62,267 nucleotides of DNA from Patescibacteria group bacterium (GCA_041651095.1 JBAZJV010000007.1:1-62267); one strand, 5' to 3'; counted from the first letter of the stretch, positions 1-62,267 are shown. The notes: generated from the letters alone by a model not told the origin. Program-made: numbers and translations.

Positions 1-2085
1 ACCTTAGGACGATTATAGTTATCGCCGGCGTTCATCCGCGCTTGGATTCAAAGCTTCGCCTTGCGGCTAACCTCTCCTCTTAACGTTCGGACACTGGCCA
101 GGCATCACCCTCTATACATCCTCTTGCGAGTTAGCAGAGAGCTATGTTTTTGATAAACAGTCCCTTGGGCTCTTTAGCTGCGGCCCGCTTGCGCGGGCAG
201 GCCTTATCTCGAAATTACGGCCGCTGTTTTGCCGAGTTCCTTAACGAAGTTTCTCTCGTACATCTGAGGCTCCTCGCCTCACCTACCTGTGTCGGTTTAC
301 GGTACGGTTGCTGTGGCTTTAGCCCTAGAGGTTTTTCTAGTCAGCTCTGCCGCCTGAGTTGATTCCACCTTGCGGTTTCATCTCCGCGCAATCCCTTGGC
401 CTAACGGACCCGGATTTGCCTAGATCCGGCCTTGGGACAACGAACGTACATACCATAGCACGCTCAGACTTAAGAGCTGCGTCCCCCCATTGGAAAACAA
501 CAGCAGTGCTGGAATATTAACCAGCTCCTCCATCGGCTGACACCCGCACTACACGGGTTGCGCCTTAGGATCGACTAACCCTGGGTCGATTTTCGTTGCC
601 CAGGAAACCTTAGGTTTTCGATGGGCGGGGTTTTGACCCGCCTTTTTGCTACTCATGCCAACATTCTCCCTTCCTTCCGCTCCACCGCGCCTCACGACGC
701 GACTTCGACGCTGAAAGGAATGCTCCTCTACCACTCCCTAACTGAATAGAAAGTTCACATCTTCGGTACAATGCTTGAGCCCCGATAAATTTTCGGCGCG
801 AAACAACTTGATTAGTGAGCTATTACGCTATCTTTAAAGGATGGCTGCTTCTAAGCCAACCTCCTAACTGTCGTAGTCGCAACACCACCTTTTACACTTA
901 GCATTGATTTAGGGACCTTAGATTGTGATTGGGGCTGTTTCCCTTTTGACTGATGGACCTTAGCGCCCATAGTCTGACTCCCGGACTCTACCGTTAAGTA
1001 TTCGGAGTTTGATTGAAGACGGTATCTTGCGACCCGCCCTCATCCAGTGCTCTACCCCCTAACGTCAACATCCGAGGCTAGCCCAAAAGCTATTTCGAGG
1101 AGAACCAGCTATTGCCGAGTTCGATTACAATTTCTGCGCTAACCACAAGTCATCCCATAGTGTTGCACGGCTAATGGGTTCGGTCCTCCATCCGTCTTTC
1201 GACGAACTTCAACCTGCTCATGGTTAGATCACCCGGCTTCGGGTCTTGTCCATGCGACGTGTACTTCACTTTAACGCACTAGCGCAAACTAATGCGCCAA
1301 AGCGAAGCACAATGCGGGCTATTAACCCTCGCTTTCACTCTGCATGCTCTCCAAACGGAGATTATGCCAGCCACATAGAACAAACTCGTTGGCTCATTCT
1401 TCAATAGGCACGCCGTCACCCTTGCGGGCTCCGACTCTTTGTAAGTATATGGTTTCAGGTACTATTTCACCTCCCTCAACGGGATGCTTTTCACCTTTCC
1501 CTCATGGTACTTGTTCACTATCGATCATAAGAAGTGTTTAGTCTTAGGTCATAGTCGACCTGGCTTCAGACGGGATTTCACGAGTCCCGCCCTACTTAAG
1601 AACAAAGCTACGGAGAGTCCAATCTTTTCGCTTACCGGGCTATCACCGTCTCTGGCCGAGCTTTCCAGCTCGTTCAACTAAGAAAGGTCTTTTTTGACTC
1701 CGCCCCGTTGGTCTGGCAACAGGCGCTTATATCTTGCAACACCGAAAAAACATATGGCTCCAGAGCCTTCTGCCGCTAGCCTGGCGAACCAGGCCGACGG
1801 CGCAGTTATTTGGGTTTAGACTGTTCCCTTTTCGCTCGCCACTACTCAGGGAATGATTGTTATTTTCTTTTCCTCCGGCTACTAAGATGTTTCAGTTCAC
1901 CGGGTCTGCCAGCTCAACCCGAAAGGATCGAGCTGCCTCTATCTTCAATAGAGGGGGTTTCCCCATTCGGAGATCTGCGGGTCAAAGGTTGCTTGCCACC
2001 TCACCGCAGCTTATCGCAGGCTGCTACGTCCTTCATCGCCTTCTTATGTCCAGGCATCCACCGTATACTCTTATTGTGATTTTCC
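1..2085 (-). rRNA. rrl: 23S rRNA, partial (5' ~2.08 kb; 3' part lies beyond the window start)
   Basis: Reverse complement follows conserved 23S motifs (ACCTTAGG..TATAGTTA, GTGAGCTATTACGC, GGGATGACTTGTGG, TTCGCTCGCCACTACT, GGCATCCACCGT near the 5' end). The 5' boundary is estimated by analogy to E. coli. Confidence 0.97.
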
Positions 2086-2367
2086 CACGCTGCTATCTTC
2101 AAACGATAAAGCGTGTTTGGCGTCTTATTACAGCCCCCGCCTATCCGGACGAAAATTCGGAAGATTCGGGGTAAGACGTCGATTTTTTTCTGATGTCTTT
2201 ACTCTAACATGAATTGTTAAGGGACCGCAGGGCGCAAAAAAACCGCTGTTCAGCGGTTCTAAGTAATCGCAAAATGGCTGATTAATTAGAATCGCTTTGA
2301 GAAACGGAAACGAATGTTTTTTATCATATTATTCTGAGCTTTGACAGCCCTGTTAAAACTGATACCA

Positions 2368-2395
2368 ATTATAACCTTTTTAAAAATAATGTCAA
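2368..2395 (-). promoter_or_regulatory. Sigma70 promoter of the 23S gene (TTGACA-16 nt-TATAAT)
   Basis: Perfect -35 at 2390-2395 and -10 at 2368-2373 on the minus strand; the 16-nt spacer is typical of rRNA promoters. Confidence 0.85.
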
Positions 2396-2412
2396 GGGCT
2401 GGGTGACGGATA

Positions 2413-2439
2413 AAAAATGGCCTAAATTAGGCCATTTTT
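2413..2439. terminator. Bidirectional intrinsic terminator after pilT
   Basis: aaaaatggccta-aat-taggccattttt 12-bp inverted repeat with A/T tracts on both sides. Confidence 0.8.
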
Positions 2440-2468
2440 ACCATATTTTATGATTTTGTCCACAAGAC

Positions 2469-3527
2469 TTAAACGCCCAAAATCAGCGCATCCTCCATAT
2501 TTCGTTCAGCGGTTTCCCGGCTGATGATGCCGGCGCCGTACAATTGCTGGATATGGCGGTCTAGAGTGATCATGCCACTCGAGGCATGAGTTTCGATAGT
2601 GCTCTTGATTTGGGCCAACTTCCCTTCCCGGATCAGATTGGCGACCGCTTCATCGTTCAGCAGGATCTCGCGTGCCGCGATACGGCCGCCGCCGACCTTC
2701 GGCAAAAGACGTTGCGAGATTACGGCCGTCAGGACGGCGGAGAGCTGCAGCCTGACCTGGTTCTGCTGGTAAGGCGGAAAGGTGTCGATGATCCGGTCGA
2801 TAGTCTGGGCGGCGCTATAGGTATGCAAAGTGGCCAGGACCAGATGGCCGGTTTCCGCCATAGTCACGGCGGTCGAAATCGTTTCCAAATCGCGCATTTC
2901 GCCGAGCATGATGACATTGGGGTCCTGGCGCAGCACGTGCTTCAAGCCGCTGGAGAAAGTCAGCATATCGGTACCGAGCTGACGCTGGGCGATAATGCTC
3001 CGCTTGGGCGTAAACACGTATTCGATAGGATCTTCCAGGCTGATGATATTGGCATTCCTGGTATCGTTGATCTGATTGATCATAGCGGCGAGAGTCGTTG
3101 ATTTGCCGCAGCCGGTCGGACCGGTAATCAAAATGAAGCCTTGCGGCAGATCCAATAACTCCGTCACGACCGGCGGCATGCCGATTTCTTCCAGGGTCGG
3201 CATATGATCGTCGATGATACGAGCGACAATCATCAGATTGTTTTTCTCATAAGCGAAATTCACCCGATAACGGTAATCGCCGACCTGGTAGCCCAGGTCC
3301 AGATCCCGCTTGTCGAATAAACGCGACTTCTGTTCCAGGTTCAGCATGGTATCCACGAAAACGCCGAGCTGGTTGGCGGCCAGAGCCGAAAAATTCCCGT
3401 CCGGGACGATTTCGTTAATGTCGAACAATTGGCCGTCGATGCGGAGGATCGGCGGCTGGTCGCAAAGCAGGTGGATATCCGAAGCTTTCTTTTCGGCGGC
3501 TAATTTAAGTAGATTGTTGATATCCAT
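2469..3527 (-). CDS. pilT: Type IV pilus retraction ATPase PilT/PilU
   Basis: ASDIHL, Walker A GPTGCGKSTT, EDPIEY, LRQDPNVIMLGEMRD, TGHLVLATLHT, AIANLIRE-like motif. Confidence 0.93.
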   Translation of the reverse strand: MDINNLLKLAAEKKASDIHLLCDQPPILRIDGQLFDINEIVPDGNFSALAANQLGVFVDTMLNLEQKSRLFDKRDLDLGYQVGDYRYRVNFAYEKNNLMIVARIIDDHMPTLEEIGMPPVVTELLDLPQGFILITGPTGCGKSTTLAAMINQINDTRNANIISLEDPIEYVFTPKRSIIAQRQLGTDMLTFSSGLKHVLRQDPNVIMLGEMRDLETISTAVTMAETGHLVLATLHTYSAAQTIDRIIDTFPPYQQNQVRLQLSAVLTAVISQRLLPKVGGGRIAAREILLNDEAVANLIREGKLAQIKSTIETHASSGMITLDRHIQQLYGAGIISRETAERNMEDALILGV

Positions 3528-3557
3528 ATATTTGCCGCTAATAGCGGGCCGGCGATC

Positions 3558-4256
3558 CTACCAGCCCTTTTTCTTAATGGCCTTGGCCGCGGCGTCGACT
3601 TGGGCCTCCTGCTTGGAAGAGCCTTTGCCGGTCGCGATCAGTTCGGCGTCCAGATAAACGCCGACGGTGAAAATCTTGGCGTGGTCCGGCCCGGTTTCGT
3701 CCAGGATCTCGTAATGCGGCGTCACGCCTTGAGCCTCCTGGGCCTTTTCCTGAAAATGCGATTTAGGATCCAAATAGCTCTGGTTGCGCAAGATGTCGTC
3801 CAGCTTGGAAACGACGTTCTTCAGGATGAATTTCTTAGCAGTAGCCGAACCTTGGTCCAGGTAAATCGCGCCGATAATCGCTTCTACGGCGTTGGCCAGG
3901 ATGAATTGGCGGGATTTCTTGTTTTTGTCACGCGATTCCCCTTTAGACAGATAGAGGCAATCCTCGATTTTTAATTCCCGGGCGATCTCATACAGCATTT
4001 TGGCGTTGACCAACGAGGCGCGCCAGTTCGTCAGGTCGCCTTCCGGCGTATTGGTAAAATTCAGATACAAAAATTCCGTCACGACGATTTCCAGGACGGC
4101 GTCACCCAAAAATTCCAGCCGTTCGTTGTGACCGATCTGAAAATCCGGATGCTCATTCAGATAGGAACAATGGACCATGGCCTGCTGCAACAAACGGCTG
4201 TCCTTGAATTTGACTCCTAACCTGGTTTGTAATTTGTTTAAATCATTGGCAACCAT
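3558..4256 (-). CDS. rnc: Ribonuclease III
   Basis: HNERLEFLGDAVL signature, ANAVEAIIGAIYLD, C-terminal dsRBD (GPDH..FTVGV, GSSKQEAQ). Confidence 0.97.
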   Translation of the reverse strand: MVANDLNKLQTRLGVKFKDSRLLQQAMVHCSYLNEHPDFQIGHNERLEFLGDAVLEIVVTEFLYLNFTNTPEGDLTNWRASLVNAKMLYEIARELKIEDCLYLSKGESRDKNKKSRQFILANAVEAIIGAIYLDQGSATAKKFILKNVVSKLDDILRNQSYLDPKSHFQEKAQEAQGVTPHYEILDETGPDHAKIFTVGVYLDAELIATGKGSSKQEAQVDAAAKAIKKKGW

Positions 4257-4262
4257 AGATGA

Positions 4263-4832
4263 TCAAGCTTGCGGATTACCGGCTGATGCGGCTCGGTCGT
4301 CAGTCGGCGCTTCCGACGCCGGATTCATAGCGCCGGATGCGGGCGGCTCGGCTGCCGATCGCTGCTGTTCAGCCGCCTGCTTGGCCGCCTCCACTTCTTC
4401 CTTGTTATCCCTGACTTGTATCTCCGGTTCATCATTGTACAGGGCGCCGAGCACGCCGTTGACGAATTTTCCGGAGGCGTCGCTGCCGAAACTTTTGGCG
4501 ACCTCGATAGCCTCATTAATCGCGACGCGTGGCGGTATTTCCGTGAATAATAATTCATAGATGCCTAAACGCAGGATATTCCGATCAACTATAGTGATTT
4601 GATCCAGCGGCCATTCGGTCGCATATTTGACGATATATTTATTGATGAGCGGCAAGTTGTCGCGCACGCCCAAAACCAGCTTCCTGACAAAGCCGCCGTC
4701 ATCGAAATTAGGGGCGAAATTAGTGAAATTATCCGCTATCAGGCGGTCAATATCGCCATCTTTCTGCCCGTTAAAATCCCAGGCAAACAGAGTTTGCAGG
4801 GCAATAGTCCGAGCGAGGTGACGATTAGACAT
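4263..4832 (-). CDS. nusB: Transcription antitermination factor NusB
   Basis: [44 protein letters not shown]. Confidence 0.95.
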
Positions 4833-4837
4833 AAGAC

Positions 4838-5035
4838 TTATTTCTTCTTAGCCGCTTTCAACTTGATTTTGACCGCCTCTTGGCCGCGATAATGGCCGCA
4901 AGCCGGGCAAGCGGTGTGCGGCTTAAGGGCCTGGCCGCATTTCGGACATTTATTAAGCACGACTTTTTTCAAAGCGAGGTGCGCGCGGCCGCGATGGGTT
5001 GCCGCATGGGTTTTGTGTCTTTTCGGATTAGCCAT
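4838..5035 (-). CDS. rpmF: 50S ribosomal protein bL32
   Basis: [25 protein letters not shown] zinc motif. Confidence 0.95.
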
Positions 5036-5072
5036 ATGGTTTTAAAATTCACGAATTAATAAATCTAATCTC

Positions 5073-5100
5073 AGTATAACCGAATCGCCTGATTAGTCAA
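5073..5100 (-). promoter_or_regulatory. Promoter of the rpmF-nusB-rnc-pilT operon (TTGACT-16-TATACT)
   Basis: Near-consensus boxes about 40 nt upstream of the rpmF start. Confidence 0.6.
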
Positions 5101-5105
5101 TAAAA

Positions 5106-6932
5106 TCAGGCTTCAGGTTTAGGTCCGACAATGCTCTCAAACTCCGTCTTCTCGATAGTTTCCTTGGCCAAAAGGACATCTACGATTTTGGTCAGCTGCG
5201 CTGACCGGGCGTCAATGATGGCCCGGGCCTTGTCTTCGCCCTGTTTGATGAAACCGGCGATCTCTTCATCGATTTTTTCCGCGACCTTTTCGCTGTAATC
5301 GCGCTGTTCATGGATTTCCCGACCCAAGAAGATCATTTCTTCTTTCTCGCCGTAAGTACGGGGGCCAAGATGATCGCTCATGCCGTAATCGGTGACCAAG
5401 CTGCGGGCCAAAGCGGTGGCGCGGCGCAAATCGGAAGTAGCGCCGGTAGTAACTTCGCCAAAAATAGCCTTTTCTACCAGATGGCCAGCCAACAGGACGG
5501 CAATTTCCGAAATGAATTCCGACTTGGCGTGCAGGTGGCGGTCCTCGGCCGGCACTTTCAGGGTATAACCGCCGGCCGAACCGCGAGCGATGATGGAAAC
5601 CTTATGGACCGGATCCATATCCGGCGAAAAATGCGCGACCAGGGCATGGCCGGCTTCGTGGTAGGCGGTGATCTTTTTTTCCTTTTCAGTGATGACCCGG
5701 CTCCGCCGCTCCGGGCCGATCATTACCTTCTCAATCGCTTCGAATAAATCGGCATTAATGATTTCTTTGCGGTTATGCCGGGCGGCCAGGATGGCCGCTT
5801 CATTAAGGATGTTGGCCAGATCGGCGCCGGAGAAACCCGCGGTGCGTTCGGCGATCGTCCGCAGATTAGCCTCTTTAGCCAAAGGTTTCCGACGGGAATG
5901 GACTTTAAGAATATCTTCCCGGTCTTGCAGGTCCGGCAGATCGATAACCACGCGCCGATCAAAACGCCCCGGCCGCAACAAGGCGGGATCGAGCACGTCC
6001 GGCCGGTTGGTCGCGGCGATGACGATGATATTCTGGGTCGGTTCAAAACCGTCCATCTCGACCAGGATCTGATTCAAAGTCTGTTCCCGCTCGTCATGGC
6101 TGCCGCCCAGGCCGGCGCCGCGGCGACGGCCGACCGCGTCTATTTCATCAATGAATAATATGCAGGGAGCATTCTTCTTGGCTTTCTGGAATAAGGAGCG
6201 GACTCGGGAAGCGCCGACACCGACGAACATTTCTACGAATTCCGAACCGGACATATGGAAGAAAGGGACCTGCGCTTCGCCGGCGACGGAACGAGCCAGC
6301 AGAGTCTTGCCGGTACCAGGGGCGCCTAGCAACAGGACGCCGCGGGGAATCTTGGCGCCCAGCTCATGGAATTTTTTCGGGAAACGCAGGAACTCCACGA
6401 CCTCTTTCAACTCTTCCTTGGCCTCCTTGGCGCCGGCCACATCTTTGAAAGTAACCCGATTTTTCTCGTCCGGCGTGAAATCCTTGGCCGTCGATTGGCC
6501 GAAATTCATTGCCCGGGAATTCGCGTTCTGCAGGCCGCGCATCATGAAAAATAAGAAAATGCCGATCAGCAGGAAGGGCAAAACCAAAGGAATGATGTTC
6601 ACCAACCAATAATCCCAGCCGCTTTCGTCCTTGACCATGATATTTATCGCGGCGATTTTGGCCGGATCGACTTGGAGATTCTTCAGGAGGGCGGAAAGAG
6701 ACTCGCCGGATTCTTTTTTGGTTGATTCCTTTTTCCCGTCCTGCAGAGTAATATTCACCCGGTCGCCGGTGACGACCAGTTCCTTGACCTGGCCGGCATT
6801 GATCTGGCTGACCAGCGTTTCCAAGCCGACGGTTGCCGCCTTATCGCCCGGGTCGGCGAAGATGCTGAAAAGCCCGGCTAAAACCAGGAAAACGATGAAA
6901 AAAATGGTAAAACTTTTGATTAATTTGGACAT
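5106..6932 (-). CDS. ftsH: ATP-dependent zinc metalloprotease FtsH (start re-called at 6932, MSKLIKSF)
   Basis: Two TM segments, [29 protein letters not shown]. The longer ORF (7040) overlaps a consensus promoter. Confidence 0.96.
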
Positions 6933-6968
6933 GTTGGTAAGATTAACCGATCGTATGATGATAAAACT

Positions 6969-6997
6969 ATTATAGGATAAAGTGCCGGCTTTGGCAA
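6969..6997 (-). promoter_or_regulatory. ftsH promoter (TTGCCA-17-TATAAT)
   Basis: Minus-strand boxes at 6992-6997 and 6969-6974. Confidence 0.7.
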
Positions 6998-7051
6998 TGC
7001 TAAAAATGCCCTTTTTATGGGCATTTTTAGCAAATATCAAAGCGGGTAAAC

Positions 7052-8320
7052 TTACTTGGATTTCTTGGACGCTTTGGCCTTCTTTTCTACTACGCCAGAG
7101 GCAACCGGCTCCTTCGCCGCCGCTTTATCGGCTTTAGCTGATTTCTCCGATTTGGCCTTTTTGCCGGTCGGGGCATCGATTTCAGCCGACGCCGCCGGAA
7201 CGACGATGTCCGGGATGCTGGATGGCACGGCGTTCAGAGCCGCTAATTTCAAGCCCAAACGATGCTCGCCGGGCGAAATACTGACTACTTCGAAATTCTT
7301 CTCCTGATTCGGCTGAAATAATTCTGTAATCTTGTCTTTCGGACCGAGGTTCAACTGGCTGATGTGCGCCAAACCGTGGATCTCATCATCCAATTTCACG
7401 AACAGGCCGAAAGGATTGACTTTCAAGATGGTGCCGACGACCACTTGGCCGTTCCGATATTTGGCGCTCGCTTCCAGCCAGGGGTCTTTCAAGAGCTTCT
7501 TAGCGCTTAAGAACACTTTAGCGCCGTCAATGGAAATGATTTCCGCCTTGATCTTGTCGCCGACGCGGTACATCTCGTTCGGCGAATCGATGCGCTGCCA
7601 GGCTAATTCGGAAATATGAATAAGCCCTTCGATGTTTTCGCCGAAAGAAACGAAAACGCCGAAATTGGTAATGGCGGTAATCCGGCCGTCTACGACCGTA
7701 CCGATCTGATACTTATCCAGGGCCGGCTTCTGCTTCTTATTCCAGACGTCCTTCTCGCTGAAAATGATTTTGTTGTCTTCCTCACTCAGGGTAATCACCG
7801 TCACCTCGAATTCTTGGCCGACGAAAGATTTTAATTTTTCCAGAATCTTACTCTTATCGCCGCCGGCGATGCGCGGATAATTTTCCGGCGCCAGCTGGGA
7901 AACCGGCAAGAAGCCGTCGATCTGGCAATAGCGGCTGAGCAAACCGCCTTTATTGGCATCGACGATCTTCACTTTGACGGTGCTCTTGTCTTTCAAGGCT
8001 TGGCGCAGCTTAGCCCAGGCCTTCTCCTGACCGACCTGGCGGAAAGAGAGTTCTAATTCGCCATTCTCGTTTTCCGTTTCAATGACGGCGGCCTCCGCTT
8101 CGTCGCCCGGCTTCAGATTAGAAAATTCCTCCACTTCGTTATAGAGTTCCGGACCGCGGATGATGCCCATTAAAACTCCGTCCACATCCAGCTTAACCTC
8201 CGATTTGGAGGCGGCGACGACCGTACCTTTGACGATATCGCCGACCTGCGGTATCCGGATGTGATCGCTCTCCAGCAATTTTAAGAACTCGCCGTGCTGT
8301 TCTTGATTTTTATCTTCCAT
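7052..8320 (-). CDS. rpsA: Ribosomal protein bS1 (four S1 domains, Lys/Ala-rich tail)
   Basis: Repeated S1 motifs (NKGGL, GFLPVSQL, FGVFV..GLIHISEL, FGLFV..GLAHISQL). Confidence 0.92.
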   Translation of the reverse strand: MEDKNQEQHGEFLKLLESDHIRIPQVGDIVKGTVVAASKSEVKLDVDGVLMGIIRGPELYNEVEEFSNLKPGDEAEAAVIETENENGELELSFRQVGQEKAWAKLRQALKDKSTVKVKIVDANKGGLLSRYCQIDGFLPVSQLAPENYPRIAGGDKSKILEKLKSFVGQEFEVTVITLSEEDNKIIFSEKDVWNKKQKPALDKYQIGTVVDGRITAITNFGVFVSFGENIEGLIHISELAWQRIDSPNEMYRVGDKIKAEIISIDGAKVFLSAKKLLKDPWLEASAKYRNGQVVVGTILKVNPFGLFVKLDDEIHGLAHISQLNLGPKDKITELFQPNQEKNFEVVSISPGEHRLGLKLAALNAVPSSIPDIVVPAASAEIDAPTGKKAKSEKSAKADKAAAKEPVASGVVEKKAKASKKSK

Positions 8321-8444
8321 ATTATTTAAGGGGCTTGATTTACTGTCAGCAATAAAAAAAGCTTCCTAAACCCGAATACATCGAGTCCGACGGCCACCTG
8401 CGAAATCCGTCGATTTATTAAAGGTGATATATAATTGTGCTACT

Positions 8445-8473
8445 AGTATAAAGAAAGGACGGCTTATTGTCAA
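8445..8473 (-). promoter_or_regulatory. rpsA promoter (TTGACA-17-TATACT)
   Basis: Boxes at 8468-8473 and 8445-8450; gives a ~120-nt leader. Confidence 0.7.
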
Positions 8474-8560
8474 GCGTCAGACCGGGAGCCCAAAATATAT
8501 CTTAATGGCCGGATATGCTATAATGTGAATAGTTAAGATTAAAAAAATAATCATAAATTT

Positions 8561-9448
8561 ATGAACCAGAATCTAAAAAATCTGCTGGGGCTGGTCGGCG
8601 CGATCGCCATCTTGGCTGTCGCCTATGCCGCCCTCAGCTATGTCAACTCTTACGGCAAGGTCATTGAACCTTCTTCTTTCCGCAGTTTCTCGGCGAGCGG
8701 CGAAGGCAAGACGACAGCGATTCCCGACATCGCCGCTTTCAGTTTCCAAGTAATCACGGAGGGGGGTACCGATATCGCGGCCCTGCAAACCCAGAATACG
8801 GCCAAAATGAACAAGGCGATAGATTTCGTCAAAGCCCAGGGAGTAGAGGATAAAGACATTAAAACTCAATATTATAACTTGGAACCGCGCTACGAAACGA
8901 CTAGCTGCAAAGTCGTAACGGCGCCTCTTATCCTGCGCAGCGCGACAGAAGATATTGCCCTGAAGGTCGAAGCCAGCGGCTCGAGCGGGTCCGCTGTAGC
9001 GATGAGCCCGGCGATCGCCCCGGTCTCCCTCAGCCAGACTTGTCCGCCGCCCAGCATCGTCGGCTATACCATCACGCAAGCTGTGAATGTTAAAATCCGC
9101 GATTTCCAGAAAATCAGCGACATCATGAGCGGCGTCATCAAGAACGGCGCCAACCAGGTCGGCTCCCTGTCCTTTACGATTGACGATCAGACCAAGGCCC
9201 AGGACGAAGCCCGGGCGGAAGCGATCAAGAAGGCGAAGGCTAAAGCGGAAGCGATGGCCGAAGCCGGCGGCTTCAAGATCGGCCGACTCTTAGGCATCCA
9301 GGAAGGCAATATTTATCCGATCTATAACGTCCGATCCATGGACGGCATGGTCGCCGCCAAGAGCGAGGCGGTTGATGCCGCTCCGACCATCCAGCCCGGA
9401 TCCCAGGAAATCAGCATCAACGTCACCCTGCAATACGAAATCGAATAA
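8561..9448 (+). CDS. SIMPL/DUF541 domain protein
   Basis: N-terminal TM anchor, SASGEGK..PDIA, ARAEAIKKAKAKAEAMA, IQPGSQEI.V.V.LQYEI. Confidence 0.9.
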   Translation: MNQNLKNLLGLVGAIAILAVAYAALSYVNSYGKVIEPSSFRSFSASGEGKTTAIPDIAAFSFQVITEGGTDIAALQTQNTAKMNKAIDFVKAQGVEDKDIKTQYYNLEPRYETTSCKVVTAPLILRSATEDIALKVEASGSSGSAVAMSPAIAPVSLSQTCPPPSIVGYTITQAVNVKIRDFQKISDIMSGVIKNGANQVGSLSFTIDDQTKAQDEARAEAIKKAKAKAEAMAEAGGFKIGRLLGIQEGNIYPIYNVRSMDGMVAAKSEAVDAAPTIQPGSQEISINVTLQYEIE

Positions 9449-9460
9449 GCATTTTGCGGT

Positions 9461-11245
9461 ATGTTCAACACCATCTTAGGCGTTGTATTGCTGCTTTTCC
9501 CTTTCCTCCTAATTTTCCGCTTCTCTGATCGGTGGCGCGGTTTCTTATATATTCTGACCGCCGATATCGCCTGGCACTTAACGGTGGCCCTAATCACGCA
9601 AGCTTTCCATATTTTCTCTTACCCCTTGATTTTGGTTATTCACAGCTTGCTGGCCGTAGCCGTCCTATGGGCTCTGGTCGGGAAAAATTCGCGACCGGAT
9701 TGGCAGATCAAAATCAACTGGCTGGCCATCGCCGCTTTCGCCATCATTATCTTCGAATTAGCTTCGGTCCATTATTTTTATTCCGGCGCGGTCAGTTCGC
9801 TCCGCAGCCAAGACAACGTCGCCCGCGAAAGTTATATTTATCCCTACTTTTCCGATGAATGGGTCGGCGTCGCCTTTGTCAAACGGGCAATCGCCAGCCA
9901 TTCGCTGCCTATCGTCAATCCGCTGATCGACGGATTCGGATATCAGAATTTTCCGAACATCTTCGTGGCTTTTTTCGCGTTCCTCGCGGAAATATTCCTA
10001 TTATTGAACCTCGCTCCGCTAACCGGCTATGCTATCCTGGGCATTGTTTTCGGCGCGTTGATTTGCTGGCTGGTCTATGTCTTGCTTCGGAATAATCAAG
10101 TGGGTCCGCTGGCGGCCACTGTCGGCGCTCTCTGCCTGCCTTATATCACTAACGGACAAAACCTGGCCGGCATCTGGTATTTGTTGCCCCTAACCGGCGG
10201 CTTGCCACTGTTATTGATCAGCTTGACGGCCGGCACGCTTAAGGATAAGGCGCTGGCCGGAGCCAGCGGCTTGCTGGCCGTTATCATCTACCCCCCGTTA
10301 GTGGTCTTTTGTCTGCCGGCCTATCTGGCGCTGTTATGCTTTGACGCGCAAGAACGAACCGCAGGTAAGCTACGAAATATAATTTACGGCGCCGTGGCGC
10401 TAGCCGCGGCGGCGGCCTTAGTCGTTTTCATCCAGAGAGCGAATTTTGGACAGTTGTCCGGCTTGTTCGCCACCTATCTGATATATCCCTCCCTCACCCG
10501 GGGCATCCCGTCTTTTGCCATCTGGAATATCATACCGTGGATTATCCTGCCTTTCGCCGCCATCGGATTAATCCGCTGGTGGCGGGAACGGGCCTGGACC
10601 CTGCTGATTCCGATTTATATCGGCCTGTTGCTTTGGATTATTTACACCCGCTCCTTATCTGTCTTTATTATCGGCTATGACCGGACCGTGGTCATCACTT
10701 CCTTCCTGATCGTCGGAGCCGGGGCGGCCGGGTTGGATTATCTGGCCAAATTGGCGGCCGAACGCTGGCCCTTCCTGAATCAGACGACGACCCGCCGACA
10801 AATAGCGCTATTCGTGCTGGCTATATTTCTGCTCTTGTCCTGGAATTACACGCAACGCGACAATTGGCGCCGGCTGATCTTACGGACGACGGTTGACGGC
10901 CGGGAAATAACGGTCAAGCCGCTCGCGCCAGCCACTAATTTCTTTACGGCCGAGGATCGGCAGCTGTTCGGCTCTCTGTCGCACGGCCGTTTCCTGTCAA
11001 ACGATTGGAAGGGCCTGGTCATCGGCGCCGCGACCGGCAATTGGCCGCTCAACTCCAAGGACTCCATAGTCACGAATAAGCTCCTGGACTTCGGTTATTT
11101 CGGCAGCTTGGATTGCGCCGACAAATATCAACAGGCGGTCAAATACGAATTAGGCTACGTTTACTCCCCGGCTTTCGACTGCCCGAACTTCCAGCTTCTC
11201 GGCTCCAGTAACGAGGACCTATATCTCTACCACTTTCAGCCTTAA
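9461..11245 (+). CDS. Multi-pass membrane protein, GT-C-like glycosyltransferase candidate
   Basis: More than 10 hydrophobic segments, acidic SDE in the first large loop, soluble C-terminal domain, position in a glycan locus. Confidence 0.5.
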   Translation: MFNTILGVVLLLFPFLLIFRFSDRWRGFLYILTADIAWHLTVALITQAFHIFSYPLILVIHSLLAVAVLWALVGKNSRPDWQIKINWLAIAAFAIIIFELASVHYFYSGAVSSLRSQDNVARESYIYPYFSDEWVGVAFVKRAIASHSLPIVNPLIDGFGYQNFPNIFVAFFAFLAEIFLLLNLAPLTGYAILGIVFGALICWLVYVLLRNNQVGPLAATVGALCLPYITNGQNLAGIWYLLPLTGGLPLLLISLTAGTLKDKALAGASGLLAVIIYPPLVVFCLPAYLALLCFDAQERTAGKLRNIIYGAVALAAAAALVVFIQRANFGQLSGLFATYLIYPSLTRGIPSFAIWNIIPWIILPFAAIGLIRWWRERAWTLLIPIYIGLLLWIIYTRSLSVFIIGYDRTVVITSFLIVGAGAAGLDYLAKLAAERWPFLNQTTTRRQIALFVLAIFLLLSWNYTQRDNWRRLILRTTVDGREITVKPLAPATNFFTAEDRQLFGSLSHGRFLSNDWKGLVIGAATGNWPLNSKDSIVTNKLLDFGYFGSLDCADKYQQAVKYELGYVYSPAFDCPNFQLLGSSNEDLYLYHFQP

Positions 11246-11254
11246 CTTGAAACT

Positions 11255-12409
11255 ATGAACCATCCCGCGCCACTCGTCACGATTATTCTGCCCTGCCTGA
11301 ACGAAGAGGGGGCGATTGTGGCTTGCTTGCAGGAAATCCAGCGCGCTTTGGCCGCTGGCAACTGGCCGGCCGAAGTGATCGTCGTAGACAACAATTCCCG
11401 CGACCGGAGCGCAGCGCTCGTCCTGGACTACCAAGCCCATTTCCCGCCCCTGCGGCTAGTGGAGGAAAAACAGAGCGGTTATGGCTTCGCTTACCAGCGA
11501 GGACTAAAAGAGGCGCAGGGCCGCTATATCTTCATGGCGGACGCCGACGGAACTTACGATTTCGGCGAGCTACCCCGCTTTATCAGGGCGCTGCAAGATG
11601 GCGCGGATTTGGCCGTCGGCAACCGGTTCAGCGGCGGCATCGCTGCCAAGGCAATGCCCTGGCCCAATCGCTATATCGGCAACCCATTCCTCTCCTGGCT
11701 GGTGCGCCGGCTGTTCCGGGTCAAGATAAACGATATCCATTGCGGCGCCCGGGCTATTTCCCGAGGAGCCTTGGATCGGCTCAATCTCTGCACCGGCGGC
11801 ATGGAATTCGCCTCGGAAATGATCATTAAAGCGGCACGACAGAATCTCCGGCTGGTCGAATTGCCGATCGCCTACCGGCCGCGCATCGGCGAATCAAAGC
11901 TCCATTCCCTGAGCGACGGCTGGCGCCACCTGCGCTTCATCCTGCTCTACTCGCCGTTATTCCTGTTCTTTCTGCCGGGAGCCGCCCTGTTCGCCCTCGG
12001 CCTAATCATGATGGCTATTTTTTATTTCTCCCAGCCGGTCATTTTTGGCGTGCCGCTCTATACCCATCCGATGTTTATTTTCTCGGTGATGATCATCCTC
12101 GGCTATCAGCTGATCTTATTCAGCGGTTTTTCCAAGGTCTACGCGATTACTCAGCTCGACGATAACGATCGCCTGATCGAATCGTTATTCCGCCATATCA
12201 CGATAGAAAAAACCGGCTTATTCGGACTGCTCTTGGCGGCGGTGGGCGCAATCATTTATTTGTCGATCCTGATCGGCTGGCTTAATTCCGGCTTCGGGGC
12301 TTTGCCAGAAATCAAAGAATCGATTATCGCCCTGACCTTATTGGTCTTGGGCATCCAGACTTTTTTCGCCGCCTTCATGTTCAGCATTCTAGGTATAAAA
12401 AATAAATGA
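11255..12409 (+). CDS. GT2 polyprenol-phosphate glycosyltransferase (DPM1-like) with C-terminal TM domain
   Basis: IILPCLNEE, VVDNNSRD, MADADGTY DxD, SGGI/RFS, FASEM, four C-terminal TMs. Confidence 0.9.
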   Translation: MNHPAPLVTIILPCLNEEGAIVACLQEIQRALAAGNWPAEVIVVDNNSRDRSAALVLDYQAHFPPLRLVEEKQSGYGFAYQRGLKEAQGRYIFMADADGTYDFGELPRFIRALQDGADLAVGNRFSGGIAAKAMPWPNRYIGNPFLSWLVRRLFRVKINDIHCGARAISRGALDRLNLCTGGMEFASEMIIKAARQNLRLVELPIAYRPRIGESKLHSLSDGWRHLRFILLYSPLFLFFLPGAALFALGLIMMAIFYFSQPVIFGVPLYTHPMFIFSVMIILGYQLILFSGFSKVYAITQLDDNDRLIESLFRHITIEKTGLFGLLLAAVGAIIYLSILIGWLNSGFGALPEIKESIIALTLLVLGIQTFFAAFMFSILGIKNK

Positions 12410-13503
12410 GAATCGCGATCTTCCATAATTATCTGGATAATATCGGCGGCGCCGAGATCGTCGCCCTGACTCTGGCCCGGGGGCTGGCCGCCGACGTCTA
12501 TACGACCAATATCGACGCGGCAAAAATCCGGCTGATGGGTTTCGCCGACGTCCTGCCCCGGATATTTTCGATCGGCCGGCTGCCCAAGAAGGCACCTTTC
12601 CGCCAACAGCTGGCTTTCTGGCGCTTCCGCCGGCTTGATCTGCGCGGCCGCTACGACTTTTTCATCATCGCCGGCGATTGGGCGATGTCGGCGGCCGTCA
12701 ATCACCGGCCGAATCTCTGGTATGTCCACAGTCCGCTCAACGAACTCTGGGAATTCCGGGACTTCATCCGCACCAATATCTTAAGCGCCTGGAAAGTTTC
12801 GCCCTATGATTTCTGGGTCTGGTTCAATCGTCGGCTGACGCTCAAATACGCCCGTACCGTGGATATCTGGGTCGCCAATTCGGAAAATACCCGGCGGCGT
12901 CTCCAGCGGTTCTACGGCCATGATGCGACGGTCATCAATCCGCCGGTCGATACGGCAGCCTATCGCTGGGCAGAACCGCGCGGCTACTGGCTATCGGTCA
13001 ACCGGCTGATCACCCATAAGCGAATAGATCTGCAAGTGAAGGCTTTCCGCGAACTGCCGGCTGAAAAATTGCTGATCGTCGGCAGTTATGAGGAGGGCGT
13101 CGAGCAATTCGAATCTTATAAGAACTATATCGATGGCATCAAACCGGCCAACGTCGAAATAATCCATTGGGCGGACGATCGGCGGCTGAAGGAATTATAT
13201 GCCGGTTGTCGCGGTTTCATCACTACGGCGAAAGATGAGGATTTCGGGATGACCGTCGTGGAAGCGATGGCCGCCGGCAAACCGGTCATCGCGCCGGCCG
13301 AGGGTGGCTACCTGGAAACCGTGACGCCGGAAACCGGCGAGTTGATCGCCGACATCGACCCGGGCAAGCTGGCGGCGGCTATAAAAAAAATCGGCGCCGC
13401 TTTGCAAGCGATGCCGGAATATTATATCACCGCTTGTCAGAATCGGGCCGCCAAATTTGCCACGGATGTTTTCTTGTCCAAAATCAAGAAGCTTATCGCC
13501 TAA
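12406..13503 (+). CDS. GT4 (GT-B) glycosyltransferase
   Basis: GGAE, EDFGMTVVEAMAAGKPVI (Ex7E) motif. Confidence 0.92.
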   Translation: MRIAIFHNYLDNIGGAEIVALTLARGLAADVYTTNIDAAKIRLMGFADVLPRIFSIGRLPKKAPFRQQLAFWRFRRLDLRGRYDFFIIAGDWAMSAAVNHRPNLWYVHSPLNELWEFRDFIRTNILSAWKVSPYDFWVWFNRRLTLKYARTVDIWVANSENTRRRLQRFYGHDATVINPPVDTAAYRWAEPRGYWLSVNRLITHKRIDLQVKAFRELPAEKLLIVGSYEEGVEQFESYKNYIDGIKPANVEIIHWADDRRLKELYAGCRGFITTAKDEDFGMTVVEAMAAGKPVIAPAEGGYLETVTPETGELIADIDPGKLAAAIKKIGAALQAMPEYYITACQNRAAKFATDVFLSKIKKLIA

Positions 13504-13517
13504 AACGGCGGCAAGCG

Positions 13518-14555
13518 CTAAACGGCCGCGATCAATCGTCTGAGTGTGCCCAACACTTTAGCCTCATCCCATTCCAAACTTTCATTGCGGCCGTTAAAAT
13601 AAATGCCGGCGAAGTCGCGTGACGATCTGTCGCGGCGAGCCAATACCTGAAGCGCCTCTCGTAATTTAGCGAGAGCTTTTTTATGCCCGGTGTTTTCCAG
13701 AATATAGGCGCGCGGCGAAAACTGCCGATAATTACCAAGCACGTATTCGATGGCCTCGGCCAGCTTGACCGGCGTCGGTTCGAACAACAACCCTGTCCGC
13801 GCATTAATATGTTTCTTGGTCGGATTGGTCGTATCCTGAGGCACCAAGACCGGAATGTCGGCCGAGAGGCATTCCATCTTAAAACGATTGACCCCTTCGA
13901 AAACGCTGGTCAGGATGCCCATCCGGGCCGAATTAATCAGGCGATTGACGCGCTCCGGGTTTACCGGCAAGCCATGCCGGCCGGTAGCAAAACGGTAGGG
14001 GAAATCGATGCAGGCTCCCGATTGTCTGGCCGCGCTGATAGTTTCGCGCCGCAAGGCGCTTTCCGGCGTCTTTTCCCAAAAACGGCGGCGCTGCCAAAAA
14101 TGGCCGAATTTAATAAATTTCTGCGGTCGCAAAAGAGCCGCCGCCTGGACGAATAATTCGTGCCGTTTAAAAGGCTGCCAGGCCGCGATCTGGATGCCGA
14201 CGTAACGGGGCGCCAGCCCCAAAGGACGGAAGATGTCCGTATCCACGAAATCGGCATTGGCAAATTCTATTAATAGAGCCTTGGGGAATCTTTTCTTGGT
14301 TTCCTCCCACAGCGTCAAGTCCTCCACCAGCTTGATATCGGCGGATAATTCCTTATTTATCCCCCACCAGCCTTTTCTCTCTATCAAATAAAAGAAATCC
14401 CTGAGACTGGGCATTAACCGGAGCAGCCGGTCGCATTCGTTCATAATCAGAGCGCCTTTTTCCAGCCGGCTGGCGCGACGGCGCGGTTCAGCCAGGACGG
14501 CCAGGGAAAATGGCGCATCGGGCCGATCGTTAATGTGATTTTCTTGTCCGTTCAT
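13518..14555 (-). CDS. GT-B glycosyltransferase-like protein
   Basis: FKRH, TSVFEGVNRFKMECLSADIPVL (Ex7E-like). Confidence 0.65.
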   Translation of the reverse strand: MNGQENHINDRPDAPFSLAVLAEPRRRASRLEKGALIMNECDRLLRLMPSLRDFFYLIERKGWWGINKELSADIKLVEDLTLWEETKKRFPKALLIEFANADFVDTDIFRPLGLAPRYVGIQIAAWQPFKRHELFVQAAALLRPQKFIKFGHFWQRRRFWEKTPESALRRETISAARQSGACIDFPYRFATGRHGLPVNPERVNRLINSARMGILTSVFEGVNRFKMECLSADIPVLVPQDTTNPTKKHINARTGLLFEPTPVKLAEAIEYVLGNYRQFSPRAYILENTGHKKALAKLREALQVLARRDRSSRDFAGIYFNGRNESLEWDEAKVLGTLRRLIAAV

Positions 14556-14649
14556 AAATTAATCTTGGCCAGAAAAATGGCTATTATACGGCTTGAAACC
14601 ATCATTATTAATATAGCACGCGCCGGACAAAAATGTTATAATCAGCTAT

Positions 14650-15711
14650 ATGTCATCATCGCGAAAACAACTATTGGTCACGCTGGCCGACCGCCATTTC
14701 CTGGAGCAAGCCAAACAACTCTTCTCTTCGGTATATCATAATGCCGGCTGGCAGGGCGACTACCTGCTCTTGGCGCACGACGTGCCGGACGATGAACTGG
14801 CGTGGTTCCGGAACAAGAGGATACTGGTCTATCAATGCGCTCCGTTGGCTCATGGTCAAATCGGCTGCGGACATGGCAATTATCCGGCCGTGGTCTTAGA
14901 CAAATTCTATCTCTTCACGCCCTATTTCCGCCAATGGGAAAAAATAATCTTCCTGGACGCGGATATCATGGTGCAAGCGTCGCTGGATCGCTTCTTGCCG
15001 GCGGCCGGCTTATCCGCGCCCAATGCGACCGACCTGAACTTAAAAAAAGAGTTCAACCCGCGGCTCGATCCGGTCTTATGGGCGGAAATAAATCGCCGTC
15101 AGCCGTTACGCGGGCCCTCTTTTAACACGGGCGTCCTGGCTTTTGACACCGGCCTGATCACCGACGACCTGTTCCCTCGCTTAGTGGCGGAGTACCAACG
15201 ATCCGGCCGCCTGAATTATTGCGGCGAAGAAGGAACTTTCAATCTGGTCTTTTATAAAAATTGGCAAAAGCTGCCGATTATCTGCAATGTCTATCCCGAC
15301 TTCATAATCAACGCTTTCGGGGTAAAGCAAGAAAGGCTGCGCGCCGTTATCCTGCACTTCGCCTGCCATGTCATCAGGCCCTGGATGGCTGAAAGTCCCT
15401 ACCACGAAGCCTGGAAAAATAACCTGCGCCTGGCCGAAACCATGGACTTATCGCAATCGCCTAAGGCGGCCAAGGTCTGGTCGGACCAAGAGGTCAGAAA
15501 TGAAACCCGGTTCCTGCACTTCAGGATGCTGTTCCCGATATGCGCCTGGCGGGAGCGATTACGCAGCAGCTACCGTTGGTTGACCGCCCGCCCCGACTGG
15601 CTCGTCGGCCAAATCGGCCGGTTGATCAAACGGCTATCCCCGGCAGCTTACCAAAAGATGCTGCGTTTCAAAAAACACGCTTTCCGGACAGATCAGGAAG
15701 GAATGAATTAA
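14650..15711 (+). CDS. GT8 family glycosyltransferase (copy 1)
   Basis: IIFLDADIMV DxD, FNTGVLAF, GEEG.FNL, ILHF. Confidence 0.85.
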   Translation: MSSSRKQLLVTLADRHFLEQAKQLFSSVYHNAGWQGDYLLLAHDVPDDELAWFRNKRILVYQCAPLAHGQIGCGHGNYPAVVLDKFYLFTPYFRQWEKIIFLDADIMVQASLDRFLPAAGLSAPNATDLNLKKEFNPRLDPVLWAEINRRQPLRGPSFNTGVLAFDTGLITDDLFPRLVAEYQRSGRLNYCGEEGTFNLVFYKNWQKLPIICNVYPDFIINAFGVKQERLRAVILHFACHVIRPWMAESPYHEAWKNNLRLAETMDLSQSPKAAKVWSDQEVRNETRFLHFRMLFPICAWRERLRSSYRWLTARPDWLVGQIGRLIKRLSPAAYQKMLRFKKHAFRTDQEGMN

Positions 15712-16048
15712 CCGAACATATGCCTAAGAAATCTCAATACCTGCTGGTTACGCTGGCTGACCGCCATTTCCTGGATCAGGCCAAGCAGCTTTTCTCTTCG
15801 GTATATCATAATGCCGGCTGGCAGGGCGACTATCTGCTCCTGGCGCACGACGTGCCGGACGATGAACTGGCGTGGTTCCGGAACAAGGGGATACTGATCT
15901 ACCAATGCCGCCCCCTGGATCACGGCATGATTGCCAACAACAGCCTTCCCGCCATCGTCCTGACCAAATTCTATCTCTTCACGCCCTATTTCCGCCAATG
16001 GGAAAAAATAATCTTCCTGGATGCGGATATCATCGTACAGGCGTCGCT
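14675..16048 (+). repeat. Near-identical 5' blocks of the two GT8 genes (14675-14836 vs 15745-15906; identical 57-mer at 14901-14957 and 15965-16021)
   Basis: Direct nucleotide comparison by eye. Confidence 0.85.
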
Positions 16049-16739
16049 CGATAAATTGCTGGCCACGACCGGCTTCCTGGCTGTCGCGGACATGTTCAAC
16101 GGACGGTTAAGGCGGCAGTTCGAGCCGAGCGCCGACCCGCGCCTATTCGCTGAATTGAATCATCAATATAAACTGCACGATTTGGCTTTCAATAGCGGCG
16201 TCCTGGTCTTCGGGCCGGAAACCATCACGGACGAATTATTCCCGCGACTGATCGGCTTGTATAAAAAATTCGGGATCCTGGATACCTATGGCGAACAGGG
16301 GATATTTAACCTGGCCTTCTATCACAATTGGCGGCCGTTACCGGTCGTTTATAACTTCACCTTGTATGATTGCGACCGATATTGGATCAGGCGCCAGGAT
16401 TTACGAGCCATCAATATCCACTTCATCGGGCCGGAAAAGCCTTGGCGGCCCAATAACGTTTTTTATCCGCTCTGGCAAGAAAGCCTGGCTTTGGCCGAAA
16501 AGATCGATTTAACGTGTCCGCTATCGGCAAAGCGGATCTGGCCGGACTGGGAAATATGGGCCTATCCGCTCTGGCTCCGCGTCTTGAGCATGCCGCGGGC
16601 CTGGCTGACCCTGGTAAACGAGCGGCTCCATAAATTCCTCGGCCAAAGCGGACGCGCCATTAAAAAAAGGAGTCCCGGTCTCTACGATCAAATAATAAAA
16701 CTGAAAACATGCTGGCCGATAAAAATAAAACGTCAGTAA
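15720..16739 (+). CDS. GT8 family glycosyltransferase (copy 2; start re-called at 15720, MPKKSQ)
   Basis: IIFLDADIIV, FNSGVLVF, GEQG.FNL, HFIGPEKPW; the start aligns with that of copy 1. Confidence 0.88.
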   Translation: MPKKSQYLLVTLADRHFLDQAKQLFSSVYHNAGWQGDYLLLAHDVPDDELAWFRNKGILIYQCRPLDHGMIANNSLPAIVLTKFYLFTPYFRQWEKIIFLDADIIVQASLDKLLATTGFLAVADMFNGRLRRQFEPSADPRLFAELNHQYKLHDLAFNSGVLVFGPETITDELFPRLIGLYKKFGILDTYGEQGIFNLAFYHNWRPLPVVYNFTLYDCDRYWIRRQDLRAINIHFIGPEKPWRPNNVFYPLWQESLALAEKIDLTCPLSAKRIWPDWEIWAYPLWLRVLSMPRAWLTLVNERLHKFLGQSGRAIKKRSPGLYDQIIKLKTCWPIKIKRQ

Positions 16740-17644
16740 TCGTTCCGGTCCATAACGGCGCCGCGACTTTAAGCGCCTGCTTGGCGTCCTTAATCGCGCA
16801 GACCCGCCCGGCGGACGAACTGATCATCGTCGATAACGCTTCCCGCGACCGGACGAAAGATATCATCGCGGATTTCGCCGGGCGCGACGGTAAAATGCGC
16901 TATATCTTCGAAGCCGGGCCGGGCCGCGGCCGGGCGAGAAACGCCGGCCTGCGCGCGGCCAGCGGAGAAATCATCGCCATGACCGACGCCGATTGCGTCG
17001 TGCCGCCGGATTGGCTGGAACGGCTGATCCGGCCGATCGAGACAAACAATGAAGCGGCGGTCATGGGGTTTGAAACGGATGGAATAGATAATTATTGGTC
17101 GCAACACCGGCAGGCGGCGGACGACCGTTATTTGCGGAGTAAAACTAAAAACGGTTATATTGATTTCCTGGACACCAAAAATTTTGCGATTCGGGCCGAT
17201 ATCTTGAAAGGTCTGGAATTCAATCCGGCGTTAGTCGCCTGTGAAGATCTGGATCTCTTTCTAAGACTTAAAAAAAGAGGCATCGCGATACGATTCCTCC
17301 CGGAATTAAAAGTCCGGCACTGCCACGTTTCCTCCTTCCGGAAATTAGCAAACACGCAATTCAGATATGGCCGCTACTCACGGGCGATCGCCGAGTTCTA
17401 CCGAAACGATGCCGCCCTGCGCGATTATCTGCCGATTCCAGAAAATGCGCATCTTAGCGTCGGCCGCCGGCTGTTATCCTTATTGCTCTGGTCAATTGAT
17501 GAAATTATCCATCATCCCCAAGACGCGCCCTATAAACTGACCGATGATTGGGCCTGGAAAATCGGCGCGCTTTCTCTCCGATTCAAGCCAATCCGCCTGG
17601 ACCGCCAAGCTGCCGACGGGCGAAGCCGCATTACCGGCCGTTGA
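16709..17644 (+). CDS. GT2 family glycosyltransferase
   Basis: SVIVPVHNG, IVDNASRD, MTDADCVV, CEDLDL. Confidence 0.92.
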   Translation: MLADKNKTSVIVPVHNGAATLSACLASLIAQTRPADELIIVDNASRDRTKDIIADFAGRDGKMRYIFEAGPGRGRARNAGLRAASGEIIAMTDADCVVPPDWLERLIRPIETNNEAAVMGFETDGIDNYWSQHRQAADDRYLRSKTKNGYIDFLDTKNFAIRADILKGLEFNPALVACEDLDLFLRLKKRGIAIRFLPELKVRHCHVSSFRKLANTQFRYGRYSRAIAEFYRNDAALRDYLPIPENAHLSVGRRLLSLLLWSIDEIIHHPQDAPYKLTDDWAWKIGALSLRFKPIRLDRQAADGRSRITGR

Positions 17645-18398
17645 TCAGCTCCAGATAATGTTTCGCTACCGCCGCCGTCGGGCCGTCCTGGATTATCCGC
17701 CCCCGCTCCAAAAGGATGGAACGCTGACAATATTTTTCGATCAGACCGAGGTTATGATTGACCAAGAGGACGGTCGTCCCGCCGCGGATAAATTCTTCCA
17801 TTTGCGCCAAGGCTTTCTTCTGAAAAGCCAGGTCGCCGCCAGCGCCGAAAACCTCATCGAACAAGATGATGTCCGGGCGTTTCTGCCGCAAACATTGGAA
17901 GGTGACGGCAAAACTTAGACGGCTCATCATGCCGGAAGAAAATTGGTAGACCTTGGTATCGATAAAATCCGCCAATTCGGCAAAAGCGACGATATCGCCG
18001 AAACGCAGGTCGATCTCTTTCCGCTTCAGGCCCATCAACAAGCCGACCAAATAGATATTTTCCCTCATTGTCAGGCGATCCCTTAAACCCGAGCTGAAAC
18101 CGTTCAAATAAACGATTTCTCCCCGCGAATCGACGGTACCGGAGTCGGCCTGGTAGATGCCGGCGATCAAGCGCAAAAGAGTGCTCTTGCCCGAGCCATT
18201 CCGGCCGATCAGGCCGATATTTTCCCCGGCGGCGGCAGTAAAAGAAATGTCTTGTAAGACATCCAGGGTCTTATGCGCTTCCTTGCTGCCCAGCAAAGAC
18301 AAGGCGCGCCCTAAGGCGTTATTATTCTTCTTAAAACCGATGTTGAACCGCTTGGAGACGCGATCGACCGATATTTGTTGGGCGGATATGATTTCCAT
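17631..18398 (-). CDS. wzt: Polysaccharide ABC exporter ATPase (Wzt/TagH-like, no C-terminal carbohydrate-binding domain)
   Basis: GRNGSGKST, FSSGMMSRL, FDEVFGAGD; 255 aa. Confidence 0.88.
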   Translation of the reverse strand: MEIISAQQISVDRVSKRFNIGFKKNNNALGRALSLLGSKEAHKTLDVLQDISFTAAAGENIGLIGRNGSGKSTLLRLIAGIYQADSGTVDSRGEIVYLNGFSSGLRDRLTMRENIYLVGLLMGLKRKEIDLRFGDIVAFAELADFIDTKVYQFSSGMMSRLSFAVTFQCLRQKRPDIILFDEVFGAGGDLAFQKKALAQMEEFIRGGTTVLLVNHNLGLIEKYCQRSILLERGRIIQDGPTAAVAKHYLELINGR

Positions 18399-18404
18399 AT
18401 AATT

Positions 18405-19313
18405 TTAGTCTAAAGGATGAAAGCCGTAACGGTCGATCATAAACCCCCGGCTGATATCGGCGGGCGCCAGATCGATAACCGGGCCGGTCTCGTCCCAAAA
18501 AGTCTGATCGCCATAAGTCTCGGCCAGATACCGCCCGTACTTGAAATTCATGAAATGCAAATAAATATATTCGTTGCCGTATTGCCGCCGGTCGGTAACG
18601 CGGCCATTCTGCCAGAACCAGACGGTCGGGTGCTCGGCGCTTCCGTCCCGCCAGCGCATCGGCGTGAGCGGCGTAGTGAATTGTTCCTGCAAATATAATT
18701 TATGGCGATACTTGATGCCTCGCGGCCTAAGCAAATCGTAAAAGAATCTCTGTCGCGGTGACAAGCCGGCCGGGTAACGGAAAACCTCGATCAGCATATC
18801 TTCATCGAAATGGCGATAAACACTATCTTCCAGAACCTGCCGCCAATCCTTGACCCGGCGGAAAGCGTTACGCAACCAAGCAGAGTTCCGAAACAGGGCA
18901 AGATGCCCGGCGATCATCGTGGCGCTGGTACTGAGCACATTATTTTTTAGCACCTCTGCCGTATAGAACCTCCGAATATCGCCGTAGATGACGTCAATAT
19001 CGCCGTAGCCGAAAAAATCATAGCCGCGGATCTCTTCCTCGAATAAAACTCCCCGAGTCGGCTTAAGATCGCACAACTTGTAATCGTCGGCGGGCGCGAA
19101 ATTAATCTGCAGACGCTCGCTGACATGCCGGATATAAGCCGCTCGGGTCATGGACCGGAATATCACATTTTTGATATTAAAAGAATCGACCGGGCAATCA
19201 GTATGGATCAGCCACGTGATATCGGGATTCCTCCGGCAGCTTTCCAGGTAGAACGGGAACCACCGGGGCCACTGGCCGCCAAAATAATCAATGATGATAA
19301 TGATAGATTTCAT
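18405..19313 (-). CDS. DUF6625-like putative glycosyltransferase
   Basis: YFG.WP.WF.FYL.SC..NP, YKLCDLKP..G.LF, FFGYGDIDVIYGD, GHL. Confidence 0.7.
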   Translation of the reverse strand: MKSIIIIIDYFGGQWPRWFPFYLESCRRNPDITWLIHTDCPVDSFNIKNVIFRSMTRAAYIRHVSERLQINFAPADDYKLCDLKPTRGVLFEEEIRGYDFFGYGDIDVIYGDIRRFYTAEVLKNNVLSTSATMIAGHLALFRNSAWLRNAFRRVKDWRQVLEDSVYRHFDEDMLIEVFRYPAGLSPRQRFFYDLLRPRGIKYRHKLYLQEQFTTPLTPMRWRDGSAEHPTVWFWQNGRVTDRRQYGNEYIYLHFMNFKYGRYLAETYGDQTFWDETGPVIDLAPADISRGFMIDRYGFHPLD

Positions 19314-19322
19314 AGCCTCGGC

Positions 19323-20108
19323 TTACACTAGTTCGGCGAACCTTTTTTTATATCTATTGAAAATGAAGCAGCCGGCGGAAAACAAGACGATGCTAAAGAT
19401 AAGCATGGCCACGATCATCCAAAGCGGCGGACAAGACGAATAGATTACGACGCGACGGGAAATTTCCAAAAAATAGAATAGCGGATTGGCGAGATTGGCG
19501 ATATAAACGCGGCTGCCGGCCGTAACCGCGTAAAAAATCGGCGTCACCAAAAATAAAAGCTGGGTAAAAATAGTCCAAACGTTATCTAAATCAGTGATAT
19601 AGACGCCGATAGTCGCGAAGATCAAAGAGATGCCGATGACCAGGCAAAAAAATACGGCAAAAATAAGAGGATAAAATAAGAGGCCGGTCAGAGGAATGTG
19701 CCAATACACGAGGAAACCAATGATTATCACCAACTCGGAAATATGGGACAAGGCCGCCTGGAATACAGCCGAAACGACTAAGACTTCCGGCGCGATGCTG
19801 TTCATGGATTTGATATAGTCCACGTTACCGGTGATCGCCCGGATGGAATTGACTGTCGCCTGACGAAAAAAATTCAAACCCGCGATACCCATAAACAAAT
19901 AGACCGGATAATCCTTGATGCCCGTATCAATGAAGGCGGTCTGCCGGATAAACAGGATGAGGGCGAATGAAACCAGAGGATTGAGCAGATACCACAAATT
20001 ACCCAGATAGCTGCCTTCGGTCCGGAGAGTAAAATTAGACTTAGCCAAAGAAAAACTGATCAGGATAATGCTCTTAATTTTCGTCCATCGATTTTTAGGA
20101 ATAAGCAC
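19323..20108 (-). CDS. wzm: Polysaccharide ABC exporter permease (Wzm)
   Basis: SYLG.LWYLLNPL, FLVTPIFY, NPL; about six TMs; upstream of wzt. Confidence 0.88.
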   Translation of the reverse strand: MLIPKNRWTKIKSIILISFSLAKSNFTLRTEGSYLGNLWYLLNPLVSFALILFIRQTAFIDTGIKDYPVYLFMGIAGLNFFRQATVNSIRAITGNVDYIKSMNSIAPEVLVVSAVFQAALSHISELVIIIGFLVYWHIPLTGLLFYPLIFAVFFCLVIGISLIFATIGVYITDLDNVWTIFTQLLFLVTPIFYAVTAGSRVYIANLANPLFYFLEISRRVVIYSSCPPLWMIVAMLIFSIVLFSAGCFIFNRYKKRFAELV

Positions 20109-20246
20109 AAGAAATTTTCTTAAATTTAGAAAGATATTAAAATTATAGCAAATACAGAGTATTTAGACTACTTGATAAAAACGGCCTATCGGGGCGATCG
20201 CTTATTGCTCAATCGCCTGAAAATAGCTAAAATATCATAAAAAGAT

Positions 20247-20927
20247 ATGCTTGCAAACATTAGAAAGTCGGCTCTGGATTTGACGGCAAAAATAAAAAAA
20301 CAACTGATTTTAAAACGGCTTGAAAAGAGGCGCCGAAATCGGGATATCCAGCTCAGCGCCGGCGAGATTTACGCCGTGCAAGCCGCTATCAAGGCGCCGG
20401 CTAATTTTTTGGTCTTCGGATTGGGCTACGACTCCGAACTATGGCATCAAGCCAATCCGGGCGGGCGGACCGTCTTTCTGGAAGACGATCCGGAGTGGTT
20501 CGAAAAAATCAAAAAAGAAAGCCCGCGGCTGGAAGCTTACTTGATAAAATACACGACCCGGATAGATGATTGGCGAGAACTGCTGGAACAACCGGAAAAG
20601 CTGTCCATTTCCTTGCCGCCGGCTATCGCCGCCGGGTGCTGGGACTTAATCTTGATCGACGGCCCGGCCGGCTGGCAAAGCGGCCAGCCGGGACGGATGC
20701 AAAGTATTTATCTGGCATCACGGCTGATCAAACCGGGAGGGGATGTCTTCGTGCATGATTGCGACCGGGAAGTCGAAAACCGATACGCCGATAAATATCT
20801 GGGCCGACAGAATATCATAGGAGAAACGACCGGCCGGGCGCTGTTGCGCCACTATCGTCCCGGTCAGAATCCGACGACCGAGATTAGGCAGCGGCGAGCA
20901 TCGCCAAAAGACGAAAATTCCCAATAA
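20247..20927 (+). CDS. DUF579/GXMT-IRX15-like polysaccharide O-methyltransferase
   Basis: NFLVFGLGYDS.LW..NPGGRTVFLEDD..W, WDLILIDGP.G....PGRM..IY, DVFVHD..R match plant glucuronoxylan methyltransferase motifs. Confidence 0.8.
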   Translation: MLANIRKSALDLTAKIKKQLILKRLEKRRRNRDIQLSAGEIYAVQAAIKAPANFLVFGLGYDSELWHQANPGGRTVFLEDDPEWFEKIKKESPRLEAYLIKYTTRIDDWRELLEQPEKLSISLPPAIAAGCWDLILIDGPAGWQSGQPGRMQSIYLASRLIKPGGDVFVHDCDREVENRYADKYLGRQNIIGETTGRALLRHYRPGQNPTTEIRQRRASPKDENSQ

Positions 20928-20961
20928 AAAAGGCCGGCGATATTGTCCGGCCCGTTTTTTA

Positions 20962-21183
20962 TCATGAAGAACAAAACGTCTCTTTAATGCTCTCCCGGAT
21001 TTGACGGAAACGCACGGCCCGCTCCGGGTTAAGGCAAGCCGTGGGCGCCGGGTCACGAACCGGGATTTCCAAGCGGCAACCCGATCCGCAACCATAGCAC
21101 AAATACTGTTGGAGAATCAGACGCTTAGGGGGATCGGAAATGATCCCTCCTTGAATCCACCTTACTCCTATATTTACTTCCAT
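20962..21183 (-). CDS. Small Cys-containing hypothetical protein (73 aa, start MEVNIG)
   Basis: GGAGGG before the ATG; fills the gap between glgP and a convergent hairpin; CYGCGSGC motif. Confidence 0.45.
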   Translation of the reverse strand: MEVNIGVRWIQGGIISDPPKRLILQQYLCYGCGSGCRLEIPVRDPAPTACLNPERAVRFRQIRESIKETFCSS

Positions 21184-21245
21184 AAGCCCTCCGTTGAATA
21201 AAGAACCAATTAAAGTTGGAAATATACTATTGCAAGCTATCAAAT

Positions 21246-22925
21246 TTAAGCTATCGAATAAGCATCGCGTTGATATTCGCGCAGCACCCGCTCCGTATTA
21301 AAACGAGAGGCATTCAAGCTGATAGCGGAGCGCATCATTTCCTGCCAGGCGGCCGGATCGCGATAAAAGAGCGGCACAATTTCCTGCTCCAAGATATCAT
21401 AGAGGCTGGCCGCGTCCCTAGCGTTCTGCGTCTCCGCCTCCGGAACCCGCGTTTCCGCGATCGCCCAGCCGGTCTGACCCTTGATATAACCCTCCGGCCA
21501 CCAGCCGTCCAGGGTGCCCAGCTGCGGCACGCCGTTATGTGCCGCTTTCATGCCGCTGGTCCCCGAAGCTTCATTGGGCGGGAGCGGCGTATTCAGCCAC
21601 AAGTCGACACCGGCGGTCATGATCTTTGCCAATTCCATTTCATAATCTTCCAAGAAAATTAATCTAATCTGGTCACGATATCGGCCGATCAGCCGATGAA
21701 TATCGGCGATCAAACCCTGGCCCTCATCATCGGCCGGATGAGCCTTGCCGCCATAAACGATCTGGAGCGGACCGCATTTTTCCTGGATCCGAAGCAGACG
21801 GTCCATATCTTGCAGCAACAAAGCCGGCCGCTTATAGGGGGCGAAGCGGCGCCCGAAACCAATCGTCATGACTTCCGGCTGCCATTTTAGGCCGGAGCGT
21901 TCCTCGATAAGCGCAAGCAGCCGGCCCTTGGCAACTTGGTGCGCCCGGACAATCTCCGATACAGGAATATCGGCCGCCTGCGCCAGCTTTAGGCTGGCTT
22001 GCCGCCAGCCGGGAATATATTGATCATACAAAGCCTGGAATTCCGGCGCCGTCCAGGACTGAGAATGGACGCCGTTCGTAACCTTATGGATCGTCTGATC
22101 GGGAAACAACTGGACGGCAAGCTGTTGATGCTGGGCGGAAACCGCGTTGGCATAGCCGCTGAAATATAGGGCCACCTGCGTCATATCCACTTCACGGTTA
22201 ATAACCAGCCCGGGCAGCTGCGCCGGAAAATCCGGCTGATAGGCCAGAACCGTATCCAGAGGCAAAAAACTATGGGCCAGCTTAAGCGGCGTATGGGTGG
22301 TAAAGACGCAGGCCTGTCTGGTCTCAATGAGTTTCGCCTGGTCATCCTGCGCCGTCGCCGCCAGGAAGCGGTCGACCGCGACAAAAGCACCATGACCTTC
22401 GTTGATATGATACTTATCGACCCGGTAACCGAGGGCTTGCAAGGCCGCGAAGCCGCCCCGGCCCAAAATGATCGTCTGAAGCAGTCGGTAGGTCTCATCG
22501 CCGCCATAGAGCTGGCCGGTCAGACCGCGATACTCCGCCTTATTTTCCGGATATTTAGTATCCAGGAAATAGACCGGGACTTCCCCGCCGCTCGCGCTTT
22601 TGATCAGATAGCGCCAAACCCCTATTCGAACGCGGTTAGAAGCGATATTGATCCAAAATGAAATATCCAACTTTTCCAATAATGAAAAATCATAGTCGGC
22701 GTCCGGCGTCTCGTCCTGTTCGCCGGCCGGGTTGATCGTCTGCTCGAAATATCCTTGGTCGCTCAAGAGCGTGACACCGACCATCGGCAACCCGATGTCC
22801 GCAGCGGAACGCAAAATATCTCCGGCTAAGACACCGAGGCCGCCGGAATAGGACTTGATGCCGTCTTCCAGGGCGATCTCCATGCTGAAATAGGCGACGA
22901 CCGGAAGATTTGGCGAATGAGGCAT
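21246..22925 (-). CDS. glgP: Alpha-glucan (glycogen/starch) phosphorylase, short form
   Basis: YFSMEIAL..YSGGLGVLAGD, NEGH, FTTHTP, RRFAPYKR, PLP motif EASGTSGMKAA. Confidence 0.95.
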   Translation of the reverse strand: MPHSPNLPVVAYFSMEIALEDGIKSYSGGLGVLAGDILRSAADIGLPMVGVTLLSDQGYFEQTINPAGEQDETPDADYDFSLLEKLDISFWINIASNRVRIGVWRYLIKSASGGEVPVYFLDTKYPENKAEYRGLTGQLYGGDETYRLLQTIILGRGGFAALQALGYRVDKYHINEGHGAFVAVDRFLAATAQDDQAKLIETRQACVFTTHTPLKLAHSFLPLDTVLAYQPDFPAQLPGLVINREVDMTQVALYFSGYANAVSAQHQQLAVQLFPDQTIHKVTNGVHSQSWTAPEFQALYDQYIPGWRQASLKLAQAADIPVSEIVRAHQVAKGRLLALIEERSGLKWQPEVMTIGFGRRFAPYKRPALLLQDMDRLLRIQEKCGPLQIVYGGKAHPADDEGQGLIADIHRLIGRYRDQIRLIFLEDYEMELAKIMTAGVDLWLNTPLPPNEASGTSGMKAAHNGVPQLGTLDGWWPEGYIKGQTGWAIAETRVPEAETQNARDAASLYDILEQEIVPLFYRDPAAWQEMMRSAISLNASRFNTERVLREYQRDAYSIA

Positions 22926-22926
22926 A

Positions 22927-23496
22927 TTAATTTTCTCTAGCCTTCTTTATTAACTCCTTGAATTCCTGATAATACGGTTCCAGCTCTTGCCGGCAAATAT
23001 CCAAAGACAGGATATTATGCTTCTCTTCCAGTTTAGCCTCCAGCTGATTCAGGCAACCAGTGAAATCGGCGCCACGGCCGCTAAAAATCATAAACGCGTT
23101 GAAGAAGCCGGCCGGCGACAAGAAACGATAACAGTCGGCATTGGCGCAGATTTCCGCCTCTAAACAAGAATAGGCCGGAACGCCATGGTGCGATTCAATA
23201 CAGTCAACGATTTTGCGAAAAATTTCCGGATCCAGATTGAACGGCCGCAAGAATGCTTGAGCAGCGCGCGAACTTTCCGCCACGTGCTCGGCCAGGCGAT
23301 TGGCGCCAAAACACTGGCCGATCTTCAAATCCATCAGCATCGTGCCCAATAGGACGATTTCTTGATCGGCGCCGAGCTTGGCGGCCAACTCCTGACCCTT
23401 GGCGTTCGCCAGCAAAAAATGCTCTAATTTCGGCATGGCGAATCGGCTGATCTCGGCTAAAGCCAACTCGCGGGACTTATTTATCAGCTCTTCCAT
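22927..23496 (-). CDS. HD-fold protein with degenerate motif
   Basis: LLGTMLMD in place of LLHD, then H.AES, IESHH and ANAD. Confidence 0.55.
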   Translation of the reverse strand: MEELINKSRELALAEISRFAMPKLEHFLLANAKGQELAAKLGADQEIVLLGTMLMDLKIGQCFGANRLAEHVAESSRAAQAFLRPFNLDPEIFRKIVDCIESHHGVPAYSCLEAEICANADCYRFLSPAGFFNAFMIFSGRGADFTGCLNQLEAKLEEKHNILSLDICRQELEPYYQEFKELIKKAREN

Positions 23497-23592
23497 AAGA
23501 CTAGTATTATATACTTATATTTTAGCATATCAGCCTGATTTATAAACCAGGCGGCCCGGTCGACCGGGCCGGCTGGATGCTATAAATAGCTT

Positions 23593-24165
23593 TTATCGGA
23601 CTTTACGCTTCCCTAATCGGATCGCCAGCAATATCGAGGCGCTGGCCAGACAGATATAAACAGGAAAAACTAATAAGATCCCATTCAGACTGCCGACGGC
23701 TAGACAGCCCAAGGCGCCGCCGATGAAAGTCAGCCACCAGGCGCTCGGAGTTTCGCTGGCGGGCTGTTCATAGGACTTAATGGCGGTCAGGGCGGCTCCC
23801 ATAGCATCGATCAGGATAACAATGAATAAAGCGACAGCCGCTTCTTTAGTTAATCCCCATAGAATTAATCCCAACAATAGCCCGCCCAAGGCCCCAATAT
23901 CCCTCTTTAATAACCCGCCATAACCCCATTTGATAGCTAGTACGAAAATTAATAAATCGCCTGCTGTTTGGGCAGCAGGCAGAATCAAAGAAAAAGTGGC
24001 GCCTTCGGCTAGTTGGGTCGAGAAAAAAATCACACCCAACAAAGCCCAAATCAACCAGGACATCCTTTCCGGCCTGGTCTGGCCGCGGAGAATATCCCTG
24101 ACATATGGCAAAAAAGACAGCAAGATGGCTAAGCCGGACAAATAACCGGCGACTGACACCAACAT
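23593..24165 (-). CDS. Small multi-pass membrane protein (CPR-type)
   Basis: About six TMs; PY..DI..G.T.P..SW pattern. Confidence 0.75.
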   Translation of the reverse strand: MLVSVAGYLSGLAILLSFLPYVRDILRGQTRPERMSWLIWALLGVIFFSTQLAEGATFSLILPAAQTAGDLLIFVLAIKWGYGGLLKRDIGALGGLLLGLILWGLTKEAAVALFIVILIDAMGAALTAIKSYEQPASETPSAWWLTFIGGALGCLAVGSLNGILLVFPVYICLASASILLAIRLGKRKVR

Positions 24166-24248
24166 ATACGCATTATTATACCAAAATTATCTGATTTAAG
24201 CCCATAAAAGTCAAATAAAAAAGGAGTCGTATGACTCCTTAAAATCGA

Positions 24249-24632
24249 TTAAGCGTTATCCTCTGGCGTCATTATGGACGCCCGGATCAACTGTGATTTT
24301 CTGCGGCCGCGGAAAAATAATCTAGCGGCGTAGGCACAACTGATTATACAAAGGATCAAAACCGTCTGCCAGGAAAAATCCAGATGATAAACTCGCAAAC
24401 TGCTGGATATCGCCAAGATGAAAGTGATATAGAATAAAGCCTGACCGGCGACCATGGAAGCGATGATATCCTTGGCCGACAAACCATGCTTTATATATTC
24501 ATTTTCATACAGGCCAAAAATATTGGCGATAAATGCCGGCCCGAGCACCGGCACTATATTAGAGAAAAAAAACAGCGTCATCAGCGCCCCGCAGACATAA
24601 CGACAAAAAGAACGATCCGAATATTTGTGCAT
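24249..24632 (-). CDS. Hypothetical membrane protein
   Basis: 127-aa ORF with three TMs, own SD-like site and downstream hairpin. Confidence 0.6.
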   Translation of the reverse strand: MHKYSDRSFCRYVCGALMTLFFFSNIVPVLGPAFIANIFGLYENEYIKHGLSAKDIIASMVAGQALFYITFILAISSSLRVYHLDFSWQTVLILCIISCAYAARLFFRGRRKSQLIRASIMTPEDNA

Positions 24633-24769
24633 GATACTTTCCCTTATGTTTATTATTTGTTGAAAGAACTTAAATATTTCTTTTTAATATTCCAATCTAA
24701 CATGCTCCGCCCATTAAGTAAAGGGGGGTATTTAAATAATAAAAAATAGGCTAACAATTTAGCCTATTC

Positions 24770-25273
24770 TTAGTACCGATAGCGCATTATTGGCTTGGTA
24801 CTAAATTTGAATATAAATTGGCGAAACCAGCGGCGCCAAAATGGCAGCGCGGCTTCCATTAATTGCAGGCGGGCGACCACCATCTTGAATACACCCTCAC
24901 AGAGATCGTCATACCTCCGGAATTCGTACCCCGGGAGCTGCGGATCTATAACGAGTTTAGAGACCTTGGCTTCCCGGTGAGCTACGGCCAACAGCGGCCT
25001 TTTTCTTTTCTCCGCCTGCGTGGCCATTTCCCAGCCCAGACCCAAAGACGGAAAATCACAGATAGCTACTAACAGATCGCATTTATAAACGCAGCCTCTG
25101 ATGTCATAAACATAGACATCATGAGGAATATTCGCGTCTGCCAGCCCCTTAAAAACCAAGACTTGGCAGACCCCCTTAAGACGTTCTTGCAAACGCTCAA
25201 CGCTGGACCGGAATTCAGCGGGAGCATGAGTCAAAGAACAGCCGACATATACCTTGAAATAATAATATTCCAT
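24770..25273 (-). CDS. Nucleoside 2-deoxyribosyltransferase / DNPH1(Rcl)-like N-glycosidase
   Basis: VYVGCSL, CDLLVAICDFPSLGLGWE (cf. DNPH1 PSLGVGYE). Confidence 0.7.
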   Translation of the reverse strand: MEYYYFKVYVGCSLTHAPAEFRSSVERLQERLKGVCQVLVFKGLADANIPHDVYVYDIRGCVYKCDLLVAICDFPSLGLGWEMATQAEKRKRPLLAVAHREAKVSKLVIDPQLPGYEFRRYDDLCEGVFKMVVARLQLMEAALPFWRRWFRQFIFKFSTKPIMRYRY

Positions 25274-25351
25274 GGTCTGCCCCTCTATTTATTAACGAAA
25301 TTATTTTTTAAAGAGTCATTATAATCTAGCAAGTAATACGGCGTCTGTCAA

Positions 25352-26146
25352 TTATCTACAGTAATCGGAATAGGGGTGAAAAATGCGATAGCCGTCTTTT
25401 TTCTGCAGCTGCCGCTTGATATAATCCGACCGGATTTCTATGCCCTTAGCATTAAGCGGCGTCCGGCCACTATCGGCCGCCCGATTGAACCAGCGGACGC
25501 CGAGATCTCTTCGGTAGAACGGTATTTTAAAAATTTTGGCGTAAGTCGGAATCTTATATTCCAACATGCCAAAGGTCTTATTCTTGATAGCCGACCACTG
25601 TTCAAAAAATAATCTAGGAAATAGCGGCAAGATAAATAAGCTGGCCCACAATTTCTGCTGGTAACCATAGGCGGATTGCACATGTCGGACAAAATTTAAG
25701 TAATTTTGCCGCCGCCGGCCGCCCGGCTTGGTCCAATGCCATTTTCGCTCTATCGTCTTATCCAAACGTCTGACACCTGAAATAAATATCTCATTCTGCC
25801 GCAAACCAGGGAATTGCTGTTTTAGGCTGCCTAGGACCAAAGCGTCCCACTGGATGACAAGGACGCTGTCCCAATTTGCCAGTCGCCGTCCTTGTTTTTG
25901 ATACCAATCAAGAATTAAGAGATCGCCGTTAATCCATTTCCAAGCGCCGGGGCGATGGCTATAAGATGAAATATAGAATTCATCTAAATATGCGGCTAAC
26001 TTTCTCCGATAAATACGGGCCTGCTTACGGTCGCCGCCGAACAAACCGAAAATCTTCAGCCGAGGATTATGCTTCTTAATCAGCTGTAAATGATTCAGGC
26101 AGATATCCGGCTCCTTATAGAACCAAAATAAGACGGCTAATTTCAT
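25352..26146 (-). CDS. Hypothetical protein, possible GT-A-fold glycosyltransferase
   Basis: N-terminal beta strand (LAVLFWFY), NGD, VIQWDALV acidic motif after a beta strand. Confidence 0.45.
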   Translation of the reverse strand: MKLAVLFWFYKEPDICLNHLQLIKKHNPRLKIFGLFGGDRKQARIYRRKLAAYLDEFYISSYSHRPGAWKWINGDLLILDWYQKQGRRLANWDSVLVIQWDALVLGSLKQQFPGLRQNEIFISGVRRLDKTIERKWHWTKPGGRRRQNYLNFVRHVQSAYGYQQKLWASLFILPLFPRLFFEQWSAIKNKTFGMLEYKIPTYAKIFKIPFYRRDLGVRWFNRAADSGRTPLNAKGIEIRSDYIKRQLQKKDGYRIFHPYSDYCR

Positions 26147-26156
26147 AGTTAACTTA

Positions 26157-26603
26157 TCAAGTCCATTTTTTAATCAACAGCAACCTCGGCTCACCATCGC
26201 CGAAATGATTCTTGTGCCAACTATCGATCATAAAGCCGAGCGATAAGTATAACGATAAGGCGCGGACGTTATGCGGATGGACCATCATCTCGATGCGCGA
26301 ATATGATCTGATCTTCCGTAACATTAAAATCATCGCCTGGCGGGCAAAACCTCGGCCTTGATATTTAGGGGCTATAATCAGACCGTTGATAGTCACGGTC
26401 TGATTTTTCGCTACCCGGTAGACGGCCAGACCGATGGTCAAAGATCTTAACTTAACTAGAAACACATGTTCGCGCTGCAGAGAATATCTGACTTCCGATT
26501 CTTTAAGGCGAGCCGAGTACATTTTGGAATCGGCTCCTTTTTCCAAAGCCAAAATAACTTTCAAATCGGCTATGGTCGCGGGTCGTAATTTTATCTTGTC
26601 CAT
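26157..26603 (-). CDS. GNAT N-acetyltransferase
   Basis: IAPKYQGRGFA (motif A), NVRALSLYLSLGF (motif B). Confidence 0.9.
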   Translation of the reverse strand: MDKIKLRPATIADLKVILALEKGADSKMYSARLKESEVRYSLQREHVFLVKLRSLTIGLAVYRVAKNQTVTINGLIIAPKYQGRGFARQAMILMLRKIRSYSRIEMMVHPHNVRALSLYLSLGFMIDSWHKNHFGDGEPRLLLIKKWT

Positions 26604-26607
26604 AAAA

Positions 26608-27666
26608 TTATTTAATCTTTTCCACCAATCCTTTAGTCGCCGACAATTTTAACATTTCTCCATCCTTGATGATGTCCGTAGCATACTTGGTGCCGGTAAT
26701 GCAGGGTATTTTCATCTCCCGGGAAATAATAGAGGCATGCGATAGGGCGCCGCCGTCATTGGTTACGATACCTTTTACTTTTTTCAAATAAGCAATAATA
26801 TCGGGCTTGGTCATCGGTGTTATTAGAATATCGCCAGATTTGATCTTTTTATAATCGCTGCTGGTCATGACTACGACTGCCCTGCCCTGCGCCGTGCCAG
26901 GGCAAGCCGCCATGCCGCTTAGGTGTTTGACGCTATAGTCTATCTTCAGATGCGCCAGCTCCTTGGCCAAGACTTTGGGAATATCGGAGAGCGCATACTC
27001 GCGGCTTTTCAGATCCTTGGTGATAACCAGATAGCTCTTTGCCCGCGCCCTGATCTTTTTCTGATCCAGCTGGCCGGTTTTCAAAAAGACCAGAAGCTCT
27101 TTCCGCTTCATGCTGGGAGCTAGTTCCAATAGGCGCCGATCATACTTGGCAAACAGCTTGGGAAAACCAATATTCATATCCATATCGGTCGTGTACATCC
27201 TGATCCTTTCAAAACGCTTGCCATAACGCTTTAAAAATTTTTTAATATTGGGCCAGTCGCCGGCGTAGCCCATGAAAACGAAGAGCAAGAAATAGCCGAC
27301 GATTTGGAAGAATATTTTATCTAATTGCAGAAGCTTCTGTTTAATCTCTTGCTTATCTTTTAAACGCTTGATTCCCTTAACTAATTGGTCATGTTGAAAT
27401 ACCAGCTCGTCATACCTATCCATTTTTGCCACGATATCCCGAGGATGCGTAGCCATTTTATTAATCATCCGATATGACCTGTCCACATCCTTTTGTTCCC
27501 GATAGATATTCAGGATCTTGATATCGCCGCAGAATAAGTTATAGCGCAAGGTAGTGCCCACGGTCTTGCGCATTGATTTATAGGCTTCATTGGTGTAATC
27601 GGAATAGAGGAAAGAATATTGCCGGCTGACGACTTTTTGCCAATTAATGTGTTTATTTTTTGCCAT
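26608..27666 (-). CDS. PEP-utilizer mobile (phospho-His) domain protein with helical N-terminus
   Basis: C-terminal GTAQG..GDILITPMT.P..GIVTNDGGALSHASIISREMKIPC; no ATP-grasp or PEP-binding barrel. Confidence 0.88.
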   Translation of the reverse strand: MAKNKHINWQKVVSRQYSFLYSDYTNEAYKSMRKTVGTTLRYNLFCGDIKILNIYREQKDVDRSYRMINKMATHPRDIVAKMDRYDELVFQHDQLVKGIKRLKDKQEIKQKLLQLDKIFFQIVGYFLLFVFMGYAGDWPNIKKFLKRYGKRFERIRMYTTDMDMNIGFPKLFAKYDRRLLELAPSMKRKELLVFLKTGQLDQKKIRARAKSYLVITKDLKSREYALSDIPKVLAKELAHLKIDYSVKHLSGMAACPGTAQGRAVVVMTSSDYKKIKSGDILITPMTKPDIIAYLKKVKGIVTNDGGALSHASIISREMKIPCITGTKYATDIIKDGEMLKLSATKGLVEKIK

Positions 27667-29149
27667 AAGCGATTTTTTTGATTAATCCATGTTTAGCGTC
27701 GACTTCCACGAAGTCGCCATCTTTAAAAATCCTGGTGGCATCTTTAGCGCCAACGATACATGGTATCTGCAATTCCCGAGAAACAATGGCTGCATGCGAG
27801 GTGATGCCTCCTTCATTAGTCACTATGGCGGCCGCTTTTTTCATGGCTGGCAACAGAGCCGGGCTGGTCGTAACGGCAATCATGATATCACCGACGCTAA
27901 CTTTGGATAAATGGCGGACGGAATTCACTGTCCGCACGAAACCTTTAACCAAACCACTATAAGCGATCCGACCTCTGATCAAACTGATTTTGGCATTAGT
28001 TTTATCACGCGGTTTAAGCTCAGCCCAGGCCTTGGTCGCCTGTGCCCCTGTGACAACCCGAGCACTACGGCCAAATTCGGAAATAATCAAACTCCGGCGT
28101 ATCCGTTGCGATAGTTCCCTCCTGTATTTATTTATACCGGATAATAGCAAATGATACTCTGAGGGTAATAAATACTTAATAGCCAAGGGGCTAATGCGCA
28201 AACGCCGAGCTAATTCATCCTGTACGGCTTTGAGGCGAAACAAAGCCTCGGTAAATTCGTATTCGCGCGCCCATTTATAATACCCCAAGTTCCTGATGCT
28301 TTCGAAAACGCCGGTTTCTTTCTTATTCAAGGTTAATTCCTTCACTACGGCTTTGAACATAGCCTGCGTCCGTGAAGCATAGGATGATAAGTCCCTGCTT
28401 TGCTTGACCAGATCCTGTCCGGCTCTTTCTACCAACAGATTCGCTATATATTTTTCGTCCCAAGCTATGCCATCGCATAAGTCATAGGATAGCCATTGAT
28501 ATTCCTTAAGTAGCTTTTTTATCTCCGCTTGATAGCGCTGTCTAATATCTAAGAGACTGGTTTGACAAGTCGCTTTAATCCGCATGGCGAGTTTAATGAT
28601 CGCCAACTCGAATTTCACGTTACGGCCTAGACGCGGTTGATTCGTTAAGATGACATAAAGCTGAGAAAATCTGCCGGCTTGCCCTTTTAGTTTGCGGCGC
28701 AGTATCTTCTCCGCCGTCGTATATAAGACATTGTCTTGCGAATAGCCGGCCAAGATAGCCACCGTCCCGTAGGCATACATCTCACTGAACAATCGGGAAA
28801 AATCCTCAACCCAGTTGATCAATTTCTGGTTGCTGGCGGATCGGATGCGAGCTGTCGTGAAAGACTGCGAATATTTGTTGAGCTTAATGGCCCGTCGGAA
28901 AGCGGTTTCCAGGGAACGGGTAAAAACAGCCGGTTTGTCGACTGCTTGACGAGCTAAAGCGTTGGCTGTCTGATTATAGGCCTTTTCAGGATAAAGGTAA
29001 GTATTTTGCCCTTGTTCGTAATAATTCACGCCATAACTGATAGAGCTCTTAGGGAAAACCTTCTTGAAATCAGAAACTGTAGCCTCGGCCGCCAGGTTCA
29101 TGACGTATAGCGAATATGGACGATGTGACCAGATTGTTGTCAGGCGCAT
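27653..29149 (-). CDS. PEP-utilizer mobile (phospho-His) domain protein with long helical N-terminus
   Basis: GLVKG..GDIMIAVTTSP..AIVTNEGGITSHAAIVSRELQIPC. Confidence 0.9.
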   Translation of the reverse strand: MRLTTIWSHRPYSLYVMNLAAEATVSDFKKVFPKSSISYGVNYYEQGQNTYLYPEKAYNQTANALARQAVDKPAVFTRSLETAFRRAIKLNKYSQSFTTARIRSASNQKLINWVEDFSRLFSEMYAYGTVAILAGYSQDNVLYTTAEKILRRKLKGQAGRFSQLYVILTNQPRLGRNVKFELAIIKLAMRIKATCQTSLLDIRQRYQAEIKKLLKEYQWLSYDLCDGIAWDEKYIANLLVERAGQDLVKQSRDLSSYASRTQAMFKAVVKELTLNKKETGVFESIRNLGYYKWAREYEFTEALFRLKAVQDELARRLRISPLAIKYLLPSEYHLLLSGINKYRRELSQRIRRSLIISEFGRSARVVTGAQATKAWAELKPRDKTNAKISLIRGRIAYSGLVKGFVRTVNSVRHLSKVSVGDIMIAVTTSPALLPAMKKAAAIVTNEGGITSHAAIVSRELQIPCIVGAKDATRIFKDGDFVEVDAKHGLIKKIAYGKK

Positions 29150-29185
29150 AAGGGTTAATTAAGCCTAATATTAATATTTTATCAA

Positions 29186-29214
29186 AATAAGCCGTTAAAT
29201 CCTAACGGCTTATT
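29186..29214 (-). terminator. Intrinsic terminator overlapping the trmB stop codon
   Basis: 12-bp stem aataagccgtta/taacggcttatt followed by UUUU on the minus strand. Confidence 0.7.
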
Positions 29215-29953
29215 ACTCTATCTCCAATTTCTTTGCTCCCTCCCAGGATAGTTGATAAGCCTGGCGCATAGCTTCGGCAATCGCCTTGCTTTCAATAATT
29301 ACTGACATCTCTTCAGCATAATTTAAAAAGGCTACCTTGTCATTATAGATATTCACTTCTATGCCCGGCCAGAAAATATCTTTCGGCACGATGACGGTTT
29401 CGGATAATTCCGACTGATCATAACCCTTGTGCTTGCTGTGCCAGCGCGAACCGGCGCCGGCGATGCGCTTGGCCCGGATGTTGAGCGCCATGCGCTTGGC
29501 AATATAGACCGGATCTACCGTCGGATAGTCAAAATAAGCGTCGGTATTCCATTCCAAAATCTCCGACGGCTTTTCTCGCAAAGTGTCATCATAGATATTC
29601 TGGATGGCGCTCTTTCCTTCATAGAACAGGATGCGCGGCTTGGTTTCGCCGCCGTTATACAGCGCTTCCAGTTCCGGCAATTTTTTTTCTATTTCCTGCC
29701 GCAGGTTATTGACCAGCGACAAGAGCTTATCCGGCGCTTCCGCCTTATACCTGGTCTTGTTCCTGATCCGCGACTGCCCAATAACTCCCTTTTCCACCAG
29801 ATAGCCCAGGACGGAATATGTCGTGGTCCGCTGCAGATTAGCTCGCTTGGCAATATTCTGGGCCGAATCCAAGCCGGATTCCAGGGCGGCCAGATAGACC
29901 TTGGCTTCGTTCTGGGAAAAGCCGATTTTCTGCAATAACTGTTCTTTGGTCAT
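29213..29953 (-). CDS. TrmB family transcriptional regulator
   Basis: IGFSQNEAKVYLAAL, HTH, RTTTY.VL..L, FYEG, C-terminal effector domain (IYNDKV, IIESK.IA.AM...Y...W). Confidence 0.92.
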   Translation of the reverse strand: MTKEQLLQKIGFSQNEAKVYLAALESGLDSAQNIAKRANLQRTTTYSVLGYLVEKGVIGQSRIRNKTRYKAEAPDKLLSLVNNLRQEIEKKLPELEALYNGGETKPRILFYEGKSAIQNIYDDTLREKPSEILEWNTDAYFDYPTVDPVYIAKRMALNIRAKRIAGAGSRWHSKHKGYDQSELSETVIVPKDIFWPGIEVNIYNDKVAFLNYAEEMSVIIESKAIAEAMRQAYQLSWEGAKKLEIE

Positions 29954-29965
29954 AATATGAGAATA

Positions 29966-30094
29966 AATGACGAAATATCTTTAGTCATTATATCAAATAT
30001 TTTTGGCTTTGTAAAGCTAAAAAATAATAATTATATAATATTACTCGTCAAAATGACGAATTCCTTTGACATAAAGTTAGATTTATTGCACAAT
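29966..30094. promoter_or_regulatory. Divergent promoters (trmB: TTTACA-17-TATAAT; radical SAM: TTGACA-17-CACAAT) with TGAC-based palindromes
   Basis: Minus-strand boxes at 30010-30015 and 29987-29992; plus-strand boxes at 30066-30071 and 30089-30094; TCGTCA-AAA-TGACGA at 30045-30059. Confidence 0.6.
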
Positions 30095-30146
30095 AGACGG
30101 AAAACTAAAAAATCGTCCATTAACAATAAATATAAAGGAAAAAGAC

Positions 30147-31646
30147 ATGAAAAACTTGGCTGTAACTATTATCCCGCAAGGGGTAATCTATCAGAATACC
30201 GGAGAACAGCGGTTGACCGTCCTGCTCCTGGTTCCCTTCTATAGTTTCTATGAGAAATACGAAACCAGGCGCGCCGGCTGTCCCTTGGGCCTGGAATATC
30301 TGGCGGCCGAACTGGTCCCTCTGGGTTTTAATGTGATTTTCATTGACGCTTGCCTGTCCGCCTATGACCAGCTCACGCCGCAAACTGACGGCACCATTCG
30401 CTACGGCCTGACCGGTGAACAATTAAGGCAAGTGCTTAAACAATTCCAACCGGACCTGGTCGGCATCACCAACCTGTTCAGTAATCAAGCCAAGAATGTG
30501 CTGGCTACGGCGCAGATTGTTCGCGAAATGTACCCACAAACAGTCATTACCGAAGGCGGCGGCCATGCCACCGGCGCAGTGGAAGAAGTCTTGCGCGACG
30601 GACCGGTCGATATCGTTATTCGCGGCGAAGGTATAAAGCAATTCGTATCTCTCTGCCAGGCGCTGGAAGCCAAAGAAGATTATCGTAATGTCTCGGGCCT
30701 CAGTTATTTGGACGGAAACGGAACAATAAAGCATAATCCGGATCAGCCATTCCTGAAAAATCTGGATGAACTGTCGCCGCGCCGCCTAGAAATTCCGTCG
30801 CATCCGATGTATGATACTAATTTCCATACCGGCGGCAGCCGTAAACTGAAACGCGGCCGGCATATCTATGTGATGACCGGTTTCGGCTGCGCGCTGCATT
30901 GCGAATTCTGTTTGTCAGACCTGATGACCGGCGACCGGACGCGTTTTTTCAGCCTGGCTTATCTGGAACGCGAATTTATTCGATATAAAGCAGCTGGATT
31001 CACGGAAATCATTATTGAAGACGACCAATTCCTGGCGGATATAAGGCGCGCGATGGATATTGCCGCGCTCTTACAGAAGCACCGGCTCTATTGGTTTGAG
31101 GAAGGCGGCATCAGCCTGTTCAAGCTGATGCGTCCGGGACCGGGATTGAGCTATAAACAAATAATTGATTGTTTTGCCCAGTCATATTGCTACCGCTTCT
31201 ATTTGGCTATAGAATCGGCCAATCCGGAATCATTGAGCCGCTCCAAGAAACCAGCCATCAATGCCGATACCGATTACGCGGCAGAAATCGTCAGCTATAT
31301 CAAGGCGCAAGGTATCGAAGCGGTCGGCGGTTTCATGATCGGTTTCAAGATCCCGAGTTATGAAGAAAGCTTGGCCGACATTGAACGGACCATCGCGTAT
31401 GCCAAAAAATTAAGAGCGGCCGGACTGGCTTATGTCATGCTGTTTATCTATACCGCTCTGCCCGGTACGCCGGTCTTTGACTACTTGAAGCCATATCTGA
31501 CCGGCTATTCCAGCCACGAGCGCGCCGCTTTCCCGGTCGCCGGACTGACGACTGACGAACTCACTGAAAAAAGATTAGTTTGGCTAGGAGAAATAAATGG
31601 AAAGAGCCAAGAGTTGGCGAAGGAGAAAAGGAATTGGGGGTTGTAA
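30147..31646 (+). CDS. B12-binding-domain radical SAM protein
   Basis: PLGLEYLAA, GGGHAT, GEG, CALHCEFC (CxxxCxxC), EDDQF, IESAN, GGFMIG, PGTP. Confidence 0.92.
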   Translation: MKNLAVTIIPQGVIYQNTGEQRLTVLLLVPFYSFYEKYETRRAGCPLGLEYLAAELVPLGFNVIFIDACLSAYDQLTPQTDGTIRYGLTGEQLRQVLKQFQPDLVGITNLFSNQAKNVLATAQIVREMYPQTVITEGGGHATGAVEEVLRDGPVDIVIRGEGIKQFVSLCQALEAKEDYRNVSGLSYLDGNGTIKHNPDQPFLKNLDELSPRRLEIPSHPMYDTNFHTGGSRKLKRGRHIYVMTGFGCALHCEFCLSDLMTGDRTRFFSLAYLEREFIRYKAAGFTEIIIEDDQFLADIRRAMDIAALLQKHRLYWFEEGGISLFKLMRPGPGLSYKQIIDCFAQSYCYRFYLAIESANPESLSRSKKPAINADTDYAAEIVSYIKAQGIEAVGGFMIGFKIPSYEESLADIERTIAYAKKLRAAGLAYVMLFIYTALPGTPVFDYLKPYLTGYSSHERAAFPVAGLTTDELTEKRLVWLGEINGKSQELAKEKRNWGL

Positions 31647-31701
31647 TTGGTAGTCGTTGGTGATTGCAGAAAATAATTAGTTATTTGTAATTTAGAATAA
31701 T

Positions 31702-31729
31702 AAAACGCCTCACAGAGATGAGGCGTTTT
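31702..31729. terminator. Bidirectional terminator at the left edge of the AT-rich islet
   Basis: aaaacgcctca-cagaga-tgaggcgtttt. Confidence 0.8.
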
Positions 31730-31808
31730 GACTATACTATTGGATGTGAACTATAAGTAATTTTGATCAAATTTTTATTAAAATTTAATCTAATATTTTT
31801 ATATTAAA

Positions 31809-32936
31809 TCACTTCAATGCCTTAATAATAAAAGTTCCATTAGTGTTGGTTATTAAGTTATCTTTAGATAAAATAAGTCTATTTATGTCTAAATTTTTTT
31901 GACAATAATCTATATCTATTTTGTAATTTGAAAATTCATTAATAATAAGATAACATCCATTAAATAAATCGAAATTAAAATTATCAAAGTCAATCGCGAA
32001 TCTATCAAATATGGCCACTGCGCTAATGTTTAAAAAACATTTTAATGAATTCTGAACTCTCCATATTAATTGTTTAATATCCATGCAATACAACCCAGAT
32101 AAATCTAAATAAATTACTAATCCAATTCTGGAATTAATATACTGTTGGGACTTATCGATCAACTTACTGTGAATCGATCCCATAATATCTTCTACAACTA
32201 TTTTAACTACTAAGCCGCCTTCTTTAATTTCATAAACAAAGCCGGTATAGGCATCGCAAGCGAGAGCGCCATCATGCACCCTTACCTCGTCCGGGAATGA
32301 AGCGCAAATATCGGTAATAGATGAATCGGATAAAATATTTTTTATAAAAATTTGAAATGATTTTTTGGGACAAACTATTATTGTTTTATTGTTGTATTTA
32401 TTTAATATATCCGGCCTGTTTTCTAACAAAGAATTAATTGCTACTAGCCCTAGCTCTTCTTTAGTTTCCCAATGAATTTTAGTAACATCAATATTATATT
32501 TTTCATTACCTAAATATAACAATGCTTCTGGATTAATCGTGTGCGATTCAGAATACAACTCTAACTTACAGCCATTTCGAGACAGCTCCCCTAAAACTGC
32601 TACTTCTGACATTATATCCTTATCAAACTTAGAAAATCGTCTAAAAAGTTCTTTCTTGCTCTTAAGTGACCCGCCATAATTAACATTTATATCATGCAGA
32701 TCTCTGCCAAACATCAGAATATATAGCCCATGACAAAGCCCAAGTGTATGATTAGTTTCCAATAAATTTATTGGATTTGATCCTTTAAAATAATTTATAA
32801 AATAATTAAAATATTCTTCAATTTGTCTCTGTGGTAGAGGGTAATTGTGGTTATGTATCTTGAGTATCTCACAAATTTGTTTATAGTTATATTGTTTATG
32901 CATATGTGTAAACATTATATCATTTTCACTAAACAA
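31809..32936 (-). CDS. Hypothetical protein, PD-(D/E)xK nuclease-like fold candidate (AT-rich)
   Basis: SEVAV..L...G helix, PE, IDVTK, later K..QY..LVIYLD pattern. Confidence 0.45.
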   Translation of the reverse strand: MFSENDIMFTHMHKQYNYKQICEILKIHNHNYPLPQRQIEEYFNYFINYFKGSNPINLLETNHTLGLCHGLYILMFGRDLHDINVNYGGSLKSKKELFRRFSKFDKDIMSEVAVLGELSRNGCKLELYSESHTINPEALLYLGNEKYNIDVTKIHWETKEELGLVAINSLLENRPDILNKYNNKTIIVCPKKSFQIFIKNILSDSSITDICASFPDEVRVHDGALACDAYTGFVYEIKEGGLVVKIVVEDIMGSIHSKLIDKSQQYINSRIGLVIYLDLSGLYCMDIKQLIWRVQNSLKCFLNISAVAIFDRFAIDFDNFNFDLFNGCYLIINEFSNYKIDIDYCQKNLDINRLILSKDNLITNTNGTFIIKALK

Positions 32937-32987
32937 AAACAGGCATCTCTGCCCGTTAATGTTTAATGAGCTTTTTTTGGAGTTTGG

Positions 32988-33806
32988 TTATAAATATGGC
33001 TCTTCCGAAATTCTTTTAACTTCCGGAATCAGATAATCTTTAAAAATATGCTTATATAAATCTAATAATTTACCATATACCGTCTGGCAATATTTTCTTA
33101 CTTCTTCACCGTCCGGCATCAAAGGCTCAACAACATTACCGCTATCCGATTCATAAACAAAACAAGAAAACCCTTTTAAGCCAGAGCGATGCGATATGTC
33201 ATTCCTTAACGTGTTTAATTTTACAATCCACTCATTTATTTCTTTATCAAAAAAACCTGCTAACTCATGATTACCATTACTCCTCATCAAATCAGTCGTA
33301 TTTTCGCCTAATTTTCTACCAAATATAAGCGCCTCCCTATCAACACCGCCAACTTTCAAGTAAGAATATAAATGTTTTAAAAGCTGAATAATAATATCTA
33401 GATTACTTCTGACCTGGAATATAAATGACTCTGTTTCATTTATTAACACCTCATTTATTAGTTCAGCCTTGGGACACATTCCACTTTTTATCATCTCAGA
33501 ATATTGTGTCATTTCTTCTGGACTCGGTCCGCCTCCAATTTCGCTTTCAATCAAAAACAAGCTATATCTCGCGGCACGGACTTTATGAAAACAGTCTTCA
33601 ACTTTCTGTCTAAGGTTATTGTGCAAATCTATAACTTTTACTGGCTTACCCGTTTTCAATTCATCTATAGTTTTGGGCGCGACATAGAATCCTTCAATTG
33701 GTATTTCAAAAATACCGTAAATTTCATCATAATACGAATCAAGTTTTCTGTCTGAAAATAATATTCTGCATTTATTTTTATCTCTTACAATTTTATACCG
33801 GCTCAT
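32988..33806 (-). CDS. HEPN-domain protein (Cthe_2314-like) (AT-rich)
   Basis: ETESFIFQVRSNLDII helix and RNDISH (Rx4H) motif. Confidence 0.7.
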   Translation of the reverse strand: MSRYKIVRDKNKCRILFSDRKLDSYYDEIYGIFEIPIEGFYVAPKTIDELKTGKPVKVIDLHNNLRQKVEDCFHKVRAARYSLFLIESEIGGGPSPEEMTQYSEMIKSGMCPKAELINEVLINETESFIFQVRSNLDIIIQLLKHLYSYLKVGGVDREALIFGRKLGENTTDLMRSNGNHELAGFFDKEINEWIVKLNTLRNDISHRSGLKGFSCFVYESDSGNVVEPLMPDGEEVRKYCQTVYGKLLDLYKHIFKDYLIPEVKRISEEPYL

Positions 33807-33831
33807 AAAATTAAAATAAATTTTCTAAAAC

Positions 33832-33852
33832 AAAAACCCTCATTACGAGGGC
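33832..33852 (-). terminator. Terminator downstream of tRNA-Gly
   Basis: gccctc-gtaat-gagggt followed by TTTT on the minus strand. Confidence 0.6.
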
Positions 33853-33885
33853 TTCTGTAATCTGGGGGTTATAAACCCCCGTAAA

Positions 33886-33960
33886 TGGAGCGGGTAACGG
33901 GAATTGAACCCGTCTCTCGAACTTGGCAAGCTCGCATAATAGCCACTATACGATACCCGC
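33886..33960 (-). tRNA. tRNA-Gly(GCC), CCA encoded
   Basis: GCGGGTA acceptor stem, anticodon loop TTGCCAA, GGTTCAATTCC T-arm. Confidence 0.96.
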
Positions 33961-33971
33961 GCTTATTAAAT

Positions 33972-34634
33972 TTAACTTATCTCTGTCTCTTTCAGCATAT
34001 TCACCCAGGCAATGATCTTTTCCTTATATTCTCTATTACTAATCGTCAAAGTGCCAATACCATGAGCCAATCTCTTGGTCGGGTGCTTTCCTTTAATATA
34101 GCTGCTTCGGAAAAATCTGTCTACCGGCAAACCGACTATTTTCGACCAATACGTTCGGCACTCCTGTTCAGCTAAATCCCTATATAATACTAAATAAATC
34201 CTAGCTTTATAGCAAATCTCCGGCAAATAGGCCTGGAGAAATTTATAGTATAGTCTGATCATCTTCGGGTCTGAATTACTGACCCGGATCATGCCATTAG
34301 CCAATTTATTATCACCCTCGCCCCAATATAGTGTCAGGCCGGCTAAAAATAATCTTTCCTTTATGTATTTCTTAAATTGCTGCTGCGCTTTTAAGCCTTG
34401 ATTCTTGTATATCTTCTGTAATCCGACTTTTCGTTTACTACTGAGCGCCTTCATTCTGATACTGGCATTTTCTCTAGCTAAATCAGATAAATATTGCTTC
34501 GTTTTCTGCGACCAGAGATTGGAAGCAAACCAATTGGACAAGGTGCTTTTAGGAATGTTTAAAGCTAGCGATATTTCTTTATAACTCTTTCCGGCTCGGC
34601 GCAATTTGACTGCGATTTCCTGATCGTGGCGCAT
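33972..34634 (-). CDS. HTH + LAGLIDADG-like ('LYWGEG') protein
   Basis: N-terminal LRRAGKSYKEI..L.IPKSTLSNW HTH; LAGLTLYWGEG and SNSDP motifs. Confidence 0.7.
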   Translation of the reverse strand: MRHDQEIAVKLRRAGKSYKEISLALNIPKSTLSNWFASNLWSQKTKQYLSDLARENASIRMKALSSKRKVGLQKIYKNQGLKAQQQFKKYIKERLFLAGLTLYWGEGDNKLANGMIRVSNSDPKMIRLYYKFLQAYLPEICYKARIYLVLYRDLAEQECRTYWSKIVGLPVDRFFRSSYIKGKHPTKRLAHGIGTLTISNREYKEKIIAWVNMLKETEIS

Positions 34635-34697
34635 AAATTGAACTTATATTATTACCTACAGTATATAATATAATTCAATTTAACACAAATATATCCG

Positions 34698-34779
34698 TGG
34701 TCCAGGTGGGACTCGAACCCACATGCCTGTCGGCACAGCATTTTAAGTGCTGCGTGTATACCAATTCCACCACTGGACC
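34698..34779 (-). tRNA. tRNA-Leu(TAA), CCA not encoded
   Basis: GGTCCAG/CTGGACC acceptor stem, CAGCA-CTTAAAA-TGCTG anticodon arm, long variable arm, GTTCGAGTC T-loop. Confidence 0.95.
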
Positions 34780-34820
34780 TAATTTCTGTCAGGCGGAAAG
34801 TGTGGGTTCTAACCACATTG

Positions 34821-35208
34821 TGGAGATGATGGGAGTTGAACCCATGTCCAGCCGGGTTGTCTAAATACGTTTACAAGATTAGGCCGATTTCGTTGGTTTA
34901 GCTTTAATCATCGAAAACCGGACAAAAAGCGATTAGAGCGATCTTTCGATTGATTTCGGATAATTCCCGGAAAGAGCGGAAACTGCCTATCCTCATATTG
35001 ATGACACCGGAAACACGACTATGAAGACTCACCATGTCCGATGGTTATAGCCTTATTTATTAGGCCATAACTGGAGCATAACTCGGGGTTAACCAAGTGA
35101 AAGCTCTTGCCGTTTTGGCATTTGTGTTTGTTCAGCCAGTTTAGCGTGATAACTGAGCACGTCCTGAATATTTAGACGAAAATCCAACTGTCGATTCCTT
35201 GCATCCCC
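34821..35208 (-). ncRNA. ssrA: tmRNA; tag ORF 35119-35060 encodes AKTARAFTWLTPSYAPVMA*
   Basis: 5' GGGGATGCAAGGAATCGAC, 3' GGGTTCAACTCCCATCATCTCCA, G3:U Ala identity pair, 4 nt downstream of smpB. Confidence 0.93.
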
Positions 35209-35212
35209 TCTG

Positions 35213-35671
35213 CTAACGTCTTTTTGTCAAAGACCGCAAACTGCGTTCTACTTCCCGTTTCTTGATGGCCTCCCGCTTGTCGTATTTCTTCTTGCCGCGG
35301 GCCACCGCGAACTCCAATTTCAGAAAACTATGATTAGTATATATTTGCAATGGGATTAGTGTCAAGCCCTCGGTTTGCTGCCTCCCGACCAACCGTTTGA
35401 TCTCCCCTTTTTTGAGCAATAGCTTGCGTTCCCGGCGCTGGTTATAATCCGGCATGGGGCCAGCCTGCTTATAGGGGGAAATCTGGCAACCTAAGAGATA
35501 AAATTCCGGGCGGCCGTGATGGCTGCGCAAGCTGATGAAGCTGCCCTTAAGGCTCACCTGGCCGGCCCGGACCGACTTTACTTCGTGGCCATACAAAACC
35601 AACCCGGCCTCGTATTTTTCTAAGAGCTCGTAGTCAAAGCTAGCCTTCCTGTTTTGCGCCAACTGAGGCAT
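35213..35671 (-). CDS. smpB: SsrA-binding protein
   Basis: NRKA.FDY, EAGLVL.G.EVKS, RERKLLL, KGKK-like ARGKKKYDKRE. Confidence 0.97.
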   Translation of the reverse strand: MPQLAQNRKASFDYELLEKYEAGLVLYGHEVKSVRAGQVSLKGSFISLRSHHGRPEFYLLGCQISPYKQAGPMPDYNQRRERKLLLKKGEIKRLVGRQQTEGLTLIPLQIYTNHSFLKLEFAVARGKKKYDKREAIKKREVERSLRSLTKRR

Positions 35672-36950
35672 AGTTCCATTCTTTTAGCTGGTCGACGACT
35701 TTCTCGTTGGTCAGGACGTTCTCCAGGTAATGGTGGTAGCCCGGCTCGCCGATCATCTTCTGGATTTCCGGATTCTTAGCATATTGCGCCTTTAATTCGT
35801 CCATCTTCTTATGAATAGCTTCGTGCTCTACGGAAATCTTCTCAATAATGGCGATTTCGCGGATAGCCAAAGCGGATTTAACCCTTTTAATGGCGTTCGG
35901 GGTGAGTTCCAGCATCAAGGCGCCGCGGTCTTTCTTGATGTGCTGCAAGTAATCTTCGAATTTGCCGCCCTGGCGCACTACGCTGGCCTCGATTTCCGCC
36001 AGCATGTTCTTGACTTCGCCGTCGATCATGACGTCCGGCAAGTCGCCGAACTTGGTATCGTCAATTATTTTATTGATCATCTCTGATTCGTTGCGCAGAT
36101 CCGCCTGGCGCTGTTTCTCGTTGCTCATACTCTCGCGGATATTCTTCTTCAGGTCCTCCAAGTCCTTGAGTTGGAAGAATTTGGCGAACTCGTCATTCAG
36201 TTCCGGCAGTTCTCGGCTATACACTTCCTTGATTTTCACTTCGAATTCTACCAGCTTGCCGGCCAAATTCTGCTGATGATGATTTTCCGGATAGGGCAAG
36301 TCGAATTTACGGACGTCGCCTTTCTTGGCGCCTAAAAGCTGCTTATCGAAGCCGGGTACGAAATAGTCCTTGCCCATCATGATCGCCAGGTCATTGTGCT
36401 GGCCGTCTTCGACCGGCACCTTGTCCAGGAACAGCTTAATGTCGACGACAACTTTGTCACCGTCTGCTATCGGCCGGTCAACGATCGCTTCCTTGGCCCG
36501 CATCTCACGCAGCTCCTTTAATGATTTCTCCACTTCTTGATCGCCGATTTCTACCGGCTCGAACTTCAAGTTGAGGTCCTTATACTTCCCTAAGGCGACC
36601 GTCGGCAATAAAGACAACACTACTTTATATTCCAAGGGGTTATCCGGCGCTAGCTTAGTGACGCTCACCTCGGGCTGGCCGATGGCCCGGCGATCCATGG
36701 TATTTTTCTCAATCGCTTCGTCAATGGTCTTATTTATCGCCAGGCGCGCGGCGGCTTCCAGGATGGTCATCTCGCCGATCTTGGATTTGAGCACGGCGAG
36801 CGGCGCTTTGCCTGGCCGGAAACCTTCTATCTTCACCTCCTTGGACACCTGTTCGGCTCCTTTTTCAATATAGGGCGCGAATTCCGCTACGCTGATTTCC
36901 ACGGTCAGCTCCCGCTGGGATTTTTCCAAATCTTTGCTTTGTACTTGCAT
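35640..36950 (-). CDS. tig: Trigger factor
   Basis: IEGFRPGKAP signature, FKBP-like middle domain (FVPGFDKQLLG). Confidence 0.95.
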   Translation of the reverse strand: MQVQSKDLEKSQRELTVEISVAEFAPYIEKGAEQVSKEVKIEGFRPGKAPLAVLKSKIGEMTILEAAARLAINKTIDEAIEKNTMDRRAIGQPEVSVTKLAPDNPLEYKVVLSLLPTVALGKYKDLNLKFEPVEIGDQEVEKSLKELREMRAKEAIVDRPIADGDKVVVDIKLFLDKVPVEDGQHNDLAIMMGKDYFVPGFDKQLLGAKKGDVRKFDLPYPENHHQQNLAGKLVEFEVKIKEVYSRELPELNDEFAKFFQLKDLEDLKKNIRESMSNEKQRQADLRNESEMINKIIDDTKFGDLPDVMIDGEVKNMLAEIEASVVRQGGKFEDYLQHIKKDRGALMLELTPNAIKRVKSALAIREIAIIEKISVEHEAIHKKMDELKAQYAKNPEIQKMIGEPGYHHYLENVLTNEKVVDQLKEWNYASVGAKQEG

Positions 36951-37041
36951 ATGTCTTAGTTGTTAAAGCGGGCCGCTAAGCCCGCTCGGTTTATCTCTCT
37001 TAATCGCCTTTATCATAGCAGTTTTGGCGGAAAAATCAAGG

Positions 37042-37728
37042 CTAACCGAACTTGGCCGCCAATAACCTGATAATCTTTTTCCGCCAGGCCAATTGCTCTT
37101 TAATCGGATTTTCCATTTCCAGGGCGATGAAACGGCCAAAGACGAAATCCGGCAAGGTTTTCAAATAAGCGAAATCTGCCCAGCGGCCAGGTTGATGAAT
37201 ACAAGCATTGTCCTTGGAGTCATAGCCGTTCAAGTGATTACAGACGAATAGTTTTTTCTGGCGGCGGCGCGCCTGCTGATATTTAAAAGCCTCGGAATGC
37301 AGAGTTTCACCGATCTTATAGTGGGCCAGATCAATGCAGAAGCCGCCGATCCGGTCTAGCCGGAAAGACGGTAACAACTTGGAATGGCCGCCGAACTCCA
37401 GATATATCTTCCGCCTTATCTTTAGCCACTTGGACAAATAGCGGAAACCGCTGACGTGCATATTGTAGTAGCGGGGTCGGAAATGCTGCTCTAAAAAATC
37501 AATTTCCCGCGCGCTTAAATCGTTACGCAGATGGACAAATGGCACTTCTTTAATCTTTGAAGCTAAAAGCGCCCGATAGACCTGGCGGCGCTCACGCGGA
37601 TTGACCTGGGTCAGGAACAACGCGACGCGCCTGACTTGATGCGAATCGGCCTCCTCTATCCTGGCAATCATGGCTTGGGCGCCGCGCCCGGCGATACTCA
37701 CCGCGACATTATCATTAGTATATTTCAT
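37042..37728 (-). CDS. Xylose-isomerase/AP-endonuclease-like TIM-barrel protein
   Basis: Metal-ligand pattern H, YLE, CIDLAH, HLNG, ALEMEN. Confidence 0.6.
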   Translation of the reverse strand: MKYTNDNVAVSIAGRGAQAMIARIEEADSHQVRRVALFLTQVNPRERRQVYRALLASKIKEVPFVHLRNDLSAREIDFLEQHFRPRYYNMHVSGFRYLSKWLKIRRKIYLEFGGHSKLLPSFRLDRIGGFCIDLAHYKIGETLHSEAFKYQQARRRQKKLFVCNHLNGYDSKDNACIHQPGRWADFAYLKTLPDFVFGRFIALEMENPIKEQLAWRKKIIRLLAAKFG

Positions 37729-37824
37729 ATGATATCGTATTTTTTTATATTGTCATTCTAACTGAAAAAATAAAAAAGGGACAGCCGTAGCTTGTCCCTT
37801 CGGAAACCGTTATCACGTGATTAA

Positions 37825-38271
37825 TTATGATTTATTCTTCAACTGACGGATTAGCTGCCGGAAAGCTTCTTTCTGCTCTTCGGTCAAGCCGGCGCGCAAG
37901 TTCGATTTATAGACCTGCTGAATGATATATTCCAAAGTTTCCAACCAGGTACCGGTAAATAATTCCGGACCGTCATAGAATCCTTTATTAACCCTGGCTC
38001 GCTCAGCCAAGAAGGTGAATGCCAAGGTACGGTTCTTTTTCTTGGTATCCGACAGAATTTGAAATTCCTGGTCGGTATAAAGTTCTGTTGTTCCCTGGAT
38101 AAAGACATTCTTGCTCAACACGTCGTCATCTACCAAGATAGTCTGTGGCAGACTGGTTAATAGCTCAGAATATAAAGCGCTAATGTCTTCGTGTTCCGCC
38201 GCCATCTTGTCTAAAGCGGAAAGTAAGGCTTCAAGAGCACTAACGACTTCTTGTTTCTGATCTTTTTTCAT
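37825..38271 (-). CDS. Hypothetical protein
   Basis: 148-aa ORF, strong GGGAGG SD, downstream hairpin. Confidence 0.65.
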   Translation of the reverse strand: MKKDQKQEVVSALEALLSALDKMAAEHEDISALYSELLTSLPQTILVDDDVLSKNVFIQGTTELYTDQEFQILSDTKKKNRTLAFTFLAERARVNKGFYDGPELFTGTWLETLEYIIQQVYKSNLRAGLTEEQKEAFRQLIRQLKNKS

Positions 38272-38433
38272 CTACTACCTCCCTCGAATGTTTTGAATGA
38301 TTGGAATGAACTGATGATTGCCAGCCAAACAAATAGATTTGTTTGACTTCTTAATTTAATCCTATACTAAATAAATGTCAAGACAAAAATACTCCCCGCT
38401 ACCGAGGAGTATTTAAGTAAAATTTAGCTAATA

Positions 38434-40443
38434 TTATAACAATAAACCAACAATCAAGAGGGCCACGATATTCAAAACCTTGATCATCGGATTAATGGCC
38501 GGACCGGCCGTATCCTTATAAGGATCACCGACCGTATCGCCGGTCACGGCTGCTTTATGCGTATCCGAGCCCTTGCCGCCGAAATTGCCGGCTTCGATAT
38601 ATTTCTTGGCATTATCCCAAGCGCCGCCGCCCGAAGTCATGGACACGGCGACAAAGATGCCGGTCACGATAGAACCGACCAACAAGCCGGCTAAAGCTTC
38701 CAGGCCGTGGCCTTTGCCAAAATAGTTGAAAGCGAAGCCGACGACTATCGGCACGACCACCGGCAACAGGGCTGGGATGATCATTTCCTTGATAGCTGCC
38801 TTAGTAACAATATCTACTGTCCGGCCGTAATCCGGTTTCTCGGCGCCGCTCATGATGCCGGCCTTTTCCTTGAACTGGGCGCGGACGTCTTCGACGACCG
38901 AACCGGCCGCCCGGCCGACCGCTTTCATGGCCATGGCTCCGAACAAATAAGGCAGCAAGCCGCCGATAAACAAACCGATTAATACATAGGGGTTATCAAT
39001 CAAGAACTGAGCGCTGCCGCCGGCGTCTTTGATCTTATAGGTAAAGTCCGCGAACAGGACCAGGGCCGCTAAGGCGGCGGAGCCGATGGCATAACCCTTG
39101 GTGACCGCCTTGGTGGTATTGCCCACCGCATCCAGCGGATCGGTCACGTTGCGCACATCATCGCCCAGTTCCGCCATTTCCGCGATGCCGCCGGCGTTAT
39201 CGGTGATCGGACCATAGGCGTCGATGGTCACGATGATGCCGGCCATTGACAGCATGGACATCGCCGCGATAGCGACGCCGTACAAGCCCGCCAGAGCGTA
39301 AGCGCCTAAGATGGCCAGACAAATAACGATCACCGGCGCGGCCGTGGATTTCATAGATACTGCCAGGCCGGCGATGACATTGGTGCCATGCCCGGTTCTG
39401 GAAGCTTCGGCGATGCTTTTGACCGGATTATATTTAGTAGAAGTATAGTATTCGGTAATGATGACCAAAAGGCCGGTAACCGCCAGGCCGATCAAGCTGG
39501 CAAAGTAAACTTTCAGGCTAAGTCCGCCGACGATCATGTATCTGGTAATCGGATAGAAAGCGATCGCCGCCAGGATTCCCGCTGCGATCAAACCCTTATA
39601 TAAGGCGGACATGATATTGTTGCTCTTGCCCAAGCGGATGAAGAAAATGGCGATGATTGAAGCTAGAATGGAGGCCGCGCCCAGCACTAACGGATAGAGA
39701 ATAATGGTCTGGCTGTTCATGAAGCTCAAACCGCCCAGAACCATGGCCGCTACCGAGGTGACGGCATAGGTTTCAAACAAGTCGGCCGCCATGCCGGCGC
39801 AGTCGCCGACGTTATCGCCGACGTTATCGGCAATCACCGCCGGATTGCGGGGGTCGTCTTCCGGAATATTCGCTTCCACCTTGCCGACCAGGTCGGCCCC
39901 GACGTCCGCCGCTTTGGTATAAATACCGCCGCCCAGGCGAGCAAAGATGGAAATCAATGATCCGCCGAAAGCGAAGCCGACCAAAGCGTGCAGGTCATGG
40001 GTTAAAAAATAAAAGCCGGCCGTGCCCAAAAGCGCCAAGCCGACGACCAGCATGCCGGTCACGCTGCCGCCTTTCACGGCGACATTCAAGGCTTTGGCCA
40101 GGCCGCCGCGAGCCGCTTCCGTGGTCCGGACATTAGCCCGGACGCTTACGTACATGCCGATATAGCCGGTGAGCGCCGATAGGATGGCGCCGCTTAAGAA
40201 GGCCAGCGCCGTCAGCCAACCCAAGGAAGGCAGAAAGCCGATAATGAGAAATACGATGACCGCGACCAGGGCCACGGATTTGTACTGCCGGTTCAGGAAG
40301 GCTTTGGCGCCGGCTTGAATGGCCGCCGCGATTTCCTTCATCTTCTCATTGCCGTCCGGGAGACGCAGAGTGGAGGCGATGACGATAGCGCCGTAGATGA
40401 GGGCGACTAACGCACTGCCGAGAATGAATAAATTGGTGTACAT
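38434..40443 (-). CDS. hppA: Membrane-bound pyrophosphatase, K+-independent H+-pumping type
   Basis: [42 protein letters not shown] (Lys variant), [14 protein letters not shown]. Confidence 0.95.
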
Positions 40444-40458
40444 AGTTTTAAATTTTAT

Positions 40459-41820
40459 TTATTCTTCTTCTTTTTTAGTTTTTTTGGTTTTCGGCTTGGC
40501 GGATTTTTCCGGCGCTTCACCGCCGGCCGCGGTTTCTTGATCCGCCGCTTCCACGATTGTCTCACTGACTGTCGGCTCTGTCGCCGCTTCGCCTTCAGTC
40601 GCCTCTTCCGCCGGTGCCGGCAGTTCCGTCTCTTCGCTGCCGATGACCTTCTTTTCGCCTTCTTCCGAGGCTTCGATGATATCAATCTTCCAACCGGTCA
40701 GACGGGCCGCCAGACGGACATTCTGGCCGGCCTTGCCAATGGCAAGGGATAATTTATCAGGCGAAACTTTCACGACCGCCTTATGCTCGACATTATCCAG
40801 ATCAATGGACAAGACTTTAGCCGGCGCCAAGGCGTAAGCGATGAATTTGGCCGGATCATCGTCATATTCGATGATGTCTATTTTCTCCCCGCCCAATTCG
40901 CTGATGATCGTCTGGACGCGAGAACCGCGCTGGCCCACGCAGGAGCCGACCGGATCGACATTGTCGGCATCGGTCCAAATGGCGACCTTGGAACGCGAGC
41001 CGGCTTCCCGAGCCACGGCTTTGATTTCCACCAAACCGTTGGCGATTTCCGGAATTTCCAGATAGAACACTTTGCGCAGAATCTCTTCGGCGCGGCGGGA
41101 CAAGACGATTTCCGGGCCCTTATGGCCTTCGCGGACCTCCTTGATGAAAACCTTGATGCGGTCGTTGGGGTTATAGCGTTCGCTGTAAATCTGCTCTTCC
41201 GCCGGCAGGATGCCTATAGCTTTGCCGAGATCGACAAAGACGAAGCGGCCCTCGCGGCGCTGGACGATGCCGGAAACTACTTCATGCTCCTTGCCTTTGA
41301 ATTCACTGAAAATCATATCGCGCTCCATCTCCCGGAGCTTCTGAATGATGACCTGCTTGGCGGTCTGGGCGGCCATGCGGCCATAGCTCTCCGGAATCGG
41401 CAAATCGGTGACGATCTCATCCCCGACCTGGGCGTCATGTTTCAAAATCATCGCTTCCTTGAGCTGAATATCCGTCTTGGGATTGAATTTTTTCTTGTCC
41501 TCTTCTGTTTCGGCCGGCTCTTCGACGGGCGCTCCCGGACGGTATTCTTCCCGCGGCGTTTCTTTCGGCGCCGGGTTATAAAGGTTCCGGAGCATTTCGG
41601 CTTCTTCCTGCTCCGGCAAATTTTCCACGACGGTCTTCACGTCGAAAATCTGCGACTTGCCGGTCGCCGGATCGAACTTCACCCGGATATTCTGATTGCG
41701 CTCCCCGTAATCCTTGCGGTAAGCGGCCGCGAGCGCCAGCTCCACGGCAGCGATGACCGAAGCGTAATCAAGGTTCTTTTCTTCGCACAGCTGCTTGATC
41801 GCATTGCTGATTTCTGACAT
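40459..41820 (-). CDS. nusA: Transcription factor NusA
   Basis: GRMAAQTAKQVI.Q, S1 and KH domains (AREAG.RSK, GSCVG.RG.R, AIGK.GQNVRLA). Confidence 0.97.
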   Translation of the reverse strand: MSEISNAIKQLCEEKNLDYASVIAAVELALAAAYRKDYGERNQNIRVKFDPATGKSQIFDVKTVVENLPEQEEAEMLRNLYNPAPKETPREEYRPGAPVEEPAETEEDKKKFNPKTDIQLKEAMILKHDAQVGDEIVTDLPIPESYGRMAAQTAKQVIIQKLREMERDMIFSEFKGKEHEVVSGIVQRREGRFVFVDLGKAIGILPAEEQIYSERYNPNDRIKVFIKEVREGHKGPEIVLSRRAEEILRKVFYLEIPEIANGLVEIKAVAREAGSRSKVAIWTDADNVDPVGSCVGQRGSRVQTIISELGGEKIDIIEYDDDPAKFIAYALAPAKVLSIDLDNVEHKAVVKVSPDKLSLAIGKAGQNVRLAARLTGWKIDIIEASEEGEKKVIGSEETELPAPAEEATEGEAATEPTVSETIVEAADQETAAGGEAPEKSAKPKTKKTKKEEE

Positions 41821-41925
41821 ATGTTTATCGTTAGCCCCGCTATCGCGGGTCGGATTGATTAATGTTTAATCGGTTGAGGCTTAAAATAAAAAGCTAATTG
41901 TAAGAACAACTAGCTTTCTATATAT

Positions 41926-41960
41926 ATGATACCATATATCTGATTTTTGTCAAAACCGCC
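41926..41960 (-). promoter_or_regulatory. nusA promoter (TTGACA-16-TATCAT, TGn extended)
   Basis: Boxes at 41948-41953 and 41926-41931. Confidence 0.55.
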
Positions 41961-41990
41961 AACGGACATGCCATTACCGCCCCGGGCGGA

Positions 41991-42422
41991 TTAATATGGC
42001 CAATAAGTCTGATAATCAACCGAGTTGTTGACAGCCCGACCTAAGATGATGACGGTAAACCGAGTAATGGCCCAAGCCATCAAAAGGATAATCAGACCGA
42101 TAATGGAATTACGGATAACCTGCAGAGCTTCGGTGGTTTTTTCTTCATTGCCCCCCGCGGTCATATAGCGGAAACCGGCGTAAACAATGAAACCGATGAA
42201 AACGGTGGCCAGGAAGCCAAGCAGAACCATGATGATCCGGGCAACGATGGTACGGATATCGGCCGGCGTGGAATTGCCGAAGGTCTGGCCGACTTGTTTC
42301 ATGCCGACTTGGCTGTTCACCAGGCTGTCATCGGCTAAAACCGGCAGGTTGGGCAGGATAACAAACGAACTGAGCAGTAAGAGGAGAAAAAAGGCGAAAA
42401 CATGCTTCTTTGTAATGCGCAT
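41991..42422 (-). CDS. CPR pilin-like (TrbC/VirB2-type) membrane protein
   Basis: Signal peptide, IVYAGFRYMTAGGNEEK...A...I.N.IIGLIIILMAW.I motif. Confidence 0.8.
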   Translation of the reverse strand: MRITKKHVFAFFLLLLLSSFVILPNLPVLADDSLVNSQVGMKQVGQTFGNSTPADIRTIVARIIMVLLGFLATVFIGFIVYAGFRYMTAGGNEEKTTEALQVIRNSIIGLIILLMAWAITRFTVIILGRAVNNSVDYQTYWPY

Positions 42423-42498
42423 ATCTTGGCAATTAAAATATGATATAATTATCTTAAGCCTTTATATTATACAAAAATCCCTATAAAAATACAAGAAA

Positions 42499-43974
42499 AT
42501 GAGCTTAACGAAAAAAGTCGCTCACAATACCCTGATCCAGATCGCCAGTAAGCTCGTTTCTACGGCTTTGGGTCTTCTCGCCGCCGCCCTGATTACGCGC
42601 TACCTGGGGCCGGCCGGTTTCGGCGAATACACGACGGTCATCACCTTCCTGACCTTTTTCGCCGTCGCCGCCGATTTCGGCCTGACCCTGGTCACCGTCC
42701 AAATGATCAGCGGCCATCCGACCGACGAAAACCGAATTCTTAACAACCTCTTCAGCCTGCGCCTGGTTTCCTCCCTGGCCCTTTTGATTTTGGCGCCGCT
42801 CATCATCTGGTTCTTCCCTTATAGCCCGGCCGTCAAGCTGGGTGTCATTATTTCTTTCGTTTCCTTCCTGTTCCCGGCTTTGAACCAGATCTTCGTCGGC
42901 TTGTTCCAGCGGAAACTCAGTATGAGCCGGGATGCGGTGGCGGAAATGCTCAGCCGCATCATATTGATCGGCGGAGTGATCCTGACTAGACAGCTGGACG
43001 GCGGCTTAAACGGGATCCTGCTGGCCACCGTCGCCTCCGCTTTCACCAGCTTTGCCGGCCACTATTTTCTGGCCAGGAAATTTGTGGTTATCCGTTGGGC
43101 ATTCGATCCTCTGATCTGGCGGCAGATATTCGACAAGGCCTGGCCTCTGGCTATCACCATTGTTTTGAACCTGATTTATCTCCGGGCCGACACCTTGCTC
43201 CTGTCGTTATTCAAAAGCACCGACGAAGTCGGGCTGTACGGTGCGACTTACCGGGTTATCGACGTCTTGACGACCATCCCCTTCATGTTTGCTGGTTTGA
43301 TCCTGCCGATAATGACCACGGCCTGGCTGGATCGCAATCCGGAATATTTCAAGAAGGTGCTGCAGAAATCTTTCGATTTCATGGCCATGCTGGCTATCCC
43401 CCTGGTGATCGGCACCCAGTTTCTGGGCCGGCCGATCATGATTTTTGCCGCCGGCGACGATTTTGCTCCGGCCGGCCGGATCTTGCAGATTCTGATTTAT
43501 GCCGTCGCGGCGATTTTTCTCGGTACGATATTTTCACATGCCGTCATCGCCCTAGAAAAACAACGGACGATGATCCTCTTTTATGCCATTGCCAGCTTCA
43601 GCGCCCTGCTCGCCTACTTGCTCCTGATCCCGATCTTTTCTTATTTCGGAGCCGCCGCAGTCACGATTTACAGCGAAACAATAATTGCAATTTTTTCCGG
43701 CTATTGCGTATATAAATATAGCGGCTTCCGGCCTAATTTTCGGATTACCCTTAAATCGACGTTCAGCGCGGCCGTCATGGGCCTGTTCCTTTACTTTTTC
43801 AGCCCGGCCTATCAAAATACCCTGGTCCGCTTATTGTTCATCATGGCGGCCGCCAGTTTGGTCTATTTCCTGGCTATGCTGCTCTGCGGCGGCATCAAAC
43901 GGCGGGATTTAGCCGTGATCTTCCAGAAAAATATGGCTAGCGGCGAACCGACTTACGATGGACCAAAACTATAA
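42499..43974 (+). CDS. Wzx-like polysaccharide flippase (MOP family)
   Basis: RYLGP..FG.Y, DFGL, YLRADTLLL, VGLYGA.YR; about 12-14 TMs. Confidence 0.9.
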   Translation: MSLTKKVAHNTLIQIASKLVSTALGLLAAALITRYLGPAGFGEYTTVITFLTFFAVAADFGLTLVTVQMISGHPTDENRILNNLFSLRLVSSLALLILAPLIIWFFPYSPAVKLGVIISFVSFLFPALNQIFVGLFQRKLSMSRDAVAEMLSRIILIGGVILTRQLDGGLNGILLATVASAFTSFAGHYFLARKFVVIRWAFDPLIWRQIFDKAWPLAITIVLNLIYLRADTLLLSLFKSTDEVGLYGATYRVIDVLTTIPFMFAGLILPIMTTAWLDRNPEYFKKVLQKSFDFMAMLAIPLVIGTQFLGRPIMIFAAGDDFAPAGRILQILIYAVAAIFLGTIFSHAVIALEKQRTMILFYAIASFSALLAYLLLIPIFSYFGAAAVTIYSETIIAIFSGYCVYKYSGFRPNFRITLKSTFSAAVMGLFLYFFSPAYQNTLVRLLFIMAAASLVYFLAMLLCGGIKRRDLAVIFQKNMASGEPTYDGPKL

Positions 43975-43986
43975 CTACCCCTTTTT

Positions 43987-44787
43987 ATGTCTAAACTTGA
44001 AATGGCTAAGCTTGACGACATCGCTGGTTTACCCGCGCCGAAAATAATTTCGGAAACCGCCGATTACCTGGTCATCGACAAACCAGCCGGGCTGGCCGTA
44101 CACGGCGGCGGAAATTTAAGCGGCCCGAAGCTCGTAGACTGGCTGCTACGGCAGTATCCGGACATCAAGCGAGTAGGCGATGATCTAACCCGACCCGGCC
44201 TGGTGCACCGTCTGGATAAAGACGTGAGCGGCCTGATGGTCATTGCCAAGAATCAAGCGAGCTTCGAAGACTTAAAACGGCAATTCAAAGATCGCGATGT
44301 CAACAAAGAATATCTGGCTCTGGTCCACGGCCGCCTGAGCCAGGACGCTGGCGTCATCGACTTTCCGATTACCAGAGCCAAATCCGGTTATAAGATGGCG
44401 GCTTTGCCGGCGCATACCACCGACTTGTTGACGCGCCCCCGGCCCCGCACCCGCGATCAGGGGAACATTGACAGTTGGCTTAAATCTCGTCAGGCGCTGA
44501 CCGAATTTACGGTGCTGCAACGCTTCGTCAATTACAGCCTGCTACGCGTCCGCATCAAGACCGGGCGGACGCATCAGATCCGGGTCCACCTGTTCGCTCT
44601 CGGCCACCCGCTGGCCGGCGACCAGCTCTACCGCACGAAAAAGAGCAAAGCGCAAAATGCCAAAATGTCTCTGGGCCGGGTATTCCTGGTGGCCGATCGC
44701 CTGAGTTTCCGCGACCGGCAAGGCCAGACACGAAATTTTTCCCTGCCCCTGCCAGCTGAACTCGTACCCATGCTGCCTAAACACTGA
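43987..44787 (+). CDS. RluA/RluD family RNA pseudouridine synthase
   Basis: DKPAGL.VH, VHRLDKDVSG, KTGRTHQIRVH, GD.LY. Confidence 0.93.
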   Translation: MSKLEMAKLDDIAGLPAPKIISETADYLVIDKPAGLAVHGGGNLSGPKLVDWLLRQYPDIKRVGDDLTRPGLVHRLDKDVSGLMVIAKNQASFEDLKRQFKDRDVNKEYLALVHGRLSQDAGVIDFPITRAKSGYKMAALPAHTTDLLTRPRPRTRDQGNIDSWLKSRQALTEFTVLQRFVNYSLLRVRIKTGRTHQIRVHLFALGHPLAGDQLYRTKKSKAQNAKMSLGRVFLVADRLSFRDRQGQTRNFSLPLPAELVPMLPKH

Positions 44788-44882
44788 TTAGCCGAACCGT
44801 CTGGCCAAATTTTGACGACGGCCGGGATTTTTACTATAATAATGATACTATTTTAAAAATAAATAATAATTCTAATAAAATT

Positions 44883-45887
44883 ATGAAAAAATTCGTTAAG
44901 AGTATGTTTTCCCGCGAACGCTTTACGCGGGTAACCTTGCCGATTATCCTGGTGATCATCCTGGTAGTAATCGGCCTGTTCACTTTCCAAAAGCCGAAAA
45001 CCATGAACGCCGAACAGGCGAAGGCGAAAGCGGAAACTTTTATCAATAATTATCTGATGCAGGGCGGAAACAAAGCGACGGTTAAGAATATCACAACCGA
45101 ATACGGCCTGTATAAGCTAGAGATTGACATCGTCAGCGACGTAGTCGAATCTTACCTGTCCAAAGATGGCAAGCTGTTCTTCCCGCAGGCCTTAGACATA
45201 GAGAAAATGAGCGCTTCGACGCCCGCGGCAGCCAATACCGGCGACAGCGGCCCGGTCGCTGAAGTCAGCAATAAGAGCGATAAGCCGAAAGTCGAGCTCT
45301 TCGTCATGAGTTATTGCCCCTACGGTACCCAGATCGAAAAAGGCATCCTGCCGGTAGTCGAGACTCTGGGCAAAAAGATCGACTATACCGTCAAGTTTGT
45401 CGACTACGCCATGCACGGCCAGAAAGAACTGCAGGAGAACTTGTCCCAATATTGCATCGAAACTGAACAATCCGATAAATACAATGCTTACCTGAAGTGT
45501 TTCTTGCAGGCCGGCGACTCCGCCGCCTGCGTCAGCTCGGCCGGCATTAACAAGACCAAGCTGGATGCCTGCGTGGCCAAGACCGATAAGCAATATAAGA
45601 TCACTGAAAATTTCAATAACCAGGTCGGCTACAAGGGCAGTTATCCGGGCTTTGACATCCACAAGGACGACAATACCAAATATAACGTTGCCGGATCGCC
45701 GACCCTGATCATTAATGGCCAGGAAATCGGGGCTAACCGCGATTCCGCCTCCCTGCTGAAGACCATCTGCAGCGCTTTCAATAATCAGCCGCAAGAATGC
45801 CAGGCCACTTTGTCCAGCGCCACTCCGGCGCCGGGCTTCGGCTCCGGTACGCAAGCGGGCGGGACCAATGCCGCAGCCTGCGAATAA
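44883..45887 (+). CDS. Membrane-anchored thioredoxin-fold protein, GILT-like
   Basis: TM anchor, VELFVMSYCPYG, HG..E..EN..Q.C, V.GSPTL.ING, several extra Cys. Confidence 0.7.
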   Translation: MKKFVKSMFSRERFTRVTLPIILVIILVVIGLFTFQKPKTMNAEQAKAKAETFINNYLMQGGNKATVKNITTEYGLYKLEIDIVSDVVESYLSKDGKLFFPQALDIEKMSASTPAAANTGDSGPVAEVSNKSDKPKVELFVMSYCPYGTQIEKGILPVVETLGKKIDYTVKFVDYAMHGQKELQENLSQYCIETEQSDKYNAYLKCFLQAGDSAACVSSAGINKTKLDACVAKTDKQYKITENFNNQVGYKGSYPGFDIHKDDNTKYNVAGSPTLIINGQEIGANRDSASLLKTICSAFNNQPQECQATLSSATPAPGFGSGTQAGGTNAAACE

Positions 45888-45918
45888 AAGGTTTCGATAA
45901 CATCCTTCAAATATCATC

Positions 45919-45948
45919 AAAACCGCCGTATAATCCGGCGGTTTTGAT
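45919..45948. terminator. Bidirectional terminator between convergent genes
   Basis: aaaaccgcc-gtataatcc-ggcggtttt. Confidence 0.75.
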
Positions 45949-45972
45949 ATATAAGGTCTTAAACCATTCCGC

Positions 45973-47208
45973 TTAAGCGATAGAACGCGGACCGCGCCAT
46001 TTGGCTGCCGCCAGAATGCGCCTAATCGCTAAGCTATAGGCGGCTTGGCGCAGCGTAATCCGCCCGCCTTTTCCCAAATATTTATCATAGACGCGCGACC
46101 AATTGGTCCGCATCTTGGTGACGAGCAAATCCCGCAAGTAATCGTCAGCCAAAATCTGACCGGTCCGATTCTGCGCCCACTCGAAATAACTGACAATGAC
46201 GCCACCGGAATTAGCCAGGATGTCCGGCACCACGATCTTGTTCTGCTCAGCCAGGATCTGATCGGCTTCATGCGTGATCGGACCGTTAGCCAGCTCTACT
46301 AAATAACCGGCCTGGATCCGGCCAGCGTTATCTTTGGTAATCTGATTTTCCAGCGCCGCCAAAACCAGGATATCGGCCGGCAATTCCAACAACGCGGCAT
46401 TAGTTATCGGTTCCCCGTCCGGATATTCGCCGACCGGCTTACTATTATTCTTCCAAGTCACCAAGCCCGGTATATCAAGGCCCTCGGCTTTATATAAACC
46501 GCCACGACTGTCAGAAACGGCAATAATACGGTAGCCGTCAGCGGCTAGTTTTTCAGTCATGAACAAGCCGGCATTACCGAAACCTTGGATAGCTATCTGC
46601 AAGTTGCGCCGCTCCGGCAAAAATTTAGCGATTAATTCTTTAATGACTAGGTAGCCGCCCTGAGCCGTGGCGTCGCCGCGCAAAGCCAGGCCGCCCAATT
46701 CCACCGGCTTACCGGTGATCATGCCCGGTTCATGATGCCCGACTTGCCGTTCAAATTCGTCCAGCATCCAAGACATTATTTGGCTATTGGTATAAACGTC
46801 GGGAGCCGGGATATCCTTGTCTTGTCCCAAAACATCATGGAAAGCGGCGATATAGGCCCGACTGACAGCTTCCAGTTCGGCCGGCGAACTGGCTTTCGGA
46901 TCGAATTTGACGCCACCTTTAGCGCCACCGTAAGGGATATCGGCCAGAGAATTCTTCAGAGTCATCCAGAAAGCCAGAGATTGAACCTCGTCTTCGGAAA
47001 CCTCTGGATGGAAACGGATGCCGCCTTTGCCTGGCCCCAAGGCTTCATTATACAAGATGCGCCAAGCCGGATATTTTTTCCCGTCCACGACTAATTCAGC
47101 GAAACTGACTCGGGCTGGACGCAATAAAGGCGCCATCTCTTGGCCGCTGACATTTTCAATCTGCTGAATTTCTTTTAAACGCTCAAGGTTATCAGCAAAA
47201 ATACTCAT
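45973..47208 (-). CDS. gdhA: Glu/Leu/Phe/Val dehydrogenase (glutamate dehydrogenase); start probably 47208
   Basis: GPGKGGIRFHP, PYGGAKGG, DIPAPD, TGKP, IQGFGNAG, ELANGP, PDILANSGGV.VSYFEW. Confidence 0.93.
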   Translation of the reverse strand: MSIFADNLERLKEIQQIENVSGQEMAPLLRPARVSFAELVVDGKKYPAWRILYNEALGPGKGGIRFHPEVSEDEVQSLAFWMTLKNSLADIPYGGAKGGVKFDPKASSPAELEAVSRAYIAAFHDVLGQDKDIPAPDVYTNSQIMSWMLDEFERQVGHHEPGMITGKPVELGGLALRGDATAQGGYLVIKELIAKFLPERRNLQIAIQGFGNAGLFMTEKLAADGYRIIAVSDSRGGLYKAEGLDIPGLVTWKNNSKPVGEYPDGEPITNAALLELPADILVLAALENQITKDNAGRIQAGYLVELANGPITHEADQILAEQNKIVVPDILANSGGVIVSYFEWAQNRTGQILADDYLRDLLVTKMRTNWSRVYDKYLGKGGRITLRQAAYSLAIRRILAAAKWRGPRSIA

Positions 47209-47249
47209 ATACTTGATATCGCCGTTTAAACGGCTAGCTTCGAAAATAT

Positions 47250-47579
47250 TTAAAGCCAAGCGGCTAGTTCATCTCTTAGGGTTTCTTTATTCCGCAAACC
47301 GATGAATTCGCCGACAACCTTGCCGCCCTTGAACAGCTTCATGTTCGGGATGCTTTGGATCTGATATTCCATCGCTAACTCCTGATTCTCGCCGTCTTCG
47401 GTGTTGACTTTGACTACCTTGACCTTGCCCGCCAAATCTACGGATAATTCATCAAGAATAGGCGCCATCATTCGGCAAGGCATGCACCAAGGAGCCCAAA
47501 AATCGACCAGCACGGGTAGGTCGCTCTGCAAGACTTCTGAAGCGAAAAAACTTTTTTTAACTTCTATTACATTAGACAT
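47250..47579 (-). CDS. trxA: Thioredoxin (WCMPC)
   Basis: VLVDFWAPWCMPCRMMAP, SIP. Confidence 0.95.
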   Translation of the reverse strand: MSNVIEVKKSFFASEVLQSDLPVLVDFWAPWCMPCRMMAPILDELSVDLAGKVKVVKVNTEDGENQELAMEYQIQSIPNMKLFKGGKVVGEFIGLRNKETLRDELAAWL

Positions 47580-47612
47580 AAATGTATTGCTTAATTGATT
47601 AATTAGCTTGGC

Positions 47613-47855
47613 TTATTTATTGATGACTTCTCGGAAAATCTTTTCAATCTTGGGACGACTGGCCTGCCGCGGCCCGACCAGGCAGCGGTTGAACTCCTCG
47701 CCGATGACCTTCTCCATCAACGCAGAAATGGCCGAACGGGCGGCTTTAAGCTGAATAAGCAAAGAAAAACAATCGCGCTGTTGGTCGGCTAGCATTTTTT
47801 TGGCTCCCTCCAACTGACCGATGATGTTATTGAGCCGTTGATCGATAGTTTTCAT
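47613..47855 (-). CDS. CsoR/RcnR/CstR family repressor
   Basis: RL..I.GQL.G, DC..L.QL.AA.SA, C-terminal Cys; no His ligand. Confidence 0.88.
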   Translation of the reverse strand: MKTIDQRLNNIIGQLEGAKKMLADQQRDCFSLLIQLKAARSAISALMEKVIGEEFNRCLVGPRQASRPKIEKIFREVINK

Positions 47856-47957
47856 AGCGCTATTATATCACACCCCGGTGGGGTGTCAAGAAAAATGGTT
47901 ATCTACCGCTTGACCGATAAAAAATCCGGCCTGTCGACCAAATAATTTATAAATTAT

Positions 47958-48677
47958 TTATTTTAATATTAGCCAATAATTATACATGTCCCGCTTGAAA
48001 TAAACGATTTCCAGCCCTGCCTGCTGGGCTAAATGCCGCAATTCCCCGGCCCGGAAAGCGTGGTAGTAGCGAGCGCTCACGGCCTGACCATGCGCGTCTT
48101 TCCAGGGAAAGATCAGATCGCCAAAGTCCAAACCGGATTGCGGTCCCAACCCGCAGCGGCTCGCCAGCCAAAACTTGATGATGCGCCAAACTCCGCCGGA
48201 CGACTGATCGCCGGCCGACCATAGATTCCAAGCACTGATGATGATGCGTCCGTCCGGCGCCAACTTGCCTTTCAATTCCTGCAATGCCTTTAGGCGCAGG
48301 GGACGGCTGGGAATGTGCGGCAAAACAGCCAGACAAAATATCCGGTGAAAACCGCTGTCCGGTATTCTAGATAGGGATAACAAGTCGCCGCTGATAAAAC
48401 GGTGTGACGGATGGTTCTGCCGGGCAATGGCTAATAGGGCGTCGCTATTGTCTGCCCCCAGATAATCCGCCGCGCCGACCGCTAAAACATCTAACAGCCG
48501 GCCGCTGCCGCAGCCGACATCCAGGACGCGCGCGCCGGACGGTACCGCAGCGGCCAGCCGTTTCAACTCCGGCCAGGCTTCTTTCCGCCTGGTCGCGGCA
48601 AAATCGGCGGCAATCGTTTCATAATTGCGCCTGACCAGACCTAATAATTTTTCCGCTATGACCGGCCGCATACACAT
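47958..48677 (-). CDS. Class I SAM methyltransferase, Trm9/ALKBH8-like
   Basis: Y..IA..F..TR...WP, LDVGCGSG, AVL.H, W.L, RYYH.F...EL, NYW. Confidence 0.78.
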   Translation of the reverse strand: MCMRPVIAEKLLGLVRRNYETIAADFAATRRKEAWPELKRLAAAVPSGARVLDVGCGSGRLLDVLAVGAADYLGADNSDALLAIARQNHPSHRFISGDLLSLSRIPDSGFHRIFCLAVLPHIPSRPLRLKALQELKGKLAPDGRIIISAWNLWSAGDQSSGGVWRIIKFWLASRCGLGPQSGLDFGDLIFPWKDAHGQAVSARYYHAFRAGELRHLAQQAGLEIVYFKRDMYNYWLILK

Positions 48678-48684
48678 TAAAAAA

Positions 48685-50463
48685 TTAACTGAGGTATTCT
48701 TTGTGCCGATAATCTTCCCGGCCGCTCTCGGCCTGCCGCTTCAGGCGCAAGCAATTGTCACATTGCCGACAAGCCGGCGATGAATGATCGCCGAAATATT
48801 TCAGGATATATTCCTGACGGCAGCTGAGATCATAAACATAATTTTCCATCTCCGCCAGTTTTTCGTAAGCCCGCGCCGCCTTCTCTTTCAAAGCCTTGAA
48901 ATCCAGATCCAAATCGACGGAATCGACCGCTTTGAGCACCTTGATTTCCGTGCCGCGGAACGGCGGCCGGTATTCCACCAAGCCTTGTTCGGCTAATTTC
49001 TTGACCGTCCTGAGCAGCGAATCTTTCTTGACGCGCAAAACGACAGCGGCTTCCTCCGGATTGAAATCCCAGCCGGCCGCCAGTTCGCGCGCATATCTCT
49101 CCTGCAGCCTGGCTGCAATTTCCAACTGGCTCTTGGCGCGGGGGCTGATGGCGGCGTTTATTTCCGGCCAGCCCTTCTTCAATTTCAAGAAAGAATTAGC
49201 ATTACGTTCATTCGGCCGGCTGATATAGGACTCTTTCTCCAGAATTTTCAAAGCCGTGCCGATGGCCATTTCCGGCACCGCCTCCGAAAGATTTTGCGCG
49301 ATTTCGGCGTAAGTGACCAGCAGCGATCCGGTCGGATCGATTTCCATCCCGGCGCGGCGCACCAGATAATCATAGACTTCGCGGATGGTTTCCGGCTCCG
49401 GATTATCCCCCTTGATGAAAAATTCCCGCAGGTAGCGGTCCTGCTGATTGTAAAACAAAAGGCAAAAGCTCGGCTGGCCGTCCCGGCCGGCGCGGCCCGC
49501 CTCCTGATAATAAGCTTCGACGGTGCCGGGCAGATCATGATGGATGACGAAACGGATGTCTTTCTTGTTAATGCCCAGACCGAAAGCGTTGGTCGCCACC
49601 ACCACTTGCGCCGCCCCGCGCATGAATTGTTCCTGTACCCAATTCCGGCTGTCGCTGTCCATGCCGGCATGATAGCCGACCGCCTTGATGTCATGTTCGG
49701 TCAGGACTTCCAGAATCTCATCGGCCTTGGAGCGCGTCCCGACATAGATTATCCCGGAACCGATTTCCGGATTAGTCGTCAGCAGATTGACGATATTCTC
49801 GATCTTCTGGCTATTGGCAGTCGGCACGACGGCGAATTGCAGATTCGGCCGGGCAAAACCGGTAATGACCAGTTCGGCGTCCTGCCGCCCCAGCTGCTTG
49901 ACGATATCGTCGCGGACTTCCGGCGTCGCAGTCGCGGTCAGGGCGACAACCGTCGGCGAACCGACAAATTTGATCGCTTCTTTCAGGCGGAGATAACTAG
50001 GCCGGAAATCATGCCCCCATTGGCTGATGCAATGTGCTTCATCTATCGCGAACAAGGAAACCTTGATCTCTTTCAACTCATTCAAAAAATGCTGATTGTA
50101 AAATCTTTCCGGCGCGATATAGACGATCTGGTATGCGCCGCCTTTCACCTGAGCCAGGCGGTTGGCCGCTTCCGAAGCGGAAATCGCAGAATTAATAAAG
50201 GTCGCCGGGATGCCTACCCGTTCCAAGGAATCGACCTGGTCTTTCATCAGGGCGATAAGCGGCGAAATGACCAACGTCGCGCCTTCCAGGACCAAGGCCG
50301 GCAATTGGTAGATCAGGGATTTCCCGCCGCCGGTCGGCAAAACGACCACCGTATCACGGCCGGCCAGGATATTATCTATCGCCTGTTCCTGCCCGGGCAG
50401 GAACGACTGATAGCCGAAGTGGATCTTCAATAATTCAATTAATTGTTGCTTTTTTTTGGTCAT
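48685..50463 (-). CDS. recQ: RecQ family DNA helicase (no HRDC)
   Basis: PTGGGKS, DEAHCISQWGHDFRP, ATNAFG.G, YYQEAGRAGRDG, C-terminal CR..CDNC zinc motif. Confidence 0.93.
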   Translation of the reverse strand: MTKKKQQLIELLKIHFGYQSFLPGQEQAIDNILAGRDTVVVLPTGGGKSLIYQLPALVLEGATLVISPLIALMKDQVDSLERVGIPATFINSAISASEAANRLAQVKGGAYQIVYIAPERFYNQHFLNELKEIKVSLFAIDEAHCISQWGHDFRPSYLRLKEAIKFVGSPTVVALTATATPEVRDDIVKQLGRQDAELVITGFARPNLQFAVVPTANSQKIENIVNLLTTNPEIGSGIIYVGTRSKADEILEVLTEHDIKAVGYHAGMDSDSRNWVQEQFMRGAAQVVVATNAFGLGINKKDIRFVIHHDLPGTVEAYYQEAGRAGRDGQPSFCLLFYNQQDRYLREFFIKGDNPEPETIREVYDYLVRRAGMEIDPTGSLLVTYAEIAQNLSEAVPEMAIGTALKILEKESYISRPNERNANSFLKLKKGWPEINAAISPRAKSQLEIAARLQERYARELAAGWDFNPEEAAVVLRVKKDSLLRTVKKLAEQGLVEYRPPFRGTEIKVLKAVDSVDLDLDFKALKEKAARAYEKLAEMENYVYDLSCRQEYILKYFGDHSSPACRQCDNCLRLKRQAESGREDYRHKEYLS

Positions 50464-50538
50464 TTTTAGCTTAATATTGACAAAATATAATTATAATGAT
50501 ATAGTAGTGGCGAAATAAAACAAAAAGAAAGGGGAAAA

Positions 50539-50796
50539 ATGAAAATTGATAAAATAGTTCTTTATAAACAAAATCTTGCCAATCTACGACAGAGCAAACC
50601 AGAGCTATTCATATTTATGCTGGGCAGTTGCCTGTTGCTGACCGTTCTAGCGACAGCCATGATAATCTGCTGGCACGCTAACAATTTCGTCCAAATCGCC
50701 GCTAGCGTCTTTATCATCATAATCTGGGGCGTGTTTCTACTGGCTCCCAGGGTATTCAACCAAAATCAAGAGGAGAAAATTGACAATGCCTTTTAA
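50539..50796 (+). CDS. Small two-TM hypothetical protein
   Basis: TTGACA-17-TATAGT promoter upstream, AAGGGG SD, two hydrophobic helices. Confidence 0.55.
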   Translation: MKIDKIVLYKQNLANLRQSKPELFIFMLGSCLLLTVLATAMIICWHANNFVQIAASVFIIIIWGVFLLAPRVFNQNQEEKIDNAF

Positions 50797-50989
50797 AAAC
50801 ATATCAGCCGGTTTTTTCACGGCGTCATTATTTTTCGGAGCCTTAGCCGCCTACGCGATTATCCGAGCCACAACGGCGACAGTGCCTGACCCCCGTTGGG
50901 ATGTAGATCCCCTAAGCACCGCGGTTTTTATCATCATGGGCTTATTCTGGGGCGGAGCCGGCCTGGTGTTACGTCGACAAAAAAATTGA
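50780..50989 (+). CDS. Small two-TM hypothetical protein
   Basis: Overlaps the previous gene; followed by a terminator. Confidence 0.5.
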   Translation: MTMPFKNISAGFFTASLFFGALAAYAIIRATTATVPDPRWDVDPLSTAVFIIMGLFWGGAGLVLRRQKN

Positions 50990-51004
50990 TAAGATTTGTC
51001 GAAT

Positions 51005-51032
51005 AGCCGATTCAAGAGAATCGGCTTTTTTT
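51005..51032. terminator. Terminator between the small ORFs and folD
   Basis: agccgattc-aaga-gaatcggct followed by a T run. Confidence 0.75.
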
Positions 51033-51828
51033 ATTTCTGGTGGCGACGCTTATAGATTTCCAGGACATTCCGAAGCAAGAACGCTACGGTCATCGGCCCG
51101 ATGCCGCCCGGTACCGGCGTGATGAAAGACGCCTTGTCTTTAACGTCTTCATAGTCGACGTCGCCCCGGACTTCGCCGCCGACCGGCGTAATGCCGATAT
51201 CGATGATCACCGCGTCTTCTTTGACGGCCGTCTTTTTCACCTGATGCGGAGCGCCCAAGGCGGTCACCAGCAGATCGGCTTTTTCCGACCGATCTTTCAA
51301 ACTAACGGTCATGCCTTTAGTCTCCAACAGTTCCTTGACGCTCTGGCCGAAAATCTCTGAATTATATAATACGCAAGCCGTCTTACCGGCTGCCTGGAAC
51401 TTAATCTCGTCCAGGCAGGCCGAGATAGAAGACAAAACCGGAGATAATATATGATCCGGCCGTTCCGGATGGAAGCCGTCCGCATCCTTTTCCGGATCGA
51501 TGGCCGCGATAATCTTATCAGTATTAAATTTTTCGGGCAGCGGCAGCTGGACTAAAATGCCATCGATCAACGGGTCCTGATTGAGAAAGTTAATGGTTGC
51601 CAACACGGCCGCCTCTCCTTCTGCCGCCTCGATCTGATACAAATGGGTATCAACGCCGACTTTGGCTCCTTCTTTCTGTTTCAAGGAAACATAAATCTGC
51701 GAATCAGGCCGTTTGCCGACCAGAATGATCGCCAGATTCGGCCTGGCGCCTTGCAACTGGAATATTTCCCGGGCAATGCCGTCTTTGATTTTCTCGGCGA
51801 TCGCCCGACCGTCTATTTTTTTTAACAT
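51031..51828 (-). CDS. folD: Methylene-THF dehydrogenase/cyclohydrolase (start 51828)
   Basis: IDG, Y...K, GILVQLPLP, I.PEKD.DG, IDIG, GDVD, TPVPGGIGPMT. Confidence 0.95.
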   Translation of the reverse strand: MLKKIDGRAIAEKIKDGIAREIFQLQGARPNLAIILVGKRPDSQIYVSLKQKEGAKVGVDTHLYQIEAAEGEAAVLATINFLNQDPLIDGILVQLPLPEKFNTDKIIAAIDPEKDADGFHPERPDHILSPVLSSISACLDEIKFQAAGKTACVLYNSEIFGQSVKELLETKGMTVSLKDRSEKADLLVTALGAPHQVKKTAVKEDAVIIDIGITPVGGEVRGDVDYEDVKDKASFITPVPGGIGPMTVAFLLRNVLEIYKRRHQK

Positions 51829-51833
51829 AGAGA

Positions 51834-53078
51834 TTATTTGGTGGGGATCGGAAAGTTGGCGCACAATTCCCTGATCCGATCTTTCAATTCGCTTAATTTT
51901 CCGGCGTCAGCTTGATGCCTGAAGGCTTCGTCGATATAACCGGCGATCAGCCGCATTTCCGCTTCCCGCATGCCCCGGGTCGTCACCGCCGGCGTGCCGA
52001 GCCGGACGCCCGAAGGATTCATCGGCGGATTAGGATCGTCCGGAATGGTAGAACGGGATACGGAAATGCCGGTCTGCTCCAAGATCTTCTCCGCGGCCTT
52101 GCCGGACAAGCCTTGCGGATTCAGGTCGACAACCATCAGATGATTGTCCGTGCCGCCGGAAATGATCCGGTAGCCGCGTTGCCTCAGCTCGGCGGCCAAC
52201 ACCTGCGCATTCTTGATGATCTGCTTGGCGTATTCGGTGAACTCCGGTTTCAAAGCCTCGCCGAAAGCGACGGCTTTAGCCGCCGTGATGTGGTCATGCG
52301 GCCCGCCTTGCATACCGGGAAAAACCGAACTGTCTATCTGCTTGGCAAATTTTTCCTTACACAGGATCAATGCGCCACGCGGCCCGCGCAGGGTCTTGTG
52401 GGTGGTCGTGGAGACGACATCGAAGATCGGCACCGGATTGCTTAACTGCTGGGCGGCGACCAAACCGGCGATGTGGGCGATATCGGCGAAAGTATAGGCG
52501 CCGATCTCATCGGCGATGGCCTTGAATTTCGGCCAATCGATTTCCCGCGAATAGGCGCTGAAGCCGGCGACGATCATCTTCGGCCGTTCGCGCCGGGCGA
52601 TCGCCCGCACTTCATCCATATCGATGCGGCCGGTGGCGGCGTCGACGCCGTATTGCACGAATTGATACAAGCGGCCGGAAAAATTTACTTTATGGCCGTG
52701 GGACAGATGTCCGCCGTGATCCAATTTCAAACCCAGCACCTTGTCGCCCGGCTCCAAAAAAGCCATATAGACCGCGGCGTTGGCCGGCGAACCGGACAGA
52801 GGCTGGACATTGGCGTGCTCGGCCGCGAACAATTTCTTGGCTCGCTCGATAGCTAACGTTTCTACGTCATCAATATTATAATTACCGCCATAATAGCGCT
52901 TGCCGGCATAGCCCTCGCTGTACTTATTGGTCAGTACCGTGGCCATCGCCTCCAGGACGGCTGGACTCACATAGTTCTCCGAAGCGATCAGCTCGATCTC
53001 TTCGTTCTGCCGTTTTGCCTCCTTGGCGATAATCTCCCAAACGGCCGGATCTTGCTGTTTTAAGTGGTCGTATTGCAT
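51834..53078 (-). CDS. glyA: Serine hydroxymethyltransferase
   Basis: [48 protein letters not shown]. Confidence 0.98.
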
Positions 53079-53124
53079 ATGTTTAAATCTTAATTTAGCG
53101 CATACCTTTTGTCAAAACCGCCAT

Positions 53125-53823
53125 TTATCGGAACTGCTGGAATAGCGGACCATACATATCTTCCCGGATATCTATCTTGAGCTCATGCCGATTGACGCGG
53201 TCGGCAGCAGCGATCGGCGCGCCGCTGATGACGGCCAGCGGCTGCCGTTCCCGACCTTCGCCCATGCATAGCACGGCCGCGGCGGCCAGGCTGTCAGCCA
53301 CGTTGACGCGGGAAAAATGGAACGGTCGGCCGAAGAGATCCGGTGTCCGTTTGTAGCTCTTGATGCCGCGAAAACCGGCATAGCCTAAAGTAACGCCGGT
53401 GATGCCGGCCCGGAGCGGCGCCGTCCGGCTGTCGGTGATGATCACGCCGAGCGACGATAGTCTGAATTTCTCCTTAAGGTGGCGGCGTACCCGGTTGGCG
53501 GCGAGGAAGCTGTCGCGTGGCAGCAGGATGATCTGACCGTTGCCGTTGCTCTCGTCGATGCCCGCGCTGGCCATCACTACTCCGTCTTTAATCGTCAAAA
53601 AAACACGCTTAGTCGGCAAGGCAAACTGGCTTTCGCGGCGGATTAGTTTTTCTTTGTCCGCTTTGGTCGAAAGTAGACGGCAACGGCCTTCGGCTAAAGC
53701 CACTATTTTGGAAGTGACGACAACGACATCGCCCTCGGCCAGGCGCCGGATATACCGGTCAATAAAAGCCAGTAAATCTTCCCGCGGCCGGAAAATGGCC
53801 GTCTTAATCGCTTTGACTCTCAT
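53125..53823 (-). CDS. CofE-like gamma-glutamyl ligase (FolC2 candidate)
   Basis: GDVVVVTSKIVALAEG, SAGIDESN, GVIITDS...PLR.G..G, D.LAAAA...MGEG.E..P. Confidence 0.85.
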   Translation of the reverse strand: MRVKAIKTAIFRPREDLLAFIDRYIRRLAEGDVVVVTSKIVALAEGRCRLLSTKADKEKLIRRESQFALPTKRVFLTIKDGVVMASAGIDESNGNGQIILLPRDSFLAANRVRRHLKEKFRLSSLGVIITDSRTAPLRAGITGVTLGYAGFRGIKSYKRTPDLFGRPFHFSRVNVADSLAAAAVLCMGEGRERQPLAVISGAPIAAADRVNRHELKIDIREDMYGPLFQQFR

Positions 53824-54445
53824 ATTTCAATAAATATATACCCAAATAAGATAGCGGCGTGTATAACAGCCCCATCGCGACCTTATACAGCCACCAGGGC
53901 GCGCTGATGAGCAAGATGGTTCGGACCGGATAAATGCCGCCGAAAGCGACGAACATAAAAATCAGAGTATCCAAGAGCTGCGACCAGAGGTTGGACAAAT
54001 TCGATAATAGCCAAAAGCCCTGTCCGTCCAGCTTACGCTTGAAAAAGAAAAAAGCCAAGACATCCTGATACTCGCCGATGGCATAAGCCAATAAGGAAGC
54101 GAGCGACATCCGAAAAGAAATTCCGAAGATAGCGGCATAACTATCCTTAAAGAGCTGTCCTTCCTTGGCCCAAGGCACAACCAGGGAAATTATTGAATAG
54201 ACCAGGAACAAGAGGACGCTGAGTACGCCGGCCAGAACGAAATTCTTGGCCATTTGTCGGCCGTAGACCTGACCGATGACGTCGGTAGTCAGAAAAACAA
54301 AAGGAAAAAAGAATACTGCGACCGACAAATGCGTTCCGAACACGAAAGGCATTATTTTCAAACCGAGCGTATTCGCCGCGAACAAGGAAACCAAATAGAG
54401 GGCTAAGGCGATAAGGATCTTGAAGTCGATGCTGATAGAAGGCAT
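53804..54445 (-). CDS. yhhQ: Queuosine precursor transporter (YhhQ/DUF165, Vut_1)
   Basis: AN..G.K, FP..F..TD.I..VYG, R...ASL.AY, SN..SQ.LDT..F...AF. Confidence 0.88.
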   Translation of the reverse strand: MPSISIDFKILIALALYLVSLFAANTLGLKIMPFVFGTHLSVAVFFFPFVFLTTDVIGQVYGRQMAKNFVLAGVLSVLLFLVYSIISLVVPWAKEGQLFKDSYAAIFGISFRMSLASLLAYAIGEYQDVLAFFFFKRKLDGQGFWLLSNLSNLWSQLLDTLIFMFVAFGGIYPVRTILLISAPWWLYKVAMGLLYTPLSYLGIYLLKYESQSD

Positions 54446-54449
54446 AAAA

Positions 54450-54587
54450 GGAAATTAGATAAATAAAAACGCCCCAAAGGGCGTTTTGAAAACAAAAAAC
54501 CCTTTGGCTTTATACAGGTTCTGCCAGTAAAGAGAAGCTCGACCAAGTTCTTATCGTCTTATTTATCAACATAATATCTTTATTATA
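54450..54587 (-). promoter_or_regulatory. yhhQ leader: promoter plus candidate riboswitch/attenuator
   Basis: TATAAT at 54582-54587; terminator 54466-54487; competing 9-bp pairing of 54499-54507 with 54474-54482. Confidence 0.6.
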
Positions 54588-54616
54588 GCCCAGCGCCCTG
54601 GAAAAGCCAAGGCCTT

Positions 54617-56188
54617 TCATAATGGCTTGACTAAATATGTATTCTTCAAATGATAGCCAAATTTACGATAATATTGCCGAACGCCGACTCCCGAGATAAC
54701 AGCCAGGCGCCGGGCGCCCGCTTGCCGGGCGATTTGTTCAGCGGTTGCCAGCAATCTTTTTCCTAATCCTCCGTGCTGGATTCTTTTGGCACCGCTCGGC
54801 GGCACCAGTTCGCCATAGACATGCAGTTCGCGCAGCAATGCCGGAGCTATCGGGCTGGACTGATCCAACCGCAAACGGGCAAAGCCATATAAAACCTGGC
54901 GGTCGGGGCTATCAGCGCTGATAAAATATTCAATCCCGCCGGCGGCCGCATAATTAAGCCGGTTGATCCGGTAATCGCCCAAAACAGCTTCTTTGGCTTC
55001 CCGGCAGCGGATACATTGGCAGGCGACGCCGCGGTCTTTCATTATTTGCCGCAGATTAGTGATCTTGTTGCCGGCGACGATAGACTCGCTGGGGATGTCC
55101 CGGATCAGACGGATGATTCTGACATAAGGCGGCACCGCCGCTTTACATTTAATGATCAAGTTCTGCAAAACCTTGTCCGCGTAGGGCCGATATTTTCCTT
55201 CCCGATACCAGCGATACAATAGGCTGCCCCGGGTGACGACCGTCGGATAGAATTTTATCTGATCCGGCTGGAAACGGCTGTCCGTGAACAATTGCTTGAA
55301 GAGCGCCAGGTCTTTCGCCGGCGTCGCTCCCGGCAAGGCCGGCATCAAATGGTAAGTGATCTTGAAGCCGTGGCGCCGCAACAGCGCCGTGGCCGCGGCG
55401 ATTTCCTCTACGCCGTGGCCGCGGCGATTCAGGCGCAGGATCTCGTCATCTACGGCCTGGACGCCGATCTCCACCCGCGTACAGCCTAATTCGCGCATTT
55501 CCCGTAATTCGGATTCACTGATATAGTCCGGCCGGGTCTCCAAAGTCAGACCGATGATTTTGTGGGCGGCGGTTTCGTTCTGGCGCTGTTCCCGGCGCAG
55601 AGCGGCGCGCAGTTCTTCCAGTTTGGCGCTTTGACGATAGGGCGAAGACTTGTCTGATCCATAGCGATAATCATTGGCCGCCCGAAAACAGTTTAAAATA
55701 TACCAGTACCGATACCGGCGGGGCAGATAGCTCCAGGTTCCGCCGATCACGATGATCTCTATTTTGACTGGTTCATGACCATTGTTTTCCAGGGCTTGCA
55801 AGCGTCGGCTGACTTGCTTATACGGATCATAACCGCAGGCAATGGCTCGCATCACCGCTGGTTCATTGGACAGATAGCTGGTCGGCACCGCCGTTTCATG
55901 CGGACAGTAAGCGCAAGAACCGGGGCAAGGGTAAGCTTTGGTCAGAACGGCAACCGGCGCGATACCGGATAAAGTGCGGATTGATCGCTTACGCAAAATT
56001 CTTTCCAAAATTCCGGCGCGCGGCTTACCGGTGGCTACCAAGCGACGGTATTCCGACAATAAATCAGAATTCAGTATCGACGCTAAACGATATTTTTTGC
56101 ATAGTGCCCGCTTAGCGGCCTCCAAATCAGTCCGATTTTTAATATGACTAGCGTAATTTTGCCAAAACTCTTTTATTGCCTCTCCCAT
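54617..56188 (-). CDS. elp3: Elp3-like radical SAM/KAT tRNA U34 carboxymethyltransferase
   Basis: LSG..PVA, CPGSCAYC, GGT, ETRPD, E.GVQ, GNAT part ELHVYG, QH.GLG, ISG.GVR.YY.K.GY. Confidence 0.92.
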   Translation of the reverse strand: MGEAIKEFWQNYASHIKNRTDLEAAKRALCKKYRLASILNSDLLSEYRRLVATGKPRAGILERILRKRSIRTLSGIAPVAVLTKAYPCPGSCAYCPHETAVPTSYLSNEPAVMRAIACGYDPYKQVSRRLQALENNGHEPVKIEIIVIGGTWSYLPRRYRYWYILNCFRAANDYRYGSDKSSPYRQSAKLEELRAALRREQRQNETAAHKIIGLTLETRPDYISESELREMRELGCTRVEIGVQAVDDEILRLNRRGHGVEEIAAATALLRRHGFKITYHLMPALPGATPAKDLALFKQLFTDSRFQPDQIKFYPTVVTRGSLLYRWYREGKYRPYADKVLQNLIIKCKAAVPPYVRIIRLIRDIPSESIVAGNKITNLRQIMKDRGVACQCIRCREAKEAVLGDYRINRLNYAAAGGIEYFISADSPDRQVLYGFARLRLDQSSPIAPALLRELHVYGELVPPSGAKRIQHGGLGKRLLATAEQIARQAGARRLAVISGVGVRQYYRKFGYHLKNTYLVKPL

Positions 56189-56276
56189 ATTTTTAGACTA
56201 TAATGAAAATATCATCCAGTGATCTTCGACGACAATCAATTAACAATATAGCATTTTTTCTAATTAAACAACATTT

Positions 56277-57431
56277 ATGAAAACCAAGATTTTTACCGTA
56301 TTGGCCGCTTTGGCGCTGGTCGTCCTGTCGACCGGAGTGGCTCAGGCGGCTGATACGAAAGCCGGCAACGCCGTCTATATCGCCAAGGAAGAAATCGTCA
56401 GCGGCAACCTATATGCCGCCGGCGAGACCGTGACTATTGATGGAACGGTCGGCGGCGATCTGATCGCTATTGCTCAAACCATCACGGTTAATGGCCGGGT
56501 CGAAGGCGATATAATCGCCGCCGGCCAGAATATCATAATCAACGGCGGCATCGGCGGCAATGTCCGTATCGCCGGCAACCTGTTAGACATCAACGGTGCC
56601 GTGGCTCGCAATGTCAACGCCTTCGGAGCAAAGGCGGTGCTCGGACCGGACGCTCATGTCGGTTGGGATGTCTATCTGGCAGCCGGACAGGTTGAAGTGC
56701 GGGGCACAGTAGACGGCGGCGTGAGCGGCCAGGCCGGCCAAGCTTTGGTCACCGGCAAAATCGGCAAGGACCTGAACTTGAAATTATCAAACAACGGCAG
56801 CCAGCCCGCTCTAATCGTCAGTTCGGAATCAATAGTCAACGGCGACGTCATTTATACGGCTCAGGGGCCGACCAATATTTCGCCTAAAGCGTCGGTGGCC
56901 GGCAAAATCCAACGGCAAAACTTGGCGGAACCGAAAAGCAATCTGCTCCTGCTATGGCTCTGGCGCCAGCTGTTCGCGATATTTTCCGCCCTGGCCGTCG
57001 GCTTGGCTCTTATTTTCATCACCCGGAACATTACCGATAATATTTTAAAGCGCCTGGCTGAATCCCCGACCCAATCTATCCTGCCCGGGCTAATCCTGAT
57101 GTTCGTTCTGCCGCCGATCGCCCTGGTTCTGATTTTTACTCTGATCGGCATCCCGTTGGCCCTGATGGTGGCGGCTTGGTGGATAACCATGACTTACCTC
57201 GCTAAAATTTACGCGGCGATCTTCGTCGGACAGCTCATCCTGCAAAAAACTACGCCGCAGGCCAAAAGCTCGCTGTTCTGGTCGCTCCTAGTCGGCGTCC
57301 TGGTCTGCTGGCTGCTATTCGCTATCCCCTATGTCGGCTGGCTGCTGGCGCTAGCCGCAACCTGGCTGGGCCTGGGCGGTATCTGGTATTACACAGCGGG
57401 ACAGCTAAGGGGTCATAAATTATTAAATTAA
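56277..57431 (+). CDS. Secreted/membrane protein with bactofilin-like beta-helix repeats and C-terminal TM domain
   Basis: Signal peptide, repeated G.V.GD.....G units, five C-terminal TMs. Confidence 0.8.
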   Translation: MKTKIFTVLAALALVVLSTGVAQAADTKAGNAVYIAKEEIVSGNLYAAGETVTIDGTVGGDLIAIAQTITVNGRVEGDIIAAGQNIIINGGIGGNVRIAGNLLDINGAVARNVNAFGAKAVLGPDAHVGWDVYLAAGQVEVRGTVDGGVSGQAGQALVTGKIGKDLNLKLSNNGSQPALIVSSESIVNGDVIYTAQGPTNISPKASVAGKIQRQNLAEPKSNLLLLWLWRQLFAIFSALAVGLALIFITRNITDNILKRLAESPTQSILPGLILMFVLPPIALVLIFTLIGIPLALMVAAWWITMTYLAKIYAAIFVGQLILQKTTPQAKSSLFWSLLVGVLVCWLLFAIPYVGWLLALAATWLGLGGIWYYTAGQLRGHKLLN

Positions 57432-57435
57432 ATCT

Positions 57436-58857
57436 ATGCGGATAAATCCTGAAATATTCCGCGGCTACGATCTCCGCGGCCTGGTTGATAAAGATTTGAA
57501 CCCGGTCATCGTCGAGCATCTTGGCAAAGTGTTCGGCACTTATCTGAAGCGGCGGCAAATTTCCCGCGCCGTGGTCGGCTATGATTGCCGGGCGACTAGC
57601 GCCGAATACAGTGCGGCCATCTGCCGCGGCCTGATTTGGGCCGGCATCGAGGTGATTGATATCGGCTTGAATATGGTCGGCACCTTCTATTGGTCCCAAT
57701 ACCAGCTCGACTGTCCGGGTGGCGTCTTCGTTACCGCCTCTCATAACCCGGCCAGCTATAATGGCTTCAAATTCGCCAACGGCTTTTCCGAAACCCTGGT
57801 CAGCGAAGGGATCCAAGAATTACGTCGCATGGCGGAAAACGATGATTGCGAAATCGGCCGACAGCCGGGCACGCTTACTCGCCAGGATGTCCAGGCCGCT
57901 TATTTTGCCGACCTGACCGGGCGCCTAGACTTCCCCCGAAAATTCAAGGTCGTCATTGACGCCGCTTGTACGACGGCGGGCGTGGTGGTGCCGGATCTGT
58001 TGCGCCGGATCGGCTGCGAAGTAATAGAACACAATTGCCAGATCGACCCTAGTTTCCCCTTAGGGACGCCGGATCCGACGGAACTGGTCGTTGCCCACCG
58101 GCTGCGCGACGAAATTCTGGCCGCCAAGGCCGATCTCGGCTTCTCCTATGACGCCGACGGCGACCGTATCGGCATCGTCGACAACGCCGGCAACATCATC
58201 TGGAACGACATCCTGGTCGCCTTGTTCGCGGCCGATGTCCTGGCTAAGCATCCGGGCGATATCATCATGTTCAACACCCTTTGTTCCCGGGTCGTGGTAG
58301 AAAATATCACGCGCCACGGCGGCCGTCCCTTCATGTGGCGGACCGGCCATTCTTTCCTGAAAAAGAAAAACCAGGAAGTCGGGGCGGCTTTCATCGGCGA
58401 GCTGTCCGGACATTTCTTTTTTTCCAAAGATTTTTATAACCATGATGACGGTTGCTATTCCACGTTGCGCCTGCTCAGCTATCTCGGCCGCAGCGGCCGA
58501 CGCTTGTCGGAACTGGTAGACGAATTGCCGCATTATATTTCCAGTCCCGAAATCAAGGTCGGCACGGCGGACGAATTAAAAGTCGCGCTAATCAAAAAGA
58601 TCGCGGCGGTCCTGGAACAGGATTTCCCGGCCGCGGAAGTCATCAATGACGAACGGGCCGGCGACGGCGTGCGCCTGGAGTTTCCGGATGCCATGTTCGT
58701 AGTCCGTTACTCGCAGAACGGGCCATATGTTACCGTTAAATTCGAGGCGAAAACGCAGGCGCGCTATGAGGAGCTGAAAAAATATATCAACCAATTGTTG
58801 CATCGGTTTCCGGAAATAGACTGGGGTTTCGGAGTGAATGTGGAAGCCTTGTCTTAA
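57436..58857 (+). CDS. Phosphomannomutase/phosphoglucomutase
   Basis: IFRGYDLRG, VTASHNP, DADGDR, GELSGH. Confidence 0.95.
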   Translation: MRINPEIFRGYDLRGLVDKDLNPVIVEHLGKVFGTYLKRRQISRAVVGYDCRATSAEYSAAICRGLIWAGIEVIDIGLNMVGTFYWSQYQLDCPGGVFVTASHNPASYNGFKFANGFSETLVSEGIQELRRMAENDDCEIGRQPGTLTRQDVQAAYFADLTGRLDFPRKFKVVIDAACTTAGVVVPDLLRRIGCEVIEHNCQIDPSFPLGTPDPTELVVAHRLRDEILAAKADLGFSYDADGDRIGIVDNAGNIIWNDILVALFAADVLAKHPGDIIMFNTLCSRVVVENITRHGGRPFMWRTGHSFLKKKNQEVGAAFIGELSGHFFFSKDFYNHDDGCYSTLRLLSYLGRSGRRLSELVDELPHYISSPEIKVGTADELKVALIKKIAAVLEQDFPAAEVINDERAGDGVRLEFPDAMFVVRYSQNGPYVTVKFEAKTQARYEELKKYINQLLHRFPEIDWGFGVNVEALS

Positions 58858-58926
58858 GCCAAGCCGCGGGCTGATAATGCCCCGGCCAACCTAATCATCA
58901 TAAAAGCTCCCGACCAGGGAGCTTTT

Positions 58927-60726
58927 TCATTCCACCGTCACCGACTTGGCCAGGTTACGCGGCTTATCCACGTCCAGCCCGCGACCGGTGGCGATATAGT
59001 AAGCCAATAGCTGCAAAGGGATGACATTTATGATCGGCGCCAGCAAATCATGAGCCACCGGCACCTCGATCAAGTGTCGGGCCAGCTTCTTGATTTCGCC
59101 ATAATCCCTATCGACCACGGCGATGATTTCGCCGCCGCGCGCCTTGATCTCCTGCATATTGCTGATGATTTTATCGGAAAGGTCGTTCTTGGTCGCCAGG
59201 AAGACAACCGGCATATCGGCGTCGACCAGGGCGATCGGGCCGTGTTTGATTTCCGCGGCCGGGTAGCCCTCGGCATGGATATAGGAGATTTCTTTGAGCT
59301 TCAAAGCGCCCTCTAAAGCCACGGGGAAATTCAAGCCGCGGCCCAAATAAAGAAAATTCCGTTTGCCCTTCAGAAGTCTGGCTAAACGTCTAGCGACCGG
59401 CGCCGTCCCGAGAGCCCGCTCGACCAGACGCGGCAAATCAGATAAGCCCTTGATGACGCCGGCTGGCAGGCGCCCGCCGCTTTCTTGTTGAAAAGACAAA
59501 GCCAAAAGCAATAGAGCGGCTACTTGGGAACTGAAGGCCTTGGTGCTGGCGACGCCGATCTCCGGACCGGCATGAAGATAGATGCCGGAATCGACTTCAC
59601 GAGTCAGCGTCGATCCGACAACGTTCACGATGCCGAGAGTCTGAGCGCCTTTACGCTTAGCTTCCCGCAGCGCCGCCAAAGTGTCCGCGGTTTCTCCCGA
59701 CTGAGAAATGGCGATCAGCAGATCGTCGGGCCCGACCAGAGGATTCCGATAACGAAATTCCGAAGCATAATCGACCTCGGTCGGCAGGCCGGCAATTTCT
59801 TCAAAAAAATGCTTGCTGATCAAAGCGGAATGCCAACTGGTTCCGCAAGCGACAATGATGATTTTCTTAAACGAGCCGGCTTTGGCTTTGACCGATAATT
59901 TTATGCGTCCCGCTTTCCAGCGTCCGCGCAAGAGATTGGCCAGGCTCTCCGGCTGTTCAAAGATTTCTTTAAGCATGAAGTGCTTAAACCCCTGCTTTTC
60001 GATCTGAGCCGCGCTGAGCTTCACCTCTTCCACTTCCCGGGCCAAGGCCCGGCCGGCCGCGTTTCTGATCGAATAACCGTTCCGGCTGATAACGGCCAGA
60101 TCGCCGTCTTTCAAATAAATCACTTGCTTGGTATGGCTGAGGATCGCCGGGATGTCCGAAGCGACCAGAGTTTCACCTTGACCGATGCCCAGGATAAGCG
60201 GCGAACTCCGGCGAACGGCTACCAGCTTATCTTCACGCCGGCTCATCACGACCAACCCATAGGAGCCCACCAATAACGGCAAAATCTGTCCGACGGCCCG
60301 CTCCAGGTTGCCGTGATAGAATTTTTCAACCAGATGGGCCAACACCTCGGAATCGGTATCGGAAACGAAGCGGTGCCCTTCCTTGAGCAAAATTTTTTTT
60401 AGAATCTGGTAATTCTCAATGATGCCGTTATGGACCACGGCGATATCGCCGCGGCAATCCAGGTGCGGGTGGGCGTTCCGTTCGCTGGGCGCGCCGTGCG
60501 TCGCCCAACGCGTATGCGCTATGCCGATAACCGCCGCCGGGCGGCGCGCGGCCAAGGCCCGCTCCAACTGACGGACCGGGCCGACTTTTTTGACGGTCAT
60601 CAATTGCTGTTCTTCCAAAAGACAAATACCGGCGCTGTCATAGCCCCGGTACTCCAGCTTCTGCAGCCCGTCCAGAAGAATGCGTTTAGCCGGCCGACTG
60701 CCTAAGTAGCCGATGATGCCGCACAT
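58927..60726 (-). CDS. glmS: Glutamine-fructose-6-phosphate transaminase
   Basis: MCGI, LEYRGYDSAG, AHTRWATHG, SQSGETAD, EGALKLKE, PRNLAKSVTVE. Confidence 0.98.
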   Translation of the reverse strand: MCGIIGYLGSRPAKRILLDGLQKLEYRGYDSAGICLLEEQQLMTVKKVGPVRQLERALAARRPAAVIGIAHTRWATHGAPSERNAHPHLDCRGDIAVVHNGIIENYQILKKILLKEGHRFVSDTDSEVLAHLVEKFYHGNLERAVGQILPLLVGSYGLVVMSRREDKLVAVRRSSPLILGIGQGETLVASDIPAILSHTKQVIYLKDGDLAVISRNGYSIRNAAGRALAREVEEVKLSAAQIEKQGFKHFMLKEIFEQPESLANLLRGRWKAGRIKLSVKAKAGSFKKIIIVACGTSWHSALISKHFFEEIAGLPTEVDYASEFRYRNPLVGPDDLLIAISQSGETADTLAALREAKRKGAQTLGIVNVVGSTLTREVDSGIYLHAGPEIGVASTKAFSSQVAALLLLALSFQQESGGRLPAGVIKGLSDLPRLVERALGTAPVARRLARLLKGKRNFLYLGRGLNFPVALEGALKLKEISYIHAEGYPAAEIKHGPIALVDADMPVVFLATKNDLSDKIISNMQEIKARGGEIIAVVDRDYGEIKKLARHLIEVPVAHDLLAPIINVIPLQLLAYYIATGRGLDVDKPRNLAKSVTVE

Positions 60727-60742
60727 AAAGCTGATTTAATCT

Positions 60743-61006
60743 CTATTTCCGCTCCACTTCAATGGTGCATTTGTTGACGACGGCGGCCAAGGCGCCGATA
60801 GCAGCCAAGACCGGAGCGAAAACCGCGCCGACCACCGCAAAAGTAACCGGAATCTCCACTAGCACCTTGCCCTTTTCGTCTTTAATGATAATGCGGCGGA
60901 TATTGCCCTCTTTAATCAGCTCTTTCACTTTCTTTAAGACTTCGTGCCCATAGACCTTGAACTGCTCGGCATCGCCGCAACTGTTGGTTTTAGTTTTTTT
61001 TGGCAT
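60743..61006 (-). CDS. DUF4342 family protein (start probably 61006)
   Basis: KVKELIKEGNIRRIIIK..EIPVT..VG...AP.LAA..C.I.V. Confidence 0.85.
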   Translation of the reverse strand: MPKKTKTNSCGDAEQFKVYGHEVLKKVKELIKEGNIRRIIIKDEKGKVLVEIPVTFAVVGAVFAPVLAAIGALAAVVNKCTIEVERK

Positions 61007-61016
61007 ATGATTTAAA

Positions 61017-61424
61017 TTATTTCTTTTTAGCAAAGCGCAATTGATAAGCCTGCTTGGACTTCCGGGTAATCGCCAGAATAGTCAAGACGGCGATATAGGC
61101 TGAAACCACCGAACCGGGCATACGGTAATGGCCGCGGCTCAGGAGGTCGGCGACAATCAGCAGAACAACCAGGATGGACCAGATGATTACGAAGATCTCG
61201 CCAGGATGCTGGCGGTCATGTTTATGATACCAGCGCTCAAATTCCTTGTTGCTGACGTAAATAGCCAGGGCGCCGATATAAATGACCGAGACCAGGTCCA
61301 AAATTTCACCCCCGGACGCCGGGTTGAAAAAATTATAGATAATCAGAAAAAAGAACAACACCGACCAAAGATTGATGAGGCGGTGCCAAAAGTTGAAATT
61401 GGTTAATAAAGCCTTTCTTTTCAT
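61017..61424 (-). CDS. Hypothetical membrane protein (CPR-type)
   Basis: Four TMs, Y...KE..RW, HPGE motif. Confidence 0.7.
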   Translation of the reverse strand: MKRKALLTNFNFWHRLINLWSVLFFFLIIYNFFNPASGGEILDLVSVIYIGALAIYVSNKEFERWYHKHDRQHPGEIFVIIWSILVVLLIVADLLSRGHYRMPGSVVSAYIAVLTILAITRKSKQAYQLRFAKKK

Positions 61425-61603
61425 TGAGCCTGAATAATAGACGGGCTGATAATTTATTATATTGAATTATAACAAAGATAGCTAAATTATTAAAATCTTG
61501 ACAAATGACAATATTTGTTTAAAATGATAAAGGTAATTATATGTTATATATATGTTATGTAGTTACCAAGTTCATTTAATCTCAAAAAAACCGAGGAGTA
61601 AAA

Positions 61604-62092
61604 ATGGGTCAGTACGGTATTAATGTTCTGCCGATCGCTCAATTAAAAATTCCCTTGAAATATGGGGAAAAAAGAGGCGATAGAACAAAAAATCAAATTC
61701 CCAGGTTTATCTGTTGCTTATCCGGGGAATCTCTGGCGGCCACTAACGACGAATTAGTGTCCTATATCCACCACGATGGGCAAAGAATTGATTTTTCTTA
61801 CATCTGTCTGCTGGACATGATCGGTCGGCAAGAGGAAACTTATTTCCGCCTGCCCTATCGACGGGCAAAAGATTTCGATATTGTTGATTTCTTGAATCAA
61901 ACCAGAAAAAAAATCACGAAAGCCACGGCTCAAGGAAAAATAGATCCAGCCAAACTGGAAAAGACTATAATTGCCGCTACTGAAATTCTGGACGCGACTG
62001 GTCTAAACCGCTTTATCGCCGGCGGATCCTCAGCTTTTATCACCGAGGGGCTGATAATATCCGAGTTTCCCAAAACGGGGACTAACGGATAA
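61604..62092 (+). CDS. Hypothetical protein
   Basis: 162-aa ORF with GAGGAG SD, upstream TTGACA-16-TAAAAT and downstream hairpin. Confidence 0.65.
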   Translation: MGQYGINVLPIAQLKIPLKYGEKRGDRTKNQIPRFICCLSGESLAATNDELVSYIHHDGQRIDFSYICLLDMIGRQEETYFRLPYRRAKDFDIVDFLNQTRKKITKATAQGKIDPAKLEKTIIAATEILDATGLNRFIAGGSSAFITEGLIISEFPKTGTNG

Positions 62093-62164
62093 GAAAAATA
62101 TTACAAAACGGGCCGATTGCCAAATCGGCCTTTTTTAAAAATTAATGACCTCCTCCCCGCACTC

Positions 62165-62195
62165 AAAAAGACTGCCCTAACGGACAGTCTTTTTT
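62165..62195. terminator. Terminator for a minus-strand gene entering from beyond the window end
   Basis: aaaaagactg...cagtcttttt; an open frame (..KARRIYRKKRRSDSNESPEGNPV*) stops at 62195-62197. Confidence 0.55.
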
Positions 62196-62267
62196 CATAC
62201 GGGGTTTCCTTCCGGGCTTTCATTAGAATCCGAGCGTCGCTTCTTGCGGTAGATCCTTCTGGCCTTG

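Follow-up and report, generated by a model that had tools for sequence, protein, structure and literature searches.

HpeHI is a two-component dikinase in which HpeH combines a RIF-binding-like domain with a swivel domain, HpeI is the ATP-grasp protein and the His is essential (PMC12167813). CreHI and PpsAB follow the same split plan, with the helical domain and the swivel His on one protein and a separate ATP-grasp protein of ~310-340 aa; HpeH, CreH and PpsA (phenylphosphate synthase) are ~45% alike among themselves (PMC12167813). For HpeH and RPH, a T-x-x-G-G-x-x-x-H motif has been named (T/S in the first position), with Met two residues before the His (PMC12167813). The catalytic residues of RPH, R666, E667 and K670, are carried on one apex helix (PMC4844700). 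Here we describe two adjacent genes in a 62,267-nt window (the whole stretch of DNA analyzed) from a Patescibacteria group bacterium, whose products, judged from sequence, belong to the previously described HpeH type of split-dikinase subunit (PMC12167813). Our overall reading, to which we assign a probability of roughly 0.62, is that they are split ATP-dependent dikinase subunits that are charged in trans and lie in a variable locus beside non-conserved partners.

Organization of the locus

ORF calls in the window placed trmB ahead of four close-packed minus-strand genes coding for proteins of 498, 352, 148 and 264 aa (Table 1). The first two, hereafter the long and the short unit, overlap by 14 nt (ATGGCAAAAAATAA), and the following gaps read from the sequence are 4 nt (short unit/GNAT) and 10 nt (GNAT/264-aa gene). 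Thus, the preliminary description of four tightly coupled genes below trmB was accurate in coordinates, strand, overlap and gaps. Such spacing suggests that both units probably share a transcript with the GNAT and GT-A-fold genes. The 167-aa ORF is possibly the final gene of the transcription unit, and a strong terminator-like hairpin with a 13-pair stem and a T-rich tail after it was found at 24771-24742 (TATTATTTAA). Further downstream, 63% orthologs of the 189-aa protein directly flank short-unit orthologs in two other genomes (L084, L087).

Table 1. Features of the locus and its surroundings, in window coordinates.
Feature	Position	Strand	Evidence
Phosphorylase-family gene, downstream of locus	21246-22925		
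189-aa protein without Pfam match	22927-23496	-	
167-aa ORF without family match	24770-25273	-	
GT-A-fold protein, 264 aa, without Pfam model	25352-26146	-	AF2, Foldseek
GNAT acetyltransferase, 148 aa	26157-26603	-	PF00583, E 5.8e-10
Short unit, 352 aa, swivel phospho-His	26608-27666	-	PF00391, hhalign
Long unit, 498 aa, swivel phospho-His	27653-29149	-	PF00391, AF2, Foldseek
Perfect 12-bp hairpin with T-rich tail, trmB stop to long-unit start	29186-29214	-	
TrmB-family regulator, 246 aa	29213-29953	-	PF01978, E 2.7e-14
Palindrome TCGTCAAAATGACGA, trmB/rSAM divergent promoter region	30045-30059	.	Conservation
B12-binding radical SAM enzyme, divergent from trmB	30147-31646	+	
tRNA-Gly (33886-33960), tRNA-Leu (34697-34779), tmRNA (34820-35208)	33886-35208	-	

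The tmRNA, tRNA-Leu and tRNA-Gly genes form the upstream boundary of a variable segment that holds the locus. Measured from smpB-tmRNA to S1/FtsH, this segment is ~26 kb here, ~9 kb in G157 and ~16 kb in G155, and in the window it also contains GT2, GT4 and two GT8 genes, an ABC transporter and DUF6625. The trmB-rSAM block is kept in another locus, L018, at 76% nucleotide identity.

The TrmB protein has its winged HTH at the N-terminus (PF01978, 53.2 bits; cut-off 25.6). No Pfam model matched residues 100-246, and the NCBIfam TrmB and TrmBL1 models matched the N-terminus only, far under cut-off. Orthologs with 82-90% identity lead co-directional genes at three other loci, which are maf and the GT-A gene in L018, and a short-unit ortholog and patatin in L086 and L091. 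At all of these loci and in the window, the palindrome is kept upstream of trmB. The 1.02 Mb genome has a single perfect copy, and the palindrome overlaps promoter-like hexamers; together with a half-site at 29968-29975, it is a probable TrmB operator. No candidate TrmB operator was found ahead of the long-unit gene. The hairpin between the two genes has fully complementary arms of 12 nt (29186-29197 and 29203-29214, 100%) around a 5-nt loop, followed by TTTGAT on the coding strand, and may act as a terminator or in an attenuator-like manner. It was missing from the list of a simple terminator scan, and it is not conserved at the equivalent place in L086, L091 or L018. A terminator between trmB and the operon, with regulation in trans, had been proposed earlier; the hairpin stands, but separate regulation in trans is not supported, since the sole candidate operator lies upstream of trmB itself, so that TrmB would reach the genes below by read-through from the trmB promoter and not from a second site.

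Domain architecture of the long and short units

Both proteins contain the swivel phospho-His domain (PF00391, cut-off 23.1 bits), at residues 420-488 of the long unit (E 4.6e-26, 90.7 bits) and 276-346 of the short one (E 4.8e-22, 77.8 bits). The motifs are T444-N-E-G-G-I-T-S-H452 and T302-N-D-G-G-A-L-S-H310, respectively, with GGITSHA and GGALSHA intact; where HpeH and RPH have Met two residues before the His, Thr450 and Leu308 are found here. PPDK_N and PEP-utilizers_C were absent from both proteins in Pfam and NCBIfam searches, in agreement with their previous description as stand-alone swivel-His proteins. The NCBIfam models for RPH, PRK08296 and PigC matched only the C-terminal third, far under their cut-offs. 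For example, RPH models scored 40-72 bits against cut-offs of 999-1700 (NF041857, 51.7 and 71.9 against 999), and PRK08296 models, which together with the published description served for comparison with HpeH, covered residues 379-492 only (67-89 bits against 578-730). The closest swivel domains in sequence were those of PEP synthases (~55% with 8a8e across 107 residues).

In the long unit, the swivel domain is C-terminal to a helical substrate-binding domain (~residues 1-380). The best Foldseek PDB matches of its AF2 model (pLDDT 91.5) were RPH-Lm structures (5fbt, 5fbu and 5hv1; E ~2e-12, TMq 0.58-0.61), and the alignment with 5fbt (E 1.9e-12, TMq 0.60, 579 aligned columns) covered both the substrate-binding and the swivel domains, at an identity of ~15-16%. 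The long-unit profile aligned with RPH 606-866, and the invariant residues K292 and R295 (YYKWAREYEF), the latter followed by E296, fell on the R666-E667-K670 helix. The HMMER register places K292 on R666 and E296 on K670, whereas a 3-residue shift places R295-E296 on R666-E667; thus, basic and acidic residues are conserved on the helix that aligns with that of RPH-Lm (PDB 5FBT, 5HV1; PMC4844700). As modeled, the long unit is an RPH/HpeH-like substrate domain plus swivel His, lacking the ATP-grasp domain that is fused in RPH. The RPH-like helical substrate domain proposed in the preliminary description is borne out for this protein, and its N-terminal domain contained no cryptic ATP-grasp, which had been named as a refuting outcome. 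There was no indication of rifamycin as the substrate.

The short unit consists of a reduced N-domain of ~240 aa and the swivel domain. With hhalign, its residues 188-352 matched long-unit residues 329-498 (E 8.7e-36), and residues 7-187 matched residues 1-192 weakly (probability 87%, E 3.9e-6); no catalytic helix was recognized in its N-domain. By this alignment it is a cut-down form of the long unit's plan. Its family is small, amounting to 14 clusters in one search and 17 representatives in another. Orthologs of both units are side by side in the window, L013/L014 and L085 (= G073), long-unit orthologs occur without the short unit in L011 and L015, and short-unit orthologs without the long unit in L084, L086 and L091. 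At least two swivel domains were found in 29 of 151 relatives, mostly with the long unit first and a short one after it, the latter having ~220-250 aa ahead of its swivel; P0255 has tandem swivels. These fusions agree with the earlier idea that the two His proteins are partners in a heterodimer, and the units probably act as a pair. A parallel is HpeH, which may dimerize via its helical region (PMC12167813).

The probable ATP-grasp partner

The genome encodes 17 stand-alone swivel units, including the two studied here, and every one has the His. It has one stand-alone PPDK_N ATP-grasp ORF (312 aa, C1:117539-118477, 332 bits to PPDK_N), on a different contig from the pair, and a single full-length PEP synthase (PpsA; C12:16511-18922, 803 aa), the only protein with both PPDK_N and PEP-utilizers_C. 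Whole-genome searches found neither HPr nor PEP-utilizers_C outside PpsA, which leaves a relay of the PTS Enzyme I type without a spare PEP-binding barrel or an HPr acceptor. The 13 genomes compared within the genus each have at most one stand-alone ATP-grasp gene, against 0-17 units, and in eight of them this gene adjoins a unit. In L094/L095, fusion proteins lie in arrays holding a stand-alone PPDK_N protein, again with the ATP-grasp beside units. In G113, from the same genus, a single 1130-aa ORF joins an ATP-grasp domain to one short and one long unit, and its ATP-grasp is 56.6% identical to the stand-alone ATP-grasp of this genome. This fusion and those of long with short units support charging in trans as well as the long/short partnership; accordingly, the earlier suggestion of a phospho-donor supplied in trans agrees with the lone ATP-grasp gene and the triple fusion.

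Charging of the swivel His by the full-length PEP synthase, from ATP or PEP, is also conceivable in view of the similarity of the swivels and the presence of PpsA in every genome of the genus. However, PpsA has its own swivel in cis, and the ATP-grasp genes beside units in the eight genomes and in L094/L095, together with the G113 fusion, favor a stand-alone module and make this route highly improbable.

Compared with HpeHI, the system has several differences. The ATP-grasp gene of HpeHI is adjacent, whereas here one gene on another contig faces 17 units; a long plus short pair is present, which is also found fused; the units have ~500 and 352 aa, while HpeH is a 71 kDa protein; and the host belongs to Patescibacteria, without an aromatic catabolism context. 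With PEP synthase and PPDK it shares the swivel and the PPDK_N match of the stand-alone ATP-grasp, but there is no TIM-barrel or fused ATP-grasp and the N-domain is helical and RPH-like. The architecture matches an established type, the two-component dikinases (HpeHI, PMC12167813), and is not, as had been considered, a novel phosphorelay.

A related possibility is that the units have a regulatory role as phosphocarriers or act as protein kinases (VadK- or PTS-like). Their helical domains would then dock proteins instead of small molecules, and phosphate would pass from His to His between the long and the short unit. The two swivels per polypeptide in many relatives, including P0255, and the expansion of the family in a genome poor in metabolic pathways are consistent with this idea, as is the Thr two residues before the His of the long unit, which is a regulatory site in PpsA, PPDK and EI (PMC12167813); moreover, M. 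tuberculosis VadK is documented as a PPDK-derived non-canonical kinase (PMC13400623). We consider it unlikely, as it is the domain for binding small molecules in RPH on which the long unit superposes, with basic and acidic catalytic-helix residues conserved, HPr and a spare PEP-binding domain are both missing from the genome, and the characterized proteins with this pair of domains (RPH, HpeH, CreH, PpsA of phenylphosphate synthase and PigC) are all small-molecule enzymes (PMC12167813; NCBIfam names).

GNAT and GT-A-fold genes as neighbors

The 264-aa protein matched neither Pfam nor NCBIfam. Of the 184 PDB entries that its AF2 model (pLDDT 96.2) matched at E <= 0.001, the best 50 were all GT-A enzymes, so the previous GT-A-like assignment is supported by Foldseek. 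Top matches included C2GnT/GT14 (3otk, TMq 0.59-0.60), and UGGT and glycogenin were matched at E ~1e-6. C2GnT-L (GT14; PDB 2GAK, 3OTK), a metal-independent GT-A enzyme, has the same fold (TMq up to 0.60) but an identity of 9-16%. Invariant residues of the 264-aa family are D75, D101, E133, E196 and H257, with no clear DXD. The family is widespread; a swivel protein was within <=8 kb in 1 of 66 loci, where it was a canonical PpsA, and HpeH-type units never adjoined family members in these loci. In other phyla, its neighbors are GT2, GT4, GT87, sulfotransferase and Wzx flippase genes of polysaccharide clusters. Among the closest relatives, the gene follows trmB-maf (L018) or NUDIX-SDR-methyltransferase-GNAT (G092). 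Most likely, the protein serves surface-glycan synthesis, and it is probably a polysaccharide glycosyltransferase with no tie to the dikinase units.

It had been proposed that the four genes form one effector-inducible, TrmB-controlled system that phosphorylates, acetylates and glycosylates a small molecule. The overlapping, tightly spaced genes on one strand agree with this proposal, as do the 62% GNAT ortholog adjoining a 497-aa long-unit ortholog in L015/L016, the trmB orthologs directly upstream of short-unit orthologs in L086 and L091, and the role of RPH as an antibiotic kinase (PMC4844700). On the other hand, the preliminary description had taken non-recurrence of the gene combination as refuting, and our survey of neighborhoods found the full set at no other locus. 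Each of the four genes is rare in the order and independently distributed (2, 16, 2 and 4 of 151 genomes), GNAT orthologs in G113, G119 and G121 are away from long units, the 264-aa gene has different neighbors in its closest relatives and goes with polysaccharide genes elsewhere, and the long-unit gene has no TrmB operator of its own. A single system with three modification chemistries is thus quite unlikely; the GNAT and GT-A genes are neighbors in a fast-changing locus rather than conserved partners.

Another explanation is that the units, like glucan water dikinase (GWD), act on a glycan or sugar acceptor. They would phosphorylate a storage or envelope polysaccharide in concert with the GT-A protein, the neighboring phosphorylase-like gene and the glycan cluster, under a TrmB response to sugar. 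The phosphorylase-family gene lies downstream here and ~1 kb downstream of a short-unit ortholog in L092, glycosyltransferase, ABC transporter and DUF6625 genes share the variable segment, sugar sensing is typical of TrmB regulators (family name), and glucan dikinases share the His-swivel chemistry (PMC13553574). However, Pfam and NCBIfam searches found no carbohydrate-binding module, the helical domain matched RPH and not GWD in Foldseek, and linkage with GT genes was not conserved. This is a variant of our preferred reading in which the substrate is specified, and we regard it as quite improbable.

Proposed mechanism

In our preferred reading of split dikinase subunits charged in trans, the lone stand-alone ATP-grasp protein would bind ATP and phosphorylate His452 or His310, with release of AMP and Pi. 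The swivel would then go back to its own helical domain and hand the phosphate to a bound acceptor, presumably a small molecule. The long and short units probably represent changeable cargo behind an autoregulated trmB, within the hypervariable segment near tmRNA, tRNA-Leu and tRNA-Gly.

A more specific version, which we consider tentative and somewhat unlikely, is that the long and short units form an obligately heteromeric dikinase containing two swivel His residues, both charged by the cell's single hub ATP-grasp. The two units could work by alternating sites or by His-to-His hand-over, with the short unit devoid of arm subdomains. Such pairs, whose members are at times fused to one another and to the ATP-grasp, would then represent a module general to Patescibacteria/DPANN that travels as exchangeable cargo behind an autoregulated TrmB in a tmRNA-linked hot spot. 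If this is true, reduced cells could phosphorylate any scavenged metabolite or envelope component that their current host offers.

Domain plan of the long and short units

ORF calls agreed with a preliminary description, which had placed four tightly coupled genes below trmB and read them as a small-molecule modification system: all five ORFs were recovered on the minus strand, with the 14-nt overlap between the first two genes of the run (ATGGCAAAAAATAA) and gaps of 4 nt (352/148) and 10 nt (148/264) between the others. The coordinates are listed in the table.

Features of the trmB locus and its surroundings in the window
Feature	Position	Strand	Evidence or remark
trmB (246 aa)	29953-29213	minus	ORF call; TrmB HTH by Pfam
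Long unit gene (498 aa)	29149-27653	minus	ORF call; C-terminal PEP-utilizer mobile domain by Pfam
Short unit gene (352 aa)	27666-26608	minus	ORF call; C-terminal PEP-utilizer mobile domain by Pfam
GNAT gene (148 aa)	26603-26157	minus	ORF call; GNAT domain by Pfam
GT-A-fold gene (264 aa)	26146-25352	minus	ORF call; no Pfam match
498/352 gene overlap	27653-27666		14 nt
Inverted repeat	29186-29214		Between trmB stop and 498-aa start
Palindrome TCGTCAAAATGACGA	30045-30059		Candidate TrmB operator; half-site 29968-29975; divergent trmB/rSAM promoter region
167-aa ORF	24770-25273		Strong terminator-like hairpin after it at 24771-24742
189-aa protein	22927-23496		No family match; 63% orthologs directly adjoin 352-aa orthologs in loci L084 and L087
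Two-gene islet (375 aa, 272 aa)	31809-33806		33% GC; directly after tRNA-Gly; no Pfam or PADLOC match
Surface-glycan cluster	8561-21100		SIMPL/DUF541, GT2, GT4, two GT8, another GT2, ABC ATPase, DUF6625; inside variable segment
S1 gene	7052-8320		Return of same-genus synteny
FtsH gene	5106-7040		Return of same-genus synteny

The first two products of the run, a long unit (498 aa) and a short unit (352 aa), are stand-alone swivel phospho-His proteins, and Pfam and NCBIfam model searches found neither PPDK_N nor PEP-utilizers_C in them. The possibility, raised earlier, that their N-terminal domains are cryptic ATP-grasp or PEP synthase domains was checked with domain models and a Foldseek structure search; neither was found, and a cryptic ATP-grasp or PEP barrel was thereby ruled out. 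With 36 homologs as input, AlphaFold2 modeled the 498-aa protein confidently (pLDDT 91.5), and by far the best PDB matches of this model were Listeria structures of rifampin phosphotransferase (RPH; E about 2e-12, TMq 0.58-0.61, about 570 aligned columns). This match spanned both the helical substrate-binding and the swivel domains; the remaining PDB matches covered the swivel domain only. The family profile was likewise aligned with RPH residues 606-866, and the invariant K292 and R295 (motif YYKWAREYEF) mapped, in a register uncertain by one helical turn, onto the RPH helix bearing Arg666-Glu667-Lys670, residues needed for the second phosphotransfer (PMC4844700).

Profile comparison aligned residues 188-352 of the short unit with residues 329-498 of the long unit (E 8.7e-36), and residues 7-187 were similar to long-unit residues 1-192 (prob 87%, E 3.9e-6). 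Because of these two alignments, we regard the 352-aa protein as a shortened long unit without much of the middle helical region. As to a possible catalytic helix in the short unit, the spacing suggests that R151/R154 correspond to long-unit K292/R295, for which hhalign gave no support (prob 17%). The 352-aa family was small and tight: it formed 14 clusters among 5.8 billion proteins, and searching exhaustively gave 17 representatives. One relative (P0255) had a 352-type N-domain followed by swivel sequence matched in three segments, which make up one complete swivel domain and one or more further ones, apparently interrupted by an insertion. A recent tandem duplication of the 498/352 genes was rejected, as the two swivel domains shared only about 40% identity and were at least as far from each other as from other paralogs.

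The domain plan of both units is that of HpeH, one of the two components of the dikinase HpeHI. There the ATP-grasp is a protein of its own, HpeI, which charges the swivel His of HpeH, and the charged His phosphorylates the substrate that HpeH binds; CreHI and phenylphosphate synthase are HpeHI-type enzymes (PMC12167813). We conclude that the 498/352 core is probably a split RPH/HpeHI-like dikinase, a variant of a known enzyme type. Two of its features have not been described for this type: the recurrent pair of long and short units, fused in places, and a single ATP module encoded away from the locus. To our knowledge, two-component dikinases, a recent discovery, are known only from aromatic catabolism in free-living bacteria.

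A single candidate phosphate donor

The genome of which the window is contig C7 (1.02 Mb, 97.8% complete) had 18 PEP-utilizer domains, one in a canonical 803-aa PpsA and 17 in stand-alone units, all 17 of which kept the carrier His. Nine units were located within 100-117.5 kb of contig C1, seven in tandem (100-111.5 kb) and two at 114-117.5 kb, and the only stand-alone PPDK_N ORF of the genome (312 aa, C1:117539-118477) began 12 nt after the last of them. Neither HPr nor a PEP-binding barrel outside PpsA was found in the genome. A search of one literature collection found no account of such unit expansions in Patescibacteria.

Among 13 genomes of the genus, each had one PpsA, 11 had exactly one stand-alone ATP-grasp, which adjoined a unit wherever visible, and the number of units ranged from 0 to 17. 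In the same-genus genome G113, a single 1130-aa ORF on contig C3 (L096:871-4263) consisted of three parts, with an ATP-grasp orthologous to the stand-alone protein of the window's genome (56.6% identity) joined to a short and then a long unit. This triple fusion is Rosetta-stone evidence that the stand-alone ATP-grasp serves the units, to which it would pass the phosphate. A patatin-like gene follows the fused ORF; a patatin gene likewise follows the 352 orthologs in two other loci (L086 and L091).

Pairing of long and short units

Orthologs of the 498 and 352 genes were adjacent, with their order kept, in the window, L013/L014 and L085 (same contig as genome G073), and in L087 the 352 ortholog was two genes away from another long unit. 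Also, contig C2 of the window's genome encoded a short (363 aa) and a long (513 aa) unit on the same strand with about 0.7 kb between them. At least two swivel domains were present in 29 of the 151 relatives examined; in at least seven of the 29 (P0060, P0061, P0062, P0064, P0066, P0074 and P0079) a long unit was followed by a second unit with a 220-250-aa N-domain. Several second units of fusions weakly matched the 352-type N-domain profile, and two long+short fusion proteins sat in arrays with a stand-alone ATP-grasp gene. Some of the recurring pairs (L013, L015 and L084) share the synteny of the variable segment and are not independent observations. Pairing was frequent and not obligatory; each partner also occurred alone (long without short in L011 and L015; short without long in L086, L091 and L084). 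Since HpeH itself seems to dimerise through its helical region (PMC12167813), a long/short heteromer would be a reasonable model.

The overlap of the two genes contains an A6 run, at which a one-base indel would join the ORFs and give the long+short form seen elsewhere as single proteins. Programmed frameshifting at this run was judged unlikely, as the frames are offset by +1, not -1. Other associations were also observed. The 189-aa protein may serve the short unit as an additional accessory; in two genomes, 352-aa orthologs had near them a gene for a protein of some 505 aa without a Pfam match (L084:7677-9191 and L093:2112-3638; 56% identity between the two), which was absent from the window's genome; and one relative (P0075) was a unit fused to a HAD phosphatase domain.

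GNAT and GT-A genes

The label "GT-A-like" given earlier to the 264-aa protein was correct: the top PDB matches of its model (pLDDT 96.2) were all GT-A glycosyltransferases, with the best TM-scores to C2GnT-L, a metal-independent GT14 enzyme. This family was widespread (Patescibacteria, cyanobacteria, proteobacteria, Desulfarculaceae and Omnitrophota), and a swivel-domain gene, namely a PpsA, lay within 8 kb of it in one of 66 loci. Its neighbors in other phyla were GT2, GT4, GT87, sulfotransferase and Wzx flippase genes. In its closest relative (L018, 71% identity), the 264-aa ortholog came after trmB-maf with no dikinase units between, and in G092, from the same genus, after NUDIX, SDR, methyltransferase and GNAT genes. 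The 265-aa neighbors in L015 and L093 had no homology to the 264-aa protein by BLAST. A 62% ortholog of the GNAT adjoined a long-unit ortholog in L015/L016, and the GNAT orthologs of G113, G119 and G121 had no long unit beside them.

A conserved four-gene operon was ruled out by surveying the neighborhoods of 498, 352, 264, GNAT and TrmB orthologs. Recurrence, which the preliminary description had proposed as a check on its four-gene system, was not observed, because the 498, 352, 148 and 264 genes, found in 2, 16, 2 and 4 of 151 sampled genomes of the order, respectively, had largely independent distributions. PADLOC defense-system models gave no meaningful match. The earlier account was sound in its observations and in part of its interpretation, and its four-gene system was not supported; for the GNAT and GT-A genes, the best view is that they are unrelated neighbors of the dikinase genes.

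TrmB, candidate operator and genomic setting

Orthologs of trmB in L018, L086 and L091 (82-90% identity) each had co-directional genes close behind, in the order trmB, maf, GT-A gene in L018 (trmB and maf overlapping by 34 nt) and trmB, 352 ortholog, patatin in L086 and L091. In all four loci, the sequence upstream of trmB was conserved and carried a palindrome (TTCGTCA-TTT-TGACGA) and one further half-site, and the perfect form TCGTCA-N3-TGACGA occurred once in the 1.02-Mb genome. These features suggest that trmB is autoregulated and heads an operon with exchangeable cargo; the divergent rSAM gene is perhaps under its control too. No TrmB operator was found before the 498-aa gene, the palindrome being confined to the trmB upstream region. 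The earlier caveat about a terminator between trmB and the 498-aa gene stands, because the two genes are separated by an inverted repeat (12 bp, perfect, 5-nt loop) that has a T-rich tail, and control of the dikinase genes by TrmB would rest on read-through of this hairpin. The 167-aa gene, downstream of the GT-A gene, may be included in the transcription unit of the four genes; its product had no family-library match and has motifs that we take to be reminiscent of nucleoside 2-deoxyribosyltransferase-like Rossmann proteins.

Upstream of the locus were smpB, tmRNA, tRNA-Leu and tRNA-Gly, followed by the AT-rich two-gene islet. The segment from smpB/tmRNA to S1/FtsH, which also contained a phosphorylase-family gene, measured about 26 kb in the window and was shorter in G157 (about 9 kb) and G155 (about 16 kb). 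Because same-genus synteny resumes only at S1/FtsH and the segment varies in length, we conclude that the locus is cargo of a hypervariable tmRNA/tRNA-linked segment.

Implications

Our analysis removed a tempting false lead by arguing against a detoxification cassette as the reading of the GNAT and GT-A genes, and it placed the chemistry of two-component dikinases in an ultra-small, symbiont-type genome with 17 carrier units per one ATP module. If the long/short pair is a heteromer, it would represent an enzyme architecture new to this superfamily and would offer a handle on what Patescibacteria phosphorylate, with three genes to reconstitute.

Follow-up and report, generated by a model that had tools for sequence, protein, structure and literature searches.

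TnaC (tna operon, L-Trp) and SpeFL (speF operon, L-ornithine) are leader peptides of Gammaproteobacteria encoded by short open reading frames (ORFs) that are conserved in amino acids and not in codon content, with a Trp at about residue 10 that does not vary. In SpeFL, a His-rich and basic N-terminal part is followed by a C-proximal motif. In both systems, the position of the ribosome on the leader decides transcription into the operon, with a Rho-dependent readout. In trpL, hisL, pheL, leuL and thrL, a leader ORF is combined with mutually exclusive antiterminator and terminator helices, and a ribosome that has come to the leader stop masks the 5' arm of the antiterminator, thereby favouring termination. 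Mycobacterial leaderless polycysteine short ORFs are described as cysteine-responsive attenuators (bioRxiv 10.1101/834739); the short first cistron controls the operon by its own translation and senses via consecutive Cys codons. Folate and one-carbon genes (folT, folE, glyA and folD) can also be under cis-acting 5' leaders that are RNA aptamers, namely the THF-I, THF-II and ZTP (pfl) riboswitches, which answer folate or 10-formyl-THF status. Genes of the COG1738/YhhQ family (yhhQ/queT) are elsewhere under preQ1-I/II/III riboswitches (PMC5372724).

The leader described here lies upstream of yhhQ in a Patescibacteria group bacterium (GCA_041651095.1 JBAZJV010000007.1:1-62267; the whole stretch of 62,267 nucleotides that was analysed is termed the window). 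It shares with TnaC and SpeFL the amino-acid-level conservation and the position of the Trp, with SpeFL the character of the N-terminal part and the motif that follows it, and with both, as predicted, the dependence of operon transcription on ribosome position. Unlike them, it has no sequence similarity to either peptide, its motif is anchored to the initiator Met with a fixed 9-residue spacing on a probably leaderless mRNA, its stop codon lies at a variable distance from the motif, and its readout is an intrinsic terminator/antiterminator pair, not Rho; the phylum is different, the signal is presumed to be folate, and stalling is putative. With the trpL type it shares the leader ORF, the exclusive helices and the placing of the antiterminator 5' arm at the leader stop, but there is no regulatory codon run and no region 1 or anti-antiterminator, the peptide itself is conserved, and the genes serve cofactor salvage and synthesis. 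As in the mycobacterial ORFs, translation of a leaderless first cistron is predicted to control the operon, whereas the conserved peptide is non-repetitive and belongs to another phylum and pathway. Like the THF and ZTP riboswitches it stands before folate and one-carbon genes, and like the preQ1 riboswitches before a YhhQ-family gene, but its conserved element is an ORF. Taken as a whole, it is quite likely a ribosome-dependent (leader-peptide) transcription attenuator of a folate-salvage/one-carbon operon, in which the leader peptide would act as a sensor of folate status.

The leader consists of the following elements in the window.

54605..54610, minus strand: -35 hexamer TTGGCT of the leader promoter (promoter scan and sequence)
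54582..54587, minus strand: -10 hexamer TATAAT, 9 nt upstream of the leader ATG
54510..54572, minus strand: leader ORF, 20 codons plus TAA stop (54512-54510), encoding MLINKTIRTWSSFSLLAEPV (ORF alignment with relatives)
54534..54548, minus strand: near-invariant peptide core T-W-S-S-F, codons 9-13 (ACT TGG TCG AGC TTC; codon-position variation)
54500..54509, minus strand: antiterminator 5' arm AGCCAAAGGG, starting 2 nt after the leader stop (folds and shuffles)
54474..54482, minus strand: antiterminator 3' arm GCCCUUUGG, identical with the terminator 5' arm and loop (folds and shuffles)
54461..54487, minus strand: intrinsic terminator, stem-loop 54487-54466 plus U-rich tail (9 pairs, -13.1 kcal/mol)

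An earlier note on this DNA had described the promoter, the terminator and a mutually exclusive alternative pairing, and all three are present on the minus strand exactly where it placed them. The two promoter hexamers are separated by 17 nt and score 10/12 in the consensus scan. The ORF, which lacks a Shine-Dalgarno (SD) sequence, reads ATG TTG ATA AAT AAG ACG ATA AGA ACT TGG TCG AGC TTC ... TAA. The terminator, AAAACGCCC-TTTG-GGGCGTTTT followed by TATTT, lies about 20 nt upstream of yhhQ, whose ATG is at 54445. The alternative helix joins CCAAAGGG(U), 54507-54499, to its complement (G)CCCUUUGG, 54482-54474. Calculated for the stop-codon region against the terminator 5' arm, the duplex energy is -12.3 kcal/mol (z = -3.8), which 0 of 200 shuffles matched, and the minimum-free-energy fold of the whole leader is the antiterminator, not the terminator. 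The view that this promoter-proximal leader is a transcriptional switch on yhhQ is supported. Assignment of the terminator to the end of the upstream Elp3-like gene was rejected: the promoter separates the two, and elsewhere the equivalent architecture also follows tRNA genes, L11 and other unrelated genes.

The genes behind the leader form an apparent operon.

53804..54445, minus strand: YhhQ/Vut_1-family transporter, first regulated gene (PF02592, E 5.6e-35; TIGR00697, 120.6 bits)
53125..53823, minus strand: CofE-like gamma-glutamyl ligase of FolC2 type (PF01996), overlapping the end of yhhQ by 20 nt
51834..53078, minus strand: glyA, serine hydroxymethyltransferase, downstream in the operon on the same strand
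51031..51864, minus strand: folD, methylene-THF dehydrogenase/cyclohydrolase, last gene of the apparent operon

The NCBIfam name for the yhhQ product is queuosine-precursor transporter, but the gene context points to uptake of folate or a pterin. For the CofE-like protein, the best NCBIfam match is TIGR04132, 'putative folate metabolism gamma-glutamate ligase', at 216.6 bits, which is below the 350-bit cut-off, compared with 132.8 bits for the F420 CofE model. CT611 (FolC2), a CofE homologue of Chlamydia, complements an E. coli folC mutant (PMC1971073). The CofE-like gene follows yhhQ in most of 98 loci, whether the leader is present or absent. As homologues of FolC, FolK and FolB are absent from the window's own genome, which carries a single copy of the leader, the operon of yhhQ, the cofE-like gene, glyA and folD looks like the module by which this organism takes up, retains and uses folate.

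R1, a covariance model built on the leader core from sequence only, was searched against 401 genomes across the phylum. It matches the window leader at 54534-54577 (31.6 bits, E 1.8e-7) as the sole copy in its genome, and finds single leader copies in about 9 of the 401 genomes at E<1e-4. The genes behind these leaders include distant yhhQ plus cofE-like pairs, a FolB-HPPK (folB-folK) pair, an amidohydrolase of the FGase family, an NlpC/P60 peptidase and small ORFs. An exact-pattern scan of metagenome contigs yielded at least 119 loci, at least 103 of them with a family-type ORF of 13-30 residues. The first downstream genes, taken as simple first-ORF calls in which a few start codons are miscalled inside terminators, were as follows.

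At least about 29 metagenome loci: yhhQ type, usually followed by a cofE-like gene
At least 20 metagenome loci: NlpC/P60
At least 8 metagenome loci: cofE-like, followed in some loci by glyA-folD or folD
At least 8 metagenome loci: FGase family
At least 5 metagenome loci: protein of about 180 residues with no assigned family, the cofE-like gene being next in 4 of 5
At least 3 metagenome loci: FolC-type Mur ligase
At least 3 metagenome loci: membrane protein with no assigned family, then a cofE-like gene
At least 1 metagenome locus: glyA-folD
At least 1 metagenome locus: folD
At least 1 metagenome locus: folK
At least 1 metagenome locus: folB

The terminator/antiterminator layout recurs before these other first genes, and queuosine genes are absent behind the leader among the matches listed. 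Judged by its gene content, the regulon that the leader marks is one of folate and not of queuosine. TGT is present in 58 of 61 relatives, that is, nearly universal, and a second, distant Vut_1 paralogue is encoded elsewhere in the window's genome; queuosine-precursor uptake need not be the job of the yhhQ gene in the leader operon, and the naming of its product as a queuosine transporter is probably wrong.

Upstream regions of yhhQ orthologues were gathered from 61 related genomes and oriented, and a block readable as a short ORF was found to be common to 14 of the 18 orthologues from the genus and order. Scanning with the YhhQ protein, using one genome per GTDB species, added 80 further yhhQ loci, labelled Patescibacteria, Parcubacteria, Paceibacterota and Candidatus Taylor-, Kaiser-, Colwell- and Moranii-bacteria, and the ORF pattern ATG-N24-TGG-TCN-RGN-TTY lies upstream of yhhQ in 35 of these, as it does in the 14 orthologues above. 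In total, the leader ORF precedes yhhQ in 49 of 98 Patescibacteria orthologues, in addition to at least about 100 metagenome loci. The motif TGG-TCN-RGN-TKY occurs 50 times among the 98 yhhQ loci, and an ATG lies exactly 27 nt upstream in 49 of these 50; the sole exception, L035, has a 1-nt indel in a run of A. Leader peptides of relatives include MLITKNITTWSGF..., MLMTKNITTWSGF..., MLNNHRLTTWSGF... and MLYNHQIKTWSSF..., and the consensus is M-L-H-N-x-x-I-K-T-W-S-G/S-F plus 1-12 variable residues, with W always at codon 10. The length of the ORF across the family is 14-25 codons and never below 14. Pfam and NCBIfam scans of the leader peptides gave no family match. The pattern used in the metagenome search fixed the ATG, parts of codons 2, 4 and 9 and all of codons 10-13, and the conservation statistics therefore rest on the yhhQ-anchored set, which is the only near-unbiased leader set.

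In the 48 distinct sequences of this set, position 1 is M (48), position 2 L (44), position 3 H (20) or I (11), position 4 N (32) or T (14), position 7 I (29), position 9 T (45), position 10 W (48), position 11 S (48), position 12 G (38) or S (10), and position 13 F (47). The column entropies summed over codon positions 1, 2 and 3 are 7.7, 8.1 and 17.5 bits, respectively, and position 3 is the most variable in 10 of the 11 variable codons of the ORF. For T9, W10, S11, G/S12 and F13, codon positions 1 and 2 are invariant or nearly so, with a near-maximal third-position entropy of 0.9-1.9 bits: Ser11 is encoded by TCT (20), TCC (17), TCG (6) and TCA (5), and codon 12 uses all four GGN codons and AGY. 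This concentration of variation at third codon positions indicates that purifying selection acts on the leader peptide. Selection on nascent-chain amino acids with tolerance of synonymous changes is the sequence character of an arrest peptide, and a conserved short ORF between promoter and terminator is that of an attenuator; the leader ORF has both.

Most leaders whose ORF has 17-25 codons combine an intrinsic terminator with an alternative helix whose 5' arm abuts or overlaps the leader stop codon. For pairing of the stop region with the terminator 5' arm, the median z across 38 leaders is -3.1, and 79% of them lie below -2. The paired arms vary by lineage (CCAAAGGG/CCCUUUGG, CAGAGGGC/GCCCUCUG, CCGAUAGGGC/GCCCUAUCGG and GAUAAGGCG/CGCCUUAUC), which amounts in effect to covariation. 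The geometry is tight: numbered from the A of the ATG, 62 leaders of this long class have the arm start at nt 63 +/- 5, the end of the ORF at nt 65 +/- 4.5 and the terminator stem at about nt 93-113; the family median of the arm start is 1 nt before the end of the stop codon. As in known attenuators, antiterminator and terminator are exclusive, and the ORF end is placed so that a terminating ribosome would disrupt the antiterminator. An anti-antiterminator, sought as complementarity between the ORF body and the arm, is at chance level (median z -0.3 across leaders, -0.7 in the window).

A subclass with ORFs of 14-15 codons accounts for 31 of 134 leaders and has heterogeneous downstream RNA; of the 65 leaders that show a terminator/antiterminator pair, only 3 belong to this subclass. 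In some of these leaders, a stall at the motif and translation termination would coincide in place, which does not obviously fit a single rule in which stalling gives ON. No single rule covering the 14-15-codon subclass was found.

The promoter geometry is also shared. Among 140 distinct leaders, -10-like hexamers are most frequent at two offsets, 6 and 9 nt before the leader ATG; at a threshold of at least 5/6 matches, there are 19 at each of the two peak offsets vs about 1-3 elsewhere. SD-like sequences precede the ORF in 10 of 140 leaders vs 23 of 84 downstream genes. In the window, a TATAAT 9 nt before the ATG suggests a transcript that is leaderless or has a 5' untranslated region (UTR) of about 3 nt. 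The leader ORF is thus probably translated from a leaderless or near-leaderless mRNA, with a 5' UTR of about 3 nt at most. Initiation on leaderless mRNA is sensitive to formylation.

From this layout we infer that the leader is translated, that full translation gives OFF, that ribosomes stall at the motif and that the signal is folate status. Transcription would start on the AUG of the 20-codon ORF or no more than about 3 nt away. By thermodynamics alone, 54509-54500 would pair with 54482-54474 by default, and the resulting antiterminator would allow read-through. When a ribosome reaches the UAA (54512-54510), its footprint would lie over the antiterminator 5' arm 2 nt downstream, and the terminator at 54487-54466 would form, stopping transcription about 20 nt before yhhQ. 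When the ribosome is held at or near T-W-S-(G/S)-F (codons 9-13), or never initiates, the operon would be ON. By estimates from general ribosome footprints, when Val20 occupies the P site (nt 58-60) the ribosome would cover the RNA to about nt 71-76, including CCAAAGGG at nt 66-73, and a ribosome at Phe13 (nt 37-39) would reach only about nt 50-53.

The sensor would be the conserved N-terminal peptide of 13 residues anchored to the initiator Met, and folate or one-carbon status would be the signal that it reports. Selection at the amino-acid level, the fixed spacing from Met1 to Trp10 and the minimum length of 14 codons suggest that the nascent chain itself matters. Three candidate links to folate are conceivable, namely the formylation state of the initiator Met, a small molecule that is bound together with the nascent chain, and initiation frequency alone, in which case the conserved motif would have no explanation. 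A more specific form of the attenuator reading can be offered tentatively: the fMet-anchored 13-mer (M-L-H-N-x-x-I-K-T-W-S-G-F) on a leaderless transcript might be an in-ribosome folate sensor, either through the formylation of its own Met, which depends on 10-formyl-THF, or through a folate or one-carbon-stress metabolite in the exit tunnel, and might control a phylum-wide regulon. This form is possible, though appreciably less probable than the attenuator itself.

The third link, taken as the whole mechanism, is the alternative that survives best. A shortage of formyl-Met-tRNA, the supply of which depends on 10-formyl-THF, would lower initiation on the leader, allow the antiterminator to form and turn the operon ON, with no need for elongation arrest. 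The leaderless promoter geometry and the general lack of SD sequences are consistent with this, as are the default antiterminator fold, the absence of an anti-antiterminator and the folate genes under control, and short and long ORF classes would have identical polarity. Fmt is present in 59 of 61 relatives, which agrees with such a sensor, but its universality in these genomes deprives it of discriminating value. Pure initiation sensing is nevertheless rather improbable: it leaves the amino-acid conservation of 13 residues, especially T-W-S-G/S-F, unexplained, because any leaderless short ORF would do.

An attenuator based on decoding, in which ribosome speed would report tRNA supply or modification (queuosine at NAY codons, or charging of Trp, Ser or Gly tRNAs), is very unlikely. 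Under-modification of tRNA does derepress classical attenuators (hisT, miaA), TGT is widespread in the relatives, the first gene is annotated as a queuosine-precursor transporter, and H, N or Y make up 93 of 192 residues (48%) at codons 3-6. However, codons 3-6 contain a single Asn in the window's own clade, CAC exceeds CAT (13 vs 7) although unmodified G34 should read NAC well, and Asp, the fourth residue decoded with queuosine, never occurs. The regulon, moreover, holds many folate genes and, among the matches listed, no queuosine genes. Queuosine sensing via NAY codons was set aside on the folate regulon, the excess of CAC over CAT and the absence of Asp. As for charging, codons for Trp, Ser, Gly and Phe each occur once, neither in tandem nor enriched, and position 12 alternates between Gly and Ser. 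The same lack of a codon run for any single amino acid means that, also in the preferred attenuator reading, the leader is not a classical starvation attenuator.

The earlier note had proposed a new or variant riboswitch, in which the region from AGAACUUGGUCGAGC to GCCAAAGGG would be an aptamer for preQ1 or a folate-related ligand that sequesters the antiterminator arm. The terminator/antiterminator logic is present, and yhhQ is a gene with preQ1 precedents, but a riboswitch of any kind now seems extremely unlikely. A cmscan of the whole window against Rfam at gathering score gave no match in the leader, and at E<=10 the region 54400-54660 gave none to preQ1-I/II/III, THF, ZTP, T-box or leader families; weak matches at E<=10 (rimP, sRNAs) were at chance level and aligned to the terminator hairpin only. 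On the conserved 48-nt core of 48 sequences, RNAalifold predicted 0 pairs, and conserved aptamer structure with covariation, as expected of any class including THF-I/II and ZTP, was thus not found. The helices thought to sequester the arm, UGGC/GCCA plus CUCUUU/AAAGGG, are at chance in the window (z = -0.7, with 45 of 200 shuffles as good; median -0.3 across leaders) and are not conserved, nor is the sequence from codon 14 to the arm. The upstream segment is conserved in relatives, but as coding sequence with third-position variation and a fixed distance from ATG to Trp, and without a consensus RNA structure. For preQ1-I/II/III in particular, association with queuosine genes across relatives would be expected, and the leader instead precedes folB, folK, folC, folD and glyA; preQ1 is accordingly discarded as the ligand, and the folate-related signal, which was the other option offered, is retained on the strength of the gene set. 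By its pattern of variation, the proposed aptamer is a short ORF of the translated type, not an RNA sensor. Two further RNA structures were rejected: an AAAACC/GGUUUU hairpin around UGGUC is, by inspection, not kept in relatives, and a T-box-like pairing of UGGN with a tRNA 3' end is at odds with the lack of a Rfam T-box match, the shortness of the upstream RNA and variation that follows codons.

That the ORF product is instead a small protein acting in trans, for example on the transporter or FolC2, with the terminator merely a constitutive partial one, is just as improbable as a riboswitch, since amino-acid-level conservation would suit it but its C-terminus varies, the end of the ORF invariably falls at the antiterminator arm, and the unrelated enzymes and transporters downstream indicate a cis function. 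Trans-acting leader peptides do exist, peTrpL being an example (PMC7298713), and a trans role may be additional to the cis role of the attenuator.

Patescibacteria (CPR) are mostly uncultured and depend on scavenged cofactors, and to our knowledge almost nothing is known about their gene regulation. A full-text literature search, which has incomplete coverage and is no proof of absence, returned no folate-linked leader or arrest peptide and no such peptide in Patescibacteria. If the 13-mer is indeed an in-ribosome folate sensor, it would be the first folate-responsive arrest peptide, and would represent a protein-synthesis counterpart of the THF and ZTP riboswitches in organisms apparently devoid of both. 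The leader peptide would extend by a new family the very short list of regulatory nascent chains linked to metabolites. It also suggests a way in which cells without purine synthesis, and hence without ZTP, could monitor one-carbon status through translation.

The conserved leader peptide offers a handle for finding folate-salvage genes across the phylum. Candidates are the YhhQ-family transporter, the FolC2-type ligase, the NlpC/P60 and FGase hydrolases and the two families without assignment. For riboswitch discovery, the locus is a caution that a conserved leader sequence beside a terminator may be coding.

The transporter gene of the window is kept together with its neighbour as a pair, with its coordinates as follows.

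53125-54445, minus strand: YhhQ/Vut_1 transporter and CofE-like (FolC2-type) ligase.

This pair is conserved in most of 98 Patescibacteria loci (L002-L109), whether the leader is present or absent. NCBIfam names the YhhQ/Vut_1 transporter 'queuosine precursor transporter'. Its setting consists of FolC2, glyA and folD, and its leader is in common with folB/folK/folC; this context suggests that the cargo imported by the transporter is folate or a pterin. The genome of the window also encodes a second, distant Vut_1 paralogue elsewhere.

C6:47835-48434 (locus L026 of genome G000): second Vut_1 paralogue, about 28% identity.

A tRNA gene lies immediately 5' of this paralogue, and a CofE-like gene is absent from its neighbourhood. 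As the same genome has TGT, queuosine-precursor transport may in fact be the task of this paralogue.

Hydrolase genes are also found behind the folate leader. NlpC/P60-family peptidases (L117, L143, L151, L154, L159, L162, L177, L191, L219, L233, L252 and others) rank second in frequency there, accounting for 20 of the 94 metagenome cases among the matches listed, and at one locus, L201, an NlpC/P60 gene lies 5' of the cofE-like gene. Most of the leader-linked peptidases are about 205-215 residues in size, with a conserved N-terminal domain, and may be gamma-glutamyl hydrolases or serve another folate-salvage step. Genes of the FGase family (N-formylglutamate amidohydrolase, PF05013) are likewise located immediately 3' of the leader (L112, L160, L161, L185, L189, L199, L236, L237 and L246). 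In addition, two protein families without a Pfam match are co-regulated with cofE-like genes (L163, L169, L196 and L198; L175, L183, L238, L239 and L155). These families, one consisting of membrane proteins (about 250 residues) and the other of soluble proteins (about 170-190 residues), could represent an alternative folate transporter and a salvage enzyme.

The lengths of the leader ORFs are bimodal: among the 134 leaders listed, 31 have 14-15 codons and 103 have 17-25 codons, with none of 13 or 16 codons. The 14-15-codon class is heterogeneous, and the terminator/antiterminator pair, which occurs in 65 leaders in all, is seen in only 3 leaders of this class. A frame-shifted copy of the leader is present at one Candidatus Falkowbacteria locus.

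MFFY01000031.1 (locus L035), about 153 nt 5' of yhhQ: leader copy.

In this copy, the A-run is longer by one A, which places the conserved TWSSF core out of the frame of the ATG; the extra A reflects either an error in sequencing or the decay of this leader.

In the window, the gene 5' of the leader encodes a protein with radical-SAM and GNAT domains.

54617-56188, minus strand: full-length Elp3-like protein.

The -35 box of the leader begins 6 nt past the end of this gene.
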